Assembly (NCBI GenBank): GCA_963693055.1
Contig: OY843751.1
Coordinates: forward strand, 1,408,001-1,472,000
DNA length: 64,000 bases
From: a bacterium
GTDB lineage: Bacteria > Zhuqueibacterota > Zhuqueibacteria > Residuimicrobiales > Krinioviventaceae
Direction of reading: 5' to 3'
Made by a program: the position numbers and the translations under genes
Part shown: piece after piece, positions 1 through 64,000 of the stretch
Layout of the letters: each line of letters begins with the position of its first letter
Position numbering within the stretch: position 1 is the stretch's first letter
The notes under the pieces: model-generated
Database searches by the model: none
What the model was told of the DNA's origin: nothing
The model's input: only the letters and a program-made list of their open reading frames with translations

Positions 1-800
1 AATGATTGTTTTGCCAGATCACATTTTTCAATGATCTCATTCGGGGCCAACAGCCAGCCAATCCGAAGTCCCGGACCGATGTATTTTGAAAACGATGACG
101 TATAACATATGGGCACGGTCTCCGGGCCTGTTGCTTTGATGGGTACGGTTAATTCTTTGTCCTTTTCATCAAAATAGAGCTCTCCATACGCATCATCCTC
201 GATCAATATGACATCATGTCCTTTGAGGGCTTGCATCAGCTCTTGTCTGCGTTGTTTGCTGTAAAGAATACCAGCGGGATTATGAAAATAGGGGGTAACA
301 TAAACAAATTTGGGTAACGGTTTGGACGAGTTTAAAATATTTTCAAGTTCCTGTATATTCGCACCATCATCATCCAGGGAGATGGTTTCAAAATCCGCCT
401 GAAAGGATTTAAAAGCCGAGATGGCACCAATAAATGCGGGATATTCCGTAATTACCCGGTCACCGGGATCAATAAAGATCTTTGAGAGTATACTTATTGC
501 CTGCATAGAACCGGTAGTTACAATCAGGCCATTGTCTTCTACCGGCAGTCCTTTTTCTTTCAAAAACCCTTTTAAAGATTCCAGAAAAGGCGGGTATCCA
601 CCTGTGGGCCCATATTGCAGCGCCTGTTTTTTAACAGCGGGAGAAAGCGAGTTATAAATCTCGTCAATTTCCTGAACGGGTAACAGGTCATTATTGGGCA
701 TGCCACCGGAAAAAGAAATGATATCCGGTTTGGATGCCAGGCTCATCAACTCGCGAATTGCGGATGAGCGCATACTGGACGCACTGGTGGAAAATCGCAT
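1..800 (-). CDS. PLP-dependent aminotransferase (class I/II, LysN/ARO8-like), truncated at the window edge
   Basis: Manual translation from ATG at 800: MRFSTSASSMRSSAIRELMSLASKPDIISFSGGMPNN...LQYGPTGGYPPF...YVTPYFHNPAGI...LIEDDAYGELYF...TSSFSKYIGPGLRIGWL. It runs off the left end and is missing from the ORF track. Confidence 0.9.
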   Translation of the reverse strand, partial: MRFSTSASSMRSSAIRELMSLASKPDIISFSGGMPNNDLLPVQEIDEIYNSLSPAVKKQALQYGPTGGYPPFLESLKGFLKEKGLPVEDNGLIVTTGSMQAISILSKIFIDPGDRVITEYPAFIGAISAFKSFQADFETISLDDDGANIQELENILNSSKPLPKFVYVTPYFHNPAGILYSKQRRQELMQALKGHDVILIEDDAYGELYFDEKDKELTVPIKATGPETVPICYTSSFSKYIGPGLRIGWLLAPNEIIEKCDLAKQS

Positions 801-815
801 TATAGGTGCCTTTCT

Positions 816-1241
816 TTATATTTCGTATATCTCATTGGCTTTGATCAGTTCTACTTTGTGTTTTTGCAATACGTCGATTGCCGCTTGCAGGGCTTCGGTA
901 CGGATGATAACCGATGCTTTTTCTCCAAATTCGAACGCGTACATGTATTCAATGCCAATCTTTGCGTTTGATAGAATCTCGAGCGCTCTTGCGAGCCCGC
1001 CTGGAGTATGGGGAACGGTTAGACAGATCACATCCGTTGAATTGACGGTAAAGTTTCTCGCTTTTAGAGATTCTACCGCTTTATCCGGATTGGTTACAAT
1101 AAGGCGTAGAATACCGTATTCAGCCGTATCTGCAATACTAAGCGCGGAAATGTTTATATTGGCTTCTTCAAGTGCTTTGGTCACTTCGGTTAGCCGACCT
1201 GATTTATTTTCAAGAAATATCGATAATTGTTTAATGATCAT
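816..1241 (-). CDS. ACT domain-containing protein (PaaK-associated, two ACT repeats)
   Basis: IKQLSIFLENKSGRL...NISALSIADTAEYGILRLIV...PGGLARAL...IEYMYAF; lies directly downstream of paaK. Confidence 0.9.
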   Translation of the reverse strand: MIIKQLSIFLENKSGRLTEVTKALEEANINISALSIADTAEYGILRLIVTNPDKAVESLKARNFTVNSTDVICLTVPHTPGGLARALEILSNAKIGIEYMYAFEFGEKASVIIRTEALQAAIDVLQKHKVELIKANEIYEI

Positions 1242-1256
1242 GTGAGATCCTCCTGG

Positions 1257-2555
1257 TTACATGCTTCGTTTGTCGATGACACGTTTGGCCTTGCCTTCAC
1301 TGCGCTCGATTGTTTTGTGCTCTACCAGTTTGACTTTGACACTGAGTCCCAGTGTGCTGTCAATGTTGTGTTTGATTTTTGCAGACAGTGCTTCCAGTTT
1401 ACGGATTTCATCAGAGAAAAATTCATTTTCCACTTCAACCCAGACTTCCAGATTGTCAAGATTATTGACACGGTCCACAATCAATTGATAATGCGGTTTG
1501 GTCTCGCTCATTTCAAGCAGAACGCTTTCAATCTGAGACGGGAACACGTTAACACCGCGAATGATGAGCATATCGTCCGAGCGACCCAGACATTTTGCCA
1601 TGCGCACCATGGTACGTCCGCATTCACAGGTCTCGTAATTGAGCACGGTCAGATCGCGGGTGCGGTAACGCAGCAGGGGGAGTCCCTCTTTGGTGAGCGT
1701 TGTAAACACCAATTCACCAATTTCACCCGGGGGAAGGACCTCGAGCGTTTTGGGGTCAATGATCTCGGGATAAAAATGATCTTCGAAAACGTGCAAACCT
1801 GTCTTGTGCACACATTCAGTGGAAACACCCGGTCCAATGACCTCACTGAGTCCGTAAATATCAATCGCCAGTATGCCCAGTTTATCTTCAATTTCTTTGC
1901 GGATGTTCTCGGTCCAGGGTTCCGCGCCAAAGATACCCACACGCAGGGGCAGGTCTTGTGGAGACAGGCCTGCTTCTTCCAGGGCTTCGGCCAGATAAAG
2001 CGCGTACGAGGGCGTGCACGCAAGCACGGTACTGCCAAAATCTTTCATCAACTGGATCTGACGCTTGGTGTTGCCGCCGGAAATGGGAATGACTGTTGCT
2101 CCGACTTTTTCCGTACCGTAATGGATGCCGAGTCCGCCGGTAAACAATCCATAACCGTATGCGATCTGTACAACATCGTCTTTGCCTGCACCGGCACAGT
2201 TGAGGGTGCGCGCAACCACTTCGGACCACAGGTTAATATCGCGACGGGTATAGCCAACTACTGTGGGTTTGCCGGTGGTACCGCTTGAAGCGTGCACACG
2301 TACAATATCGCTCATGGGTGCGGCAAACAGGTCGAACGGGTAATTGTCGCGCAGGTCCTGTTTTGTGGTAAAGGGCAGGTTTTTTAGGTCGTCAATGCTT
2401 TTTACATCGCCGGGGTCCATGCCCTGTTCCTGGAATTTTTTGCGATAAAAAGGTACGTTGTAATAGAGACGTTCAACCATATTGACCAGCCGTTCGCTCT
2501 GCACACGGGTGAGCTCCTGGCGGTCCATACATTCAAAATGTTCATTCCAGATCAT
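1257..2555 (-). CDS. paaK: Phenylacetate--CoA ligase
   Basis: [73 protein letters not shown]. Confidence 0.93.
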
Positions 2556-2669
2556 TCTTTTCTCCGGTCATTGGTGTGTATATTGAGGAAACGCGTTGTA
2601 TTCCGGTAGTTTGATTTGCAGTTATAAAATAATTGAATCTATTGGATTATGCAAGAAACTTTTTTTCTA

Positions 2670-2704
2670 CGTGAGAAGAAAGATGTGAGACGGGAGAGGT
2701 GAAA
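2670..2704 (+). repeat. Five degenerate tandem heptamers (consensus about NGTGAGA)
   Basis: cgtgaga agaaaga tgtgaga cgggaga ggtgaaa. Confidence 0.4.
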
Positions 2705-2720
2705 AACTTGACCTGATTGG

Positions 2721-2810
2721 GGGGAGATTTGCCTGGACATTTGTCCTGATTCTTCAAGAATTGCATGGGACAAATGTTTCATTTGAATATTCTGCGATGC
2801 AGGAATCTGT
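2721..2810 (+). repeat. Structured intergenic repeat, copy 1 (diverged)
   Basis: ggacatttgtcctgat...ttgcatgggaca...ttgaatattctgcgatgcagg matches the copies at 3804 and 4788. Confidence 0.75.
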
Positions 2811-3056
2811 GAAATGGGTTTCTATGATGGAGGATGATAAAAATGAATATTTTTTTCTTTTTGGTGAAAATTTATTGTTTGTTTAACGGATAATTGTTAA
2901 TTTATATAACGATAAATGGGGCAGCTTTTCATTTTTCATCAAAAATATTGTCTATCAATTTATTCAAGTGTCTTTATCTACAACATAATGTCTTTTTAAT
3001 AGTACTAAAAATTTGAGTGTATTGCTTTGAATGCATTCAAAAATCAGGAGTTTTGG

Positions 3057-3680
3057 ATGAAAAAAATCTTTTTTGTAATCTTGTTTTTTTCAGTTATTGT
3101 CAATTCCAGTTTTGCGGAATACAAGTTTGGTGTTGTTGCGGGGACAAATATAGAAAAGATGATTTTTGAAAAGAGAACTATTTACAAGCATCACAATCCT
3201 TATGGTTATTCTTATGGGATTTACTTTGAGAGAGCGTTAGGAGAACGTTTCTCTCTACGTTCTGAATTGTCTAATAATAAATCAACCATAAAATTTGAAA
3301 ATTTTACAACACAAGGCGATCATTATAAAATTTTTATTGAAAAAGATTATTTGTCAATACCAATTCTTTTCAAATATCACTTTTGGAAATCTTTGAATAT
3401 ATCTGGTGGTTTACAGTTAAATTGGAATCAAGATATTAATTATACATTTGAAGAAATGTATACGAATAGAGCAATCAAATCTTTTAGTATTACATCCAAA
3501 GTATCAAAGTTTGATACATATATTTGTATTATTTTAAGTAAAGATTTTTTTCTCTTTAATAAGAATTTAGATATTGGCATTCGGATATTAAAAGGAATAA
3601 ATAAAATAGAAGAAAACTGGTACTTGGATGATAAAGCCAAATATTTACAATTTCAATTGTTGTTCAGTTTGCAGTTGTAG
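3057..3680 (+). CDS. Outer-membrane beta-barrel (PorT/porin-like) protein
   Basis: AGGAG RBS before ATG 3057; signal peptide; FGVVAGTN, YLSIPILFKYHF, ISGGLQ; amphipathic C-terminal strand; very AT-rich. Confidence 0.7.
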   Translation: MKKIFFVILFFSVIVNSSFAEYKFGVVAGTNIEKMIFEKRTIYKHHNPYGYSYGIYFERALGERFSLRSELSNNKSTIKFENFTTQGDHYKIFIEKDYLSIPILFKYHFWKSLNISGGLQLNWNQDINYTFEEMYTNRAIKSFSITSKVSKFDTYICIILSKDFFLFNKNLDIGIRILKGINKIEENWYLDDKAKYLQFQLLFSLQL

Positions 3681-3803
3681 AGCATATAAATTTAGTTTGG
3701 TACATTGATGATGGTTGCCTTGCACCTCCGAGGATACCGGGCAATTGGTTATACTTTTAAAATAAATATGATCACACGGCATGTCTATGTTGTGCTGAAT
3801 ATA

Positions 3804-3940
3804 TGATCGCCCGGTAATCCGCCAGCTGGCGGATGCAGGACGGAATATTTACCAGGACATTTGTCCTGATACTCGGAAAATTGCCTGGGACAAAAATCCC
3901 GCTTTAATTTTCCGCGGGGCAGGGATCTGCATCGCGATCA
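3804..3940 (+). repeat. Structured intergenic repeat, copy 2 (MITE/REP-like; ends TGATCGC...GCGATCA)
   Basis: 3841-3891 is identical over 51 bp to 4814-4864; internal hairpin CAGGACA-TT-TGTCCTG; contains the palindrome ATCCGCCAGCTGGCGGAT at 3817-3834. Confidence 0.85.
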
Positions 3941-4032
3941 ATGACGCACCAGGAAGAAATGGAGGCTTTTAAGCAGATCAACAATACTGTGACATCTGCT
4001 ATAGTTAAAGAGAAATTATTATTATATACAGG

Positions 4033-4761
4033 ATGGTAGTAATGAGAAAAGTATTTTTTTTAGTGATAATTATTCCATTGTCATTGTTCTCTTATGTAAA
4101 TGATGGCCCGCCAAAAAATGGTTATTTTGGTGGTTCAAGAGTTGCAAATTATTGTCATTTTAATATTCCTTTTTACATGAGTTATTTGGGGGACAATAAT
4201 AATGCTTTTTCATTATTATGGCCCGGACTTGCCAGTCCGATAGGTCAAATTCAATATACTAAAAGATATAATGAAAATTCTAAATTGGGCATAGGGCTAG
4301 GGCTCCCTTTTATTTCAATATATGCTGATAGAGACTTTAATATCAGTAAAAATAAAAAAATTAATACCAGCTTTTTGGTTGGGATACCATTCTTCTCACT
4401 ATCATCAAAAGTGTTCTACCCCTTTGATGATGTTGGGAGATATAAGCAAGGAGTTTCATTTAATTATATCTATTATTCTGGATATTATAGCTGGTCTATG
4501 GTTGGAAATATGGATATTTATCCTGGATCACAAGTATTATCTTTAAATTATGAAGGTTTGATTACTCCAAAGAACAATGGCAAAGTTAATTTGTTCTTTT
4601 CTATTGGAGCTAATTATTTATTTTTGAGCTATGCGATTCGTCAAGCTGATAATGAAAATTATGGATTCAAGAATTTCGTGAATTTATATGATTATGCATT
4701 ATCTGATGTTTCCTGGGATAAAAATATATGTTGGAGCCTGTCATTTGGAATTAATTTTTAA
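4033..4761 (+). CDS. Hypothetical secreted, probable outer-membrane beta-barrel protein
   Basis: Signal peptide; beta-strand pattern; ends WSLSFGINF (terminal Phe); AT-rich. Confidence 0.6.
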   Translation: MVVMRKVFFLVIIIPLSLFSYVNDGPPKNGYFGGSRVANYCHFNIPFYMSYLGDNNNAFSLLWPGLASPIGQIQYTKRYNENSKLGIGLGLPFISIYADRDFNISKNKKINTSFLVGIPFFSLSSKVFYPFDDVGRYKQGVSFNYIYYSGYYSWSMVGNMDIYPGSQVLSLNYEGLITPKNNGKVNLFFSIGANYLFLSYAIRQADNENYGFKNFVNLYDYALSDVSWDKNICWSLSFGINF

Positions 4762-4787
4762 AAAGAACCTGATCGCTCAGATTATTA

Positions 4788-4918
4788 TGATCGCTCGGTA
4801 TATTTATTCCGGGCGGAATATTTACCAGGACATTTGTCCTGATACTCGGAAAATTGCCTGGGACGAATGTAATGTCCCGCTTGAATATTCCGCGATGCAG
4901 GGAGCTGCATCGCGATCA
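4788..4918 (+). repeat. Structured intergenic repeat, copy 3
   Basis: TGATCGC...GCGATCA ends; GCGGAATATT/AATATTCCGC stem enclosing two hairpins; 3' hairpin GCGATGCAG-GGAG-CTGCATCGC. Confidence 0.85.
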
Positions 4919-4926
4919 GTTTTTTC

Positions 4927-5760
4927 TTAATTCTCCGAATTAATGTCGAAAATCCAGTTTCTTACAAGCTCCAGGTAAGCTTCGTATCCCATAATATCCG
5001 GGATGTCGGTGTGGTTGGCATCCTGGACCAGTACCATGGATTTGGGCTCAGGTGCGTTTGCGTACACCACTTTGCCATTGTCGCGATAGCGTACAAAATC
5101 GTCTTGAGCGCCATGGATCAGTAGAAACCGGGTATTGATGTTTTGGATCTGCTTTGCATTGTCAAACGAACCGGTTGTGAGCCACTGCGAAGGAATATCC
5201 AACACCGTGCTGCCCTGGGTTAACGAGTTTGCTGATGCAAATGGAGACTCGGCAATCAAACAGCGGGGGTCTACTTTTTGTCCCGCAAGATAGATTGAGG
5301 CTACATTCCCCAGCGAATATCCGTAAATGCAGAGTGAATCCGCGGGTACGTTCTGCTCGTTCATGACATAGTTGAGTGCAGCGTCACTATCCTGATAGAG
5401 TCCCGTCTCGGAAGATTTTCCCTCGGACTTGCCGTATCCGCGATAATCATAGATAAATATATTCACGCCCAGTTCATACATCAGCATGACACGGTCCCAA
5501 TATTCATCAATATTGTGCTTGTTGCCGTGACAATAGAGAATGGTAATGCCGGGACGCTCACCATTGGATTCTACCCAATAGCCGTAAATTTTGTTGCCGC
5601 CGCTGTTGAGAGACACTTCCTGCAGATGGTCTTGTGGAATGGAATTGCCGGGCAGTTTGTATTCGTCCAGTGATTCGGTGTTGAATAAAAATCCGTCCAG
5701 TTCACAGGCGGTAAATATTGTTGAAAAGAGTAGTATTAAGAGTAGGGAAAGCTTTTTCAT
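4927..5760 (-). CDS. Alpha/beta hydrolase lipoprotein (ABHD13/17-like)
   Basis: Start MKKLSLLL at 5760, lipobox FTAC; LYCHGN, YDYRGYGKSEG, GYSLG nucleophile elbow, IHGAQDDFV, ANH. Confidence 0.88.
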   Translation of the reverse strand: MKKLSLLLILLFSTIFTACELDGFLFNTESLDEYKLPGNSIPQDHLQEVSLNSGGNKIYGYWVESNGERPGITILYCHGNKHNIDEYWDRVMLMYELGVNIFIYDYRGYGKSEGKSSETGLYQDSDAALNYVMNEQNVPADSLCIYGYSLGNVASIYLAGQKVDPRCLIAESPFASANSLTQGSTVLDIPSQWLTTGSFDNAKQIQNINTRFLLIHGAQDDFVRYRDNGKVVYANAPEPKSMVLVQDANHTDIPDIMGYEAYLELVRNWIFDINSEN

Positions 5761-6422
5761 TTGAAACTCCTTTCCAGCGCAAACAGGGTGGTAATGGCGC
5801 CATAGCCGGAAATGGGTAGATAATCCACTGCCAGGTTTTCGCTGGCAATGTTGGAGCCGTTCCATTTAATCTCGGTAATGAGTCGGGTATTTCTGCCGAG
5901 TTTCCACTCGTAGCCGACAAATGGAGAAAAGATCAGGGATTCCGCATCGTCATCATAATCGGGATCAGAGATGGGTGCGGCCATATCCAGACCGCCAAAG
6001 AACTGTCCTTTTCCGGTCTGCCAGGCGGATGAAAAAGATACAACCGGGTAAATACGATATTTTTCTTCAATATCAGATTTCAAGCTGGCAAAGCACATTA
6101 AAAACGGGTGAATGCCAATGGTGGGTTTTAATCCATCTTGTTCAATGGGGTACCAGGAAAATCCGGCATCAAGTCCTGCCATTTTGTATGCCAGGGGCAG
6201 CAAATGCAGGTTGCTGAACAGGTTAACCTTTTCAATTACCCCGTATTCAATACCTCCGGTCACATATGGCACCGGGATTTGCGTGCCCAGTGCTTTAATA
6301 ATGGGGCCACCAAAGCTTACGTTGGCATCCACATTACCTTTACCCAGGGGCTGCAAATGTGTATGTGCCGCACAGGAAAAGAGTAGTAAACTGCTTAATA
6401 ACAAGAGAATTATTTTCTTCAT
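5757..6422 (-). CDS. Hypothetical lipoprotein, probable beta-barrel
   Basis: Lipobox LFSC; alternating beta-strands; 4-bp overlap with the downstream hydrolase. Confidence 0.7.
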   Translation of the reverse strand: MKKIILLLLSSLLLFSCAAHTHLQPLGKGNVDANVSFGGPIIKALGTQIPVPYVTGGIEYGVIEKVNLFSNLHLLPLAYKMAGLDAGFSWYPIEQDGLKPTIGIHPFLMCFASLKSDIEEKYRIYPVVSFSSAWQTGKGQFFGGLDMAAPISDPDYDDDAESLIFSPFVGYEWKLGRNTRLITEIKWNGSNIASENLAVDYLPISGYGAITTLFALERSFK

Positions 6423-6538
6423 TCATACCTCGGATTAGGAAATTTTGGGGAGCTATTTCTACTAGAATTTAATTTTACTGTGTCAAAAATTAGACCAGAA
6501 TGAACCGGGGGAACCGGAAGCGTGTGCGAGAATTAAAT

Positions 6539-6583
6539 ATAGTTAATATTCAGGCATTTTCAATTTACCTGAATATTAACTAT
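6539..6583 (-). terminator. 16-bp perfect stem-loop downstream of the DUF5107 gene
   Basis: ATAGTTAATATTCAGG ... CCTGAATATTAACTAT. Confidence 0.55.
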
Positions 6584-6595
6584 TTGTCAAATGTT

Positions 6596-9500
6596 TTATT
6601 GTATCGATTGAAGTATCAGGTTAGCATCAATATTCAGCGGGTCTGTTTCAAGGGCTTTTGTGAATAATGAAATTGCCTGGTCTTTTTCGCCCAGTCCTAA
6701 ATGTCCCAGACCTTGCATATAGTATGACGAAACGTGCAGTTTTTTTCTCTGCAATTCTTTGTTGAGCTGGAAAATTCTGCCTGAATGTTCCTCGTCTACA
6801 GTTACGGTAATGTGTCGACTGTCTTTACCTTTATTGATGCGTTGCAGGCCATCCTCAATCAGTTTTTCAAAACGTTTTTCGGCTCCTGATTTATCACCCA
6901 GTTCAATTTGTGCCAGTGCTTTATAATACTCTATTTCCGGGAAATCGCCGGCGCCCCAGCCCTTGTTGAATGTATAGTTGACCATCTTTTCGTACCAGGA
7001 TTTTGCTGCTTTTTTATCATTCGCCAATGCTGCATTTTGTCCCAAATAGTAATAGGCAATACCAACTTTGCTGTTTCGTTCGGCTTCAAGATTTTTGGGG
7101 AATTCCATTGCCTGCATGAAAAAGGATTCTGCTTTTTTATGGTCCTTGTTATTCATGTATTGAATACCGGTTTGCAGATTGGCATCGAACCATAGCACAT
7201 GGGGATTAAATGTTGCGCCTTCTTTGATATGATAGTTTATTTCGTTCAACAAACCAAGGGCTTTATCATAATTGCCATAGTAATTGGACAGTTTAATTTC
7301 CATTATCTGAATGTCTACAATGTCTTTACCCAGTGTTCCGTATTCATCGAGAAATTGAGCAAGCTGTTCTGGTGACATGCTGGAATAAGACATGTAGAGA
7401 TCCGCTTCGTTAAAATAGCGCGGTTCAGTGGGATCTAATGAAATCGCTTTTATGATATTTGCCAATGCATTGGGCATATCCTGCAGATGGTTTGCCTCAA
7501 TGTATGCAATATTCCGGTAAATTATGGATTCGCTGCTTTTGATTTCGGCGGCCATTTTCCAATATTTTATGGCATTTTCATGTTGATAGTCAGCCAATGC
7601 ATTACCAAGCAGATAACATGCAGACACATCCCGGGAATCCTGAGAAACGGCATATTTCAATACCTTGATAGATTCACTGCCATAGGGGAAACAAAGCTCC
7701 AGAGGCAGATTGCCGGCCTTGTTCAAGGCGTCTTGAGATTTATCGGTTTTGCCTGCAAGATCATAATACATGGCTAGATGATAATAAATCATGGGGTATG
7801 CATTCAACTCTTTTAAAGAAGAGGATGCCGCAAGTTCAAGTACATTAGAGGCATCGGTATAGAGTCCCATTTCGCTATAGCGTGTAGCCGTTTCAATATA
7901 GTTATAAGGTTCTGACCGGAAATGCTTGGCAATATCCATATAGTGAGCAAGATTTTGATCGGTTTTTATATGTGTGTCCAGTATTCTCAATTCGTTCATA
8001 GCAATCAGGCAAAGTGGATCAACCGTAAGGGCATCTTTAATCGTTTCAAGGGCTTGGGGGTAATCACCCTGTTTACGTAATATAATGGCTTTACTGACAA
8101 GTGCTTCAACGTTCTGGGTATTGGCTTTGCATGCCCGGTCTGCGGCATCGTAAGCCTTGTTCCAATCATTTTGCAGTGCTTCGAGTCGTGAAACAAGCGT
8201 ATATCCCGCGGATGTCCATTCATAGTCCCAGGTTGCTCTGTAAAGCATATCCAATGCTTTTTCAATTTCCCCCTGTTGCATATAGCAGATACCCAGGTAA
8301 AAAAGGGAAGTGGCATCCTGAGCTTTTTTATGGTTTCCGGTTACAATCTTTACCGCTTTTTCAAGATGTTTTTGTGCTTTGGAGTAAGCACCTCTTTTGA
8401 GATAAACGGTTCCGATCTGGGTATTCGCCAGCACATTGTTTGGGTCTCTTGCCAGTGCAGCTTTATAATATGCCATATAATCATAATTGGTGTTGCCAAA
8501 CTGCTCCAGTTTCAGTCCTGCAAAAAAGAGGTCCTGGCTGTTTGTATAAGAATCTGGAGTTGAGGGGTCCTCATATGTTTCCGGAAAAGGCTCGTTCAAG
8601 GGCGGTTGTTTTTGCCATGACAGCATTTGTGTGCCTTGTGAAGACAAGAGTGTGATTGCAAGGTCCTCATACGCTGTATTCTTGTTGATCTTGATTTCGG
8701 TTTGGAATGGTTTGACGGGAGAGATTTCCAATGTTTTTGTGAAAATGGTCTCGCCTTTATCTTTGAGAATGATTTGGGTGCCTTTTTGTACACTGGTAGC
8801 ATTGATCTGAATGAGGGCTTTGTGGTTTTCAAGTTCAAGATTTACGGCAAAGTCTTTGTTGACTTCTTTCATGTTGCTGAGATTTTTAATACCATACATG
8901 TACATGGTACCATATTTGGTTTCAAAGGGTGCAACAAAGTTGTAATCGGGTTGATTGTCAGAATAGAAACCCATCATCAACTCTGCATAGGGGCCGTCGG
9001 TATCTGTTAGTTTTTCGTCCCAGACTTTTTGTACTTCATTTTTACCCCAGTTCCAGAGTTTTTTACCCTTGAATATCCGATGGTCTCCCACCATGGCTAC
9101 GCCAGCTTTTTTGCCGTGATCAATACCACCCATAAAATCCTGATGAGATCTGGTAACAAAAAAGGATGTAGGCTGTTTGGCGGCATTCCACCAGGACAGA
9201 TCTTCTCCATGGGTATAATCGTATGATTGATATACCTGGTTCAGTATAGGCCACCGGGTAAATTCTGTTACATAGTGAAAATTCATCATCTCAACATCGG
9301 GTGGGAAAATGAATTGGTAATCGTCATTTGTGTGTACCGCATTGTTTGCAAAAAACAAAGCCGGATATTGAAAAGGAGTTACATTCAGGGTTTTGAATTC
9401 CATTTTTACATAGGACTTGCCGGGCTCCAGTGTCATACCTACCAGCCAACGGGTCTGGCTTCTTTTTTCATATTCGCCAACCCAAACCGTTTTGCTGCCG

Positions 9501-9967
9501 TCCGCATGTTCAGTTATGGTATAATCCACTGGCAATAAACTGGTGGCTCTGTGGTGATGCGGCGTGTTCCACTCGGTTCCTCCGGATGTCCAGGCGCCAA
9601 GTGTTCCTATTAACGCGGGTTTAACAACGCGATTGTTATATATCATGTCATAGTTGTTGGTTTTATCAAGGGCGTAATACAGTCTGCCGCCCATTTCCGG
9701 GGTAACGCATATTTTTATATATTCATTCTCCAAAACAACTGCCTTGTAATCTATATTTGTTTTGACCTCGGTCTGAACATTATAGAATGGATAGGGGTAT
9801 ATATGTCTTTCTGCAAGCTGAACTTCTTCGTTGCGAAAAAAAAGAGGGATTTTATCCGGATCAGGTACCTTGTACGTGGGTAAAGTCATTGTTTCTTCGT
9901 ATACCCTTACCTGAGAAAAACAGATTGAGCTAAATACTAGCAGCAAGACATATAGATGCGATTTCAT
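6596..9967 (-). CDS. DUF5107 domain plus TPR repeat protein
   Basis: IYPYP, VLENEYIKICVTPEMGGRL, NRVVKPALIGTLGAWTSGGTEWN, GKKLWNWG, GPYAELM, followed by a long TPR region. Confidence 0.85.
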   Translation of the reverse strand: MKSHLYVLLLVFSSICFSQVRVYEETMTLPTYKVPDPDKIPLFFRNEEVQLAERHIYPYPFYNVQTEVKTNIDYKAVVLENEYIKICVTPEMGGRLYYALDKTNNYDMIYNNRVVKPALIGTLGAWTSGGTEWNTPHHHRATSLLPVDYTITEHADGSKTVWVGEYEKRSQTRWLVGMTLEPGKSYVKMEFKTLNVTPFQYPALFFANNAVHTNDDYQFIFPPDVEMMNFHYVTEFTRWPILNQVYQSYDYTHGEDLSWWNAAKQPTSFFVTRSHQDFMGGIDHGKKAGVAMVGDHRIFKGKKLWNWGKNEVQKVWDEKLTDTDGPYAELMMGFYSDNQPDYNFVAPFETKYGTMYMYGIKNLSNMKEVNKDFAVNLELENHKALIQINATSVQKGTQIILKDKGETIFTKTLEISPVKPFQTEIKINKNTAYEDLAITLLSSQGTQMLSWQKQPPLNEPFPETYEDPSTPDSYTNSQDLFFAGLKLEQFGNTNYDYMAYYKAALARDPNNVLANTQIGTVYLKRGAYSKAQKHLEKAVKIVTGNHKKAQDATSLFYLGICYMQQGEIEKALDMLYRATWDYEWTSAGYTLVSRLEALQNDWNKAYDAADRACKANTQNVEALVSKAIILRKQGDYPQALETIKDALTVDPLCLIAMNELRILDTHIKTDQNLAHYMDIAKHFRSEPYNYIETATRYSEMGLYTDASNVLELAASSSLKELNAYPMIYYHLAMYYDLAGKTDKSQDALNKAGNLPLELCFPYGSESIKVLKYAVSQDSRDVSACYLLGNALADYQHENAIKYWKMAAEIKSSESIIYRNIAYIEANHLQDMPNALANIIKAISLDPTEPRYFNEADLYMSYSSMSPEQLAQFLDEYGTLGKDIVDIQIMEIKLSNYYGNYDKALGLLNEINYHIKEGATFNPHVLWFDANLQTGIQYMNNKDHKKAESFFMQAMEFPKNLEAERNSKVGIAYYYLGQNAALANDKKAAKSWYEKMVNYTFNKGWGAGDFPEIEYYKALAQIELGDKSGAEKRFEKLIEDGLQRINKGKDSRHITVTVDEEHSGRIFQLNKELQRKKLHVSSYYMQGLGHLGLGEKDQAISLFTKALETDPLNIDANLILQSIQ

Positions 9968-10043
9968 ACATACCTCTGGATAGTTAATTTTTTTCTTAAA
10001 TATTTATGATAAAATAAAAATTTTTTTATTAAATCAAAGCAAT

Positions 10044-10985
10044 TTACGGTTGGTGGGTATTGCTCCAGTTCAAACCGTTCTTGTGATTGATACTGTGTGC
10101 AATGTCAGAAGCAATTTTGAAATATTCTTGCATTTCTTTTGAATTGTGGGTTGTTTTGTAAAAATCATATAGCGCTTGCGCACTGGTCATCATAGCAAAT
10201 GGAGCATTTATATCAACTGCAATATCATAGGCGGTAAGCAAATATTCCAATGCAGTTTCTGTATTACCCCTAGCTGATTCCAGCTGCCCCATGGTAATGT
10301 ATGAAAATGGCAGGAACGGTTTTAATCCGATTTGCTGACGCAGTCCCAGCGAGCGTTTGTGGAGCGGATAAGAAGCGTCTACATCTCCATTGCGTTGATG
10401 CGCTTTACCCAGATGTCGGATTGCAAATGAAAGTTCGTACTGATATTGATAATCCTCTGCAATACTGCCTGCTCTTGAGAAATGTTCAACAGCCCTTTCA
10501 AACTGCTGTTCTTGTTCATCTGTCTGACCCAAATGAATTAATACTTTGCAAACACCAATACTGTGGTCATAGTTTTCATAAATTTTTAATGCAGTATCGA
10601 AATGATTGCGGGCCTCAGCAAGACTGCCGGATTGCTGGTGTTCAAACCGGTGCAGCATGGCATTACCAATCTCGTCATTGGCATCTGCAATTTGCAAGTC
10701 TGCATCAATCTGTTTTGCCAAATCTAATGCTTTGTTAAGGGAAAACAGGGCCTCGTCATAACTGCTGTTATGTAGAAATGCTGTCATCTCCTGAATACGT
10801 CCCAGTTGCACCCACAAAGAAACGCGGTTCTGGGCCCATTTTGCATATTCCGGGATGCTGCTTAGTGCGGTTTCTACCAAAATTTCTGCTTCTTTTAGCT
10901 GACCATTGTTGTATTGGCGGCAGGACAACTCGTAAACGGATTGGTAATAGGTATGGAAATTTTTGTTATCTTTGAAACTGGTCAT
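10044..10985 (-). CDS. Tetratricopeptide repeat protein
   Basis: Repeated TPR-like helices (LG...A...F..AL). Confidence 0.75.
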   Translation of the reverse strand: MTSFKDNKNFHTYYQSVYELSCRQYNNGQLKEAEILVETALSSIPEYAKWAQNRVSLWVQLGRIQEMTAFLHNSSYDEALFSLNKALDLAKQIDADLQIADANDEIGNAMLHRFEHQQSGSLAEARNHFDTALKIYENYDHSIGVCKVLIHLGQTDEQEQQFERAVEHFSRAGSIAEDYQYQYELSFAIRHLGKAHQRNGDVDASYPLHKRSLGLRQQIGLKPFLPFSYITMGQLESARGNTETALEYLLTAYDIAVDINAPFAMMTSAQALYDFYKTTHNSKEMQEYFKIASDIAHSINHKNGLNWSNTHQP

Positions 10986-11164
10986 TATATTTCCTTATTT
11001 TAGTATTGGAGATACTTATTAGAACCACAATGAAACCATAAATCATCCATAAATCAATTCCGGTATACATTAAATTCCTTGACTTTGTAAATCGTGTTGC
11101 TGAAATTACAGGGTATTCACATCCGAATATATTCACAACATTGCAGTAAAAAGCGGAGTTGATA

Positions 11165-12682
11165 ATGAAGAGAATGCTATTAATATTCTCCATGCTCTAT
11201 TTCTATATAAACAGTTTTGCGCAAATTTTTAATGAGCTTCCCTATACAGCGGATTTGGGCAGTGGAATGTATCAAAATCCCATATTGGCAGGAGATTATG
11301 CCGATCCTTCAATTTTAAGAGATGGTGATGATTTTTATATGACCCATTCCTCGTTTTATTACTGTCCTGGATTGATGGTGTGGCATTCAAAAGATTTGGT
11401 GAACTGGCAGCCTATTGGACATGCATTGCATGAATACCTGGGATCGGTTTGGGCTCCCGAATTGATCAAGCATAAGGACAAATACTATATTTATATTCCC
11501 ATAGAAGGTACCAATTATGTGGTAACAGCAGATTCTCCGGCAGGTCCCTGGAGTGAACCGGTTGAGATCCTAGTCGAGAAAATAGATCCCGGGCACGTTG
11601 TGGGACCGGATGGTACCCGCTACCTCTATTTTTCCGGCGGGTATTATGTAGAGCTGTCAGATGATGGATTGTCTGCTATAAGCGAAATGAAGCAGGTTTA
11701 TGAGGGTTGGCCTATTCCTCAGGAGTGGCTGATACAGTGCATGTGCCTGGAATCTCCCAAGATTATTTTTCATGATGGATATTATCATCTTATTGTTGCC
11801 CAGGGAGGAACAGCTGGGCCTCCAACCGCACATATGGTAGTAACGGCCCGTTCCAAATCTCCCACAGGGCCCTGGGAAAACTCGCCTTTTAATCCTATTG
11901 TGCACACCTGGAGCAGCAGTGAAAAATGGTGGGCAAAAGGGCATGGAACTATGGTGCAGGACCTGGATGACAAGTGGTGGATTGTCTACCATGGTTATGA
12001 AAAAGGATACTATACGCTGGGACGTCAAACCCTGATGGAGCCTATTGAATGGACTGCGGATGGATGGCCGCGGGTACCTGCAACGATCCGGACTGATTTG
12101 CCTATTCAAAAGCCCGCGGGTGGGGAATCTCGCCCGACTTTAACATTATCTGATGATTTTTCAAATCAATCCCTGGGGTACCAATGGACCTTTTATAAAG
12201 CCTGGGAACCGGAGCGGTTTTGTATCAAAGATGGCTCACTGTTTCTGGATGCGTGCGGGAACAGTCCCAGAGCCAGTTCTCCCATGCTGTGTATGCCGGC
12301 GCATCATTCCTACGAGGCGCAGGTAGAGTTTGAGATCACTGGTGAAGCAACTGCAGGTTTGCTATTATTCTACAGTGAAAAAGCATACGGGGGAATTGCA
12401 ACTGATGGAAAAAAGATCAGTCAATATCGTCGTGCTGAAAAGGGTAACGCTGGTAATTGGCCCTTTGAAAAACATGGGTTCCTCAAGCTGGTAAATAATA
12501 CACATACGGTTGCATTTTATTACAGTCAGGATGGTAAAGACTGGAAAAAGCTGGACCGTTCCATTCAAACAGACGGTTATCATCATAATGCTTTTGGTGA
12601 CTTTATGGCGTTACGGATAGGGCTGGTATCTATGGGCAGTGGTACGGTTCGTTTTGATAATTTTAAATATCATGAGAATTAG
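11165..12682 (+). CDS. Glycoside hydrolase family 43 (beta-xylosidase/arabinofuranosidase) with C-terminal beta-sandwich
   Basis: YQNPILAGDYADPSI, VWAPEL, IDPGH, CLESPK, LGRQTL, SDDF; signal peptide. Confidence 0.92.
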   Translation: MKRMLLIFSMLYFYINSFAQIFNELPYTADLGSGMYQNPILAGDYADPSILRDGDDFYMTHSSFYYCPGLMVWHSKDLVNWQPIGHALHEYLGSVWAPELIKHKDKYYIYIPIEGTNYVVTADSPAGPWSEPVEILVEKIDPGHVVGPDGTRYLYFSGGYYVELSDDGLSAISEMKQVYEGWPIPQEWLIQCMCLESPKIIFHDGYYHLIVAQGGTAGPPTAHMVVTARSKSPTGPWENSPFNPIVHTWSSSEKWWAKGHGTMVQDLDDKWWIVYHGYEKGYYTLGRQTLMEPIEWTADGWPRVPATIRTDLPIQKPAGGESRPTLTLSDDFSNQSLGYQWTFYKAWEPERFCIKDGSLFLDACGNSPRASSPMLCMPAHHSYEAQVEFEITGEATAGLLLFYSEKAYGGIATDGKKISQYRRAEKGNAGNWPFEKHGFLKLVNNTHTVAFYYSQDGKDWKKLDRSIQTDGYHHNAFGDFMALRIGLVSMGSGTVRFDNFKYHEN

Positions 12683-12711
12683 AATTTATCCGCAATGAGG
12701 GATAGCTTGAA

Positions 12712-13665
12712 ATGAAACATGTCATCATTGGCATTCATGGATTGGGAAACAAACCACCAAAGCCGGTTTTGAAAAAATGGTGGAAATTGTCCATGCGAGA
12801 GGGTTTGATCAAAGCTGGGAAGGAGCGGCTGTTCATTCCCTTTGAACTGGTTTATTGGGCTGATTTGCTGCACGAAAAGCCGCTTGAAATAAAAATGACC
12901 AACCACCATAATCCATTGTTAGACAGAGAGCCATACCTGCCCGGGACCCTGCTTGAAGCGGAACCGCAGGCCAAACCGTCATGGCTGCTGGGATTCATTG
13001 AAAACCAACTGGACAAGATTTTTTTAAACGATGATATGAGTCTCAATCTCAGGGGCGTAACAGACAAGATTATTCACAAATATTTCAAAGATTTAGAGTC
13101 CTATTATACCGAATCCCGGTTGACGCTGGATGAGCAGGAATCAGTCAAAATTGCAATCCAGAATCGTTTGCTCAGGGTTTTGCACAAGTACAGGCATTAT
13201 AAGATTTTATTGATTGCGCATTCCATGGGATCCATAGTAGCATATGATGTCCTGAGTCCGCAGGAACAGCCCATGGTGCATTCAATGGTGACCATTGGCT
13301 CTCCATTGGGATTACCGGTTATTGTGGGACGTATCCTGGCTGAGCAAAAAGAGCGTGGTAATGATCTCGACAAACCCCGGGTACCGGAAAGTATACGGGG
13401 TACATGGGTAAACATGTCCGATTATCGGGATAAAGTCGCACTGGACCATACCCTGGCAGACGACTATGAGAGAAACAGTCGGGGACTTTTAGTAGCGGAC
13501 AAGTTTGTATATAATGACTACAGTGTGGATGGAGAAGCCAATCCCCACAAAGCCTATGGCTACCTGCGTACTAAAGAAATGGCAGAGGTTGTTAATGAAT
13601 TTCTACCGGACAGGATTTGGGACAAGATGTATCGGGTGGTAAGAGAGAAAAGAAGAAAGAATTAA
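12712..13665 (+). CDS. Putative alpha/beta hydrolase (lipase/esterase-like)
   Basis: IHGLG oxyanion motif, AHSMGS elbow, VTIGSPLG, D-K-V and NPHKAYGY. Confidence 0.7.
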   Translation: MKHVIIGIHGLGNKPPKPVLKKWWKLSMREGLIKAGKERLFIPFELVYWADLLHEKPLEIKMTNHHNPLLDREPYLPGTLLEAEPQAKPSWLLGFIENQLDKIFLNDDMSLNLRGVTDKIIHKYFKDLESYYTESRLTLDEQESVKIAIQNRLLRVLHKYRHYKILLIAHSMGSIVAYDVLSPQEQPMVHSMVTIGSPLGLPVIVGRILAEQKERGNDLDKPRVPESIRGTWVNMSDYRDKVALDHTLADDYERNSRGLLVADKFVYNDYSVDGEANPHKAYGYLRTKEMAEVVNEFLPDRIWDKMYRVVREKRRKN

Positions 13666-13707
13666 CTTAATCAGAATACATGTTATTGTGTTAATTATCT
13701 TTTAATT

Positions 13708-14394
13708 TTGATATATTGTATTATGAAAATACATTTTTACATTTTTTATTTGTTTCTATTCTCGATTGTGACTGGTTGCACCAATCCCGAAACATCAATC
13801 AAACTTGAACCGGGGGACCTGCTGTTTCAGGATCTGGATGGCAGTCCTTTTTATGATGCTATTGAAAAAGTAACGCAGGGATATAAAGGAGCGAATTTCG
13901 CCCATATCGGGATTATTGTTGATGGCCCGCACGAAGAACCGGTGGTGCTTGAGGCTATTGGGCGGGGAGTTTGCACCACACCGGTGGATACGTTCCTGGC
14001 GCGTAGTCATGACAGTAATAACCATCCCAAAGTGATTGTGGGGAGGTTAAAACCGCAATACCGTCACCTCATTGCACCTGCGCTGGAACGATTGAATGGG
14101 TACCTTGGTAAACCCTATGATCATATTTTTGATATCAATAACGACACTTATTATTGCTCGGAACTGGTTTATCTTTCCTATCTTGATGAAACCGGCAAAT
14201 CTCTGTTTAAACTGTATCCCATGACATTTATCGACCCCGATACGCGTGAGACCTTTCCAGCCTGGGTGGACTATTATCAGGAATTGGGTGTTGATATTCC
14301 CGAGGGTGAGCCGGGACTGAATCCCGGTGGTATTTCACGCTCCCCGGTATTGGATATTGTACACATGTATGGAAATCCGGATGGAATGAATTGA
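13708..14394 (+). CDS. YiiX/YebB-like permuted NlpC/P60 cysteine hydrolase, lipoprotein
   Basis: PGDLLFQ, AHIGI, VLEA, GKPYD..F, YYCSELVY; lipobox VTGC; likely ATG at 13723. Confidence 0.85.
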   Translation: MIYCIMKIHFYIFYLFLFSIVTGCTNPETSIKLEPGDLLFQDLDGSPFYDAIEKVTQGYKGANFAHIGIIVDGPHEEPVVLEAIGRGVCTTPVDTFLARSHDSNNHPKVIVGRLKPQYRHLIAPALERLNGYLGKPYDHIFDINNDTYYCSELVYLSYLDETGKSLFKLYPMTFIDPDTRETFPAWVDYYQELGVDIPEGEPGLNPGGISRSPVLDIVHMYGNPDGMN

Positions 14395-14497
14395 CTATCT
14401 GCTCTGTAATCGTAATAAAGTGATGTAATTTTATAATATTCATGGTGTGTTTATTCATCCAATCTTTTACAGAATCGTTTAAAAAAGGGGCAAAAGA

Positions 14498-16471
14498 ATG
14501 AAACGATTTATGTTTATACTCTTGGTTTTTCTTGCAACTAGTACTCTTGCAAAAGAGATTCAATCTGAATCTAAAGTGGCTTCTGCTACAGTTTTCCGCA
14601 ATCGGGCAATGGTGGTCCGTGAGGCATCCGTCAATGTGAGCAAGGGACAGAATACGATCAAAATTTCTGAAATGACCAGTGATCTTTTGGATGAGACGGT
14701 TCGCGTGTCTGTTCAGGGGAATTTCCGGGTCAAGATTCTGGATGTGAATGTGGAACGACAATATACAATCGAGATTCAAAAAGAGCGAATCCGGTATATG
14801 CAAGCCAAAATCGATTCTCTTGAAGAATTGAAAAAAGCAGCATCAGACCAGCTTGCGATCCTTGAAAGTAAAAAGGCTTTTGTAGAGTCGTTAAAAGCGG
14901 AATCGGTCAAGCTTGAAAACCAGAAAATGTTGCTGGAAAAATCAACAGTCCAGGATTGGTCCAATATGCTGGGTTTTGTAGATACCAATTTGAATGCTAT
15001 TTACAAAGATATGCGCAAGCAAAATCAACACATCAAAGAACTGGATGAAGAAATCGCCGCCATTCAACAGAACATGCGCCAAACCCAGCGGGATGAGGCC
15101 AAAGATTTCAAGGAAATCTTTATAGAATTGGATGCAGACAGAGCCGCTTCTATTGTTTTAGATATATCATATATTACCCAAAGCGCGAGCTGGTATCCTA
15201 CATATGATGCAAGGGTAGACATTGATGATCAAACCATTGAACTGTCATATTACGCAATGGTACAGCAATCCACCGGTGAGGACTGGCAGGATGTTGACCT
15301 GGACTTTTCAACCGCTGAACCCTTGTCCGTGAAATCAATCCCTGAACTACAACGCTGGTATTTGAATACACGTACCCCCGCACTGAGACGATCAAGACCC
15401 AGTACTCCCAGTGCACCCAGTGCGAGTTATCCGCGTATCAATGTGGATTATACTCCCAATTTTGGTCTGGCAAACGGTATTGGTGCCATATCGGGATACG
15501 TCAGGTCGGCAACTGATAGAGATCCGTTGCCTGGTGCAAATTTAAGTTTACAGGGAACACGATTAGGGGCAGCATCGGACAGAAATGGAAAATTTTATAT
15601 AGCAAATGTACCGATGGGCAGTTATCAGCTTGATGTTAATGTGATTGGTTATGGTCGGCAGATCGTAAAAGTTGATGTGCTTGCAAAACAAACAGCGAGT
15701 TTGAACATTACACTTGCAGAGCAGGCGCTTGAGGGCGAAGCTGTAACAGTTATGGCAGAAAGAAATACGTTTTTAGACCAGTCAAAATCTTTTGAGACTG
15801 GGGCAGGTTCCCTTGAAAAGGAAAAAGCTGTTTATACTCAGGTTGAACAAAGTGAACTGGCAACCACTTTCAAAGTGCCGGTTAAAAGTTCTGTGCCGGG
15901 TGATAACAACACCCATAAAGTAACACTTGCCATTGATGAGATGCCCGTATCGTTTGATTATACCAGCATCCCCAAAAAAGTACCTGCTGTATTTCTCAAA
16001 GGCAAAGCCGCCAATACAAATGACTATCCATTATTGGAAGGCAATATCAACGTATTTGTAGATAACGAGTTTGTAAACAAAACCTATTTAAAGAATATAG
16101 TACCTACGGACACATTGGAACTGACACTGGGCGTGGACAATCATATAACTGTTGAAAAGAACCTGATTAACAAGTTTACAGAAAACAAGGGCCTCATCAA
16201 AGGCAGTAGAAAAATTACCTATGAATACGAGATTGTTCTTAAAAATAATCGCAAGACAGAAAAGACTATTCGCTTGTACGATCAACTGCCAATCCCCATG
16301 GATGAAAAGATAAAGGTGGAACTGATAGAACCGGACAAGGAAATGAAAGATTTAAGTAATGATCGAAAACTGGACTGGACATTGAAAATCAAAGCGGGTG
16401 AAGAAAAGAAAATTCCTTTAAAATATGTGGTTGAATTTCCACAAAATCTGTCTGTATATGGATTGGAATAA
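14498..16471 (+). CDS. Mucoidy inhibitor MuiA family (DUF4140/DUF4139) protein with an inserted carboxypeptidase-regulatory-like domain
   Basis: ATVFRNRAMVVR, coiled coil, ASWYPTYD, QSTGEDW, PLLEGNINVF, LTLGVD, DQLPIP; insert ISGYV...PLPGAN...GAASDRNGKF...IGY. Confidence 0.85.
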   Translation: MKRFMFILLVFLATSTLAKEIQSESKVASATVFRNRAMVVREASVNVSKGQNTIKISEMTSDLLDETVRVSVQGNFRVKILDVNVERQYTIEIQKERIRYMQAKIDSLEELKKAASDQLAILESKKAFVESLKAESVKLENQKMLLEKSTVQDWSNMLGFVDTNLNAIYKDMRKQNQHIKELDEEIAAIQQNMRQTQRDEAKDFKEIFIELDADRAASIVLDISYITQSASWYPTYDARVDIDDQTIELSYYAMVQQSTGEDWQDVDLDFSTAEPLSVKSIPELQRWYLNTRTPALRRSRPSTPSAPSASYPRINVDYTPNFGLANGIGAISGYVRSATDRDPLPGANLSLQGTRLGAASDRNGKFYIANVPMGSYQLDVNVIGYGRQIVKVDVLAKQTASLNITLAEQALEGEAVTVMAERNTFLDQSKSFETGAGSLEKEKAVYTQVEQSELATTFKVPVKSSVPGDNNTHKVTLAIDEMPVSFDYTSIPKKVPAVFLKGKAANTNDYPLLEGNINVFVDNEFVNKTYLKNIVPTDTLELTLGVDNHITVEKNLINKFTENKGLIKGSRKITYEYEIVLKNNRKTEKTIRLYDQLPIPMDEKIKVELIEPDKEMKDLSNDRKLDWTLKIKAGEEKKIPLKYVVEFPQNLSVYGLE

Positions 16472-16551
16472 CTGTGATGCATTGGTAATGCGCTTGTGGG
16501 AATCATACAGGATTTGTATATTTCACGAGTAAAGTTGTATAGGAGGTCGTT

Positions 16552-18162
16552 GTGAAAAGATTGTATGTATTGCCCTTAATTTTATTTTTATTCTTGAATT
16601 GCAGCAAGCCCAAGTTAACTTTGGATGAAATGCTGCCAACTAAAGATGAGGTTGGGGCTGCAGTTATGCCGGCTGAAATTGCTCCTATACAGGCACCGTT
16701 TGATATGTCTGCGGTTAAACGTCCGCAATTTCCGGAGCGTAGTTACAATATCACGGACTTTGGAGCGGTTGAGGGAGGAGAAACCCTTTGTCGGGATGCA
16801 ATCCAGGCTGCAATTGATAAAGCCAGCGCCGATGGCGGAGGCAAGGTACTCATTCCGGCAGGTAAATGGCTGACCGGACGTATTGAATTGAAATCCAATG
16901 TTAATCTGGAATTGGCAGAGGGAGCAGAATTACATTTTAGCGGAGAGATACAAGATTACCTGCCGCCGGTATTTTGTCGTTCAGAAGGGCTTGAGGTGTT
17001 TAGCCTGGGTGCGTTTATTTACGCGTACAAACAGGAAAATATTGCGCTCACCGGAAAAGGTACATTGATAGGACCAGATGAAGGACCTGCCCGTGAAAGT
17101 GTATTGAAAACCGTATCCGATAAAATTGTATCCGTAGATACGCCGGTTAAAGATCGTATTTATGATGGTACTCACGATCCGGTTTACTTTAGGCCCTATT
17201 CAATCAGTCCTGTTGAATGCAAGGGTGTTTTGGTTGAAGGTGTAACAATTGTGCATGGAGCTTTCTGGAATGTGGTACCGGTATATTGTGACAATGTGAT
17301 CGTACGCGGTGTCCAGATCGAGAGTGTTGGGGTAGTTAATGGTGACGGAGTCAATATTGAATCCAGTCGAAATGTACTGGTCGAGTACTGTACCGTGCGT
17401 ACGGGGGACGACAGCTATTGCTGCAAAGCCGGTAGAAACGAAGATGGTATCCGCACCAACCGTCCCGTTGAAAATGTAGTATTCCGCAACCTGCTAACGC
17501 TGGGTGGTCATGGTGGTATAACATTTGGCAGTGAGACAGCAGGACAAATACGAAATGTATATGTGCATGATTGTGTTTTTGATCGTAATGATATGGGCAT
17601 TCGCTTTAAAACCCGTAGGCCTCGTGGTGGCGGTGGTGAATTCCTGACCATTGAAAATATTCGTATGGATGTGAAAAAAAATGCCATCGAATGGGACATG
17701 CTGGGCCTTGCCATGTGGGTGGGTGAACTTGCAGAGCGGTTACCCCTGCGCCCCACAACACCGTTAACGCCATATTATCGTAATATTACAATCCGGAATG
17801 TGTTGGGAAAAACAGGCAGACATTGTATCCAGATGGAGGGACTACCCGAGAGTACCGCGAAAGATGTCCTCATTGAGAATATTCAATTGGAATGCCTGCG
17901 TGGAATTACACTCACAGATGGTGAGAATATAGAACTTAAAAATATTGATATCACATTTACTGAAGAACCCCTATTTAATGTGCGTGACAGCTGGAACATT
18001 GCAACTGAAAATGTTAAGATGAAAACACCACTTGAACCCACAGTCAAAATCTTTGGTGAGCGCTGTGCAAATATCAATCTGGATGGATTGATAATAAACG
18101 ACGGCCAAAAGCCAAAGCTCGTTGCCGAAGAACAGGCTGATCCGGCGACTGTTAAATTTTAG
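16552..18162 (+). CDS. Glycoside hydrolase family 28 (polygalacturonase-like), lipoprotein
   Basis: NITDFGA, IPAGKWLTGRIELKSNVNL, NGDG, TGDD, GHGGITFGSE, RFKT. Confidence 0.92.
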   Translation: MKRLYVLPLILFLFLNCSKPKLTLDEMLPTKDEVGAAVMPAEIAPIQAPFDMSAVKRPQFPERSYNITDFGAVEGGETLCRDAIQAAIDKASADGGGKVLIPAGKWLTGRIELKSNVNLELAEGAELHFSGEIQDYLPPVFCRSEGLEVFSLGAFIYAYKQENIALTGKGTLIGPDEGPARESVLKTVSDKIVSVDTPVKDRIYDGTHDPVYFRPYSISPVECKGVLVEGVTIVHGAFWNVVPVYCDNVIVRGVQIESVGVVNGDGVNIESSRNVLVEYCTVRTGDDSYCCKAGRNEDGIRTNRPVENVVFRNLLTLGGHGGITFGSETAGQIRNVYVHDCVFDRNDMGIRFKTRRPRGGGGEFLTIENIRMDVKKNAIEWDMLGLAMWVGELAERLPLRPTTPLTPYYRNITIRNVLGKTGRHCIQMEGLPESTAKDVLIENIQLECLRGITLTDGENIELKNIDITFTEEPLFNVRDSWNIATENVKMKTPLEPTVKIFGERCANINLDGLIINDGQKPKLVAEEQADPATVKF

Positions 18163-18176
18163 AATAATTTGTCATT

Positions 18177-18205
18177 CGGATACCGATTTGATCGGTATCC
18201 GTTTT
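18177..18205 (+). terminator. Rho-independent terminator
   Basis: CGGATACCGAT-TTG-ATCGGTATCCG followed by TTTT. Confidence 0.7.
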
Positions 18206-18221
18206 AATATATGAGGATGCT

Positions 18222-18668
18222 ATGAAAGAAATTGCAGAGCAGTTGAATGAATTGATAACAGATGCAAAACCGGGCTTGATGCAATTGGAACCTGGAATGG
18301 TTAAAAATAAGCCAAACCCTGAAAAATGGTCAAAGCAGGAAATATTGGGGCACTTGATCGATTCTGCTTCCAATAATCATCATCGTTTTGTGAGGGCTGG
18401 TTATGATGCGGTTAAAGACTTTCCTCCATACGATCCCGATAACTGGGTGAAATTGCAGCAGTATAACGAGATGCCTTGGAACAATATGGTGGAATTGTTT
18501 TGCCTTTATAATTTACACCTGGTACATGTTTTAAATATTTTCCCCGTTGAAAAGTTGAATAGCATGTGTTACTTTGTTGGTAAAGATAATCCGGTTACCA
18601 TTGAATATGTTATTCGCGATTACCTTCGTCATTTAAAACACCACCTGGACCAAATTTTAGAAAAATAG
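18222..18668 (+). CDS. DinB family protein
   Basis: KWSKQEILGHLIDSASNNHHRFVR ... DYLRHLKHHLDQI. Confidence 0.9.
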   Translation: MKEIAEQLNELITDAKPGLMQLEPGMVKNKPNPEKWSKQEILGHLIDSASNNHHRFVRAGYDAVKDFPPYDPDNWVKLQQYNEMPWNNMVELFCLYNLHLVHVLNIFPVEKLNSMCYFVGKDNPVTIEYVIRDYLRHLKHHLDQILEK

Positions 18669-18672
18669 CTGA

Positions 18673-19566
18673 ATGATTAAAGAAATAATTAGCTTTGTGC
18701 AGCGGAACAGTGTGCTTCCACCGGCATTTCAAACCATGTTGATAAGTGCATTAAATCTCGTTAAAGAAGAGGATGAAAGGCAAGAGCTTTGTGAACTGGC
18801 TTGTGCTGTCTCTAACAGATCCTGGCAGGATTGGATAGCCGATCGAAAGCCGGAAGATAATCGCAAAGAGCATGAGTGGATCGTGTTTTTGAATTTGATG
18901 CGTATTGCCCAATGTGAAAAATTATCACTGTCTGAAAAACGGATTGCAACCGCATTCGCATTTACACATGATTCCTATTTTATCAAGCGGATCATGGAAG
19001 CCACCATTGAAGAAATAAAAGAGGATGCAAAGCGATTACTCGAAATAAATCCTGAGCAATCCCTACAATTAATGGACAAGGCGGAAAAGCTGGAAAAAGA
19101 TAAAGCAGATCAACGCAACCAGCATATGAACAAAGGTGCTGAAAACGCCAGGATACTGCTTGATGACTTGACAGGATTTGAAACTGACCGAAAATTAATG
19201 GCACTTGAGGAAATTGATCGCTGTTGTGAAATTATTAGGAATCATGACAAGTGGAAAACCAGAGTGCCGTATCCGCTCGGGAGTGACAAACTAGCAGTCG
19301 TCTGTGTTGAAGCAGATGCCCTTTGGCCCATGCACCCATTAGGTGTATTGGCAGATATTGAACGTCCTGATGAAAATGGTAACACTCTGGATCCTGATGA
19401 TCCGAATAGCTGGCGACAAAAGGTTGATGAAAGTCTGGGAACGCTTTTACGTTATCAACAAAACTGGTATGGATTAGGGGAATCTTTTAAAGACGCTGAT
19501 TCCATATTCCGTACCCCTGAAGGTTTCCGGATATTTAATCAGTGGCGTGAGTTTTGGGGGATTTAA
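18673..19566 (+). CDS. Hypothetical protein, divergent HD-domain-like
   Basis: EHE...AFTHDS...QHMNKGA...IIRNHD...EADAL, matching the H/HD/H/H/D spacing of the HD superfamily. Confidence 0.6.
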   Translation: MIKEIISFVQRNSVLPPAFQTMLISALNLVKEEDERQELCELACAVSNRSWQDWIADRKPEDNRKEHEWIVFLNLMRIAQCEKLSLSEKRIATAFAFTHDSYFIKRIMEATIEEIKEDAKRLLEINPEQSLQLMDKAEKLEKDKADQRNQHMNKGAENARILLDDLTGFETDRKLMALEEIDRCCEIIRNHDKWKTRVPYPLGSDKLAVVCVEADALWPMHPLGVLADIERPDENGNTLDPDDPNSWRQKVDESLGTLLRYQQNWYGLGESFKDADSIFRTPEGFRIFNQWREFWGI

Positions 19567-19819
19567 GAAAAGTTATTATTTAGATACTGCCCACCTTGAA
19601 AATATTAATTTACTTTTTCTTATTTTATTCTTTTTTGAAAAAACTTTTTAAAAATTCATGTTTTTATTTATCATTTAACAAAAATTGTTTTTTCTGTTTA
19701 TGGTTTTTTTTGTAAATATTTTTCTTGATTCTTAATAAATTCTGCTTTATACTATAAGTCGATAGGGAAGTTTTGGGTATCTTTTAGTTAATCTAGAAGT
19801 AAAATTAAAGTGGGACACC

Positions 19820-20932
19820 TTGGGGCTAGATTTCAAAAATATAGACTTGGTGAATGATCACGTTAGAGACGTACAGGCACTTTTTGCTCTAAACCGGGTA
19901 ACGGATTCTATACAAATTATGGATGAATTGGGAAAAAGTGTCTTCCACAATGATTCGTTTATCAATTTGTTTGGCTATACAGTTGACCAGTTGAATGAAG
20001 CGGGTGGTTTGTATGCTATTCTTAAAGATCCTCAAATTGCAAATATTATTGTAAACGAGTTGGAAGTTAAGCCCGGTTGGATGGGTAAAGTTCAAATTTA
20101 TACATTAGCGGGCAACCTTGTTTCAGTTGTATTGAGGATTAACAAGGTTAAAACAGAAAATAATGAAAACCAGGGATACGTTTGTTTTTTTTCAAACAAT
20201 CTGTATCAGTATAATGTATATGCTGAAAAAGGCAAATATTACAGACACTTTGAAGAAGCAGAAAAGCTCGCCAGATTGGGGTATTTCTCATCAGTTATTT
20301 CTCATGAATTAAACAATCCTTTAAACATTATTAATACAAAGATTTATTTTTTGCAAAGAGAGCTGGAATCGATTTCTAAAGAATCTGAAGTGTGGGAACA
20401 TTTAACAAAGATCAAACAGCAACTCAAACGGTTGAAAAATCTAGCAAGCAGTGTTTTGCAATATGCCAGACATGATGTAAAAAAAGATTATCTTGTTAAT
20501 GTTAACCAGGTGATACAGCGTACTTTGGAATTCTTTGATGATCAGCTTACAGATGAAATAATTGTAATAAATAGATTAGATAAAGAAGTATCGCTTGTTC
20601 CTGCAGATTCAACGGGGTTAGAGATTGTATTTAAAAATTTGATATCTAATGCAATTGAAGCGTTGGAAGAATCCGGCACAATCACAATATCCACCCGAAA
20701 TGTAAATGAAAAATTTATTGAAATTACAATATCTGATTCCGGTAAAGGTATATCCGAAGATTTGCAGGAAAAGGTATTTGACCCCTTTTTCACCAGTAAA
20801 AGTAAAGAAGGGGGCTATGGATTGGGTCTAAGTATTTGTGAAAATATTATACATGAGCACAATGGAATGATTAATCTAAGAAGCAGGATTGGCAGAGGAA
20901 CAACGTTTGTCTTACTATTACCCCGTTTGTAA
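19820..20932 (+). CDS. Cytoplasmic PAS-domain sensor histidine kinase
   Basis: SHELNNPL H-box, NLISNA N-box, DSGKGI, FDPFFTSK, GYGLGL; PAS-like N-terminus; no TM helix seen. Confidence 0.92.
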   Translation: MGLDFKNIDLVNDHVRDVQALFALNRVTDSIQIMDELGKSVFHNDSFINLFGYTVDQLNEAGGLYAILKDPQIANIIVNELEVKPGWMGKVQIYTLAGNLVSVVLRINKVKTENNENQGYVCFFSNNLYQYNVYAEKGKYYRHFEEAEKLARLGYFSSVISHELNNPLNIINTKIYFLQRELESISKESEVWEHLTKIKQQLKRLKNLASSVLQYARHDVKKDYLVNVNQVIQRTLEFFDDQLTDEIIVINRLDKEVSLVPADSTGLEIVFKNLISNAIEALEESGTITISTRNVNEKFIEITISDSGKGISEDLQEKVFDPFFTSKSKEGGYGLGLSICENIIHEHNGMINLRSRIGRGTTFVLLLPRL

Positions 20933-20947
20933 TAAGGGATTTATTAT

Positions 20948-22324
20948 ATGTTCAAAGTACTGCTGGTTGATGACGAAATAGAAATTCTAAGAGATTACTC
21001 TCGTTTGATCATGGAAATGGGTTATCAATGCATTATTGCCAGAAATGGTGAAGAAGCGATCGAGTTGTTGAAACAAGAACATCCGGATATAATTTTGACG
21101 GATCAGAAAATGCCCAAAAAGGGTGGCATGTCTGTATTGCAGGAAGCATATGCGCTAGACAAGTCCATACCAGTGATTCTGATTACAGGGTATGGCTCTG
21201 TAAAAAATGCCGTGGATGCCATGAAGTTTGGTGCGTTTGATTATCTGCAAAAGCCATTTGATCCTGAAAAAATGCAGGAATTGCTGAAAAAGGCGGAAAA
21301 GTTTCGTAAAGAAAAATTAAATATTCCTATCGTTGAACTGGATGGGGATTACAGCAAGCCGCTTGAAGGGGTAATAGGGAAAAGCAAAGTTATTACCGAT
21401 ATTACAAAACGAGTATACAAAGTAGCGCCATCCATTTCTAATGTGTTAATCTATGGAGAATCTGGTACCGGCAAAGAACTTGTTGCCCGCAACATCCACT
21501 TGAACAGTAAACGTAAAGATCAACCCTTTATACCACTGGATTGCAGTGCGCTCCCGGCAAATCTGTTAGAAAGCGAAATGTTTGGCTATGAAAAAGGCGC
21601 GTTTACAGGGGCTGATAGGGAAAAACCCGGAGTTATTGAGCTTGCGCATAAAGGTACTTTGTTTCTGGATGAAATAACAGAACTGGATGCCAGCTTGCAA
21701 TCAAAGTTGTTACGTTTTATTCAGGAACGGCATTTCCGTAAAGTGGGAGGCCAGAAATTAGTCAAAGTTGATGTTCGTATTATTTCAGCAACCAATCGAA
21801 ATCCTGAAGAGGCAGTTAAAGAGAAATTGTTACGTAGTGATCTGTATTATAGATTAAATGTAGTTCCTTTCTTTATTCCTCCTTTGAGAGATCGAAGTGA
21901 AGATGTTTCCATACTCGTACAGCATTTCATTGAAAAGTTTAATCCTTCATTCGCACGCGAGATCAAGGGAGTGAGTTCAGATGCCATGTTGTGTTTAAAG
22001 CGATTCAACTGGCCGGGTAATGTTAGGGAGCTTCAGAATGTGATTGAACAAGCCATGTCTTTGGCAGATAAAAATATAATCGATTTGTCAGATTTGCCAC
22101 CCCATGTGCGGGAAAACCACAACAACTATGTAGATCAGGTCCATCATGGACAAACATTCAAAGATGCAAAAGAGAAAATATTAAAACAGTTTGGTAAAAG
22201 ATATTTTCAAGACCTGCTTGTTCAGTGTGATGGCAATATCTCAAAAACCGCGAAAATAGCAGGTATCAGTAGAAGTTCATTTTATCGTATACTTGATGAA
22301 TTTGATATAAAACTGCCCGATTAA
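20948..22324 (+). CDS. Sigma54-dependent response regulator (NtrC family)
   Basis: REC domain (VDDE, TDQKMP, KP), GESGTGKE, GAFTGA, LFLDEI, WPGNVREL, Fis-type HTH. Confidence 0.95.
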   Translation: MFKVLLVDDEIEILRDYSRLIMEMGYQCIIARNGEEAIELLKQEHPDIILTDQKMPKKGGMSVLQEAYALDKSIPVILITGYGSVKNAVDAMKFGAFDYLQKPFDPEKMQELLKKAEKFRKEKLNIPIVELDGDYSKPLEGVIGKSKVITDITKRVYKVAPSISNVLIYGESGTGKELVARNIHLNSKRKDQPFIPLDCSALPANLLESEMFGYEKGAFTGADREKPGVIELAHKGTLFLDEITELDASLQSKLLRFIQERHFRKVGGQKLVKVDVRIISATNRNPEEAVKEKLLRSDLYYRLNVVPFFIPPLRDRSEDVSILVQHFIEKFNPSFAREIKGVSSDAMLCLKRFNWPGNVRELQNVIEQAMSLADKNIIDLSDLPPHVRENHNNYVDQVHHGQTFKDAKEKILKQFGKRYFQDLLVQCDGNISKTAKIAGISRSSFYRILDEFDIKLPD

Positions 22325-22331
22325 TTGTATT

Positions 22332-22349
22332 TGTACTATTCTTGACACA
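22332..22349 (+). promoter_or_regulatory. Candidate enhancer-binding site (TGT-N12-ACA)
   Basis: TGTACTATTCTTGACACA; shares TGTACTA-N8-ACA with the reverse complements of the sites at 22978 and 23047. Confidence 0.45.
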
Positions 22350-22507
22350 CCCTTCCTATTACTTGTTTTTATTAGACATCCATTCATTTAGTCCTTTGTA
22401 TGCTCTGTTTTTGAATCAATTTTCGCATTTTTCGTAAATTATATCGAAATAGTGGTTTTTTAACTGTTTAATTATCAAAGTGTTATCTTGATTGCTACAG
22501 GTAATTG

Positions 22508-22522
22508 TGGCCCTTTTTTTGT
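22508..22522 (+). promoter_or_regulatory. Candidate sigma54 -24/-12 promoter
   Basis: TGGCCCTTTTTTTGT (GG-N10-GT, imperfect -12) about 35 bp before ATG 22556. Confidence 0.35.
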
Positions 22523-22555
22523 TTATTGTGTCATAATTCATCGTGGGAAAATATC

Positions 22556-22957
22556 ATGTGTTCACTTGCGTTAATTTCTTCAACAGATATTCAGTTGATA
22601 AACGAGATCAATTCTCTGTTATTAACCAGGAATTTTTCTGTACTGGTTGAGAAATCCAGAGTGTCTTTACTATACTTGATTCTAAAACATGATATTAATT
22701 TTATCCTCTTGGACATTGGTTATATGGATCCTGAAGCGATCAAAGTGCTTTACATAATTAAGCAGTTGCGTCCCAAATTGCCAGTTATTGTTTTAACCCC
22801 GGACAATTCGGTAGTTCACAATCAGGTATTAAAATCAATGGATGTGTTTTATGTTGGTTTTAAGCCATTGCATTATCAAAATTTTTCAATGATTATAGAT
22901 ACCTTGCTATTACTTCGTGGTAAAAGTACCGAATATTTATTAGACTCGATTGAATGA
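22556..22957 (+). CDS. Stand-alone, atypical receiver-domain protein
   Basis: FILLD, RPKLPVIVLT, GFKPL; the N-terminal acidic DD pair is absent. Confidence 0.7.
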   Translation: MCSLALISSTDIQLINEINSLLLTRNFSVLVEKSRVSLLYLILKHDINFILLDIGYMDPEAIKVLYIIKQLRPKLPVIVLTPDNSVVHNQVLKSMDVFYVGFKPLHYQNFSMIIDTLLLLRGKSTEYLLDSIE

Positions 22958-22977
22958 GCTATATAATTGACTTGTTT

Positions 22978-22995
22978 TGTACGTTTTGTAGTACA
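22978..22995. promoter_or_regulatory. Candidate enhancer-binding site (TGT-N12-ACA)
   Basis: TGTACGTTTTGTAGTACA, dyad-symmetric. Confidence 0.5.
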
Positions 22996-23046
22996 CTATC
23001 GTAATTGTAATAAAATTAAATTCTTAGCAGTTGTTTTGCTTTGTAA

Positions 23047-23064
23047 TGTCTTATTTTTAGTACA
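23047..23064. promoter_or_regulatory. Candidate enhancer-binding site (TGT-N12-ACA)
   Basis: TGTCTTATTTTTAGTACA. Confidence 0.5.
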
Positions 23065-23163
23065 ATTCAGGAAGAGTTCGAGGTTTTTTGCGAATTATTA
23101 GTTTTTTCGCTTCATAATTTACAAGTATTTAGCTCAAGAAATTGAAGCGATTAAAATCAAGTA

Positions 23164-23179
23164 TGGCATAATCATTGGA
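23164..23179 (+). promoter_or_regulatory. Candidate sigma54 promoter of the csg operon
   Basis: TGGCATAATCATTGGA versus consensus TGGCAC-N5-TTGCW, upstream of csgE. Confidence 0.55.
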
Positions 23180-23235
23180 TAAGAAGTGTATATAATTTCA
23201 AATAAGATTAAAATGCTTTTTGGGGCAATGCGGGC

Positions 23236-23841
23236 ATGGGACTAGTAGGTTTTGTGATTAACATTTACAATGGCAAGCAAAAGCTTGATAGGGTATTGAT
23301 TTGTATAATCATAATGTTAATGACAAATATTAATTTTGTTTTCTCTCAAGATCAAGATTCTACATCTGTGGATTCTGTAAAGCAAAGCAAGACCCGGGAT
23401 ATTTTGCAGAAATTGTTGAATCAGGCAACTCAGGAATCTATTCAGGATGTAATGGAAAAGCAAAAAGCCATTGCGAAAAAAGATAGTGTCAAAGACAGCT
23501 CAGATGAAGGTCTTGAAATTGATGGATTATTGATCAATGAAACCAAAACTAAAATTGGCCAGGACTTTTACGAATTCTTTTTCAATTTTTGGCAGGCACC
23601 TGAGAATGCTAAAGATTTTACATTGTTTGTGTCTGAAAGACCAACAGGAAACAGCGGAAGCTGGATCTGGGTAAATGTGAATGAAACCACAGTATTTCAA
23701 AACCGATTAACCCCCAAAGCCGACTTGATTGAGGAAACTGCACAAAGCGCTGTATCTATTGTCACAAATTATTTGATAAATCTGGATCAAAACCAAAGAC
23801 AGCTTGCTGGTGATGAAATGGCTGGGACTGGAATTTTTTAA
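23236..23841 (+). CDS. csgE: Curli assembly protein CsgE family
   Basis: EIDGLLINETKTKIGQDFYEFF..W...ERP...GSWIWV.VN...DEMAGTGIF; lies upstream of csgF and csgG; the true start may be slightly downstream. Confidence 0.85.
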   Translation: MGLVGFVINIYNGKQKLDRVLICIIIMLMTNINFVFSQDQDSTSVDSVKQSKTRDILQKLLNQATQESIQDVMEKQKAIAKKDSVKDSSDEGLEIDGLLINETKTKIGQDFYEFFFNFWQAPENAKDFTLFVSERPTGNSGSWIWVNVNETTVFQNRLTPKADLIEETAQSAVSIVTNYLINLDQNQRQLAGDEMAGTGIF

Positions 23842-23853
23842 GGAGATGGATGA

Positions 23854-24279
23854 ATGCCTCGGGTAGTTAAATGTTTTATACTTTTAATTTTATTTGCAAG
23901 CAGTGCATTTGCAACTGAATTGGTTTTTACGTTTGTTAATCCTGCTTTTGGCGGTTACTATTATAATGCTACATGGTTGTTGAATTCTGCACAACTTCAA
24001 GATGATACCGGTGAATCTTCAAGTTCTTATGCCAGCAGTTATTATTCTGGATCATCCCTGGAAGATTTTGAAGAAAGTATAAACCGTCAGATTCTGAGTC
24101 GTTTATCCAGCAAGCTTGTGACGCAAATATTTGGAGAAGAAGATCTGGAACCTGGTCACTATGAGATTGGTGATTTTCAGATTGATGTAACTCCATCAGA
24201 CAATGGGATACGTGTTGAAATAAATGATCCGGTTAATGGCGGCGAAACAGTTATAGAATTACCCTATTATGGTGACTGA
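23854..24279 (+). CDS. csgF: Curli assembly protein CsgF
   Basis: Signal peptide, then TELVFTFVNPAFGG..NATWLLNSAQLQ...F.ESINRQILSRLS. Confidence 0.92.
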   Translation: MPRVVKCFILLILFASSAFATELVFTFVNPAFGGYYYNATWLLNSAQLQDDTGESSSSYASSYYSGSSLEDFEESINRQILSRLSSKLVTQIFGEEDLEPGHYEIGDFQIDVTPSDNGIRVEINDPVNGGETVIELPYYGD

Positions 24280-25711
24280 GAGTAGTGTAAATATGAAAAT
24301 GAGACCTGTATTCTATACAATTTTTATAATTATTTTGATTTTTATGGGGTGTGCTCCCTATTTACAGCAAAGTAATCCTGTTCACACCACCCCGGCTACA
24401 TTGGGGTATACCACTGCAATACATAGCGATTTGCTTTCATTGCCTGAACCACGTGAAAAGATTGTTGTTGCGGTATACAAGTTTAGAGACCAGACCGGAC
24501 AGTACAAAGCTTCGTCAAGTGGAATGACATGGTCCACAGCTGTTACCCAGGGTGCTACATCTATGCTGCTAAAAGCTATGGAAGAATCTGGTTGGTTTAT
24601 TGTTGTGGAGCGGGAAGGCATTTCAAACCTGTTGAATGAAAGAAAGATCATTCGTTCTACCCGAGAGAATTATACGGACGACCAGGGACAGCAATTACCC
24701 CCATTACCTCCATTGCTTTATGCCGGAGTTACAATAGAGGGTGGAATAATTTCGTACGAAACCAATACATTAACCGGTGGTTTTGGCGCACGATATTTCG
24801 GCATAGGGGGTAATAACGAGTTTCGCAGTGATCAGGTAAATATTTATTTACGTTCGGTTGCAACAAAATCCGGTCGGATTTTAAATCAGGTAAATACTAC
24901 AAAGACAATATTATCTCAAGCTGTAGATTTTAGTGTATATAAATTTGTAAGAGAAAGCCGTTTGTTAGAGATTGAGAGCGGTTATTCTACCAACGAACCT
25001 CCACAAATGTGTGTGCTGGAAGCCATAGAAAAAGCCGTACTGGCTCTTGTTTGTGAAGGTATTGTATCAAAGAGCTGGGAGCTGAAAAATCCTGCGGATA
25101 TTAAATCCCCGGTAATACAGCGGTATCTTGAGGAAAAGCAAAACACAACAAAATATACGTTGCAGAATAGTATGCTCAACAGCAGATATGCAAAACCTCA
25201 ATATGGTTATGACAAGGGATTAGGGCTCACCTTGAATTTGGGAAGTCATTTATACCAGGGCGATTACGCGAATTCTGAAATTCGTCCAATGGGTGACGCT
25301 TCCATTTTGTGGGGTTTGCATCCCAATGTTTTGTTGGAATTAAATGGCAGTATAGGGCGGATTGCAAATAAAGATAATTTTTATACTGATTTGGGTTATT
25401 TGAATTTACAAAGCCGTTTTACATTTTGGTCTAATTCAAGATTTCGGCCATTCGGAATTTTGGGAGCGGGAGCAATGAATTTTAGAGCACGGGATAAAGC
25501 GGGTGTGTACATTCCACGTAAGAAACGGTTTAAAGGCTGGGAGCCTGTAATGATTTCTGGTTTAGGCGTTGAATATTTTATTAATCCCAGTTTGAGTATG
25601 AATCTAAGCTTTATAAATCAATATACCTTTACAGATTACCTGGATGGGGTTATCCATGGAAGTTATGATGACTATTTCTGGGGATTCAAGCTGGGGTTTA
25701 GTTATTATTAG
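24269..25711 (+). CDS. csgG: Curli secretion channel CsgG with a C-terminal outer-membrane beta-barrel domain
   Basis: Lipobox FMGC; LPEP..KIVVAVYKFRDQTGQYK, STAVTQGA, WFIVVEREG..NLLNERKIIR, EGGIISYE, YSTNEP; about 180 extra residues ending GFKLGFSYY. Start may be 24293 or 24299. Confidence 0.93.
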   Translation: MVTESSVNMKMRPVFYTIFIIILIFMGCAPYLQQSNPVHTTPATLGYTTAIHSDLLSLPEPREKIVVAVYKFRDQTGQYKASSSGMTWSTAVTQGATSMLLKAMEESGWFIVVEREGISNLLNERKIIRSTRENYTDDQGQQLPPLPPLLYAGVTIEGGIISYETNTLTGGFGARYFGIGGNNEFRSDQVNIYLRSVATKSGRILNQVNTTKTILSQAVDFSVYKFVRESRLLEIESGYSTNEPPQMCVLEAIEKAVLALVCEGIVSKSWELKNPADIKSPVIQRYLEEKQNTTKYTLQNSMLNSRYAKPQYGYDKGLGLTLNLGSHLYQGDYANSEIRPMGDASILWGLHPNVLLELNGSIGRIANKDNFYTDLGYLNLQSRFTFWSNSRFRPFGILGAGAMNFRARDKAGVYIPRKKRFKGWEPVMISGLGVEYFINPSLSMNLSFINQYTFTDYLDGVIHGSYDDYFWGFKLGFSYY

Positions 25712-25947
25712 GATCAGTTGAATACTGAAAGCTATCTGATTGGGATCTGGTAAGGGCAGATAGAATAAGTGAACATCACGCAGATGTAAAGAACAAACGT
25801 ATTTTGACAATTTAATTGCATCAACAGGCAATCATTAAATTATTACTCTCAAAGGATTCACTGTTGATACCTGTGGAAATGAACTGTTCATTTCCCAATG
25901 TAAACAATTGCTACATGAAAAAATGCAATGCAAAGCGTAGTTGAGGA

Positions 25948-27267
25948 GTGAGGATGAGAATTTTCATGTCTGTTCTACTGGCACTGTTGTTATTTTCAAG
26001 TGTTGGTATTGGTGCAGAAAACAGTGTGACTGCTAATGTAAACGGTAATTTCAATCAATCAACAGTTACGCAAGAGGGATCAGCAAACACAGCTTCCGTT
26101 GACCAAAACAGTGCTGCAACCAAATCTGCAGAAATGAATACTGTTGCTGTCACTCAAAAAAGTGATGATAATACCGCAACCGTAAATCAAGGATCTGTTT
26201 TAAAAACAAAATATGTAAAGAATACAACTGCAATTGTAACCCAGGCAGGCACAGGAGGGAACAGTGCAATCGTTAATCAGGGAACCCAAATCCATAATGG
26301 TTCAGTTGTATCTAATGCAACGGCAACAATCAATCAAAAAGGTGGCTCTGGAAACAGTGCAGAGATTAATCAAAAATCCTGGAATTCGAATGCATCTCCA
26401 ACCAAATGGAGCAAGCCGGATGATAATACCGCAACCATTATCCAGGATGGTTCAGGCAATATCGCAAGCTCAAAATCGGATGTGACCCGTGGATCAACAT
26501 TTATCCTTCAAGAAGGTAATGAAAATACGGCAACCCAAAAACAGGATGGTGAGCGGGATTTTAAAGCCAGAATTACTCAGGAAGGTAACCATAATACTGC
26601 AACACAATTTCAACATGGCGATGCAAATGCAAATGCGGAAATAATTCAAAAAGGCATGGGCAATACAGCATCGCAATGGCAGAAAAAAAATAATAATAGC
26701 TTGATCTATCAGGATGGTGTAGACAATACAGCAGACGTAGAACAAAAATCCGGCAGTAATATCAAAGCCAACATATATCAATATGGAAGTTATAATGGTT
26801 CTGTTGCTGATCCTGTTTTGATTGAACAAAAAGGTGGATCAGGGAATTCTGCTGTTATATATCAGGGTGATCCTGCTTTGAATGTTTATAACAATAGCGC
26901 AATGATCTATCAGGATGGAACATTGAATCTGGCAGCTATTCAGCAATATAGTAATGAGAATGAAGTCATTTTATTTCAAAATGGGGTAGGGAATGAACTC
27001 CATGCATTACAAAAAGGAGGTGATGGGAACATTATCAATCTGACCCAGGATGGTGGTGCAACAGCATCTATTACTCAGGATGGCAGTGGTAATGTCTTGA
27101 AAGGGGTAGGGGCAGGAAATACTATGGGACAATCATTAAATGGCAGCAGTCTTGATTTAACTCAAACAGGTACGGGAAACGTGTTAGAGTTGTTTCAAAC
27201 AAATGGAGCAGCTGCTCAGGTCCAACAAAATGGTATGACAAATAAAGTAATAATAATACAAAATTAA
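25948..27267 (+). CDS. Curlin-repeat protein 1 (CsgA/CsgB-like amyloid subunit)
   Basis: Signal peptide plus many N-x-A-x-I-x-Q-x-G repeats; likely ATG 25954. Confidence 0.88.
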   Translation: MRMRIFMSVLLALLLFSSVGIGAENSVTANVNGNFNQSTVTQEGSANTASVDQNSAATKSAEMNTVAVTQKSDDNTATVNQGSVLKTKYVKNTTAIVTQAGTGGNSAIVNQGTQIHNGSVVSNATATINQKGGSGNSAEINQKSWNSNASPTKWSKPDDNTATIIQDGSGNIASSKSDVTRGSTFILQEGNENTATQKQDGERDFKARITQEGNHNTATQFQHGDANANAEIIQKGMGNTASQWQKKNNNSLIYQDGVDNTADVEQKSGSNIKANIYQYGSYNGSVADPVLIEQKGGSGNSAVIYQGDPALNVYNNSAMIYQDGTLNLAAIQQYSNENEVILFQNGVGNELHALQKGGDGNIINLTQDGGATASITQDGSGNVLKGVGAGNTMGQSLNGSSLDLTQTGTGNVLELFQTNGAAAQVQQNGMTNKVIIIQN

Positions 27268-27279
27268 GGGAGTAGGGTA

Positions 27280-28761
27280 ATGAAAAGGTTGTTTGTTTTT
27301 TTGCTGGTATTATGTATGTCATCACTTTTGATGGCTGCAAGTAATACAATATCCACCACAATTAATGGTAATAGTAATGATGCAGATATTGATCAGGTGG
27401 GTGGCGACCAGTCCGCTACATTAACACAAACCGGAAATTCGAATGATGCGATTTTAGACCAGGTTACTGATGATGGTATGGCACAGTCTTTAACAGTTAC
27501 CCAGGAAGGGAATCGTAATCTGGCAAATGTTAACCAAAAAGAAGATGGGGCCGCAACAAATGGAACATCTTTGCCTGTTCAAACAGCCAGTGTATACCAA
27601 AAAGGTGATGGAAATTCAGCAAAAATAGATCAGGATGAGCTCGGTTCTGGTGATAAATATTTGAGCAGTGCTGCAATTCAACAGATTGGCAACAATAACG
27701 CTTCAGATCAAAGAACCTACGCTCCCGGCTCTAACAGTGGTCAACATGTTACGGGTATACAGGCTGGAAACGGTAACAGTTTGACGCAGAAAATTTTGGG
27801 TGGCTATACTAATAATTTTATAGCAACCCAAACAGGTAATGGAAATACAGTTGAGCAAATTATGCCTTCCGGCACACACAGCAAGGGAGTTGTGAATCAG
27901 GATGGTGATAGCAATATTGCTTCTCAACGTTTAACAGGAGCCAATAATGGTTATTCATCTGCTGGTGGTATTACAGTAACTCAAACAGGCAATGGTAACG
28001 AAGCAGATCAGGATGTTATAAGTACGGGAAGCTATACCAATAATAACGATGCTGATGTTGTTCAAAATGGTTCTAGTAATTATTCCAAGCAAGATGTGAA
28101 TGGTTGGCAGACAGATGTTGATGTTACCATTGATGGCAATAGCAACTCTACTAGCCAGTTTGTAGTTGGTACCGGAAACAAGAGTACAGTTAAGGTCATT
28201 GGAAATGGAAACAGTGTAATAACCAACCAGGCAAATGATAATAACACGGCTTCTGTTGAGATTAAAGACGAAGACGCGTATGTTGGTAATTCTAACGATG
28301 TTTTTATCAAACAAAACAATAACGGTAACAAAGCCAATGTAACCCTGCATGGATCTTATAACTCTGTAGATATTACCGAAGTTGATGGCAACGGTGATTG
28401 GCATGTTGTTAAAGTTATGAAAGGTAATAGCAATGATATTGATATATCAGCCAAAACCGGTGGAAATAATCGTGGTGAGTGGATATTGAAAAATGCCAGC
28501 GGTAATACTGTAAAGGAAGTGCAGAATGGAAGTGATAACATTGCCGGTGGTGAGGTTAAAGGTAGTGGTAATGATATCAATATTGTACAAAAAGGTGTTG
28601 ATAACCTGGTTGGTACTGATCCCAATAATTGGAATGTAAATGATGGTGTTGTAATTGACGGTAACAGTAACACAGTTGATATTGATCAATTAACGAATTC
28701 AAACCAGGCTGTAGTTAATATTATTGGTGCAAGTAACCAGTTTAAATCAGTTCAACAATAA
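27280..28761 (+). CDS. Curlin-repeat protein 2
   Basis: Signal peptide; Q-x-G-N-x-N repeats throughout 493 aa. Confidence 0.88.
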   Translation: MKRLFVFLLVLCMSSLLMAASNTISTTINGNSNDADIDQVGGDQSATLTQTGNSNDAILDQVTDDGMAQSLTVTQEGNRNLANVNQKEDGAATNGTSLPVQTASVYQKGDGNSAKIDQDELGSGDKYLSSAAIQQIGNNNASDQRTYAPGSNSGQHVTGIQAGNGNSLTQKILGGYTNNFIATQTGNGNTVEQIMPSGTHSKGVVNQDGDSNIASQRLTGANNGYSSAGGITVTQTGNGNEADQDVISTGSYTNNNDADVVQNGSSNYSKQDVNGWQTDVDVTIDGNSNSTSQFVVGTGNKSTVKVIGNGNSVITNQANDNNTASVEIKDEDAYVGNSNDVFIKQNNNGNKANVTLHGSYNSVDITEVDGNGDWHVVKVMKGNSNDIDISAKTGGNNRGEWILKNASGNTVKEVQNGSDNIAGGEVKGSGNDINIVQKGVDNLVGTDPNNWNVNDGVVIDGNSNTVDIDQLTNSNQAVVNIIGASNQFKSVQQ

Positions 28762-28796
28762 GTTATTGTTGATGCTTTAATTGAAATCGGAATACT

Positions 28797-28821
28797 TTTG
28801 GCAGAAAAATTTTCTGCCAAA
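28797..28821 (+). terminator. Intergenic stem-loop
   Basis: TTTGGCAGAAAA-A-TTTTCTGCCAAA. Confidence 0.5.
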
Positions 28822-28906
28822 TTTACATAAAATTTGAAAATCAATAAATAATAATAGGGTATTGATTTCAAACATAAATAACAAAATCTCAAGAAAGGGG
28901 TAACAA

Positions 28907-30010
28907 ATGAAAAAGTTAGTAGTTGTGTTAATGCTGGTTGCAATGGTAGGATTTGCATTTGCGGCAAATGAAGCTACTGTAACAGAAGATGGTGACAATA
29001 ATACCGCGACCGTAACTCAACGCGGTAACTTGAACGATGGTACAGTTGAACAGATAGGTGATCAACATACTGCAACTATCAATCAAGCAACTGCAAGCAA
29101 TGATGCATTTATTGGACAGTTGAATGGTAACAAGAATGAAGGTGCAATAAGGCAGCAGGGTAGTGAAAATGCGGCATATATTACCCAAGGTATGGCCGTA
29201 GGTTATTCAGATTCATATTCTCCGGCTTCTGCAAGTAACAATTTATCAACTGTTGACCAGGTTGGTAATGGTAATACCACTTCTGCAAAACAATTTGGTG
29301 ATAAAAATGTTACAGATGTAAACCAGAACGGTCATCGGAATACAGCCTATGCATATCAGGGTTGGACTTATAATGGTTGGGGCGAAACCTGGACAACTTC
29401 CAGATTGCAGAGTTTCAATAGTGATGTGACAATTTCTCAGGCAACTAATGACAATAATGGAGCAGTATGGCAGTATGGTGGCAACAGGAACAATGTTACT
29501 ATAAATCAACGTGTTGGCAATGCAAATACTGCAAGTGTCTCTCAAGGTTTCATTTATAATGATGGCGCTTATGATTACCCACATCCAGTTTATAACACTA
29601 AAGACAATGATGCAATTGTAACCCAGGCAGGTGCAAGTAATACAGCCAAATTATTTCAATTAGGTGATAATAATACTTTTACATTATCTCAAACAGGTAA
29701 TAGCAACTCTGTAGGTTATGGTGCTGCATTAGCAAGCCTTGTTGAAAAAAGGAATGCTTACTTTGATCAATCTGGTGATAACAATGTGTTTACTGGAACA
29801 CAAACAGGTGGTGCTACAGTTGAATATGAAAGTTATCAGGTTGGTGATAATAACACAATAAGTCTTTATCAGGGAACAAGTGATGTAACTTTGATCCAAC
29901 AAGATGGTAATTGGAATACTGCAACCAATACTCAACTGGGTGGCGGCCAGGTTTCCAGTATTGCACAAACAGGTAATGGAAATAATGCATCTGTAAATCA
30001 AGGAATGTAA
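28907..30010 (+). CDS. Curlin-repeat protein 3
   Basis: Signal peptide MKKLVVVLMLVAMVGFAFA; curlin repeats; close paralog of the gene at 30108. Confidence 0.88.
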   Translation: MKKLVVVLMLVAMVGFAFAANEATVTEDGDNNTATVTQRGNLNDGTVEQIGDQHTATINQATASNDAFIGQLNGNKNEGAIRQQGSENAAYITQGMAVGYSDSYSPASASNNLSTVDQVGNGNTTSAKQFGDKNVTDVNQNGHRNTAYAYQGWTYNGWGETWTTSRLQSFNSDVTISQATNDNNGAVWQYGGNRNNVTINQRVGNANTASVSQGFIYNDGAYDYPHPVYNTKDNDAIVTQAGASNTAKLFQLGDNNTFTLSQTGNSNSVGYGAALASLVEKRNAYFDQSGDNNVFTGTQTGGATVEYESYQVGDNNTISLYQGTSDVTLIQQDGNWNTATNTQLGGGQVSSIAQTGNGNNASVNQGM

Positions 30011-30017
30011 GTTATAA

Positions 30018-30047
30018 CTGTACCCAAATATTTCAATTTGGGTGCAG
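30018..30047 (+). terminator. Intergenic stem-loop
   Basis: CTGTACCCAAAT-ATTTCA-ATTTGGGTGCAG. Confidence 0.5.
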
Positions 30048-30107
30048 AATTTTATAATATGTTTCGGTAAACATATAATAAATAATCATCATTGAAAGGG
30101 GCAACAA

Positions 30108-31214
30108 ATGAAAAAGTTAGTCGTTATTTTAATGCTGGTTGCAATGGTAGGATTTGCATTTGCAGCAAATGAAGCAACCGTAACAGAAGATGGAAACAAT
30201 AATTCCGCAACAGTAACCCAACGTGGTAATTTGAATGCCGGTACAGTTGATCAGAATGGTGATCAACATGTTGCTACACTTAGTCAATCCACTGCCAGTA
30301 ATGAAGCATTTATCGGTCAATTGAATGGTAATAAAAATGAAGCACATGTAAACCAACAGGGTAGAGAAAATGCAGCAGATGTAAACCAAGGCATGATCGA
30401 AGGCTTGGATCCTACGTTTGCATCTAAAAATGTTTCTGGTAGCAATAACTTGACAAATTTGACCCAGGTTGGTAATGAAAACTATAATCAAACTGTACAA
30501 ACTGGTGATAAAAATGAAACAAATGTAAGTCAGGCCGGGCATCGTAATATTGCTTATTCATATCAGGGCTGGCCCTATGCACAATGGGGAGAAACATGGA
30601 CAACTTCCAGATTACAGAGCTACAATAGTGATGTAAGAATAAGCCAGGCAACAAATGACAATTATGGAGCAGTATGGCAGTATGGTGGCAACAGAAATAG
30701 TGCCACTGTTACACAACGAGTTGGTAATGCAAACTATGCAAGTATTGCACAAGGCTTTATCTATACTGATGGTGCTTATGATTTTGATCATCCAGTATAT
30801 GATACCAAAGACAATGATGCCGTTGTAACTCAGGCAGGTGCAAGTAACTCTACTCGTTTGTTTCAGTTGGGTGACAATAATAGTTTCACATTGACTCAAA
30901 ATGGTAATTCAAATACTGTTGGTGGGCGTGATCTTTCAGGTCTTGTTAATAAACGTAATGGTTATTTTGATCAATCAGGTGACAATAACTTGTTTTCAGG
31001 TTCTCAAAATGGTGGAGCAACTGTAGAAATTGCTAGTTATCAGAATGGTGATAATAATACAATTACCCTCTATCAAGGTACTAATGATGTAACAACATTA
31101 CAGCAAACAGGAAACTGGAATACTGCAACCAATACTCAATTGGGTGGTGGCCAGGTATCTAGTATTGCACAAACGGGTAATGGAAATACAGCATCTGTAA
31201 ATCAGGGACTGTAA
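30108..31214 (+). CDS. Curlin-repeat protein 4 (tandem duplicate of protein 3)
   Basis: Collinear with 28907-30010, with long identical blocks. Confidence 0.88.
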   Translation: MKKLVVILMLVAMVGFAFAANEATVTEDGNNNSATVTQRGNLNAGTVDQNGDQHVATLSQSTASNEAFIGQLNGNKNEAHVNQQGRENAADVNQGMIEGLDPTFASKNVSGSNNLTNLTQVGNENYNQTVQTGDKNETNVSQAGHRNIAYSYQGWPYAQWGETWTTSRLQSYNSDVRISQATNDNYGAVWQYGGNRNSATVTQRVGNANYASIAQGFIYTDGAYDFDHPVYDTKDNDAVVTQAGASNSTRLFQLGDNNSFTLTQNGNSNTVGGRDLSGLVNKRNGYFDQSGDNNLFSGSQNGGATVEIASYQNGDNNTITLYQGTNDVTTLQQTGNWNTATNTQLGGGQVSSIAQTGNGNTASVNQGL

Positions 31215-31222
31215 TCTTATAT

Positions 31223-31254
31223 TTTGCCTGGAGTATGATGCTACTCCAGGCAAA
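31223..31254 (+). terminator. Intergenic stem-loop
   Basis: TTTGCCTGGAGTA-TGATGC-TACTCCAGGCAAA; a second hairpin TTTGAATTCCAAA...TTTGGAATTCAAA follows at about 31263-31305. Confidence 0.6.
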
Positions 31255-31347
31255 TAAATTTGTTTGAATTCCAAAACTCATAGACACAGGGCTTTGGAAT
31301 TCAAATATTTTGTTGAAATGGAATTACTTAATGCTAGTGGAGTTTAT

Positions 31348-32328
31348 ATGAAAAAGCACCTGATTCAACTTTTGTTATTATTATTTGCAGGCTTGTTATT
31401 AGCAGCTGGTAATAGTGCTGATGTTGATCAAACGAACGATTATAATGATGCGTCTGTAGTTCAAACCGGTAATAATAATATTGCTGATGTAGATCAAGTT
31501 AGTACCGCTACAACCAGCAGTGAGGGTAACATTGCTGAAATAACTCAAGCCAGCAGTAATAATGATTTCACTGTTGACCAAACCGGCAAATCTAACGTTG
31601 CAATTATGAGTAATCAAGTGCGGAATGGAGCTGTCTCAAAAGTTTATCAGAATGGTGTTGATAACAGAGCTGAGGCAGAGCTGAAATCAAGTGGTTTCTT
31701 GACAGGAAAAAGCTTTACATCATTTCAGGAACAAATTGGAAATCATAATGTAACTTCCAGAATCAGAATGGATGGAATTAATAGCAGTACATACAATTTT
31801 CAATTTGGTGACTATAACCACTCTCACACTTCGATTTTGGGAAACAATAATTGGATATTGGTTACCCAGGGTGTGAGTTTTGCTGCGGCAGATCACAACT
31901 ATGTTTATAGTGAAACCGAAGGTAACAATAATGATGTTATTGTCGATCAGGTAGGCGATTTTAACAGAACGATTATTGTGCAGGAATTCCAATCCAATAC
32001 GAGTATTGTTGACTTGGATCAAACAAATGGTTCGAATGCTACCATTAAGCAGAACTCTCTCAAAATGGACAAGAATTATCAAAATGTTGTAAAGTTGAAC
32101 CAAACCAATAGTTCTTTTGCTACTATTAACCAAGGTGGTAGTAATGGCGGTGGTTATAATGTAGTTAAAGGATTGGGCACTGCAGAATTTGGACAATCGT
32201 TAAATGGAAGTATTTTGGACATTGATCAAATTGGCAATCATAATGTTGTAAGCTTGTATCAGGATGATGGTATTGCTACTGTAAGTCAAACTGGTAATAG
32301 TAATGATGTAATTATACATCAATATTGA
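31348..32328 (+). CDS. Curlin-repeat protein 5
   Basis: GGAG RBS, MKKHLIQLLLLLFAG signal peptide, curlin repeats; C-terminus similar to protein 1. Confidence 0.85.
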   Translation: MKKHLIQLLLLLFAGLLLAAGNSADVDQTNDYNDASVVQTGNNNIADVDQVSTATTSSEGNIAEITQASSNNDFTVDQTGKSNVAIMSNQVRNGAVSKVYQNGVDNRAEAELKSSGFLTGKSFTSFQEQIGNHNVTSRIRMDGINSSTYNFQFGDYNHSHTSILGNNNWILVTQGVSFAAADHNYVYSETEGNNNDVIVDQVGDFNRTIIVQEFQSNTSIVDLDQTNGSNATIKQNSLKMDKNYQNVVKLNQTNSSFATINQGGSNGGGYNVVKGLGTAEFGQSLNGSILDIDQIGNHNVVSLYQDDGIATVSQTGNSNDVIIHQY

Positions 32329-32415
32329 TTGCAAATTAATCAAGATTTCTTTTTTAAAGATTGTTTACCATGTGAAATTGGATTATTCTTGGCAAGTAAA
32401 ACCGTAAGGGTAAAA

Positions 32416-32949
32416 ATGAAATTGCCAAAATTTATAATTATTCTGGTTTTTGCATTATCGTTTCATCTTTATGCACAATATGATGTTAAAGTTGAACAGG
32501 ATGGAAATAATAATGAAATCCTAGTTAACCAGTCCGGATTGTTCAACAAGATCAATGTTTTACAACGAGCTGACAATTCCCGTTCCGTAATCAACCAAGA
32601 CGGAACGGGTAATGTCATTACTCAAATCAATGAGAATTCTGATTCGGGTGCAATAACCAAGCAAAAAGTTGTTCAGGATGGTGATTATAATTATTCAAGA
32701 ATCGATATTGATGGAGCTCAAACGCTTTCAGATTATAATACTACTATTTCTCAGGAATATGGTAATGGCAATGAAGCACAAATTACATCAATTGGGATGA
32801 AAAATGGTAGTAATTCAGAAAACGATTTACTGATTCAACAACATGGATCAAATAATTATGGTGATTTACAGGTTTATGGTATGGGGTTGGGAGGTAGTAT
32901 TATACAAACAGGTGATAATATGTCCGTAACAGTTATTCGTACAAATTAA
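32416..32949 (+). CDS. Short curlin-repeat protein 6 (possible CsgB-like nucleator)
   Basis: Signal peptide; VEQDGNNNEILVNQSG, INQDGTGN, IQQHGSNN, IIQTGDNMSVTVIR. Confidence 0.8.
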   Translation: MKLPKFIIILVFALSFHLYAQYDVKVEQDGNNNEILVNQSGLFNKINVLQRADNSRSVINQDGTGNVITQINENSDSGAITKQKVVQDGDYNYSRIDIDGAQTLSDYNTTISQEYGNGNEAQITSIGMKNGSNSENDLLIQQHGSNNYGDLQVYGMGLGGSIIQTGDNMSVTVIRTN

Positions 32950-33084
32950 AATAGAATAATTCCAGCATATTTCTCAATATTATTGCCTGATAGCTTAATC
33001 CATGTCATTCACACACTATTATCTTGCCAAAATAAAAGAGTATGACAGAGTTTATGAACAGGTTTTACTAACTCTAATGAATAG

Positions 33085-34185
33085 ATGAGAAATACAATTG
33101 GTAAATACATATATTATTTCATGCTTTTATCTTTTCCCTTTTCTTCAACAACTGCGCAGGAAATTTTAACTGTAATTCCCAATACAATTCAATTGGATCT
33201 GGTACCCGGCTATTTAGAAGTGGTTGATGTTAAAGTAATGAATACCTTTGACAAGGATTTGCAAATAAAAGTTGATTATGACACTACCTGGGTAGATGTT
33301 TCTCCATTCGAGTTCAGTCTTTTACCTGGTAATATGACCCAATTGCTGGTCTTTTTTTTCATTCCAACAGGTCAAACACCGGTTTCGAATGGTTCAATTA
33401 TTTTTAAAAATAAAAACAATAGCCAGGTTTTAAACAAAATTGATCTAATTCTAAACTCAACATCAACTAAATCTCAAAATATTGATAACCAAAATAATTA
33501 CGAACCGCCGAACACAAATAATGATAATTATATTAATCCCCAAATACTTGAGCTGCAGCAACAGATCCAGAAAGATCAGCTTGTGATTTCTGATCTGGAA
33601 AGCCAATTGAACAAAAAAGATTTAGAAATTGCCAAGTTGTTAGATGCAAATGAATCAAACTCGGATGAATTTGTACTTGCTTCATTTCCCAAGGTTGATG
33701 AAAATCAATCAGTGGGCTTTGATGCACTCAATTCTTTATACAATGTATTGCTTCGTGAGATGAATTCTGATCTAAAAAATAATAAAGCAGTACTTGACTT
33801 TTCCCAAAATAAAATATATTTTTCTATCTCAGGAGAGATCGCATTTATTTCTGGTGGAAATTATTTGAGATTGGAAGGGGAAAGGGTGTTGAATCGATTT
33901 TCAAACGTGTTGAAAAATTTTTCTTATAAAGATTTCAAGATTATGGTTGTTGGGCATACGGATTCGGTACAATATAAAGACGGTATGCGGCAGGAAACAT
34001 TTGGCAACTGGGAGCTATCTGCGCTTAGATCTGTCAAAGTAATCAAGCATTTACAGAAAATGTCCGATTATTCTGGTACTCATTTACTTGCATCCTGCCA
34101 GGCATCATATTCACCCATTGCTCCCAATAATACCAAAAATGGAAGGATTGCAAATCGGAGAATTGAAATTATTATTTCCTATTAA
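33085..34185 (+). CDS. OmpA/MotB-family peptidoglycan-binding protein with N-terminal Ig-like domain and coiled coil
   Basis: VVGHTDS, NWELSALRS, PIAPNNTKNGRIANRRIEIII; signal peptide. Confidence 0.85.
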   Translation: MRNTIGKYIYYFMLLSFPFSSTTAQEILTVIPNTIQLDLVPGYLEVVDVKVMNTFDKDLQIKVDYDTTWVDVSPFEFSLLPGNMTQLLVFFFIPTGQTPVSNGSIIFKNKNNSQVLNKIDLILNSTSTKSQNIDNQNNYEPPNTNNDNYINPQILELQQQIQKDQLVISDLESQLNKKDLEIAKLLDANESNSDEFVLASFPKVDENQSVGFDALNSLYNVLLREMNSDLKNNKAVLDFSQNKIYFSISGEIAFISGGNYLRLEGERVLNRFSNVLKNFSYKDFKIMVVGHTDSVQYKDGMRQETFGNWELSALRSVKVIKHLQKMSDYSGTHLLASCQASYSPIAPNNTKNGRIANRRIEIIISY

Positions 34186-34216
34186 ATATATTGTGACTAT
34201 CAAACTCTGCCATTAA

Positions 34217-35719
34217 ATGAGGTACGAAATGAAACTGAATGCAATGAAATGGATAATGCCTGTTGTGATAGCTCTGCTGGTTTTGATCAGTTGTACAGAA
34301 GATCCTATTGATCCTGTAACTACCGGAAATATAAGTGGGCAGGTAATACATTCTGAAACATTAGAACCCATATCCGGGGCAAATATTACTACAACACCTG
34401 CATCTATAGCAGTAAATACAGATATTTCTGGTAATTATCAAATTGAAGGTGTGGAACAAGGAACGATAACTGTCAAGGCTACCAAAACCGGATATAAATC
34501 TTCATCCATTAGTATACTGGTTGAACCCAGTCAGAATACAATAGCCAATATACAAATGTCTGAATCCACACAGACAAATGATGCACCAAATTCACCTTCT
34601 AGTCCGGTACCTGACAATGGTGCAAGTGATCAATCAACAAGCATTACTTTGACATGGCGTGCGAGTGATCCCAATTCTGATGATACGTTGTATTACGATG
34701 TATATCTGGGCAATTCAGGCCCTATGCATTTAATCTCAGAAAATCAAACAGATACAACCCTGGGATTAACAGATTTGAGTTATGGACACACATACCACTG
34801 GCAGGTTGTAGCAAGAGACCAGGAGGGATTAGAGACAAACAGCCCGGCATGGAGTTTTACTACGTCTGATTTCCCCCGGTATTCCATTGTTTTTGCATCA
34901 AACGTTGATGGTAACTATAATATTTTTACCGGTTCTGGTGATGGTGCGGATTCAATACGACTCACGATTGATCCCGGTAGAGATTGGTATCCCCGTTTTA
35001 GCCCGAATCGTGAAAAAATAGCGTTTACTTCGAATCGGAATGTTGAATCTCAGTTGTTTATTATGAATTATGATGGAAGCGATCTTGAACAAATCTCGAG
35101 TATACCTGTTGTGGGGTATAATAATTATGGAACAGGATTTTGTTGGAACCCAACTGGGCATAAGCTGTTATATGCCAACTATGAAAAATTATACAGGATT
35201 GATTCCGATGGAGATCAGTTAACACAAATTGCTACAGCACCCGAAAATCGTAATTTTTACGAAATGGATTGGTCGCCCGTTGGTGGAAAAATAGCGGCAA
35301 TTACTATGGGAAGTAATGTATATGATACTGAATTGTATATAATGAATGAAAATGGATCCAATATGACCTTGTTGCTTGATAATGTAACCGGTCGTATGGG
35401 GCATCCAACATTTTCGCCCGGTGGTGATCGGATTGCATATTATTATGATATCTCTGGTTACGAATCTGGGAATAACAGAATGCTTGACGCATGTATCCAT
35501 ATTATTGACATAGCAATGACTGATACCACAAACTTGTCAACTAATAAACCTGTTGGAACGAATGATATTGATCCTGTATGGACTCCTGATGGTGCACATA
35601 TCATTTTTACTAATGTTCCCAATGATAATTCTGGAAATCCATCGGTATGGATTATGAATACCAGCGGAGAGTCTCGTGAAAAATTGTTTGATAACGCACA
35701 AATGCCGGATTGGAGATAA
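34217..35719 (+). CDS. Lipoprotein with carboxypeptidase-regulatory-like, FN3-like and TolB-like (PD40) beta-propeller domains
   Basis: Lipobox LISC; GNISGQV..PISGA..TD.SGNY; TLTW.ASDP..YDVYLG..YHWQVVARD; PRFSPN, WNPTG, WSPVG, FSPGG, WTPDG, MPDWR. Confidence 0.87.
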   Translation: MRYEMKLNAMKWIMPVVIALLVLISCTEDPIDPVTTGNISGQVIHSETLEPISGANITTTPASIAVNTDISGNYQIEGVEQGTITVKATKTGYKSSSISILVEPSQNTIANIQMSESTQTNDAPNSPSSPVPDNGASDQSTSITLTWRASDPNSDDTLYYDVYLGNSGPMHLISENQTDTTLGLTDLSYGHTYHWQVVARDQEGLETNSPAWSFTTSDFPRYSIVFASNVDGNYNIFTGSGDGADSIRLTIDPGRDWYPRFSPNREKIAFTSNRNVESQLFIMNYDGSDLEQISSIPVVGYNNYGTGFCWNPTGHKLLYANYEKLYRIDSDGDQLTQIATAPENRNFYEMDWSPVGGKIAAITMGSNVYDTELYIMNENGSNMTLLLDNVTGRMGHPTFSPGGDRIAYYYDISGYESGNNRMLDACIHIIDIAMTDTTNLSTNKPVGTNDIDPVWTPDGAHIIFTNVPNDNSGNPSVWIMNTSGESREKLFDNAQMPDWR

Positions 35720-35748
35720 TCTCAGGTAATACTGATATGAAAATTAAG

Positions 35749-35778
35749 AAAAGGCCTCTTTAAAAAAGAGGCCTTTTT
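35749..35778 (+). terminator. Rho-independent (bidirectional) terminator ending the curli locus
   Basis: AAAAGGCCTCTTT...AAAGAGGCCTTTTT. Confidence 0.8.
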
Positions 35779-35929
35779 AGTACTGTAAGCAGTTAATACG
35801 GATTATATTAAAATTTGAATTGTTCTTAATGATTTTTAATGTTATTTTGAATTTTACAAACTCCCCATATTTACTATTAATTAGCCAATTCAGTTTTTTT
35901 TAATGAGTGTTTAAAATTAAGGTGTTATT

Positions 35930-36442
35930 ATGGCAAAAAAAACTAAAATCAGTTTCAGAGTTTTTCATCGGTATCTGGGTTTCTTTTTGGTAGGAATCTG
36001 GATTGTGTATGCTATTAGTGGAACCATATTGATCTTTCGTGATACAGATTATTTTAAACAGGAAAAATTGATTACCAAAGAAATTAAACCCAATGCTGAA
36101 TCAAGTGAATTGGGGCAATTGTTGGGAATCAGTCAGTTAAAAGTTGAAAAGGAAGAAGGAGATGTGATATATTTCAATACGGGTAGTTATAATAAAATAA
36201 CGGGCAAAGCAGAATATACTGTTTTAAAACTTCCCTATGTATTGGAACGTATGACCAATCTCCATAAGGTTAGGTCTGCTAATCCTTTATTCTTTATTAA
36301 TATTATTTTTGCTGCGTCATTATTGTTTTTTGTGATATCAGCATTCCGCATGTATCCTGCCAAATCTGCCATTTTCAAAAAAGGATTAATATTTACTTGT
36401 TGTGGTGTTGTGTTCACTTTGCTTCTTTTGTTTGTTGGGTAA
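35930..36442 (+). CDS. PepSY-associated TM helix membrane protein
   Basis: FRVFHRYLGFF...YAISG, MTNLHK, three TM helices. Confidence 0.75.
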   Translation: MAKKTKISFRVFHRYLGFFLVGIWIVYAISGTILIFRDTDYFKQEKLITKEIKPNAESSELGQLLGISQLKVEKEEGDVIYFNTGSYNKITGKAEYTVLKLPYVLERMTNLHKVRSANPLFFINIIFAASLLFFVISAFRMYPAKSAIFKKGLIFTCCGVVFTLLLLFVG

Positions 36443-36479
36443 TTAATTATAAATAGTGAAAATGTAATTTATTTGTTTG

Positions 36480-36506
36480 AGCCCCATTTTTTGGGGCTTT
36501 TTTTTT
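36480..36506 (+). terminator. Rho-independent terminator
   Basis: AGCCCCA-loop-TGGGGCT followed by poly-T. Confidence 0.75.
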
Positions 36507-36889
36507 ATTCGTGATGAAATTTATTTTTGCTTATCAGGGCATTATTAACCTGTCTGCAAGAATCTGTTCTGACTTTTTGATTTTGTCTTGTCAAGTTTCT
36601 GATAAATGTTTAGAATTATTTATCACGAGATCTTTTGGTTATTATTTTTTTCTCTATATTTTTGTAATTTATTAAATGAATAATTATGCTTGCTTGAGGA
36701 GTAAGAGTAATATTATATATTACCAAATTTGCACCAGCAAACTGATTAGAAAAAGAACTACAAGTGATCAGGGAGTATATGTTATAACTGATGAGCCCAG
36801 TTTTAATATCTGAATACAACTTGGTAAGTTTGTTGAAAAGAAACACAACCTGATAATATATAATAAATAAATATAATTTCAAGAGCCGG

Positions 36890-37697
36890 GAGTTATATTC
36901 AAATGTTGTGGATGACTTGAAAAGATAAATAAAAAAAGCGAATCCTATAGTTTTGTTTTTATTTTTTCCACCAAAAAAAACAAAAGGACACGCTATGAAA
37001 AGAAATACATTAACAAAGTTAAAAGTCCAAGAAGAAACCACAACATTTAAAGAAAATTTGGATGGAATCATTCGCAACGGTGCGTAACAATTATTAGCAA
37101 CAGCAATTGAGGCAAAAGTGTAAGAGTATATTGAGTGTTATTAAATATAAAGAGATGAGAAGGGGCACCGTCTGGCAGTTCGCAACGGTTTCATGCCGGA
37201 ACGGACAATCATGTCAAGTTCAGGTCCCATAACAATTCGGCAGCCGCGAGTGGATGATCGGAAACTTTGGACACCGCTTGATGTTGAAGGTTTTACAAGA
37301 GAGATATTGTCCAAGTATCTAAGACGGACACCCAGCCTGGATAATTTGATACCTGCCTTTTATTTACATGGCATTTCAACGCAGGATTTCCCGGCAGCAT
37401 TGTTAGCATATTAGAACTACCAATCCCGTTGAATCGACTTTTGCAACTGTGAGGTTGCGTACCAGACGGACAAAAGGTTGTGGTTCAAGTCAGGCGACTT
37501 TGACGATGGTTTATAAATTGGCTAAAGAAGCGGAAAAAGATGGCGGCGCTTGAGAGGTTACAAGTGGATCCCGTTTGTTGTTAAAGACGAAAAGTTTGTA
37601 GATGGAGTGCCTGAAAATGAGGATTTGTTTAAGTTGGCAGCTTGAGTTTTTGTTAAATAGATACGCTTTTTTGATCTACAACTATTGACAATAACTC
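36890..37697 (+). mobile_element. Internally deleted IS256-family element
   Basis: IRL GAGTTATATTCAAATGTTGTGGAT versus reverse complement of IRR GAGTTATTGTCAATAGTTGTAGAT (19/24); about 808 bp; no target duplication seen. Confidence 0.8.
36995..37645 (+). pseudogene. IS256 (Mutator) transposase pseudogene
   Basis: VRNGFMPERTI..GPITIRQPRVDDR, YLRRTPSLD..LYLHGIST-like segment, then a jump to RTTNPVESTFATVRLRT..KGCGS; several in-frame stops and frameshifts; central DDE region missing. Confidence 0.87.
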
Positions 37698-37724
37698 TTT
37701 TCATTGCTGTAAATGGTTAAAAAA

Positions 37725-39335
37725 TCACTTTAAGAGTATCATTTTTTTTACAATAATCGTTTTTTCTGTTTTCATTTTGTAGTAATAGATTCCGCTTACC
37801 AAATCAGAAGCGTTAAATTCAACTTTATTCAAACCAGCCGATTGATTTCCATTTACTAGCGTTGTTATTTTGCGACCCAACATGTTATAAACTGTGATGG
37901 TTACATGTCCGGATTCAGGCACTTCATAGCGAATGGTAGTAGTGGGATTAAAGGGGTTTGGATAGTTTTGAAACAACTCGTATTGAGTAGGAAGGATCTG
38001 TTCGGATTTGATATCTGTTGTATTCAAGTTACCTGAATATAAATAAATCTTACCGATTCTTGTATCTCCGGTGTGGTCAATTGAACTGACAAGTATATCC
38101 TTATAGCCATCGTAATTTACATCACCCGCGAGAGATATGGATTGGATGCCGTCAAAATAATCGCTGATATGCAGAGTATAGTCCGGCTCAGTATCCATTT
38201 CTGTTCCACCGAAAAAGAAATATATATTATTTTCATCACTAACCATAATGTCATCATAATCATCATGATTCATATTACCTGCACAGGCAGCGCTTTTCCC
38301 GAAATTAAATAGCGTATTTTCAATAATAACATCGGGAGTTGCATCCATATCGGTTCCACCATAGTAAATACAAACATAGCTGGAGGGTCCTACTGCTGAT
38401 CCCATATAAGGTGCTCCAACAATGATATCATCAAATCCATCATTGTTGATATCACCTGCAGATGCAATTGTATGTCCAATTCTTTGATCTCCCGACCCGG
38501 TAATGATAACGTCAGGATTTGAGTCCAGCGTATTGTTTCCAAAATAAATATAGATACGTCCTACATTCACGGTTTCGCCAGCTATTTCATAACCCGGGGC
38601 ACCAATGGCTATATCCGAGAAACCGTCGTTATTGACATCCCCGACAAAAGCGAGGCTTGTTCCAAAGTTGTTAAACTCGGCTTCACCTGTAAACATGAGT
38701 TCAGGTATTGTACCCATTGTTGGGCCACCAAAATAAAGATATACCCGACCTGTATGGGTGCCCTTTTTATCGTCACAATATGCACTGATAACAAAATCAT
38801 CATAACCGTCATTATTAAAGTCACCTGCATTTTTAACACAATTCCCAAAACCGCTTCCTGGTTTTCCATCGCTAAATGTTAATTTTGGTGTAAAAGTATC
38901 AACCAAAAACGGCAGATTACCAAAATAAAGTGCTGCTTTACCGGTAAAATAGAACCCTGTCTCACTGGTGTCATACGCGCAAACAATGATATCTGAAAAT
39001 CCATCATTATTCACATCTCCGGCAAAAGATACACTTTTACCCAAAAGTCCCTCATGATTTTGTCCGGTTATCGTATAATCAGCGTCTAAATCCATTTGTC
39101 TATTTCCCAAGTAAAGATATGCGTTACCTCGACCGTTGCATGGATCACTAATGATAATATCGTCATATCCATCCATATCAAAATCACCAGCATGTGAAGC
39201 ACAATATCCGAATGCATCATATTCGTTCATGCTTTTATTTAATTCAAGCAATAACTCTGATGGTTCCTGGGCGAATGAAAAATTGACAAGAACCAGCAAA
39301 ATTACTATATATAGCGATTTCATATCATTCTCCAT
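37725..39335 (-). CDS. FG-GAP (integrin-alpha-like) repeat protein with C-terminal T9SS-type sorting domain
   Basis: Repeated AGDVNNDGFSDI..GAP; LFQNYPNPFNPTTTIRY...SGIYYY...KKMILLK. Confidence 0.88.
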   Translation of the reverse strand: MENDMKSLYIVILLVLVNFSFAQEPSELLLELNKSMNEYDAFGYCASHAGDFDMDGYDDIIISDPCNGRGNAYLYLGNRQMDLDADYTITGQNHEGLLGKSVSFAGDVNNDGFSDIIVCAYDTSETGFYFTGKAALYFGNLPFLVDTFTPKLTFSDGKPGSGFGNCVKNAGDFNNDGYDDFVISAYCDDKKGTHTGRVYLYFGGPTMGTIPELMFTGEAEFNNFGTSLAFVGDVNNDGFSDIAIGAPGYEIAGETVNVGRIYIYFGNNTLDSNPDVIITGSGDQRIGHTIASAGDINNDGFDDIIVGAPYMGSAVGPSSYVCIYYGGTDMDATPDVIIENTLFNFGKSAACAGNMNHDDYDDIMVSDENNIYFFFGGTEMDTEPDYTLHISDYFDGIQSISLAGDVNYDGYKDILVSSIDHTGDTRIGKIYLYSGNLNTTDIKSEQILPTQYELFQNYPNPFNPTTTIRYEVPESGHVTITVYNMLGRKITTLVNGNQSAGLNKVEFNASDLVSGIYYYKMKTEKTIIVKKMILLK

Positions 39336-39393
39336 TTAAAAAATCTTGCAATGCACTATTCTTGATACTTGAATGTCCATGTTGCAAGCCTTT

Positions 39394-41379
39394 CTATTTG
39401 AGTAACAGCATTTGACGTGATTGACTGACAATATCATTGCCTGTTTGTAATTCCATTCTGTATATATAAATACCAGTTGATACACGTATGTTTTTATCAT
39501 TACGCCCATCCCATTTTATTTCAAATGTACCTGCTGATTGGTGTTGGTCAATGAGCGAACGTACCATTTCTCCTTTTAGATTATAAATGTCCAACCTGAT
39601 ATCGGCAGAAACCGATAGCGAGTAGTTAATGGTAGTTGATGGATTAAAAGGATTCGGGTAATTTGAATTCAGTATAAATGTATTTGGAATATTGTCAGTA
39701 CCGGAGTCTATTCCTGTTGGTGTATTGTTTACTATTTGAATCAGTTCAATACCTTCACCGGTTCCCAGATTACGGCTGTATTGTTTGTCTGTTGAATTGT
39801 TCCAGTGCTCATGCACACCCAAACTTGTAAGGGGAACGCCGTCATTTTCCGGATCATATACTGTGCCCGAAGGTGGATTGTCTGCCTGTGCCGCTTCGTG
39901 GAGATAATTGTCTGCTGTGCCGGCAGAAACGGCCCCTTCTGATCGTAAAAAGTCCAGCAAGACTGACTCTATGGCAATACCATCCTGGCTCATAAACAAG
40001 CTCGAGGCGGGGCCACCATTGAATGGTGGCGCAGACCAGTAACGATAGCGGATGCATTCAGCCATAAACAAGAGTACCTTGCCTCCCAGATCTTTATGCC
40101 CCAATAGATCGACCAAGGGATTGTAAGAGCCCATGGGGCGCATGGGAATATCATCAGAGAAATTGAGTGCGGCGACAGATTTGTGCATAAATTCCGGATG
40201 CCAGCCGTGATAGTATTGGTATACGGTAGGATGCCAGACGGATCCAAAGAAATTTTTGGCGCAGAATGTAACCCCTGCCAGGTCATGAGGACGAGGCAAG
40301 GCAACGTTGATGAGATATTTGGCTTCAGAGACTACTGTAGGCAGACAAACTGTTCCACTTCCGGGAACAATGTCCGGATCCCCATAATAGACCACACAAT
40401 TGGTATCGGGTACTACTTTTTCGCGGGTGCCGGCATCGTTACCGGGACCGGATTCATAATTACTGCGATCGGTGGCATCACCTTCGGCCCAGCGCACACC
40501 GGGAAAGTCAGCATGGCAGTATTTATAGACAGGATCGCCATGATAAAAGATACAATCATAAAGGCTTATGTCTTCTTCCGGTACGCCGGCCATATTCACC
40601 AGTTGCCAGAGCAGAGCATGTAACATTTGCGGACAGGGGCGGTTATCCTGGCTGTTTGTCCATTCATATGAACGGGAGAATATGTTGTTGACCTTGATGG
40701 CGATTTTGTCACCTGCCTGGTAGCCCACATCCTGTTGATTGTGATGTGTTTGATTAAAGTTTCTAAAAATGGCCTCCCAGGATGCAACGGGATCATCAAG
40801 GCCGGTGAGGTTGAGTAACGCATCGGTCATCATTTGCTGAGCTATCTTTGGATTGGTTCGTTCGTCTTCCCACCACCAACCGCTTGTTTCGCCCTGATCG
40901 CAGAGCAGACTGTCGTATACCCACACAACACGTCCGGGATAAATTCCTCTGCCAATCCCCATAGGGCTGTTGGCTGGCTCGGTGGGCACAAAGGTTCCGG
41001 CTGATTTGGCTGTATTGGGGGTAATATTTAAAGTTATAAAGACAAGTAGTGCCGCAGCGGTAAAACAAATTGCACCTACAATATACCGTTGTCTTTGTAA
41101 CAGATGTCTGGCTCGTTGTATTATCAATGTAGAACCGGCTAGCCCGGTTAACCAGACAACAAAGCTGGCTGCTATCGGTTGAGCTACCTTTTGGCAGGGA
41201 TAGGTTGCACGGCTGGGTTTAGGTACAACTCTTAGGAGAACCCAAATAAGAGAAGCCAGTCCCAAAAGGATCCAAAGCAAAAAGGACTTTTTATTAATAA
41301 TAACTAGTCCGATAATTTTGCCAGTACGAGGGCACACTGTGAACGGTTTCATTATCAATCGTTTAATTTTGGTTAACAT
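39394..41379 (-). CDS. DUF362-domain protein with C-terminal FlgD-Ig/T9SS-type sorting domain
   Basis: RVVPKPSRATYPCQ, GIYPGRVVWV, KIAIKVN, H.LAGVTFCAKNFFG, SQDGIAIESV, DNYLHEAA, LGVHEHWNN; NYPNPFNPSTTI...WDGRND. Confidence 0.8.
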   Translation of the reverse strand: MLTKIKRLIMKPFTVCPRTGKIIGLVIINKKSFLLWILLGLASLIWVLLRVVPKPSRATYPCQKVAQPIAASFVVWLTGLAGSTLIIQRARHLLQRQRYIVGAICFTAAALLVFITLNITPNTAKSAGTFVPTEPANSPMGIGRGIYPGRVVWVYDSLLCDQGETSGWWWEDERTNPKIAQQMMTDALLNLTGLDDPVASWEAIFRNFNQTHHNQQDVGYQAGDKIAIKVNNIFSRSYEWTNSQDNRPCPQMLHALLWQLVNMAGVPEEDISLYDCIFYHGDPVYKYCHADFPGVRWAEGDATDRSNYESGPGNDAGTREKVVPDTNCVVYYGDPDIVPGSGTVCLPTVVSEAKYLINVALPRPHDLAGVTFCAKNFFGSVWHPTVYQYYHGWHPEFMHKSVAALNFSDDIPMRPMGSYNPLVDLLGHKDLGGKVLLFMAECIRYRYWSAPPFNGGPASSLFMSQDGIAIESVLLDFLRSEGAVSAGTADNYLHEAAQADNPPSGTVYDPENDGVPLTSLGVHEHWNNSTDKQYSRNLGTGEGIELIQIVNNTPTGIDSGTDNIPNTFILNSNYPNPFNPSTTINYSLSVSADIRLDIYNLKGEMVRSLIDQHQSAGTFEIKWDGRNDKNIRVSTGIYIYRMELQTGNDIVSQSRQMLLLK

Positions 41380-41591
41380 GGATAACTCCCATATAAAGCT
41401 TTTGATTGCAATGTAACATTGGTATTTAGGCGCTCAACAGAATAACTGTCTGTGTTATGCTTGAGAAATTGTTAGTACGGGTAATTAGAATTGTCTGATT
41501 AAAGAAAAGCGTTTCCCGTTGTTTTGAACCTTTTTGAAATAAATTATATCCCCTAAAAAGTTCGAATGACATATATTTAATTATATTAACT

Positions 41592-42923
41592 CACTACTGT
41601 CCCAATATTAGTTGAATAAATTCAATTGGTTATCATTTTGTAAGCCATGAGTAAGATTATCATTGTTGCTAAGTAACTGTAAAATAGGAGTTCTTTGAAA
41701 CATATTAACGCTTAATATTTGCAAAAAAGTGTAGAGCGGAATCGCAATATTCAAACGTTTCTTTATTATCGCTATAAGCACGTATATACATATTGCAATC
41801 CATATTTGCGATTTAACGGCATTGACTGAAGTGCCATAAAAGGACTTAATTTTTAGGTTTTGTTTTATCCATTTAAAAAACAATTCAATTTGCCAGCGGC
41901 ATCTATATAGTTCAGGAATAGTTAATGCCGGCAAGTTAAAAATATTTGTCAACAAAACGAGCGTTCGTTTTTGATCAGTTATGTATATTTTAACGCGTCT
42001 GAGTCTTTCAGGATAATCTCGTGATGCATAGTAATTCACTAAAGAAACTGTTTGATCACATCGAAGACCTGTACTTTTATTAACCGGATGTGAATAGACC
42101 CTTTTAGCTTTAAGGTTCGACTTTGCCGGAATGACAAAAAAGGCTCCAGCTTGATGGAATCTATACAGACGCTCAAAATCTATGTAACCCTTGTCTAGCA
42201 AATATATGGCGCCAGGCTCAGGAATCAACATATCAAGAATGTTAACATCGTGGATTTTCCCTTCAGTTATCTCTATAAAAGTTGGTATGTTACCACGAAG
42301 GTCCATTTGAGTATGCACTTTTATAGCACCTTTTGATTTTCTAAATCTGGCCCATGGAAATAAAGAAAGGCACAAGTCAATTGTTGTTGAATCTAATGCG
42401 TAAACCATTTCTTTTAATTCAAGGCCGAATTTTTCATCACGATATAACTTGCGGGCCTGATTAATAAGTATTTGAGCAAATTCAGCATAGATGCGCCAGT
42501 CTCGATGTTCATTTGCATTAGCCAAAGTATTTCGAGCAACTATGCTGCGAAAACCCATGTGGTAAAGTAGTTTTCGTTGTGATCTTAAACAAGCTTCTAT
42601 ATCTCTCAAACTATCTCGGAAAGTGAGTTGGGCAAAAGCCATGCAATAAAATTGATCAAGACACGAGAAGGATTTAACTTTATACTCTCCTCTGTATTTG
42701 TGGACGCAACGATGGAATGCCTTTAAAGGCAGGAATTCCATTATTTGAGAAAAAACAGTTTTCCCTTCGTGCATTTCGCCATTCCTCCGCCATTGTTTTG
42801 TTGTGATAGAATGGTGAAATGTAATAATTTAATTCAAATCGTTCCCGTTAAAAATGATAGCGTAAAGATATAATTAACAATTAAATACAATCACTACTTT
42901 CCCCTAACGTTGGGACAGTAGTG
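41592..42923 (-). mobile_element. Intact IS4-family insertion sequence (1332 bp)
   Basis: Terminal inverted repeats CACTACTGTCCCAA (14 bp perfect, 18/20); 9-bp target-site duplication ATATTAACT at 41583-41591 and 42924-42932. Confidence 0.95.
41608..42774 (-). CDS. IS4 family DDE transposase (N-terminal DUF4372)
   Basis: FAQLTFRDSLRDIE, LDSTTIDL, HDVN, DKGY, YRCRWQIELFFKWIKQ (YREK motif). Confidence 0.95.
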   Translation of the reverse strand: MHEGKTVFSQIMEFLPLKAFHRCVHKYRGEYKVKSFSCLDQFYCMAFAQLTFRDSLRDIEACLRSQRKLLYHMGFRSIVARNTLANANEHRDWRIYAEFAQILINQARKLYRDEKFGLELKEMVYALDSTTIDLCLSLFPWARFRKSKGAIKVHTQMDLRGNIPTFIEITEGKIHDVNILDMLIPEPGAIYLLDKGYIDFERLYRFHQAGAFFVIPAKSNLKAKRVYSHPVNKSTGLRCDQTVSLVNYYASRDYPERLRRVKIYITDQKRTLVLLTNIFNLPALTIPELYRCRWQIELFFKWIKQNLKIKSFYGTSVNAVKSQIWIAICIYVLIAIIKKRLNIAIPLYTFLQILSVNMFQRTPILQLLSNNDNLTHGLQNDNQLNLFN

Positions 42924-43309
42924 ATATTAACTGATAATTATATTGTCAAGTTAAATACAAAATAATATTAAAAAACTGTAACCAGAAAAAAATACCACGG
43001 TGAAGAATAGAGTAATGTGCACAATTTTTGTGGATTAAAACAATAGAGCAAAGATTACAAATGTATATAGCGATGAAAAATGCTATAAAATGGAGGCAAA
43101 CCCAAAGAATTTATGAAAATGTTCAAATTAAATCGTTGTTCTTTATAAATATAACTCTTATTATATGAGATTATTATTTCAACATCAAAAGGTGTAAATT
43201 ATACATCCTGGAAACACCATCTGACCATTAAAAAATATATCGTTAGTTAGTGGAAATGGATGTGTGTTAATTTGCAAAATTTTAGAAATGTGAATATTCT
43301 TTAATTTAA

Positions 43310-47398
<4,089 letters not shown>

Positions 47399-47462
47399 TT
47401 GCCCGAGATTGAATGTTATAAAATCTCAAGTATCGAGAAAATTATAATTATTGGAGGCCCAG

Positions 47463-48935
47463 ATGTCTACTCCACAAAAGCTTTTTTTATTGAGTATATT
47501 CTTATTCTTTTCTTGTACCAATAACAATACTGAAAAGCTGGCACAAAAGACACAACCCTTGGAAAATGTGAAAAATGATTTGTTAGCGTGTAACAACAAG
47601 GGTAAGCTCGTTTTTACATTTTCAGTGTTGGCATACACAGTAGACTCTGATTGGGGGAAGGGCGTTCCTAAAATTGGTATGGAACGGTTGGCAATGTTGG
47701 CTCATAAATATGATATCCCGATAACATGGCTCATTGATCCCGGTTCAGGGCTTGCCATGAAACAAAAAATTGACAAATGGCACAAAGAATTTGGTGATGA
47801 TATTGGTCTGGTATGGGGGCATTCTCACGCAACACCCACAGCATATCGAAATCCGCAGCAGGCACTTGATTCTTTAAAAGTGCTCTTTCCATGGTCAAAA
47901 GTTGAGTTGGCTGCTTCGGGAACACGTTCTAACCAATTGCTAAATAAAGTAAAACAGGCAGGAATGTCTGCAATTTGGGGTTCTTGCTGGGAACAGGTTG
48001 GAATTGATAGAATTACAGACCGGGGCGCACCCTGGGGGTATTTTTATGCAGCCGACGATTGTTTTAAAATTCCTTCAAGAGATGCCGGGGGATTGGTCTC
48101 TGTTGAATGGACGACTCGTGATCTGTTAAAATCCATTCATTCTCATGCTCCAACGATTTATTCAAGCGATCCGGATGATGTTGGCAGAACAGATATCTGC
48201 ACCGGTGACAATATTGACTATTGGCGAGGCTTTTTTAACAACTATATCCGTAATATTGCTCATAATAAAGTTGTGTTTTTTCCTCAGCATCAGGAAGCAC
48301 ATGAAATGGAATATAGCGATGCATGCCGGGAATTTACACCTGAAGAAATTGAAAAATCTGAAAAAATGTTGGATGCTTTTTTTGACCATGTCAAGTCTTT
48401 TAATGATATGATTGATTTTATGACTGTACCCGAGGCGGTAAATTTCTATCGGGATAATTTTAAAGAAACTGAACCCTCTGTAATGATTTTTGATGATGTC
48501 CCGGCTCCCAAGCCGCCATTCTGGTATGCGGCCAAAAGTAACCGTGCAACAGGACCTTGGCCACAAACACTTTTCTATTATGATAAGGATTGTCAGGTTG
48601 TATTTATTAAAGATCAATTTAACCCAATTTTGTTGCGGGACTATGTACATAACAGGCAAGTTGATGATCCTGATTATTTTGCAGTACACAGAATTCCTCA
48701 AGTCAAAGTTAACACGCCTTGGGAGAGACGAGAATTTACAGATATCCCCCTGGAGATTAGTACTGAAAAAGAAATGCCCTATGCTGCAGCATTGTGGTAT
48801 GATTTTACGCGTTTCAAAGTGGAAAAAGTAGAGGGTGCCGATATTATTGGTCCTATTGAGGACCAGGTTTTAATTCTACGACTGAATTTAAAAAAAGGTG
48901 TGAATAAAATTGATATAAAGTTGAGCAAGATTTAA
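47463..48935 (+). CDS. Uncharacterised lipoprotein, possibly GH57/CE4-like fold (DUF3863-like)
   Basis: Lipobox FFSC; IPITWLID, WGSCWEQVGIDRITDRGAPWGYFY, VSVEWTTRDL; lies between GH2 and GH3. Confidence 0.6.
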   Translation: MSTPQKLFLLSIFLFFSCTNNNTEKLAQKTQPLENVKNDLLACNNKGKLVFTFSVLAYTVDSDWGKGVPKIGMERLAMLAHKYDIPITWLIDPGSGLAMKQKIDKWHKEFGDDIGLVWGHSHATPTAYRNPQQALDSLKVLFPWSKVELAASGTRSNQLLNKVKQAGMSAIWGSCWEQVGIDRITDRGAPWGYFYAADDCFKIPSRDAGGLVSVEWTTRDLLKSIHSHAPTIYSSDPDDVGRTDICTGDNIDYWRGFFNNYIRNIAHNKVVFFPQHQEAHEMEYSDACREFTPEEIEKSEKMLDAFFDHVKSFNDMIDFMTVPEAVNFYRDNFKETEPSVMIFDDVPAPKPPFWYAAKSNRATGPWPQTLFYYDKDCQVVFIKDQFNPILLRDYVHNRQVDDPDYFAVHRIPQVKVNTPWERREFTDIPLEISTEKEMPYAAALWYDFTRFKVEKVEGADIIGPIEDQVLILRLNLKKGVNKIDIKLSKI

Positions 48936-49077
48936 ATTATACACTTGAGAAGGATAAGGTATTGATTCATCGGTATTCGCAATGGAGATTGAAAGGTGTC
49001 AATAGTTCTCATTTGGGATTTTCATCGAAACAATAATTTGAAAACATTTGCTTTAATAATATCAAAGGAAAAGTGAT

Positions 49078-51657
49078 ATGGTGAAATTAAAAACAATACT
49101 CTCAAGGCGTTGTTCTTTTCTAATTGATCTGATTTTTGTTCATTTATTGTTATCGCTTTTCTTTATACATAATACTCTGGCCGAAAATCAAGAATTTGAG
49201 AGTAATATAGATATACCTGGCTATCGTAATCCGGCATTACCCGTTGAAAAACGAGTCAATGATTTAATGAATCGTATGACATTTGCCGAAAAAATAGATA
49301 TGGTAAGTGGTGCAGGATTTACTACAAAATCGAATATTCGTTTGGGTATCCCTGAAATTGTTATGACCGATGGCCCACTGGGACCCAATACAAAAGGACG
49401 CGCAACAAATTATTCTGCCTGTATCAACATGGCATCTACCTGGGATGATTCATTAATTAAACGGGTTGGTGTTTCCATTGGCGAAGAAACGCGTGTTTTA
49501 GGCCGCAACATGCTGCTGGGTCCTTGTTTGAATATAGCTCGGGTACCTCAACATGGCAGAACATTTGAAAGTTTTGGTGAAGATCCATTCCTGACTTCTC
49601 GAATGGCTGTTGCTTACATTAAAGGTGTACAGAGTCAGCGTGTGATTACCAGTACTAAACATTTCGCGGTAAATAATCAGGAATGGAATCGGGGTGTTGT
49701 GGATGTGAATGTTGACGAACGAGCGCTACGCGAAATTTATTTACCCGCATTTAAAGCTGCTGTTCAGAAAGCTGACACATGGTCGATTATGGCAGCGTAT
49801 AATAAATTCCGGGGTGCGTATTGTTGCTCTAATCATTATTTATTGACAGAGATTCTAAAAAATGAATGGGGTTTTGATGGTTTTGTTGTATCGGATTGGG
49901 GTGGGGTGCACAATACGGTGCAGACAGCGAATTCAGGACTCGATTTGGAAATGCCTGATGGTGCATTCTTGGGTGATGAATTGATTACAGCAATTGAGCA
50001 GGGTGAGGTAGCAAAAGATGTTGTTAATGAAAAAGTACGACGAATATTGCGGGTCATGTTCAAATCTGGACTTTTTGACGAGTCGGTAAAAGATTATGGT
50101 GGATTGGCAAATACAGAAGATCGTCGTGCACTGGCATTGGAAGTGGCTCGTAAAAGTATTGTTATGCTTAAAAATGAAAATAAAATATTACCCCTGGATC
50201 GAGGCAAAATAAAATCCATTGCTGTGATTGGTCCTAATGCTGATGAAGCTCGCATGTATGGTGGAGGCAGCGGATATTTACCCGCACACTATGCAATATC
50301 ACCACTTCAAGGATTGCGTGACAAAGTTGGTGAGGATGTTAAAATTCGATTTGTTAAAAGCGGTCGTTTAAAACGCCAAACATTGCCTGCAATAGAATCC
50401 CAATTATTAACTCCTCCCGGAGCCGATCCGGGTGAACATGGCCTTTTGGGAGAATATTTTAACAATAAAGAGCTTGAGGGAGAGCCTGCTCTACGTAGAA
50501 TTGATGATCAGGTCGATTTTAGCTGGGACACTGATTCACCCGCTCCTGGTGTTGTGAATAAAGATTTGTTTTCAGCAAGATGGACGGGTACATTCACATC
50601 TCCTGGTTCTGGTATGTTTGAATTGGGTATTATGAGTGATAATGGCTGTAGGCTCTATCTGGATGATAAACTTGTCATCGATTCATGGATAGTCGATATG
50701 GCCAGCTCGCTACGCTCCATTTATATAAGCCTTGAAAAGGATCGTAAATACAATATCCGTATGGAGTTTTTTGAAAATATTGGAACGAGTGAAGCGCATC
50801 TGGGAATTGCCTATTATGGCAAAGGTGATGATATTAATCAGGCTGCTATTGCTGCCAAAGAGTCAGACGTTGCTATTGTCTGTGCCGGACTGCGAGAAAC
50901 GCTCGAGGGTGAAGGTAATGATCGAGAACAGCTTTCCCTGCCTAAAGATCAGGTGAAACTGATTAATGCAGTTGTTAAAGCAAATAAAAATACTATTGTT
51001 GTTTTATATAATGCAACACCCGTATTGATGAATGAATGGATAGAGGATGTTCCGGCAATAATTGAAGCTTTTTACCCCGGGCAGGAAGGGGGGCATGCAC
51101 TGGCTGATATTCTTTTCGGTGATGTTAATCCTTCTGGTAAACTCCCATTGACTTTTGTGAAATCGTGGAAGGATTCCCCGGTCTATAAAACGTATCCCGG
51201 TCCAAAAGATTCGGTAACGTATTCCGAGGACCTGTTTGTTGGTTATCGTCATTTTGATAAATATAATGTAGAACCGTTATTCCCGTTTGGACATGGATTG
51301 TCATATACCACATTCAAATATAGTAACCTGGATATTATTAAACAGAATCATAAATTTATTGTCAAGGCTGATATCCAAAATACAGGTAATGTGGCCGGTG
51401 AAGAGATTGTTCAACTATACATCCAGGATGTTGAATCAAGTGTTGAGCGAGAAGTTAAAGTATTAAAGGGATTTATAAGAGTCAATTTAGAACCCGAAGA
51501 AAGTAAAACAGTAACATTTCAACTTGATAAAAGTGCATTGGCTTTTTATGATGTGAAAACAAAAGAATGGATTACTGAACCCGGAGAATTCAGGATATTG
51601 ATAGCAAGTTCTTCCAGAGATATACGATTAACGGGTAGTTTTGAATTGGGAAACTAG
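49078..51657 (+). CDS. Beta-glucosidase (GH3) with PA14 insert and Fn3 domain
   Basis: RLGIP, TDGPLG, GRTFESFGEDP, KHFAVN, VVSDWGG, EGEGNDR, YPGQEGG, PFGHGLSYT. Confidence 0.93.
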   Translation: MVKLKTILSRRCSFLIDLIFVHLLLSLFFIHNTLAENQEFESNIDIPGYRNPALPVEKRVNDLMNRMTFAEKIDMVSGAGFTTKSNIRLGIPEIVMTDGPLGPNTKGRATNYSACINMASTWDDSLIKRVGVSIGEETRVLGRNMLLGPCLNIARVPQHGRTFESFGEDPFLTSRMAVAYIKGVQSQRVITSTKHFAVNNQEWNRGVVDVNVDERALREIYLPAFKAAVQKADTWSIMAAYNKFRGAYCCSNHYLLTEILKNEWGFDGFVVSDWGGVHNTVQTANSGLDLEMPDGAFLGDELITAIEQGEVAKDVVNEKVRRILRVMFKSGLFDESVKDYGGLANTEDRRALALEVARKSIVMLKNENKILPLDRGKIKSIAVIGPNADEARMYGGGSGYLPAHYAISPLQGLRDKVGEDVKIRFVKSGRLKRQTLPAIESQLLTPPGADPGEHGLLGEYFNNKELEGEPALRRIDDQVDFSWDTDSPAPGVVNKDLFSARWTGTFTSPGSGMFELGIMSDNGCRLYLDDKLVIDSWIVDMASSLRSIYISLEKDRKYNIRMEFFENIGTSEAHLGIAYYGKGDDINQAAIAAKESDVAIVCAGLRETLEGEGNDREQLSLPKDQVKLINAVVKANKNTIVVLYNATPVLMNEWIEDVPAIIEAFYPGQEGGHALADILFGDVNPSGKLPLTFVKSWKDSPVYKTYPGPKDSVTYSEDLFVGYRHFDKYNVEPLFPFGHGLSYTTFKYSNLDIIKQNHKFIVKADIQNTGNVAGEEIVQLYIQDVESSVEREVKVLKGFIRVNLEPEESKTVTFQLDKSALAFYDVKTKEWITEPGEFRILIASSSRDIRLTGSFELGN

Positions 51658-51737
51658 AACATGTTGTATCAGATTAATTAAATGCAGAAAAGTAATGTGA
51701 AAACATAAGAATTTCTGGTTACATTTTTTCTCAAAAT

Positions 51738-51780
51738 CACGCCCAGAAGGATTCGAACCTTGGACCTACGGATTAGAAGG
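51738..51780 (-). other. 3' half of tRNA-Arg(TCT), probable att site of an integrated element
   Basis: Reverse complement CCTTCTAATCCGTAGGTCCAAGGTTCGAATCCTTCTGGGCGTG gives anticodon loop, variable loop, T-arm and acceptor 3' strand; no 5' half present. Confidence 0.8.
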
Positions 51781-51857
51781 AACAGGGGGTGTTTGCATGT
51801 TTGCTGTCCAAGTTGCTGATTTTAATGGAATTGTCGTCTCTGCAAACATCCCTTGTT
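51781..51857. repeat. 17-bp imperfect inverted repeat abutting the tRNA fragment
   Basis: AACAGGGGGTGTTTGCA ... TGCAAACATCCCTTGTT. Confidence 0.6.
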
Positions 51858-51884
51858 AGTCAATCCCTGACGTATACGTGATAG

Positions 51885-52902
51885 TTATTTTCGCGCAATA
51901 TCAATGTCCATAGGACCAATATCCGAATGTTTTGTAAAGCTTTGCACGGATTTGAAGCCGACATTGAGCATGGTTTGGGCGATTTCACCCTGTTCAATAC
52001 CAAAGTCCATTTCCATCAATTCAGCGGACAAGAATTCTGTAACATGATAGACGGGTTTTGTGCGTTCATCGGTCAATCCGTCCTGGTGTGTCATAAACGC
52101 ACCACCAGGTTTTAATGTTTTGTATATTTTTTCAAACAAAGGTTTGAAATTTTTATTACAAAAATTTAGTGTGGAACCAGCAAAGATCAGTTCATAAGAA
52201 TCGCCAAGGTCATTGGTCAAATAGTTGACGCTGAATACGGTTACCCGGTCGCTTGTTTCATATTCATGTACAAATTCTTGCGCCACCGCAGCAACAGCGG
52301 GTTGTTCCAGGATAAATGCGTGCATGAGAGGATGTGCGTTTGCAATAGCCATCGCGTAAAAACCGGCGTCACCACCTAAATCAAGCATTTTTATCATTCC
52401 GGGGAATTTTGGTAATTTTGGAACAATACGGGCAATGTTCTGGGCTTCTCCGGTGTATTGATAAACTGCGGAAAGTCTGGCAGAATTTGCCCACATTTCA
52501 TCATTACTCATATCGGTATTGTTTTGGGCTGGTGGACCTATCTTTGACCAGTTGTTTCATTTTGGGCAAAAACATTTCATTCCATGAATTCATGTGTTTA
52601 AAAAAGATACCCAGATAGGCAGGATTTTTAGAAACCAGGAATTCCGAGCCTTTGTCCGTATTGCTGTAAAGCCCCTCTTTTTTATTTATGGTCCCCATAC
52701 CGGCATGTGCGTTCAAGAACAGTTCTGTGTTCACTGGATGAGAATTCATTTTTTCAGCAAGTGTCGTAGCCAGAGATGGGGTTACCAGCAGATCAAAAAT
52801 TTTCCATTCTATTGCTTTGATAAAAATGGTATGCTGTGTACCGCTTCTTACCAAGGCGTAATACTCGCCCCAGGAAGATTTTGTTTCGAGTAATTTTTTC
52901 AT
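51885..52902 (-). pseudogene. Frameshifted O-methyltransferase (dimerisation domain plus Methyltransf_2)
   Basis: 52504-52902 encodes the N-terminal winged-helix part (AIEWKIFDLL...LYSNT..SEFLV); 51885-52511 encodes the SAM domain (LDLGGDAG, LKPGG) in another frame. Confidence 0.75.
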
Positions 52903-55265
52903 TTTGTTTCCTCCCCAAAAGGTTTGGTTAACAGTATCAATCCTGGGGTCATCAAATAGTCGATGATCAGTGCAGCTGTCAGGCCCATTGACGCCAGCAA
53001 ACCAATCCTCACCATATTGGATATGGGAGAAAACATGTACATGGCAAAGGTTGCGGCAAGAATGATGGTGGTCATGGTCAGGGTTTTACCAACGGTAGTA
53101 AATGCCTGAAGAATGGCCTGTTTATAAACTCCGCATTTTTCAAATTCGTATTTAATGTGGTTGATAAAGTGGATGGTATCATCCACGGCAATACCCAATA
53201 GCATGGGCATGATGGTCATGGTCATCATGTCCAGGGGCGAGTTGAAATAGCCCATAAATCCACCCAGAACGATCAATGGGGTAACATTGGGTATCATACC
53301 GATAATCCCGGTTTTTAGGCTGCCGAAAACCACAACCAGCAATACTCCAATGGTGAGTAGTGCCACAGATAGTGATTTCAGTTCTCCACTAACGATTTTT
53401 TTGTTCAGCTCGGCAAACTGGGCCGCGCTGCCCACAATGCTGACGGTTGCGCCAGGGAACATTTCCGCACCCATACTTTTTATGGTATTCAGGTCATTCA
53501 CCATTTTATTGGCGTCAAATTTTATCAACCTAACCTGGCCCCGCAGCATGGCATAATCTTCATCAATCCAGTTAAATGTTTTGGTACCGCCGGATATTTC
53601 GTAAAGAAACAAGAGCTGGGCGATCAATTCACGGCTCTCTGGTACCCGGTAATACGCCGCACTGTCGCTATGAAAAGTCTGGTTCATGTCTTTAAGAATA
53701 TCCAGAATGGAAAATACGGCGGAAGCGGTTTCGTTCTTTTTAGTTAGTTCAAACTCTGAAACCGTGTTGAGCAATGTTTCAAAATTTTTCATGACGGTCG
53801 GGTCTTTGATCTTGTCTGGCTCATCATAATCAATGGTGATATTGTATGTGAGATAGGAACCAAGTTTGGAATTTGCCACGTCGTGCAGTCTTTTTACATA
53901 GGGTATTTTCAGGCCCATGAATCGGAACATGTCCATATTGACAGCCATTTTTAGGATGCCGGGAGCAATAGCTAAAAGACACAGAGTACAAATAGTCAGC
54001 ACCGAGGTTTTTCGTTTAATGACAATTTGCCCCAAGCTTTTCATCCAATTATCAAAAAATGATGGGGTTAAAACTTTATCTTGAACGGGTTTGTTTTTTC
54101 CAAAACTGAACAGAACGGGAATCAGAATGATTACGAACAAATAATCTGCCAACACTACTGCCGCACAGGTAAAGCCCAGCCATTGGATTGTCATAATGCC
54201 AGCGGTTGCAAATGACATAACAGAACCCATGGTTGTGGCAGCGGTGAAAAAGATGGGCCAGCCGGTCTCTTCTACTGCCGAGATCATAGATTCTTTGCGG
54301 TTGCCGGTTTTACGGTAGAAACTTTTGAAAGCATTGACCAGGTGGATGGAATAACCAACCGATAGCGCCATCCCCAGCAAGATGGGCAGGGTCATCATGT
54401 TGGAATCGACACCAATACCCAGCCAACCCATGACGCCAAATACAACAATGATTCCCATAATGGTGGTGAAAACCGGTACGAATACACCGCGAAAGGAGCG
54501 CAGAAAAATGGCAAGCAAAATGATCATAACCACAAAACCGGACAATACGCGGGTAACGGTTTCTTTGCCGAAAAAGTCGCGCTCTTCGGTTTCCGAATAA
54601 GGCATGCCCGCAGCTTTGAATGTATAAAGATCAGTGTTCCATTTGGGGTTGGTCACAATGGGTATTGCCGCTTCTCCCACCTGGAACAAGGGGTCTGTTG
54701 AGGTTTCTTTTGACCATTCAATTTCAGGGGGGAATTCATATAATGATAATGAAATCCAGGTCTCTTTGCTGTCCGTTGAAACCAGTTTGTTTGCCAGCGA
54801 AGTGCGTGACAAGACCAGTTTACGGATTTCTTCAATTTTTTCCGGATCCTGGGGGATACCGTCTTTAAAGGGATTGATGACCTCAATACCTTCTTCCGTT
54901 CCCACAGAGATTTCCATATCAGTCAGTGAAGTTATTTCATCGGCATAGGGTACATTGTCCAGTAGTTCATTTCCCAAATCCAGAATGGCTTGCAGTACCT
55001 CGGGATGAAATACATCATCCGCCTGGACCAGAATGCCAATGTTGTCATTATTGCCAAATTGTTCTTCAAATTTAGTTGTGGCAATTTCAATGGCTTCTTT
55101 ATCATCAAACCAGTGTTCCCTGGAATTAGTCATTGAAACTTTATCAAGGCCGGTAATACCAAAGGCTGTTAACGCCAGGGCCAGAACAATAAATACCCAA
55201 CGGTACTTTAGCTGAAAGGTGCCCATTTTTTTGAAAAACGTGTTGATTTGTTGTATTTTCATCAT
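52899..55265 (-). CDS. MMPL/RND family transporter
   Basis: Two-fold repeat of TM plus periplasmic loop plus TM bundle; LGMALSVGYSIH and LGIAVDDTIH. Confidence 0.9.
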   Translation of the reverse strand: MMKIQQINTFFKKMGTFQLKYRWVFIVLALALTAFGITGLDKVSMTNSREHWFDDKEAIEIATTKFEEQFGNNDNIGILVQADDVFHPEVLQAILDLGNELLDNVPYADEITSLTDMEISVGTEEGIEVINPFKDGIPQDPEKIEEIRKLVLSRTSLANKLVSTDSKETWISLSLYEFPPEIEWSKETSTDPLFQVGEAAIPIVTNPKWNTDLYTFKAAGMPYSETEERDFFGKETVTRVLSGFVVMIILLAIFLRSFRGVFVPVFTTIMGIIVVFGVMGWLGIGVDSNMMTLPILLGMALSVGYSIHLVNAFKSFYRKTGNRKESMISAVEETGWPIFFTAATTMGSVMSFATAGIMTIQWLGFTCAAVVLADYLFVIILIPVLFSFGKNKPVQDKVLTPSFFDNWMKSLGQIVIKRKTSVLTICTLCLLAIAPGILKMAVNMDMFRFMGLKIPYVKRLHDVANSKLGSYLTYNITIDYDEPDKIKDPTVMKNFETLLNTVSEFELTKKNETASAVFSILDILKDMNQTFHSDSAAYYRVPESRELIAQLLFLYEISGGTKTFNWIDEDYAMLRGQVRLIKFDANKMVNDLNTIKSMGAEMFPGATVSIVGSAAQFAELNKKIVSGELKSLSVALLTIGVLLVVVFGSLKTGIIGMIPNVTPLIVLGGFMGYFNSPLDMMTMTIMPMLLGIAVDDTIHFINHIKYEFEKCGVYKQAILQAFTTVGKTLTMTTIILAATFAMYMFSPISNMVRIGLLASMGLTAALIIDYLMTPGLILLTKPFGEETK

Positions 55266-55329
55266 GTTGTCCTTTAATTTGTAACACAAGAGTTATTAGT
55301 AATTGTTTAAAAATGGTTTTTACGATTTT

Positions 55330-56157
55330 ATAGTCTACTATTTTATAGCACAGCATACAGCTTGCGTAGCGAATGGTCGGCACCCAGTTGGTAACCGCAT
55401 AATTAAACCAACCGGTCCTGCGCCAATCGTCAAATTCGTTGAATCTTTTGGCAATCAATAATTTTAATTTTGGGCTCCACGATTTCATTTCCTTATCATC
55501 ATCACAGGCAAACCGGAACCTGGTTTTTGTCAATTTCACCGTATCGTGACGGTGAAAGTTTTTGCATAACCAACCGTTGATCACATCAAATACAAGCGTG
55601 CTACAAGGAAAGCGTTCCACCAGGTTCAAGAGTACTTTATTAACGTCAGTATTTTCAAAACACATCAGCACGCCTTCTATGACAAAGATGAATGAAGCGC
55701 TTTTGTGCTTTTCAGCCAGCTCGTCCATCCAGTCCGTATCAAAAATTGAAGCAGAAAAATAGACATCCTTTTCTGGTTCAGGCAAGAGCGTTTTGCGCAT
55801 TTCCATCACTTTAGGCAAATCCATTTCGTACACCTGTGCCTTGTTTGTTACTACTTTGCCCAAGCGGTGGTAGCGGGTATCCAGGCTGCAGCCCATATGC
55901 ACTATTACCGGATTGTCATGGGTTTTGATGAATTCACGCGTCATTTCATCATAGTAATTTGCCCGGATGCACACACCCACTGAACTGCGGATGGCCTTTT
56001 CGTATTTTGAAAAGTCATAGTCGATTTTGTTCTGCATTTCGCTTGAAACCGGGGCTGCGAAAAAAGGGTCTTTTTTTCGGGTTTCCTTGCATTACATGGC
56101 AAGGGTGATGTATAGCGTATCTGCCACATTGTCTTTGAGTGTGTTTTCAATTTTCTT
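55330..56157 (-). pseudogene. TcmP/LCM-like class I SAM methyltransferase pseudogene
   Basis: KIENTLKDNVADTLYITLAM*CKE: in-frame TAA at 56092-56094; probable start ATG mutated to AAG at 56157; VHMGCSLDTR, EGVLM; the ORF reads on into the MMPL gene. The 3' end is approximate. Confidence 0.75.
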
Positions 56158-56200
56158 AAAAATACCCCAATTAATTTCTGGTTTTCGATTGATTTCTTGT

Positions 56201-56779
56201 TTATAGATATCGCCGCACTTTGATGGTAAAAGTATACCAGTCGGCGCCAAATTTTTTCTCTAAGAAATGTTCTTCTTTTAATACGATTAGGTGATGTACA
56301 AAACAGGCATATATTGATAAAATCCAGATGACGGGATTGAGCACATAAAAGCATGTACTTAACAAGAGCATAAAAAATCCAACATACATTGGGTTCCTGC
56401 TGAACCTGTACAGGCCTGTAGTTTTCAAAGTAGTCTCATTCTCTTCATCCCGGGTGGGAATACCAAATTTTAAATTATGACCCAGTTGAAAGTATGCGGC
56501 AAGCTGCAGGACCGCTCCGGCGAGTAAAAAAATAAGAGCCGGTATTGTGGTTGGCAGTGTTCTGTCATAAAACGTTAAACGCACCAATCCCGTGCTTTCA
56601 ACAAACAGGGCACACCACACAAGCATCATGCTTGCTTTTCCGGTCTTGAAAAGTAGTTTGTTGATAGGGGGAGTGCCTGCCATAGACCATTTATTTTTTT
56701 TAAAATAGATACCAAATCCGATCATTTGAATGAACATGAGCCCAAAAGAGGCAATAATAATTATTTGGTCTGGTTTCAA
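56201..56779 (-). CDS. Isoprenylcysteine carboxyl methyltransferase / PEMT-family membrane protein
   Basis: LKTTGLYRFSRNPMYVG, EEHFLEKKFG..VRRYL. Confidence 0.88.
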   Translation of the reverse strand: MKPDQIIIIASFGLMFIQMIGFGIYFKKNKWSMAGTPPINKLLFKTGKASMMLVWCALFVESTGLVRLTFYDRTLPTTIPALIFLLAGAVLQLAAYFQLGHNLKFGIPTRDEENETTLKTTGLYRFSRNPMYVGFFMLLLSTCFYVLNPVIWILSIYACFVHHLIVLKEEHFLEKKFGADWYTFTIKVRRYL

Positions 56780-56820
56780 TGGGTTTTCTCTCCTCGCTAT
56801 TTAATTATAAACAGGTCTGG

Positions 56821-57477
56821 TTATGATGGATTTTCATTTTTTACCAGATAGGCCCTGAAATGTGTTTCCCGGTTTACATGCATGCCCAGGAACCCAACGT
56901 CTTTGATATGTTGAAAACCAAACTTTTCGAGAATAAGTCGGATTTTGTTTTCGCTATGGCAAAAAATGGATAAGGATTTACCGGGAATTGATTGGTCTTG
57001 TACGGTTATTTTTTGATAATTTTTATCCTGATGGTCAATGAGAGAAAAGGTAAAGTACCCCTCTTTTTTTAAAATTCTACTTGTCTCCTCAAAGATGGGG
57101 GAAAGGTCCTCGAATAAATGAAATACTCCCGCGCATGTTATATGGTCCATGGAATTGTTGGCGTAGGGATAGGGTGTGTTGAGCATATCGTGATTTTTAT
57201 AGTTTTGGATGGTCCCTTTTTCTGCACAAATGTCGAGCATATTGGTCGAGTAATCCATACCATGAATAACAAGCCCGGCTTTTTGAAATAGAACGGATGA
57301 GAGCCCCGTACCAATGCCCAGATCTAAAAGCGTTTCTCCCGGATTGGTAAACGCATAAGAGAGTCCGAATAAAATTTCCGGCACTACCCATTTCGATTTT
57401 TGGGCTTTTTTATCATAATTTTGAGCATGGTTCTTTGAGTCAAATACGTGTTTTATTTTTTCATTATTGTTAAGCAT
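56821..57477 (-). CDS. Class I SAM-dependent methyltransferase
   Basis: LLDLGIGTGLS, GMDYSTNML, RILKKEGYF. Confidence 0.9.
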   Translation of the reverse strand: MLNNNEKIKHVFDSKNHAQNYDKKAQKSKWVVPEILFGLSYAFTNPGETLLDLGIGTGLSSVLFQKAGLVIHGMDYSTNMLDICAEKGTIQNYKNHDMLNTPYPYANNSMDHITCAGVFHLFEDLSPIFEETSRILKKEGYFTFSLIDHQDKNYQKITVQDQSIPGKSLSIFCHSENKIRLILEKFGFQHIKDVGFLGMHVNRETHFRAYLVKNENPS

Positions 57478-57535
57478 TCTTTTGTCCCGATTTTGCGAAT
57501 TGCTATTAATCTCTTTTATTAGGATATATTAATGC

Positions 57536-57560
57536 AAAACCGGCTGATACAGCCGGTTTT
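57536..57560 (-). terminator. Rho-independent terminator
   Basis: AAAACCGGCTG-ATA-CAGCCGGTTTT downstream of the lipoprotein gene. Confidence 0.75.
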
Positions 57561-57573
57561 CACATTTTTACAG

Positions 57574-58797
57574 TTATTTGAATTCAACAAAGGAAAATGG
57601 ATAGCCTTCAGTTGTTACCGTTGCTGAAGAACTAGCCTCGCCTTTTGAGGGATTAAATGTATAAAATCCGTTAGAAGATGTTGTCGCTAATCCCAAAACA
57701 ATTTGATCTTTAAACGTTCCAACGGCTGTACCGTAAATGTTGCTATTGGCGAAATTCAGTTTTGTTATTGTTTGTGCCTCAAGGTCAATTTCAACCGGAA
57801 CAACGGTTCGGTCTTCAATATAATTAACCGGATTACTATAATATGCCGGAATATTGGCCGTACCGTAAAGTTTGCCATTGCCATAGTATCTGACTGCATG
57901 TATATAATCCAACGTATTTTCTTCACCGTTGATTGCTGTAGTGTTAAAGATAAACTTGTAGTTGTCGTCAAATTCAGTTTCACCAGACTTGATTCTGAGT
58001 ATGCCTGATTTGTGTCCCGATACTGCACCAAATCCACCGATGCAAACAATATAAATGTCATTGTTTTCATCCATAAAAATTGAATACGGATCAATAGGTC
58101 TTGTAGGTGTTGAAATTCCGGAAGCACTTTCGGTGATCATTTTTACAACTTTATTGGTATCAATATTAATGATTATCACATCGGAATAGGGGCGGTCAGG
58201 TGCAGGGTAATATCCGCCCACCATTTGCGACAGTGCAACGAACAAATAGTTATCACGAATTAACATTGATGAAGGGTCCGGATTTTGATCACCTGCTCCA
58301 AAAGAGCTTAAATCAATTTCAGTGACCATTTCCATCTTTTCATGGTTAACGACCAGTATTTTCCCTAAAGCAGAACAAGATACAAAAGCTAAATCTCCAT
58401 GGGTTACAACGTTGGTTGCGCCTGATGAAGCCGGCAGGGTCAACTTGCCTTGTTTTGCCAGTTTTCCGCCCGACCTTGAATATTTTGTCATATCATCGGT
58501 TTCGCCACCCCAGCCGGGAAGTATGAATATATTGTTACCACACACAACGGGTGCGCTGCTAAAGGAGATGGGTATTGCCGTTTCGTTTGTTAATGCTTTG
58601 ACTTCCAAATTGTCAATAAGCTGCATATATGCAGAGCCAGACATACCATCAGGATTTGGAAGCATTGTGCTTATTAGTATATTTCCTTCACTACCGGAGA
58701 CAATAGGATTAGTAACTTTATCATCGCTGCAAGAAGTGAATATTAACATAGCTATAATAGAAATGATTAAAACAAGAGTATTGAGTTTGGTCCGCAT
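57574..58797 (-). CDS. Surface lipoprotein, beta-propeller (DUF4374/XusB-like), partner of the TonB receptor
   Basis: Lipobox FTSC-SDD; MDENNDIY, SGILRIKSGETEFDDNY; directly downstream of the receptor. Confidence 0.72.
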   Translation of the reverse strand: MRTKLNTLVLIISIIAMLIFTSCSDDKVTNPIVSGSEGNILISTMLPNPDGMSGSAYMQLIDNLEVKALTNETAIPISFSSAPVVCGNNIFILPGWGGETDDMTKYSRSGGKLAKQGKLTLPASSGATNVVTHGDLAFVSCSALGKILVVNHEKMEMVTEIDLSSFGAGDQNPDPSSMLIRDNYLFVALSQMVGGYYPAPDRPYSDVIIINIDTNKVVKMITESASGISTPTRPIDPYSIFMDENNDIYIVCIGGFGAVSGHKSGILRIKSGETEFDDNYKFIFNTTAINGEENTLDYIHAVRYYGNGKLYGTANIPAYYSNPVNYIEDRTVVPVEIDLEAQTITKLNFANSNIYGTAVGTFKDQIVLGLATTSSNGFYTFNPSKGEASSSATVTTEGYPFSFVEFK

Positions 58798-58821
58798 TAT
58801 ATGCTCCTTTTGGGTTTTGTT

Positions 58822-61197
58822 CTAGTTCCATATATATCGTAATTTCATTCCAATGTTTTTACCGGGCATAGGACGATTGAATTCAGACAGCACCTTGGCA
58901 TCGGTGATATTGTTTGCCTGGATGCTAATAAATATGTGTTGATTTTTTAAACTGTGTTCCAGACCCAGGTTAAAAGTCAATGAACTGGGGATTTTTCTCT
59001 CCTGGTATATGCTTTGCTCAAAATCATAAAAATATTCTTCAATAAATGAACAGTCCGCAAACAAGCGTGTGTTCTGACCGCTGCCCCCGAAAAAGTTTTC
59101 TTTATGGAATTCAAACCCGGTATTGGTGTAAAAGTATGGAATGTTGGGTATTCTGTCATTTTGGGTTGGGTTTGGGACCGTTGAGCCCGGTTCAAATTCA
59201 CGAGTATCTCTTAAATCCTGATAAGTGATATTACCCCACAAGTACAGGAATGAAGTTGCATCCCATTTTATCTCTGTCTCCACACCTATTGTCCGCATTT
59301 TACCAAAGTTTTGATACATGTTTTGCAGAGGTCCCCCGGTAAAACGTATCATATTTTCAAGCTGCATGTAAAAGCTGTTAATTTCAAATTGCAATCTGTT
59401 TTTTTGATAAGTAACATCGTACATGAATCCCACGTTAAAGCTGGTATTACGTTCCGGTTCGAGGTTTACTGCGGGGGCAATTATAAAGCCGTCGCCTAAT
59501 AATTCATTTTCAGCCGGTAAACGAACATCATAAGCGGCGGAGCCTTTTATTAAAAATTCTGGTGTAAATCTGTATCGCGATGCATTGCTTATACCATAAT
59601 TTTGCTTGTTCAGGTCTATATTTAGGGGGGTATCGTCATAGCCGTATAGATCAACATACTTGGTTTTCATCGTATATATGTAATATTTTACAGTTATAAC
59701 GTTAGTGGATTTTTTATTGGGCGAACTAAATTCATGGGCAAGGCCAGTAATCCAACTGTTCATTGAACTGTTAAAATTGGATTTGTATCCAACCACTTTG
59801 TCCTTTAGGGTATCACTGGGAATGCCTTTGGCATAGTTGAATTGTGAATTCAAGTTTATGGAATTCTGCCCATTGATTATATAATTCAAGTTTATTTTTT
59901 GAAGGAACGTATATTTTTTATTGTTTACATCATTGGGTTGAACACCAATTTCGCCGCCATATCTTGTTACAGGGGGCCTCATATTTCCATCCCAGTCATA
60001 GCGATGCATTGCTTTATCTTCAAAACGATAAATTGTATAAGCATAAGCATTGTCAAAATTCAAATCCAAGCCTTCAATTAGAAAATTTGTTTTTTCATTA
60101 TGGTTTGCAAGCATGTATGCATCGGCATAACTTTTAGCTTCCTGAATATTATATTCTATTCCCTGAATTTCTTTTTCTGTAAAAATCATTGCTGGTTCAA
60201 ATTCCAGTTCATCGAAATACCATATTTTTGACGAAAGGCCTGCGGCAACTGTTATTTTTTTAAATTTGTCATGATCGCGCGTAATGTGTTTACCCGTTTG
60301 TAATGGTAATTCCATTTCATAGTTGTTATCCGAATAGGTAATAAAGCCGCCTATGCCTGCTTCTATTCCACCCTTGTTTCGTTTAAGCACTGTACTTGCC
60401 TTATGGGTATTAAATGATTGAATAGAGTAGCTGGCATCAACATATTTGGGAGGATATTCTTTTATAACAATATTTACAGCGCCTCCTACTGCCGAACCCC
60501 CGAATTTAGCAGGTACTATACCCTTGTAAATTTCAACCCTTTCTATCATGTCAATGGGAATATCATTAACGTCTATAAAATCAGTATTGTCGCTCAAGGG
60601 GGTTTCATCTATGAAAAATCCGATTCGTTTTCCTTCCAGGCCTCGCACGGATATACGCGTTGAACTGCCAACACCGCCCGATGATCGTATTTTTACACCT
60701 GAAGCTTTTGTAAGCACATCACATACATCACTTACCGTCCCTTGAAGTTCTCTCATTGTTATTACGGCAATGGGCATGGCTTGTTCTTGTATCTTTCTCT
60801 CTTCAGATTTAGCAGTGACTTCAACCGCTGAAAATTGTAAAACTTTTTCCTCTAGGTAAAAATTTGTTTTTTTATTACCAATCAGGTTTATTTCTTTCTT
60901 GATTGTTGTGTAACCCATCATTGATATTTTTAAAGTGTATTTGCCTGGTTTCAAGTTATTGAGCTGGAAATATCCATCAGAGTTTGTTGAAACACCTTTA
61001 TTGTTTTCAACGATTACGATATTCGCCCCACTAAGGGGATTTTTGTTTTTATCTTCAAATATGTACCCCGATAATTTCATCATGTGTTGCGATGATACAA
61101 TTTGGGGAAAGATTATTAACAGTATTACCATTATATTTAAATGTCTTTTTTGCATTAAATACCTCATTGTATGTTTAGTAGTCTGTATGTTATTCAA
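58822..61197 (-). CDS. TonB-dependent receptor with N-terminal carboxypeptidase-regulatory-like domain
   Basis: PLSGAN..STNSDGYF; plug GVKIRSSGGVGS..RGLEG..IERVEIYKG...GGAVNI; NLEPE; C-terminal RPMPGKNIGMKLRYIW. The true start may be 61167 or 61155. Confidence 0.92.
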   Translation of the reverse strand: MNNIQTTKHTMRYLMQKRHLNIMVILLIIFPQIVSSQHMMKLSGYIFEDKNKNPLSGANIVIVENNKGVSTNSDGYFQLNNLKPGKYTLKISMMGYTTIKKEINLIGNKKTNFYLEEKVLQFSAVEVTAKSEERKIQEQAMPIAVITMRELQGTVSDVCDVLTKASGVKIRSSGGVGSSTRISVRGLEGKRIGFFIDETPLSDNTDFIDVNDIPIDMIERVEIYKGIVPAKFGGSAVGGAVNIVIKEYPPKYVDASYSIQSFNTHKASTVLKRNKGGIEAGIGGFITYSDNNYEMELPLQTGKHITRDHDKFKKITVAAGLSSKIWYFDELEFEPAMIFTEKEIQGIEYNIQEAKSYADAYMLANHNEKTNFLIEGLDLNFDNAYAYTIYRFEDKAMHRYDWDGNMRPPVTRYGGEIGVQPNDVNNKKYTFLQKINLNYIINGQNSINLNSQFNYAKGIPSDTLKDKVVGYKSNFNSSMNSWITGLAHEFSSPNKKSTNVITVKYYIYTMKTKYVDLYGYDDTPLNIDLNKQNYGISNASRYRFTPEFLIKGSAAYDVRLPAENELLGDGFIIAPAVNLEPERNTSFNVGFMYDVTYQKNRLQFEINSFYMQLENMIRFTGGPLQNMYQNFGKMRTIGVETEIKWDATSFLYLWGNITYQDLRDTREFEPGSTVPNPTQNDRIPNIPYFYTNTGFEFHKENFFGGSGQNTRLFADCSFIEEYFYDFEQSIYQERKIPSSLTFNLGLEHSLKNQHIFISIQANNITDAKVLSEFNRPMPGKNIGMKLRYIWN

Positions 61198-62005
61198 TTC
61201 TAATATAAATCATGTGGCATACGCCCAATATATCAGGAATGGCCAGACCAATCTTTTGAGACAGGGGCAATCCTTTTTTCATCCCTTTATACATGGGAAA
61301 TGCGTCAACCACTCTTAATCTGTTGTCCCATTTTTCAAGGGATTTTATGGGTTTCAGTCCCCATCCGCCATCCATTGACATACCCATACCGCCTTTTTTC
61401 AATACTTGTTTTTCAGCAATTTTCATTGCCATGGGAGACAGGGAGTCAAAGAAGAAATCACACTCTTTAAAATAGTCTGCTGCTTTAACGAAAAACGTTT
61501 TGATCTGTTTTTCATTGAAATACATAAACACACCCCCGGCCAGAAACAGTAAACCGTTCTTTGCGTTGATTTTTTCAAACCATTCAGTATCTAAAAATGA
61601 AGAAGCAATGCTTTTATGTCTATCGCTGTCTTTATAAAAATTTGCCCGGAGCGCAATAACGTCTGGCAGGTCAAGCTCATAAAACATGATTTTGCCATTA
61701 TCAATACGACTAAATGTAGTGTCCAGCCCGCAGCCTATATTGACAATCGTAGCGTTGGGATGTTTTTTCATAAAGCCGCGGACTTTTCTGTCCGTGTGCA
61801 AGCTGCGCGCTATCCAGCCATGTTGCGACATGGATTGTGTTTTGGCTATGGTTGAAAAATCATAATCTAACCTTTCAATGATTTCAACCGCCTTTTTATC
61901 CATAAGGCGGGGCCTGTTTTTTAGGGTTTCAGTTGCCCTGCCCCATAAAGGGAGCAACAGGGTTTCTTGCACGTTGCCTTTTGGGATTTGTATTTTGGGT
62001 TCCAT
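61190..62005 (-). CDS. TcmP/LCM-like class I SAM O-methyltransferase
   Basis: VQETLLLPLWGRA, IVNIGCGLDT, YELDLPDVIALR, GVFMYF. Confidence 0.9.
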   Translation of the reverse strand: MEPKIQIPKGNVQETLLLPLWGRATETLKNRPRLMDKKAVEIIERLDYDFSTIAKTQSMSQHGWIARSLHTDRKVRGFMKKHPNATIVNIGCGLDTTFSRIDNGKIMFYELDLPDVIALRANFYKDSDRHKSIASSFLDTEWFEKINAKNGLLFLAGGVFMYFNEKQIKTFFVKAADYFKECDFFFDSLSPMAMKIAEKQVLKKGGMGMSMDGGWGLKPIKSLEKWDNRLRVVDAFPMYKGMKKGLPLSQKIGLAIPDILGVCHMIYIRIE

Positions 62006-62017
62006 ATTTTTTTCCTT

Positions 62018-62566
62018 TTAAAAGAACAATAAATACCTTGGGACTTTATGTTTAAATTCCCTGTAACTATTACCATATTTTTCCATGCAAAACTTTTCTT
62101 CTTCAAGAATAATAAAGTGCTGCAATATCAGGTTCATTATCAGGAATATTGTTATTAGTGCAGAATGGCACATTAATGCCATACCAAATCCCATGAGTGA
62201 AATTGAAACGTATATGGGATTGCGAGAAATTTTATACATCCCTTTGCAAATTGTCTGGTCAAGGGGTGCTGAGAAATAATTGATAAAACTGGTAATGGCT
62301 AAAATTCCTGACAAAATAAAGAGTACCAAGCCTGTATAGAAAAAAAATGTACCTGTCTGGATTTTTAGAAATATGGGATAGACAAGCATCAGGATGAAAA
62401 GGAGCATAATGAAAAATGAATTGATTTTTCCCATAGTGCTTGCGAAGGTAAAGTCTACCAGACGCTTTGCAGCCTTGCCGCCAAAAAGCATTGGCGCGTA
62501 TGATACAGCCAAATAAATTAAACTTTGAATCCAACCGTTACCGATTTCAATTCCAAACATATTCAT
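62018..62566 (-). CDS. Isoprenylcysteine carboxyl methyltransferase-family membrane protein
   Basis: KGMYKISRNPIYV, EEKFCMEKYGNSYREFKHKVPRY. Confidence 0.88.
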   Translation of the reverse strand: MNMFGIEIGNGWIQSLIYLAVSYAPMLFGGKAAKRLVDFTFASTMGKINSFFIMLLFILMLVYPIFLKIQTGTFFFYTGLVLFILSGILAITSFINYFSAPLDQTICKGMYKISRNPIYVSISLMGFGMALMCHSALITIFLIMNLILQHFIILEEEKFCMEKYGNSYREFKHKVPRYLLFF

Positions 62567-62608
62567 TTTACTCCTATTTTTTAAGTATTGGTTATTTTTG
62601 GTGAAAAA

Positions 62609-64000
62609 TTAATCAAGCACCGGCTGCATCTGTCGTTCCAACATTTTTGCAAAAATACCATTTTGAACTTTTAATTCGTGTGGTGGCCCGCTTTCAGCTA
62701 CACGACCGTTTTCAAGCACCACAACCTTGTCGGCATTGGCTACGGTGCGCATACGGTGAGCAATGATGAGTACGGTTTTGTCTCTAATTAATTCAGAAAT
62801 ACCGGCTTGAATTTTGGTTTCGTTTTCCACATCGAGCGAGGCTGTGGCTTCGTCAAGCAAAACAATAGGCGCGTCTTTGAGCAACGCGCGGGCGATGGAG
62901 ATGCGCTGACGTTCTCCTCCCGAAAGGGTTTCCCCGTTTTCACCAATGATTGTGTTGTAACCATTGGGCATTTTACTCACAAATTCATCGCACTGTGCCA
63001 GTTTGGCCACACGCACCACTTCTTCATCGGCCGCATCGCGCTTGCCGATGCGAATATTATCCATTACAGAGGCGTTAAACAAGACAACATCCTGGAATAC
63101 AACCGAATAGTTTTTAAGCAGGGTTTCCGGTTCAATTTTGCTAATGTCTTGACCGCCTAATGTAATATACCCTTTGTCTATATCCCAGAAACGGGCACAC
63201 AGCTTTGCCGATGTACTTTTACCACCACCTGAGGGGCCTACCAATGCGGTAATTTCTCCCTGTTTTGCAGTGAAAGAAATATCTTGCAAAACTTGTTTCC
63301 CTTCTTCGTAAGCAAAATCTACATTTTTGAATTGGATGTCATAATGCTCCGGCTTGAATATAGTGCTGCCCTTTTGAACGGGCAGATCCTGCATCTCGTT
63401 CATGCGGTTAATCCGAATGTCAAGATAAAACAATGCGGCAAGATTATTAAAGACCTCACTAATGGGGCTATAAACCCTGGTTGAAATCAAAAGGAATATC
63501 AGGTACATAAACAAATCAATAGTACCCGATGCCAACAGTGTTGCTCCTGTGATGACCACAGTTGCTAACCCCAGTTTGAGAAAACTTTGGGCTGAGTTAA
63601 CCAGACCACCTGCCAGTAATTCACCTCGTATTAGCTGTTTTTCATAATTGTACAGTTTTTTGTTCAATTCGGCGAGGTAGGGTTCTTCCTGGTTATAAGA
63701 CTTGATTTCTTGTATGGTATCGAGTCCTTCTTGGATATGTTCGGTCACATCACGTTTTTTGTTGTAATGGATTTGGTTTTCTTTGTGTAAAATTTTCTTT
63801 GCGATAATTATGATTGCCGCCGCCAGCGGGGCCACCCAGAACAGGGCAAGTGACAACTGCCAGTTGTAGAAAAACATACCAATGGCTATTAAAATAATAC
63901 TAAGAATAGAAGCCGCAAGCTGCGGTACCGCGTGAGAAAAAGTATGTTCCAGCTCGGTATTGTCTTCCATGATTGTAGCAGTAAGATCAGACAGGTTTTT
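62609..64000 (-). CDS. ABC transporter permease/ATP-binding protein (IrtB/YbtQ-like), 5' end outside the window
   Basis: DLTATIMED..LEHTFSHAVPQ, GPSGGGKST, LSGGERQRISIARALLKDAPIVLLDEATASLDVENE, IAHR. Confidence 0.92.
   Translation of the reverse strand, partial: KNLSDLTATIMEDNTELEHTFSHAVPQLAASILSIILIAIGMFFYNWQLSLALFWVAPLAAAIIIIAKKILHKENQIHYNKKRDVTEHIQEGLDTIQEIKSYNQEEPYLAELNKKLYNYEKQLIRGELLAGGLVNSAQSFLKLGLATVVITGATLLASGTIDLFMYLIFLLISTRVYSPISEVFNNLAALFYLDIRINRMNEMQDLPVQKGSTIFKPEHYDIQFKNVDFAYEEGKQVLQDISFTAKQGEITALVGPSGGGKSTSAKLCARFWDIDKGYITLGGQDISKIEPETLLKNYSVVFQDVVLFNASVMDNIRIGKRDAADEEVVRVAKLAQCDEFVSKMPNGYNTIIGENGETLSGGERQRISIARALLKDAPIVLLDEATASLDVENETKIQAGISELIRDKTVLIIAHRMRTVANADKVVVLENGRVAESGPPHELKVQNGIFAKMLERQMQPVLD

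Follow-up and report, generated by a model that had tools for sequence, protein, structure and literature searches.

A curli gene cluster of the KSB1/Bacteroidota type with a barrel-fused CsgG and a conserved lipoprotein

Gene content of the curli block

Positions 19820..35778 of the window, i.e. the whole 64,000-nucleotide stretch of DNA analyzed, contain a co-oriented block of about 16 kb on the plus strand, in which every gene listed by an earlier, sequence-only reading is present and intact. The genes code, in this order, for a PAS histidine kinase, a sigma-54 activator, a receiver protein, CsgE, CsgF, CsgG with a C-terminal barrel, six curlins, an Ig-coiled coil-OmpA_C protein, and a lipoprotein with CRD, Fn3 and propeller domains; most products pass their Pfam cut-offs, the receiver falling below. 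The host, taken by that reading for a member of an FCB lineage, is indeed placed in KSB1. Comparison with a congener (G085) gave dN/dS values of 0.01–0.20 for all 11 genes tested and for the barrel taken alone; hence, purifying selection acts on every gene tested. The block is followed by a terminator-like hairpin (35749..35777, no strand assigned) with a 13 bp stem and T-runs on both sides. Scans for sigma-70 promoters (93 hits, 76.5 in shuffles) and terminators (11 and 11.3) remained near shuffle level, and a composition check of the locus indicated no clear island.

Type VIII secretion is recognizable by a CsgG channel lipoprotein, by CsgE and CsgF encoded beside it, and by secreted subunits with curlin repeats, all of which are found here. 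The profile searches which the earlier reading had proposed placed CsgE, CsgF, CsgG and all six curlins above the Pfam cut-offs. The csgE gene (23236..23841, start tentative; PF10627, 91.5 bits), which lacks an N-terminal CsgH-like fusion according to a custom CsgH model, is followed by csgF (23854..24279; PF10614, 132.6 bits) and csgG (24269..25711; PF03783, 206 bits).

All six curlins pass the cut-off of PF07012 and contain the repeat kernels; signal peptides were judged by eye, and lengths were counted from the likely ATG. Curlin 1 (25948..27267, 437 aa) is conserved in the genus (95%), and curlin 2 (27280..28761, 493 aa) has a variable central block. Curlin 4 (30108..31214, 368 aa) is a duplicate of curlin 3 (28907..30010, 367 aa), to which it is 74% identical. 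Hairpins are located 3' of the genes of curlin 2 (28797-28821), curlin 3 (30018-30047) and curlin 4 (31223-31254). Curlin 5 (31348..32328, 326 aa; open reading frame from 31264) precedes the short curlin 6 (32416..32949, 177 aa; open reading frame from 32329), the last repeat of which is degenerate. A seventh, orphan curlin is encoded elsewhere in the genome. The only sequence match of curlin 3 in the PDB was the Pontibacter curlin 8C50 (E 1e-16), from P. korlensis R15.5 (PMC10192328). A single-sequence fold of curlin 3, the only one of the six to be modelled and computed without an alignment, was all-beta with a pLDDT of 39.7 and had no match at E<=0.001. By analogy with known curlins, the proteins likely polymerize into surface amyloid fibres, which may be heteropolymeric, as the earlier reading surmised. 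Curlin 6 is a candidate CsgB-like nucleator, a role indicated only by its length, its position and its last repeat, which was compared with the description of CsgB R5 (PMC10192328, section 12), since a profile built from 24 short curlins failed to set it apart.

The locus shares with the curli system of E. coli CsgE, CsgF, the pore domain of CsgG, and curlin repeats built on the N-x-psi-x-psi-x-Q kernel. The enterobacterial layout of two operons, csgBAC and csgDEFG, with CsgC and CsgD in the locus, was not found; instead, a single co-oriented block codes for six long curlins and a CsgG with a barrel, lacks csgC and an adjacent csgD, adds the lipoprotein and OmpA-like genes, and is likely under sigma-54 control. 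The earlier proposal of an undescribed, locus-specific system turned out to be overstated. Six dissimilar curlins, subunits of up to 529 aa, and the lack of csgC and csgD have been published for Bacteroidota, where CsgG size was reported to be independent of curlin size (Dueholm 2012, PMC3521004), and CsgA/B with CsgEFG heads a list of the five most frequent compositions (PMC12822426). The barrel and the lipoprotein are normal in FCB curli loci, and the view that the locus is unique to the present genome had to be rejected, as counterparts exist in KSB1 and Bacteroidota genomes. No literature on curli of KSB1 was found.

Secretion channel, lipoprotein and OmpA-like protein

A search of the PDB with the CsgG profile retrieved E. 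coli CsgG structures (E 7e-86), the match being limited to positions 10-278; the lipobox cysteine is invariant in 33 sequences. The C-terminal domain (residues ~302-472, encoded at about 25193-25708; dN/dS 0.03) is modelled as eight strands with a pLDDT of ~85 and matches the barrels of NspA, OprF, OmpA and OmpW (Z 17-19.5; best match Z 19.5, rmsd 2.2, 158 aligned residues). With its aromatic C-terminal strand, it conforms to the 8-stranded antiparallel outer-membrane barrels of the OmpA/NspA/OmpW class, in line with the different pore architecture suggested earlier. The OMP_b-brl profile stayed below its cut-off (E 3.5e-4). When a word index was queried with the barrel by itself, just three close relatives came up, a result uninformative on family size.

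The same fusion is present on all 24 complete csgG genes from the 25 genomes with strong CsgF in a sample of 401 Bacteroidota genomes, and the CsgG proteins of KSB1 nest among those of Bacteroidota. Bacteroidota curli loci thus share with the present locus not only the published csgEFG genes, several long dissimilar curlins and the lack of csgC and csgD, but also, as found here, the barrel-fused CsgG, the lipoprotein and one short curlin. A targeted literature search, with subscription papers, figures and supplements outside its scope, turned up no account of a CsgG-barrel fusion or of a lipoprotein partner of curli loci, and the available text of two accounts of Bacteroidota curli (PMC3521004, PMC10192328) mentions neither.

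The lipoprotein (34217..35719) had been called TolB-like. It is a lipoprotein with a propeller, but its architecture is CRD-Fn3-PD40 (CarboxypepD_reg, fn3 and PD40 above their Pfam cut-offs), and the TolB model TIGR02800 reached 83 bits, compared to a cut-off of 343; an assignment to TolB or PorE does not apply. It occurs in all 23 assessable curli loci of the Bacteroidota sample, and the 12 of 401 genomes with a match at E<=1e-30 are all csgF-positive, with the gene adjacent. Within the set of 167 KSB1 genomes, lipoprotein and CsgF are confined to the same six. With few candidates scored per genome, no orthologue was found in the 161 CsgF-negative KSB1 genomes or in the 376 Bacteroidota genomes without strong CsgF. 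Gene order varies among curli loci, yet the lipoprotein is retained; two loci with a barrel-less CsgG (L050, L051) both lack it. Such co-occurrence among kin can, however, stem from the common ancestry of a single operon instead of physical partnership. Since the lipoprotein is standard in FCB curli loci and no description was retrieved, it is a candidate new curli component, likely acting as a further part of the assembly machinery.

Residues +2 to +6 after the lipidated cysteine contain on average 1.73 acidic residues in the lipoprotein, none of 33 sequences having zero; the corresponding mean for CsgG is 0.11, with zero in 34 of 38. The acidic N-terminus matches a surface-export signal which is established for Bacteroidota, not for KSB1 (PMC5080379), and suggests that the lipoprotein is exposed at the cell surface.

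The adjacent gene (33085..34185), previously annotated as OmpA/MotB, codes for an OmpA_C protein (OmpA above the Pfam cut-off), refined here to a secreted protein consisting of signal peptide, Ig domain, coiled coil and OmpA_C, in which no transmembrane anchor or lipobox was seen. It does not qualify as a flagellar MotB, because signal peptide and Ig domain take the place of the transmembrane plug helix; moreover, MotB models stayed below cut-off, and the curli block contains no motA. Judged from its domains, it is likely a peptidoglycan anchor. The gene, KSB1-specific in the present searches, belongs to four of the five assessable KSB1 curli loci. It is missing from the fifth (G139), was not seen in Bacteroidota curli clusters, and lies beside a secretin in G081; it was therefore rejected as a core curli part. 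The gene of this likely cell-wall anchor, as postulated earlier, is a portable KSB1 part which also accompanies non-curli surface operons.

Propeller and CRD in a lipoprotein next to a peptidoglycan-binding OmpA_C domain are also known from T9SS PorE (PG1058) and TolB/Pal. PorE, a lipoprotein located in the periplasm, combines propeller, CRD and OmpA_C (PMC5053529), and the same three domain types are encoded here by two adjacent genes; besides, the CsgG barrel weakly matches T9SS PorG (E 7e-8) and Bacteroidota OmpA barrels (25% over 116 aa). The lipoprotein might accordingly be periplasmic and form, with the OmpA-like protein, a split PorE- or TolB/Pal-like scaffold linking the barrel-fused pore to the wall. 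We regard this as unlikely, though as the strongest of the alternatives: the acidic signal is present in 33 of 33 lipoproteins, most lipoprotein-bearing loci have no OmpA gene, and the propeller is dispensable, being absent from 12 of 23 Bacteroidota lipoproteins. Compared with PorE, the domain order differs, TPR is lacking, the lipoprotein has the export-like signal, and OmpA_C resides on a separate, non-lipidated protein.

Regulatory genes and the apparent lack of CsgC, CsgH and CsgD

The block opens with genes of a soluble PAS histidine kinase (19820..20932; PAS_9, HisKA and HATPase_c above cut-off, dN/dS 0.03 against G085) and an NtrC-type sigma-54 activator of REC-AAA-HTH architecture (20948..22324; Sigma54_activat, Response_reg and HTH_8 above cut-off, dN/dS 0.01), the GAFTGA loop of which is intact; rpoN is present in the genome. 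A stand-alone receiver (22556..22957, from the likely ATG; open reading frame from 22505) scored 21.9 bits with Response_reg (cut-off 30.2, E 2e-4), with Asp and Lys-Pro invariant across four aligned homologues. Upstream of csgE, a -24/-12-like site (23164..23179, plus strand), TGGCA-N6-TTGG with a non-consensus G at -12, is the sole such match in the window and is kept in G085. Related sites occur in G082 and G121, and 5' of the orphan seventh curlin. In its strict form, the motif is found 5' of 52 of 1945 genes, compared to 2.2 in shuffles and 9 in antisense orientation, and in a loose version 5' of 5.3% of genes. Sites 5' of csgE outside KSB1 (2 of 32) are at background level, and the G139 locus has neither a site nor the cassette. 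The curli block is thus likely under sigma-54 control, replacing the E. coli regulator, to judge from the motif and the encoded activator. No sigma-54-driven curli operon was found in the literature search.

The different regulation surmised earlier therefore stands as likely, but it is not peculiar to curli. The kinase-activator-receiver cassette is found in three of five assessable KSB1 curli loci and, in relatives, also stands at the front of EPS, Tad and secretin operons. In the synteny survey called for by the sequence-only reading, barrel and lipoprotein recurred across FCB curli loci, whereas the cassette and the OmpA-like gene are by their gene neighborhoods KSB1 add-ons, portable across surface operons.

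The closest orthologues of the activator (68-70%), in G081 and G082, do not adjoin curli genes, and CRD lipoproteins are common in the genomes examined. Both observations would suit the notion that an old operon merely carries along the barrel and the lipoprotein, whose task, such as adhesion or envelope upkeep, would be a separate one, and that the two-component genes 5' of csgE control other targets. We consider this improbable in view of the lipoprotein's restriction, among the few candidates scored per genome, to CsgF-bearing genomes and its persistence despite shuffled gene order; furthermore, the G081 activator directly adjoins a lipoprotein array resembling the one that flanks the curli block of G082, a pattern expected from a deletion.

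The earlier failure to recognize CsgC, CsgH or CsgD was confirmed. A profile search that detected the E. coli positive control found no csgC in the genome, a custom model built from 10 Bacteroidota CsgH-like domains found no CsgH, and the curli block contains no gene of the LuxR type, to which CsgD belongs. Pfam searches of five KSB1 curli genomes retrieved neither CsgC nor CsgH, the latter search being run without a positive control, and none of the proteins checked proved to be a small, basic protein of Ig fold with a match to CsgC/H profiles. Ten Bacteroidota loci carry CsgH or CsgH-CsgE fusions, and the KSB1 loci have neither. That CsgC/CsgH are replaced as periplasmic amyloid inhibitor by the lipoprotein or by the OmpA-like protein's Ig domain, both proteins having beta-sandwich domains, is the least probable reading, because CsgC/H act through positive charge with a pI about 2 units above that of the curlin (PMC4838910) and the candidate domains have pI values of 4.1-4.3, like the curlins (4.2-4.8), because those 10 loci have the lipoprotein alongside CsgH-like genes, and because the Ig domain, rejected as CsgH-like, matches no CsgH or CsgC model.

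Proposed assembly and implications

Taken together, the locus is probably an intact curli cluster of the KSB1/Bacteroidota type, with a barrel-fused CsgG and a conserved lipoprotein, likely exporting curlins that would form surface amyloid fibres, and likely sigma-54-controlled. The PAS kinase would phosphorylate the NtrC-type activator, which would open the promoter before csgE, the lone receiver serving as sink or relay. As in the family generally, curlins would be exported by Sec and pass unfolded through the CsgG ring, gated by CsgE; CsgF and the short curlin 6 would nucleate fibres in which the long curlins stack as beta-solenoids, and the hairpins 3' of curlins 2-4 may raise the mRNA share of these subunits. 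Each CsgG subunit is predicted to contribute a satellite barrel around the pore. In what is the weakest step of the model, the lipoprotein might be flipped to the surface and serve as tether or adaptor of the pore via its membrane-proximal CRD domain, the barrel being its probable site of action. In some KSB1, the Ig-coiled coil-OmpA_C protein would tie the channel to peptidoglycan.

A broader proposal, which we advance tentatively, is that FCB bacteria possess a second type VIII architecture: a CsgG ring with satellite barrels could dock a surface lipoprotein, a ninth Csg component, that anchors or nucleates fibres of fast-changing curlins, and KSB1 would plug in a sigma-54 cassette and a wall anchor that pili, secretin and capsule operons use as well.

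To our knowledge, curli biogenesis is known almost solely from E. coli. An 8-stranded barrel normally needs BAM. As E. coli CsgG has been reported to assemble without BamA, the barrel-fused protein raises a question of assembly. CsgG also serves as a sequencing nanopore scaffold, which lends practical interest to natural barrel-decorated variants. Both barrel and lipoprotein are amenable to tests in cultured strains, e.g., Reichenbachiella faecimaris and Siphonobacter. The version with these two extra parts occurs in about 6% of the sampled Bacteroidota (25 of 401) and in 6 of 167 KSB1 genomes, and curli surveys resting on CsgA-H profiles would miss both parts.

Gene content of the curli block and its host

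The open reading frame map of the window contains a single co-oriented block from 19820 to 35719. In Pfam searches, a PAS-HisKA-HATPase kinase at its 5' end, a REC-AAA-HTH sigma-54 activator, CsgE, CsgF, CsgG, an OmpA_C protein and, at the 3' end, a CarboxypepD_reg-fn3-PD40 lipoprotein were matched, the stand-alone receiver was matched weakly, and six curlins each scored above the Curlin_rpt cut-off. All genes listed in the sequence-only reading were recovered. All 11 genes tested, and the C-terminal CsgG barrel taken alone, showed dN/dS values of 0.01–0.20 against the congener G085; curlins 2–4, for which G085 offers no clear one-to-one partner, fell outside this set. The block is conserved and under selection; it belongs to the curli family and represents the FCB variant. 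Three genomes from the same class have proteins labelled KSB1 by NCBI, and the host belongs to KSB1.

Neighboring genes code for a 297-aa protein (18673–19566; 82% identical in G085) without a Pfam or NCBIfam match, and for an FG-GAP repeat protein and its 661-aa neighbor (37725–41379), both of which are secreted and have a C-terminal tail of the T9SS/FlgD type. The ORF at 41608–42774 resembles, by eye, an IS4-family transposase.

Curlins and the Ig-coil-OmpA protein

Six curlins, large subunits and the lack of CsgC and CsgD already appear in earlier reports. Curli of Bacteroidetes have up to six dissimilar csgA/B copies and subunits of up to 529 aa, and lack csgC and csgD (PMC3521004); as many as 30 copies occur in one genome (PMC10192328); and CsgA/B plus CsgEFG heads the list of common compositions, curli being widespread in Bacteroidota (PMC12822426, section 10). 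Curlin number, size and missing regulators are therefore not new.

All six curlins (25948–32949) have signal peptides, as judged by eye, and an N-x-psi-x-psi-x-Q kernel with loop insertions; the mature proteins are free of cysteine and contain about 14% Asn. By analogy with the family, they would be secreted through CsgEFG and polymerize as solenoids. When compared by sequence with the PDB, curlin 3 matched nothing but the Pontibacter curlin 8C50, and folding from the single sequence gave a poor model. Curlins 1, 5 and 6 share 87–95% identity with their G085 counterparts. Since the central curlins are at most 50% identical between the two genomes and differ in number (three in the window's genome, G000, five in G085), the array turns over fast. 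Hairpins located 3' of each of curlins 2, 3 and 4 may act in transcript stoichiometry. Curlin 6 is short and ends in Q-x-G-x-x-M-x-hydrophobic, resembling short curlins of many Bacteroidota loci; as the final repeat of CsgB is described to have a bulky residue instead of Asn (PMC10192328, section 12), curlin 6 is a candidate nucleator. A profile test failed to set it apart. An orphan seventh curlin of 182 aa is encoded at G000:C1:5706409–5706957 (L015:6410–6958); a near-consensus sigma-54 site precedes it by about 49 nt.

The Ig-coil-OmpA protein (33085..34185, +) occurs at full length in five of 167 KSB1 genomes, namely at four curli loci and in one secretin cluster (G081), while the other 49 matching genomes align to the OmpA domain only. 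Its G-H-x-D and R motifs, which bind peptidoglycan in this family, are invariant in six sequences. Given this distribution and these motifs, it looks like a portable wall anchor serving outer-membrane channels, and in the curli locus it would provide attachment to the wall. In clusters L060 (G081:C20; 3476–13219) and L087 (G091:C81), a sigma-54 activator and a receiver precede Ig-like proteins that are secreted, of which one has a weak WxLIP match, a secretin and the Ig-coil-OmpA gene; these clusters represent an unnamed secretin-associated surface structure that shares its cassette with the curli locus.

Sigma-54 cassette

Of the five KSB1 curli loci judged, those of G000, G085 and G121 have the kinase, activator and receiver genes ahead of csgE, and those of G082 and G139 do not; G020 was not assessable. 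A survey of activator neighborhoods at 13 further loci and G081:C20 located activator-receiver cassettes 5' of EPS genes (G118, G130), a Tad pilus (G081) and Ig/secretin-type clusters (G081, G091); the remaining loci have unrelated genes downstream or reach a contig edge. The nearest activator orthologs (G081, G082) retain the kinase, without curli genes alongside. Because the G081 activator adjoins a convergent lipoprotein array similar to the one bordering the curli block of G082, its locus is suggested to have arisen by deletion from a linked ancestor.

Sites resembling the sigma-54 consensus were observed 5' of csgE in G000, G085 and G082, 5' of the receiver gene in G121 and 5' of the orphan curlin; in G139, none was found. 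The strict motif is enriched in G000 (52 of 1945 upstream regions, versus 2.2 after shuffling), which also harbors rpoN. Sigma-54 control of the locus is probable, but its own site in the window is not a perfect match, and for the loose motif the background is 5.3%. In G344 (L047:12952–16526), a NarL/LuxR-type two-component set with two lone receivers is located 5' of csgE, so that another regulator occupies this position. Another locus has a LuxR-like gene 3' of the lipoprotein gene (L026:10674).

CsgG barrel and lipoprotein

A profile built from nine CsgG homologs matched solved E. coli CsgG over positions 10–278 only. The remainder is modeled as eight strands (pLDDT about 85) which align with the NspA, OprF, OmpW and OmpA barrels at Z 17–19.5, and is predicted to adopt a barrel fold. 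Four of the five KSB1 sequences in the CsgG tree belong to a single clade (support 100/99), and that of G139 groups with two sequences from the Bacteroidota sample. G085 has a second, partial csgG copy (L024:10037–10450; 89–96% identical), which lies beside an integrase-like gene and is separated from the main locus by about 33 kb.

CsgF is present in six of 167 KSB1 genomes, and the lipoprotein (34217..35719, +) was found at E≤1e-40 in the identical six. In a sample of 401 genomes of the phylum Bacteroidota, CsgF was matched in 31, strongly in 25, and all 25 strong loci were inspected. Each complete csgG (24/24; the remaining one is cut by a contig end) carries the barrel, and all 23 uncut loci contain the lipoprotein, as 11 full-length and 12 short forms without the propeller. 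A genome-wide search limited to three scored candidates in each genome detected the lipoprotein in at least 12 of 401 genomes, always beside csgF; most of the short forms escaped it. Two of six weak-CsgF loci were inspected. In both, CsgG is 300 aa long and barrel-less and the lipoprotein is missing; together they form the outgroup of the CsgG tree.

The core common to the lipoprotein family comprises the first ~95 residues, and databases assign only generic domain names. Acidic residues at +2 to +6 (33/33 lipoproteins, versus 4/38 CsgG) are consistent with the surface export signal described in PMC5080379, and the lipoprotein may lie at the cell surface and have a docking role. It is unlikely to replace CsgC/H, because it is acidic and co-occurs with CsgH-like genes in 10 Bacteroidota loci. 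An N-terminal CsgH/CsgC-like domain is fused to CsgE in seven loci (L018, L029, L031, L035, L038, L043, L052), and stand-alone CsgH-like genes occur in L028, L033 and L046. In L033, a canonical barrel-TSP3-OmpA gene (4809–6266), its barrel similar to the CsgG-fused one, immediately follows the lipoprotein gene. Tandem paralogous CRD lipoproteins flank the curli locus position in G082 (L007:1–5075) and G081 (L081:4570–7744).

No description of the barrel fusion, the lipoprotein or KSB1 curli was found in targeted searches of the openly accessible literature or in text passages such as those of PMC13721041, PMC12611786 and bioRxiv 2022.02.28.482343; earlier mention in print is possible. Barrel and lipoprotein are conserved and apparently unnamed parts of curli loci, and the phylum-wide pattern which the window exposed outweighs the window itself.

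Follow-up and report, generated by a model that had tools for sequence, protein, structure and literature searches.

The csgG gene in the 64,000-nucleotide stretch of bacterial DNA analysed here (the window) encodes a curli secretion subunit fused to a predicted C-terminal outer-membrane beta-barrel. We put at roughly 0.55 the probability that this barrel serves as a structural collar, which would anchor the pore and offer a platform beside it, rather than as a second export channel. The fused form is a widespread, apparently unstudied variant of the curli pore, accompanied by a candidate new operon member. The curli pore serves as a model of membrane insertion independent of BAM and underlies a sequencing nanopore, although to our knowledge nearly all that is known of it comes from E. 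coli. E. coli CsgG has about 277 residues and forms a nonameric, curlin-secreting pore of 36 strands. Both domains were already known, and databases annotate the pair of CsgG and barrel automatically. What is new here is the kinship of the barrel with non-curli anchor barrels, the use of the same C-terminal slot by cell-wall-binding domains, and the accompanying lipoprotein with a carboxypeptidase-regulatory-like domain (CRD).

The fused csgG gene and its predicted barrel

All features described lie on the forward strand. The csgG gene (24293..25711, 472 aa) is part of a single unbroken open reading frame, 24269-25711, which contains all four motifs quoted in an earlier sequence-only reading of this DNA. 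The ATG at 24293 is a likelier start than 24269, where this longest frame begins, because it lies past the csgF stop at 24279 and because the 97% identical protein P0002 begins there. The protein opens with a lipoprotein signal peptide and the lipobox FMG-C20 (24293..24352), with no acidic export-like signal after the cysteine; two or more acidic residues at positions +2 to +5 were found in 0 of 111 CsgG rows. The lipobox cysteine is kept in 111 of 113 aligned CsgG rows, so the barrel is no replacement for the lipid anchor.

The pore domain covers residues 20-282 (24350..25138). PF03783 (CsgG) matched residues 50-265 with an E-value of 5e-61 (206 bits against a cut-off of 20.8), the alignment of residues 10-278 with E. 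coli CsgG (42% identity across 271 residues) takes in both membrane hairpin regions, and Foldseek matched the domain to 4uv2, 4uv3 and 6l7a; the earlier claim of a complete CsgG is borne out by the profile match and the identity. The HfaB model scored 42 bits against a cut-off of 300, and the enterobacterial equivalog NF011731 (about 277 aa) was not reached by this 472-residue protein (234 bits against 505). Judged by these matches, the protein is a curli CsgG but not the enterobacterial form. The two halves of the gene differ little in GC content (0.41 and 0.39; GC3 0.35 and 0.36). Judging from the named best matches, the host is probably an FCB-group bacterium of KSB1/Calditrichota type.

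With csgE and csgF before it and six curlin genes after it, the gene encodes a curli CsgG and not a CsgG/HfaB paralogue. The upstream genes are csgE (23236..23841; PF10627, E 5e-26) and csgF (23854..24279; PF10614, E 1e-38). Downstream, PF07012 exceeded its cut-off in each of the six tandem CsgA/B-like genes (25948..32949; singly 25948-27267, 27280-28761, 28907-30010, 30108-31214, 31264-32328 and 32329-32949). They are followed by a gene (33085..34185) for an exported protein with an Ig-like N-terminus, a coiled coil and an OmpA_C/MotB-type cell-wall-binding domain, which holds the same position in the curli loci of genomes G014 and G051 and was seen in curli loci only among close relatives. 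No csgC or csgD was found in the operon, csgH gave no match, and promoter scans stayed at chance for sigma-54 (28 matches against 35.8 expected) and sigma-70 (14 against 15.2).

Residues 310-472 (25220..25708) are predicted from AlphaFold2, family profiles and structure comparison to form an eight-stranded outer-membrane barrel of the OmpA/NspA type. AlphaFold2, run with 113 aligned sequences, placed exactly eight strands between residues 311 and 471, with block pLDDT values of 87-98 (about 95) over 311-472; the whole-chain pTM of the monomer was 0.58, so the model does not establish the position of the barrel relative to the pore domain. Across the 113 homologues each strand has one hydrophobic face (0.62-0.87 versus 0.17-0.42 on the other). 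PF13505 (OMP_b-brl) remained below its cut-off (21 bits against 28.7; E 0.009 for the whole protein, 3.5e-4 for the barrel alone) and reached E<=0.01 in 41 of 54 aligned homologous barrels (best 4.5e-9), while a profile search with the barrel found the OprF barrel at E 0.0016. Foldseek matched it to OmpA, Ail, NspA, OmpW and OprF, and VIA-align gave Z-scores of 17.9 for NspA, 16.7 for OprF, 16.5 for OmpA and 16.2 for OmpW at an rmsd of 2.4-2.8 Å; the top match was 9nh2, by its entry title a porin of the Legionella Dot/Icm machine (Z 19.1, rmsd 2.2 Å, 157 residues aligned). The sequence-only reading had proposed such an eight-stranded barrel, with an AlphaFold monomer as the check, and both the model and these structural matches agree with it. 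The protein stops at the last barrel strand and has no OmpA_C domain, unlike the OmpA family proper.

The conserved barrel residues sit in predicted outer loops, namely the loop-1 motif YQGDY with the invariant D324 (25253..25267) and the loop-4 motif D448-x-L-D451-G...G-x-x-D/N-D460-Y-F-W with three invariant Asp (25634..25681). No His, Ser or Cys of the barrel is invariant across the aligned homologues. The last strand carries a beta-signal-like G-x-x-[YF]-Y-[LFI] pattern in the family. Here G468-x-x-Y471-Y472 is present and the next hydrophobic residue is absent; beyond the terminal Tyr 110 of the 113 aligned rows go on, 94 of them with L, F or I. The terminal aromatic noted in the sequence-only reading is therefore not the usual last residue of the family's barrels, which comes one residue later.

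The linker, residues 283-309 (25139..25219), is predicted to be periplasmic from AlphaFold2 and a length survey. The distance from Y278 to G311 is 33 residues here and 23-26 in 70 of 73 genes. Nine barrels of 24-30 Å each would require a ring radius of 35-44 Å, and the backbone radius of an idealised 36-strand pore is about 31-36 Å, both radii being idealised from strand geometry with an assumed shear. Because the linker is short and of fixed length (about 25 residues), there would be room for nine barrels in a collar around the pore; on these models such a ring is geometrically possible and fits the fixed linker. The C-terminal region of CsgG faces the periplasm, according to the available text of PMC12822426, and the periplasm is also the side where an OmpA-type barrel starts.

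Spread and history of the fusion

Query coverage was at least 92% in 119 of the best 120 database matches. The barrel lies within csgG at 75 of the best 80 of at least 583 genome loci, a biased sample found with a profile of fused proteins; 72 of these are intact ORFs, two are cut by contig ends and one is split, and the remaining five loci, four from Planctomycetota and one from Nitrospinaceae, have no barrel. Only 5 of 61 relatives carry csgG, and all five are fused. Among 401 Bacteroidota genomes, 33 carry csgG (one was the chosen centre), with 24 fused, one cut by a contig end and eight barrel-less, so the guess in the sequence-only reading that long CsgGs may exist in this phylum was well placed: they are the usual form there. 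Both csgG genes found in 301 Planctomycetota (one again the chosen centre) are barrel-less. The barrel was also present in 42 of 150 CsgG cluster representatives and in at least 7 of 48 plasmid records among the 40 matches listed, all from Salinibacter, Hymenobacter or Spirosoma. The fused form occurs in cultured strains of Flavobacterium, Marinifilum, Hymenobacter and Salinibacter, which makes deletion and cryo-EM feasible.

The whole stretch was recovered on single contigs from three runs of one sample, which may be the source of this DNA. In a second study a diverged contig covers csgG; it differs by substitutions and has no indel within the gene. The dN/dS of the barrel was 0.02-0.13 in every pair with computable dS, many pairs being near saturation, and was about twice that of the pore domain. 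By these ratios the barrel is under purifying selection.

A quick tree was built from 90 chosen CsgG domains, with the barrel left out and E. coli as the root. All 40 fused rows fell inside one group of 50 (support 94), together with the barrel-less set from planctomycetes, a protein of 290 aa and a protein that is probably frameshifted; the barrel state needs three changes on the tree. Three of nine barrel-less Bacteroidota genes were placed, and they lie outside the fused group; csgE was not found in the loci of barrel-less Bacteroidota csgG, whose hosts, with small genomes, are probably green sulfur bacteria. The topology fits one old gain of the barrel in FCB-group bacteria followed by vertical descent, and the planctomycete forms would represent either a loss of the barrel or a branching before its gain. 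The related barrel-less CsgGs of Planctomycetota and Nitrospinaceae retain csgE/csgF operons, indicating that the barrel is not needed everywhere for curli export.

Relatives of the barrel and a co-inherited lipoprotein

The barrel profile matched five other proteins in the window's own genome: one is a stand-alone barrel, and in the others an N-terminal barrel precedes a coil-TPR region, TSP3 repeats with OmpA_C, or other domains. Some match was found in 58 of 61 relatives, with barrel-only matches in most of them whether curli was present or not, and the best non-CsgG matches were TPR-type proteins at 80-101 bits. The top-scoring non-curli barrels have the same four invariant Asp of loops 1 and 4, so these residues are a family trait and mark no curli-specific docking patch. 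The conserved barrel motifs quoted in the sequence-only reading are thus shared across the family, and a curli-specific catalytic or docking motif was rejected on that ground. By sequence, the barrel is closest to barrels of non-curli envelope proteins that serve as anchors for TPR or OmpA_C domains. No stand-alone orthologue of the CsgG barrel was found among 1603 candidates, whose four matches were two CsgG-fragment-like and two PorG/DUF6089-like proteins. Among 7491 candidates for fusions longer than 826 aa, such as CsgG with the lipoprotein, the one match was a barrel-less CsgG with curlin repeats, a blank that is weak evidence.

PorG is, on profile similarity, a more distant member of the same sequence family. 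Identity of the barrel with PorG was rejected: NF052316 gave 32-37 bits against a cut-off of 130 (E 2.7e-9), non-curli proteins of the genome score alike, and no protein in the window's genome exceeds that cut-off. The PorG-type C-terminal Cys is absent from this barrel, and 5 of 113 rows have a Cys among their final 25 residues.

The C-terminal slot of barrel-less CsgGs is often a long low-complexity tail. Eighteen of 86 scanned barrel-less CsgGs (85 of 108 representatives, chosen mostly by length, plus one longer match) carry a cell-wall-binding domain there (SPOR 13, AMIN 2, OmpA_C, SH3b, BON), which suggests that envelope anchoring is a repeated use of the slot. One representative, P0145, has a CRD fused in this position. 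The fused form differs from the other slot occupants in its short linker of fixed length.

A gene 8.5 kb downstream of csgG (34217..35719), absent from the sequence-only reading, encodes a lipoprotein with a LISC lipobox, a C-T-E-D acidic signal, a CRD, an Fn3 domain and a TolB-like propeller, the domains being assigned with Pfam, NCBIfam and Atlas. When neighbouring genes were clustered, one unknown gene was nearly as constant as csgE and csgF, and this was the lipoprotein with an N-terminal CRD. It is present in 60 of 75 barrel loci (from the best 80 of at least 583); in the remaining 15, the sequence stops within 2.7 kb of csgG (14 loci) or the lipoprotein lies beyond the fetched flank (one locus). 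It also occurs in 24 of 24 fused Bacteroidota genomes sampled and in all three fused relatives that were tested. No copy was found in 8 of 8 Bacteroidota genomes with barrel-less csgG, in 6 of 6 barrel-less Planctomycetota/Nitrospinaceae genomes, in 40 genomes without csgG (one unrelated CRD match), in a bin of 0.8 Mb whose fused gene lies close to the end of a contig, or in G377, whose csgG is cut by a contig end; these absences are weak evidence, as at most 20 candidates were scored per genome and the 1e-25 threshold missed a real copy in G129. Since the barrel state changes just three times on the 90-row tree, there are almost no independent contrasts for the co-occurrence of barrel and lipoprotein, and the two may occur together only by shared ancestry.

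Three forms of the lipoprotein were distinguished (CRD-Fn3-propeller, CRD-Fn3, and CRD with another beta domain), and only the CRD is common to all. At positions +2 to +5, 57 of 57 copies have at least one acidic residue and 45 of 57 at least two, compared with at least two in 18 of 239 lipoprotein-like ORFs of this genome. An acidic signal after the lipidated Cys drives surface exposure in Bacteroides and Capnocytophaga (available text of PMC6222051), evidence that comes from Bacteroidetes only, a lineage other than that of the host. On the strength of this signal, the lipoprotein probably sits on the cell surface. Its docking on the barrel is a tentative proposal: in a mirror-tree analysis of 51 loci, barrel-CRD co-evolution was not above the operon background (partial r 0.16, versus 0.20 for barrel-CsgF and 0.27 for CRD-CsgF).

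Role of the barrel and comparison with known systems

In the collar reading that we favour, lipidated CsgG would reach the outer membrane as E. coli CsgG does, and the barrel would be inserted by BAM starting from the periplasmic C-terminal helix, a need that E. coli CsgG does not have. Nine subunits would yield the 36-strand pore, and the linker of about 25 residues would keep nine barrels ringed against it. This collar would steady the pore in the membrane and would be the most likely docking site for the CRD lipoprotein. E. coli CsgG inserts without BamA or TamA and OmpA does not, according to the available text of PMC4973683, on Dunstan et al. 2015; BAM dependence of the barrel, one of three roles suggested in the sequence-only reading, is by analogy a reasonable inference. 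Its other two suggestions, that the barrels anchor fibres or dock periplasmic partners, are speculative candidates. A bolder proposal, which we regard as possible but doubtful, is a distinct curli machine of the FCB group: a hybrid pore that would need both lipoprotein sorting and BAM, with nine fused barrels docking the co-inherited surface lipoprotein through its CRD, and with that lipoprotein serving at the cell surface as a new core component of curli, where it would anchor or organise the fibres.

The barrel might instead be a biogenesis aid only, bringing CsgG to BAM or pinning monomers for pore assembly in FCB-type membranes, with no partner and no later role. Such a limited part would suit the contrast between E. 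coli CsgG and OmpA in their insertion, the beta-signal-like last strand, and the lack of both a curli-specific conserved surface and barrel-lipoprotein co-evolution. We consider it rather unlikely, as the lipobox Cys has been kept almost throughout, the eight Bacteroidota genomes with barrel-less CsgG contain curlin genes, and targeting alone has no obvious need for a linker of fixed length.

An improbable role lies in the periplasm among known parts: the barrel would position CsgE, CsgF or the CRD lipoprotein (if this is periplasmic like PorE) and link the pore to the cell wall, as PorG is tied to the PorK ring. The weak PorG similarity and the CRD in the slot of P0145 are in keeping with this, and so is PorE/PG1058, which combines a propeller, a CRD and an OmpA_C domain (available text of PMC5053529), given that the operon here has a CRD and propeller gene adjoining an OmpA_C gene. 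That similarity, however, amounts to 37 bits against a cut-off of 130, is equalled by non-curli proteins and lacks the PorG Cys; moreover, the conserved barrel residues are in predicted outer loops, the acidic signal of the lipoprotein points to the surface, and close relatives are the only genomes in which the OmpA_C gene was observed.

PagL has His and Ser as catalytic residues. An activity of the barrel itself that would condition the membrane round the pore, by letting small solutes through, by binding cations or LPS, or by modifying lipids enzymatically, is very improbable: the four invariant Asp of loops 1 and 4 could bind a cation, the fold resembles OmpW, PagL and OprH, and 2 of 54 barrels match PagL weakly, but the barrel has no invariant His, Ser or Cys, and the Asp motif recurs in barrels that tether periplasmic domains. 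That the fusion is an assembly artefact, as the sequence-only reading had allowed, or a neutral passenger is hardly credible in view of its 72 intact ORFs among the 75 fused of the best 80 of at least 583 loci, spread over many phyla and cultured strains, the second-study contig without an indel and a dN/dS of at most 0.13, even though conservation is lower in the barrel than in the pore domain, and the barrel is missing from the nested representative P0170 (whose tail looks frameshifted) and split in locus L076.

In Bacteroidota and sister phyla, then, the usual CsgG is longer by 60-70% and includes a typical BAM client, which raises the question of how one chain uses both a self-inserting and a catalysed insertion route. 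Nanopore work could draw on them as naturally occurring pores whose constriction differs and which would bring their own membrane collar, and the CRD lipoprotein points to an unrecognised member of the curli operon. The fusion was not described in the full-text literature searched, whose coverage stops short of subscription journals, patents and supplements, nor in the available text of PMC3521004, PMC12822426, PMC13397529, PMC9581022, PMC12365241, PMC6222051, PMC4973683, PMC6957492, PMC7304575 and PMC5053529; in PMC12611786, CsgG appears in the reference list alone. A widely cited survey (PMC3521004, available text) states that the size of CsgG is unaffected by subunit size, and two curli surveys, in their accessible portions, report Bacteroidota operons with the barrel unmentioned. 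NanoporeDB (PMC13397529, available text) trimmed its CsgG-like models, and its supplements and those of the surveys may show the barrel domain.

Among known systems, PorG of type IX secretion is also an eight-stranded barrel attached to the lipoprotein ring of a secretion machine (PMC12365241, available text); it is a separate protein, disulfide-linked to PorK with about 6-7 copies per ring, whereas the CsgG barrel is fused 1:1. The periplasmic PorE/PG1058 has CRD and PD40 propeller types in common with the CRD lipoprotein, which differs in its domain order, in having Fn3 instead of TPR or OmpA_C, and in its acidic export-like signal. The barrel-coil-TPR and barrel-TSP3-OmpA_C proteins of the FCB group (for example G000:C1:2988501-2989805 and L092-L096), uncharacterised themselves, have the same Asp in loop 1 and the same D-x-LDG...G...D motif in loop 4, but the opposite domain order, an ordinary signal peptide and no linkage to curli genes. 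E. coli CsgG (type VIII secretion; PF03783; PDB 4UV2, 4UV3, 6L7A, 6SI7) is likewise a lipoprotein of the same fold with csgE, csgF and curlin neighbours; the CsgG described here is 195 residues longer, has the C-terminal barrel and the additional CRD lipoprotein and OmpA_C genes, and differs in its constriction loop (KASSSGMTWST against KPYPAS-NFST). The barrels of OmpA, NspA, OprF and OmpW (PF13505 clan; PDB 1P4T, 4RLC, 3NB3, 2F1T) likewise have eight amphipathic strands, at 9-16% identity. In OmpA and OprF the barrel is N-terminal to a cell-wall-binding domain, whereas here it is C-terminal to a lipidated pore subunit.

Components of the curli operon

Upstream of csgE in the window lie genes for a PAS histidine kinase and an NtrC-type sigma-54 activator together with a lone receiver-like ORF (19820-22957), and several related loci are also preceded by similar regulators. 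Scans for sigma-54 and sigma-70 promoters gave no signal above chance. Among the six curlins, which are otherwise divergent, genes 3 and 4 (28907-31214) share 73.5% identity and represent a recent duplication. The operon also encodes an exported protein with Ig-like, coiled-coil and OmpA_C/MotB-type domains (33085-34185), and a protein of this type occupies the equivalent place in the curli loci of two other genomes, G014 and G051. This product is possibly a lineage-specific cell-wall tether. A CsgH profile search found no match in the window's curli operon (23236-35719); across related loci the profile was matched by 29 ORFs, some of which are joined to CsgE-like ORFs or cluster with them.

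Unusual CsgG C-termini and csgG copies

The CsgG protein P0006 (662 aa) carries the barrel twice in tandem, with the loop motifs partly lost in the second copy. P0176 (494 aa), a CsgG placed outside the fused clade, has a beta-rich, barrel-like tail that differs from the fused-clade barrel and had no match in a Pfam search; this protein may reflect a barrel fusion that arose independently, or else a read-through artefact. The C-terminal slot of the barrel-less CsgGs P0145, P0185, P0181 and P0252 holds CarboxypepD_reg, TonB_C, PEGA or Sel1 domains.

Fused csgG genes were also found on two contigs whose labels do not fit, L005 (Saccharibacteria) and L051 (Porticoccaceae). Since the neighbours of the latter gene are of Flavobacteriaceae type, L051 is likely mis-binned. 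The same-genus genome G001 contains a fragmentary second csgG (L123; contig C3, about 3500819-3501277), about 33 kb from the intact gene.

Relatives of the barrel outside curli

No PorG, the eight-stranded barrel protein of type IX secretion, was detected above the cut-off in the window's own genome (G000), although an SprA-family translocon gene is present (C1, 5668030-5674050). The barrel's closest relative outside curli is an uncharacterised protein combining the barrel with a coiled coil and TPR, encoded in G000 (L082; C1, 2988501-2989805) and at L093-L096. It is apparently common in the window's lineage, and it resembles a membrane-anchored CpoB/YbgF.
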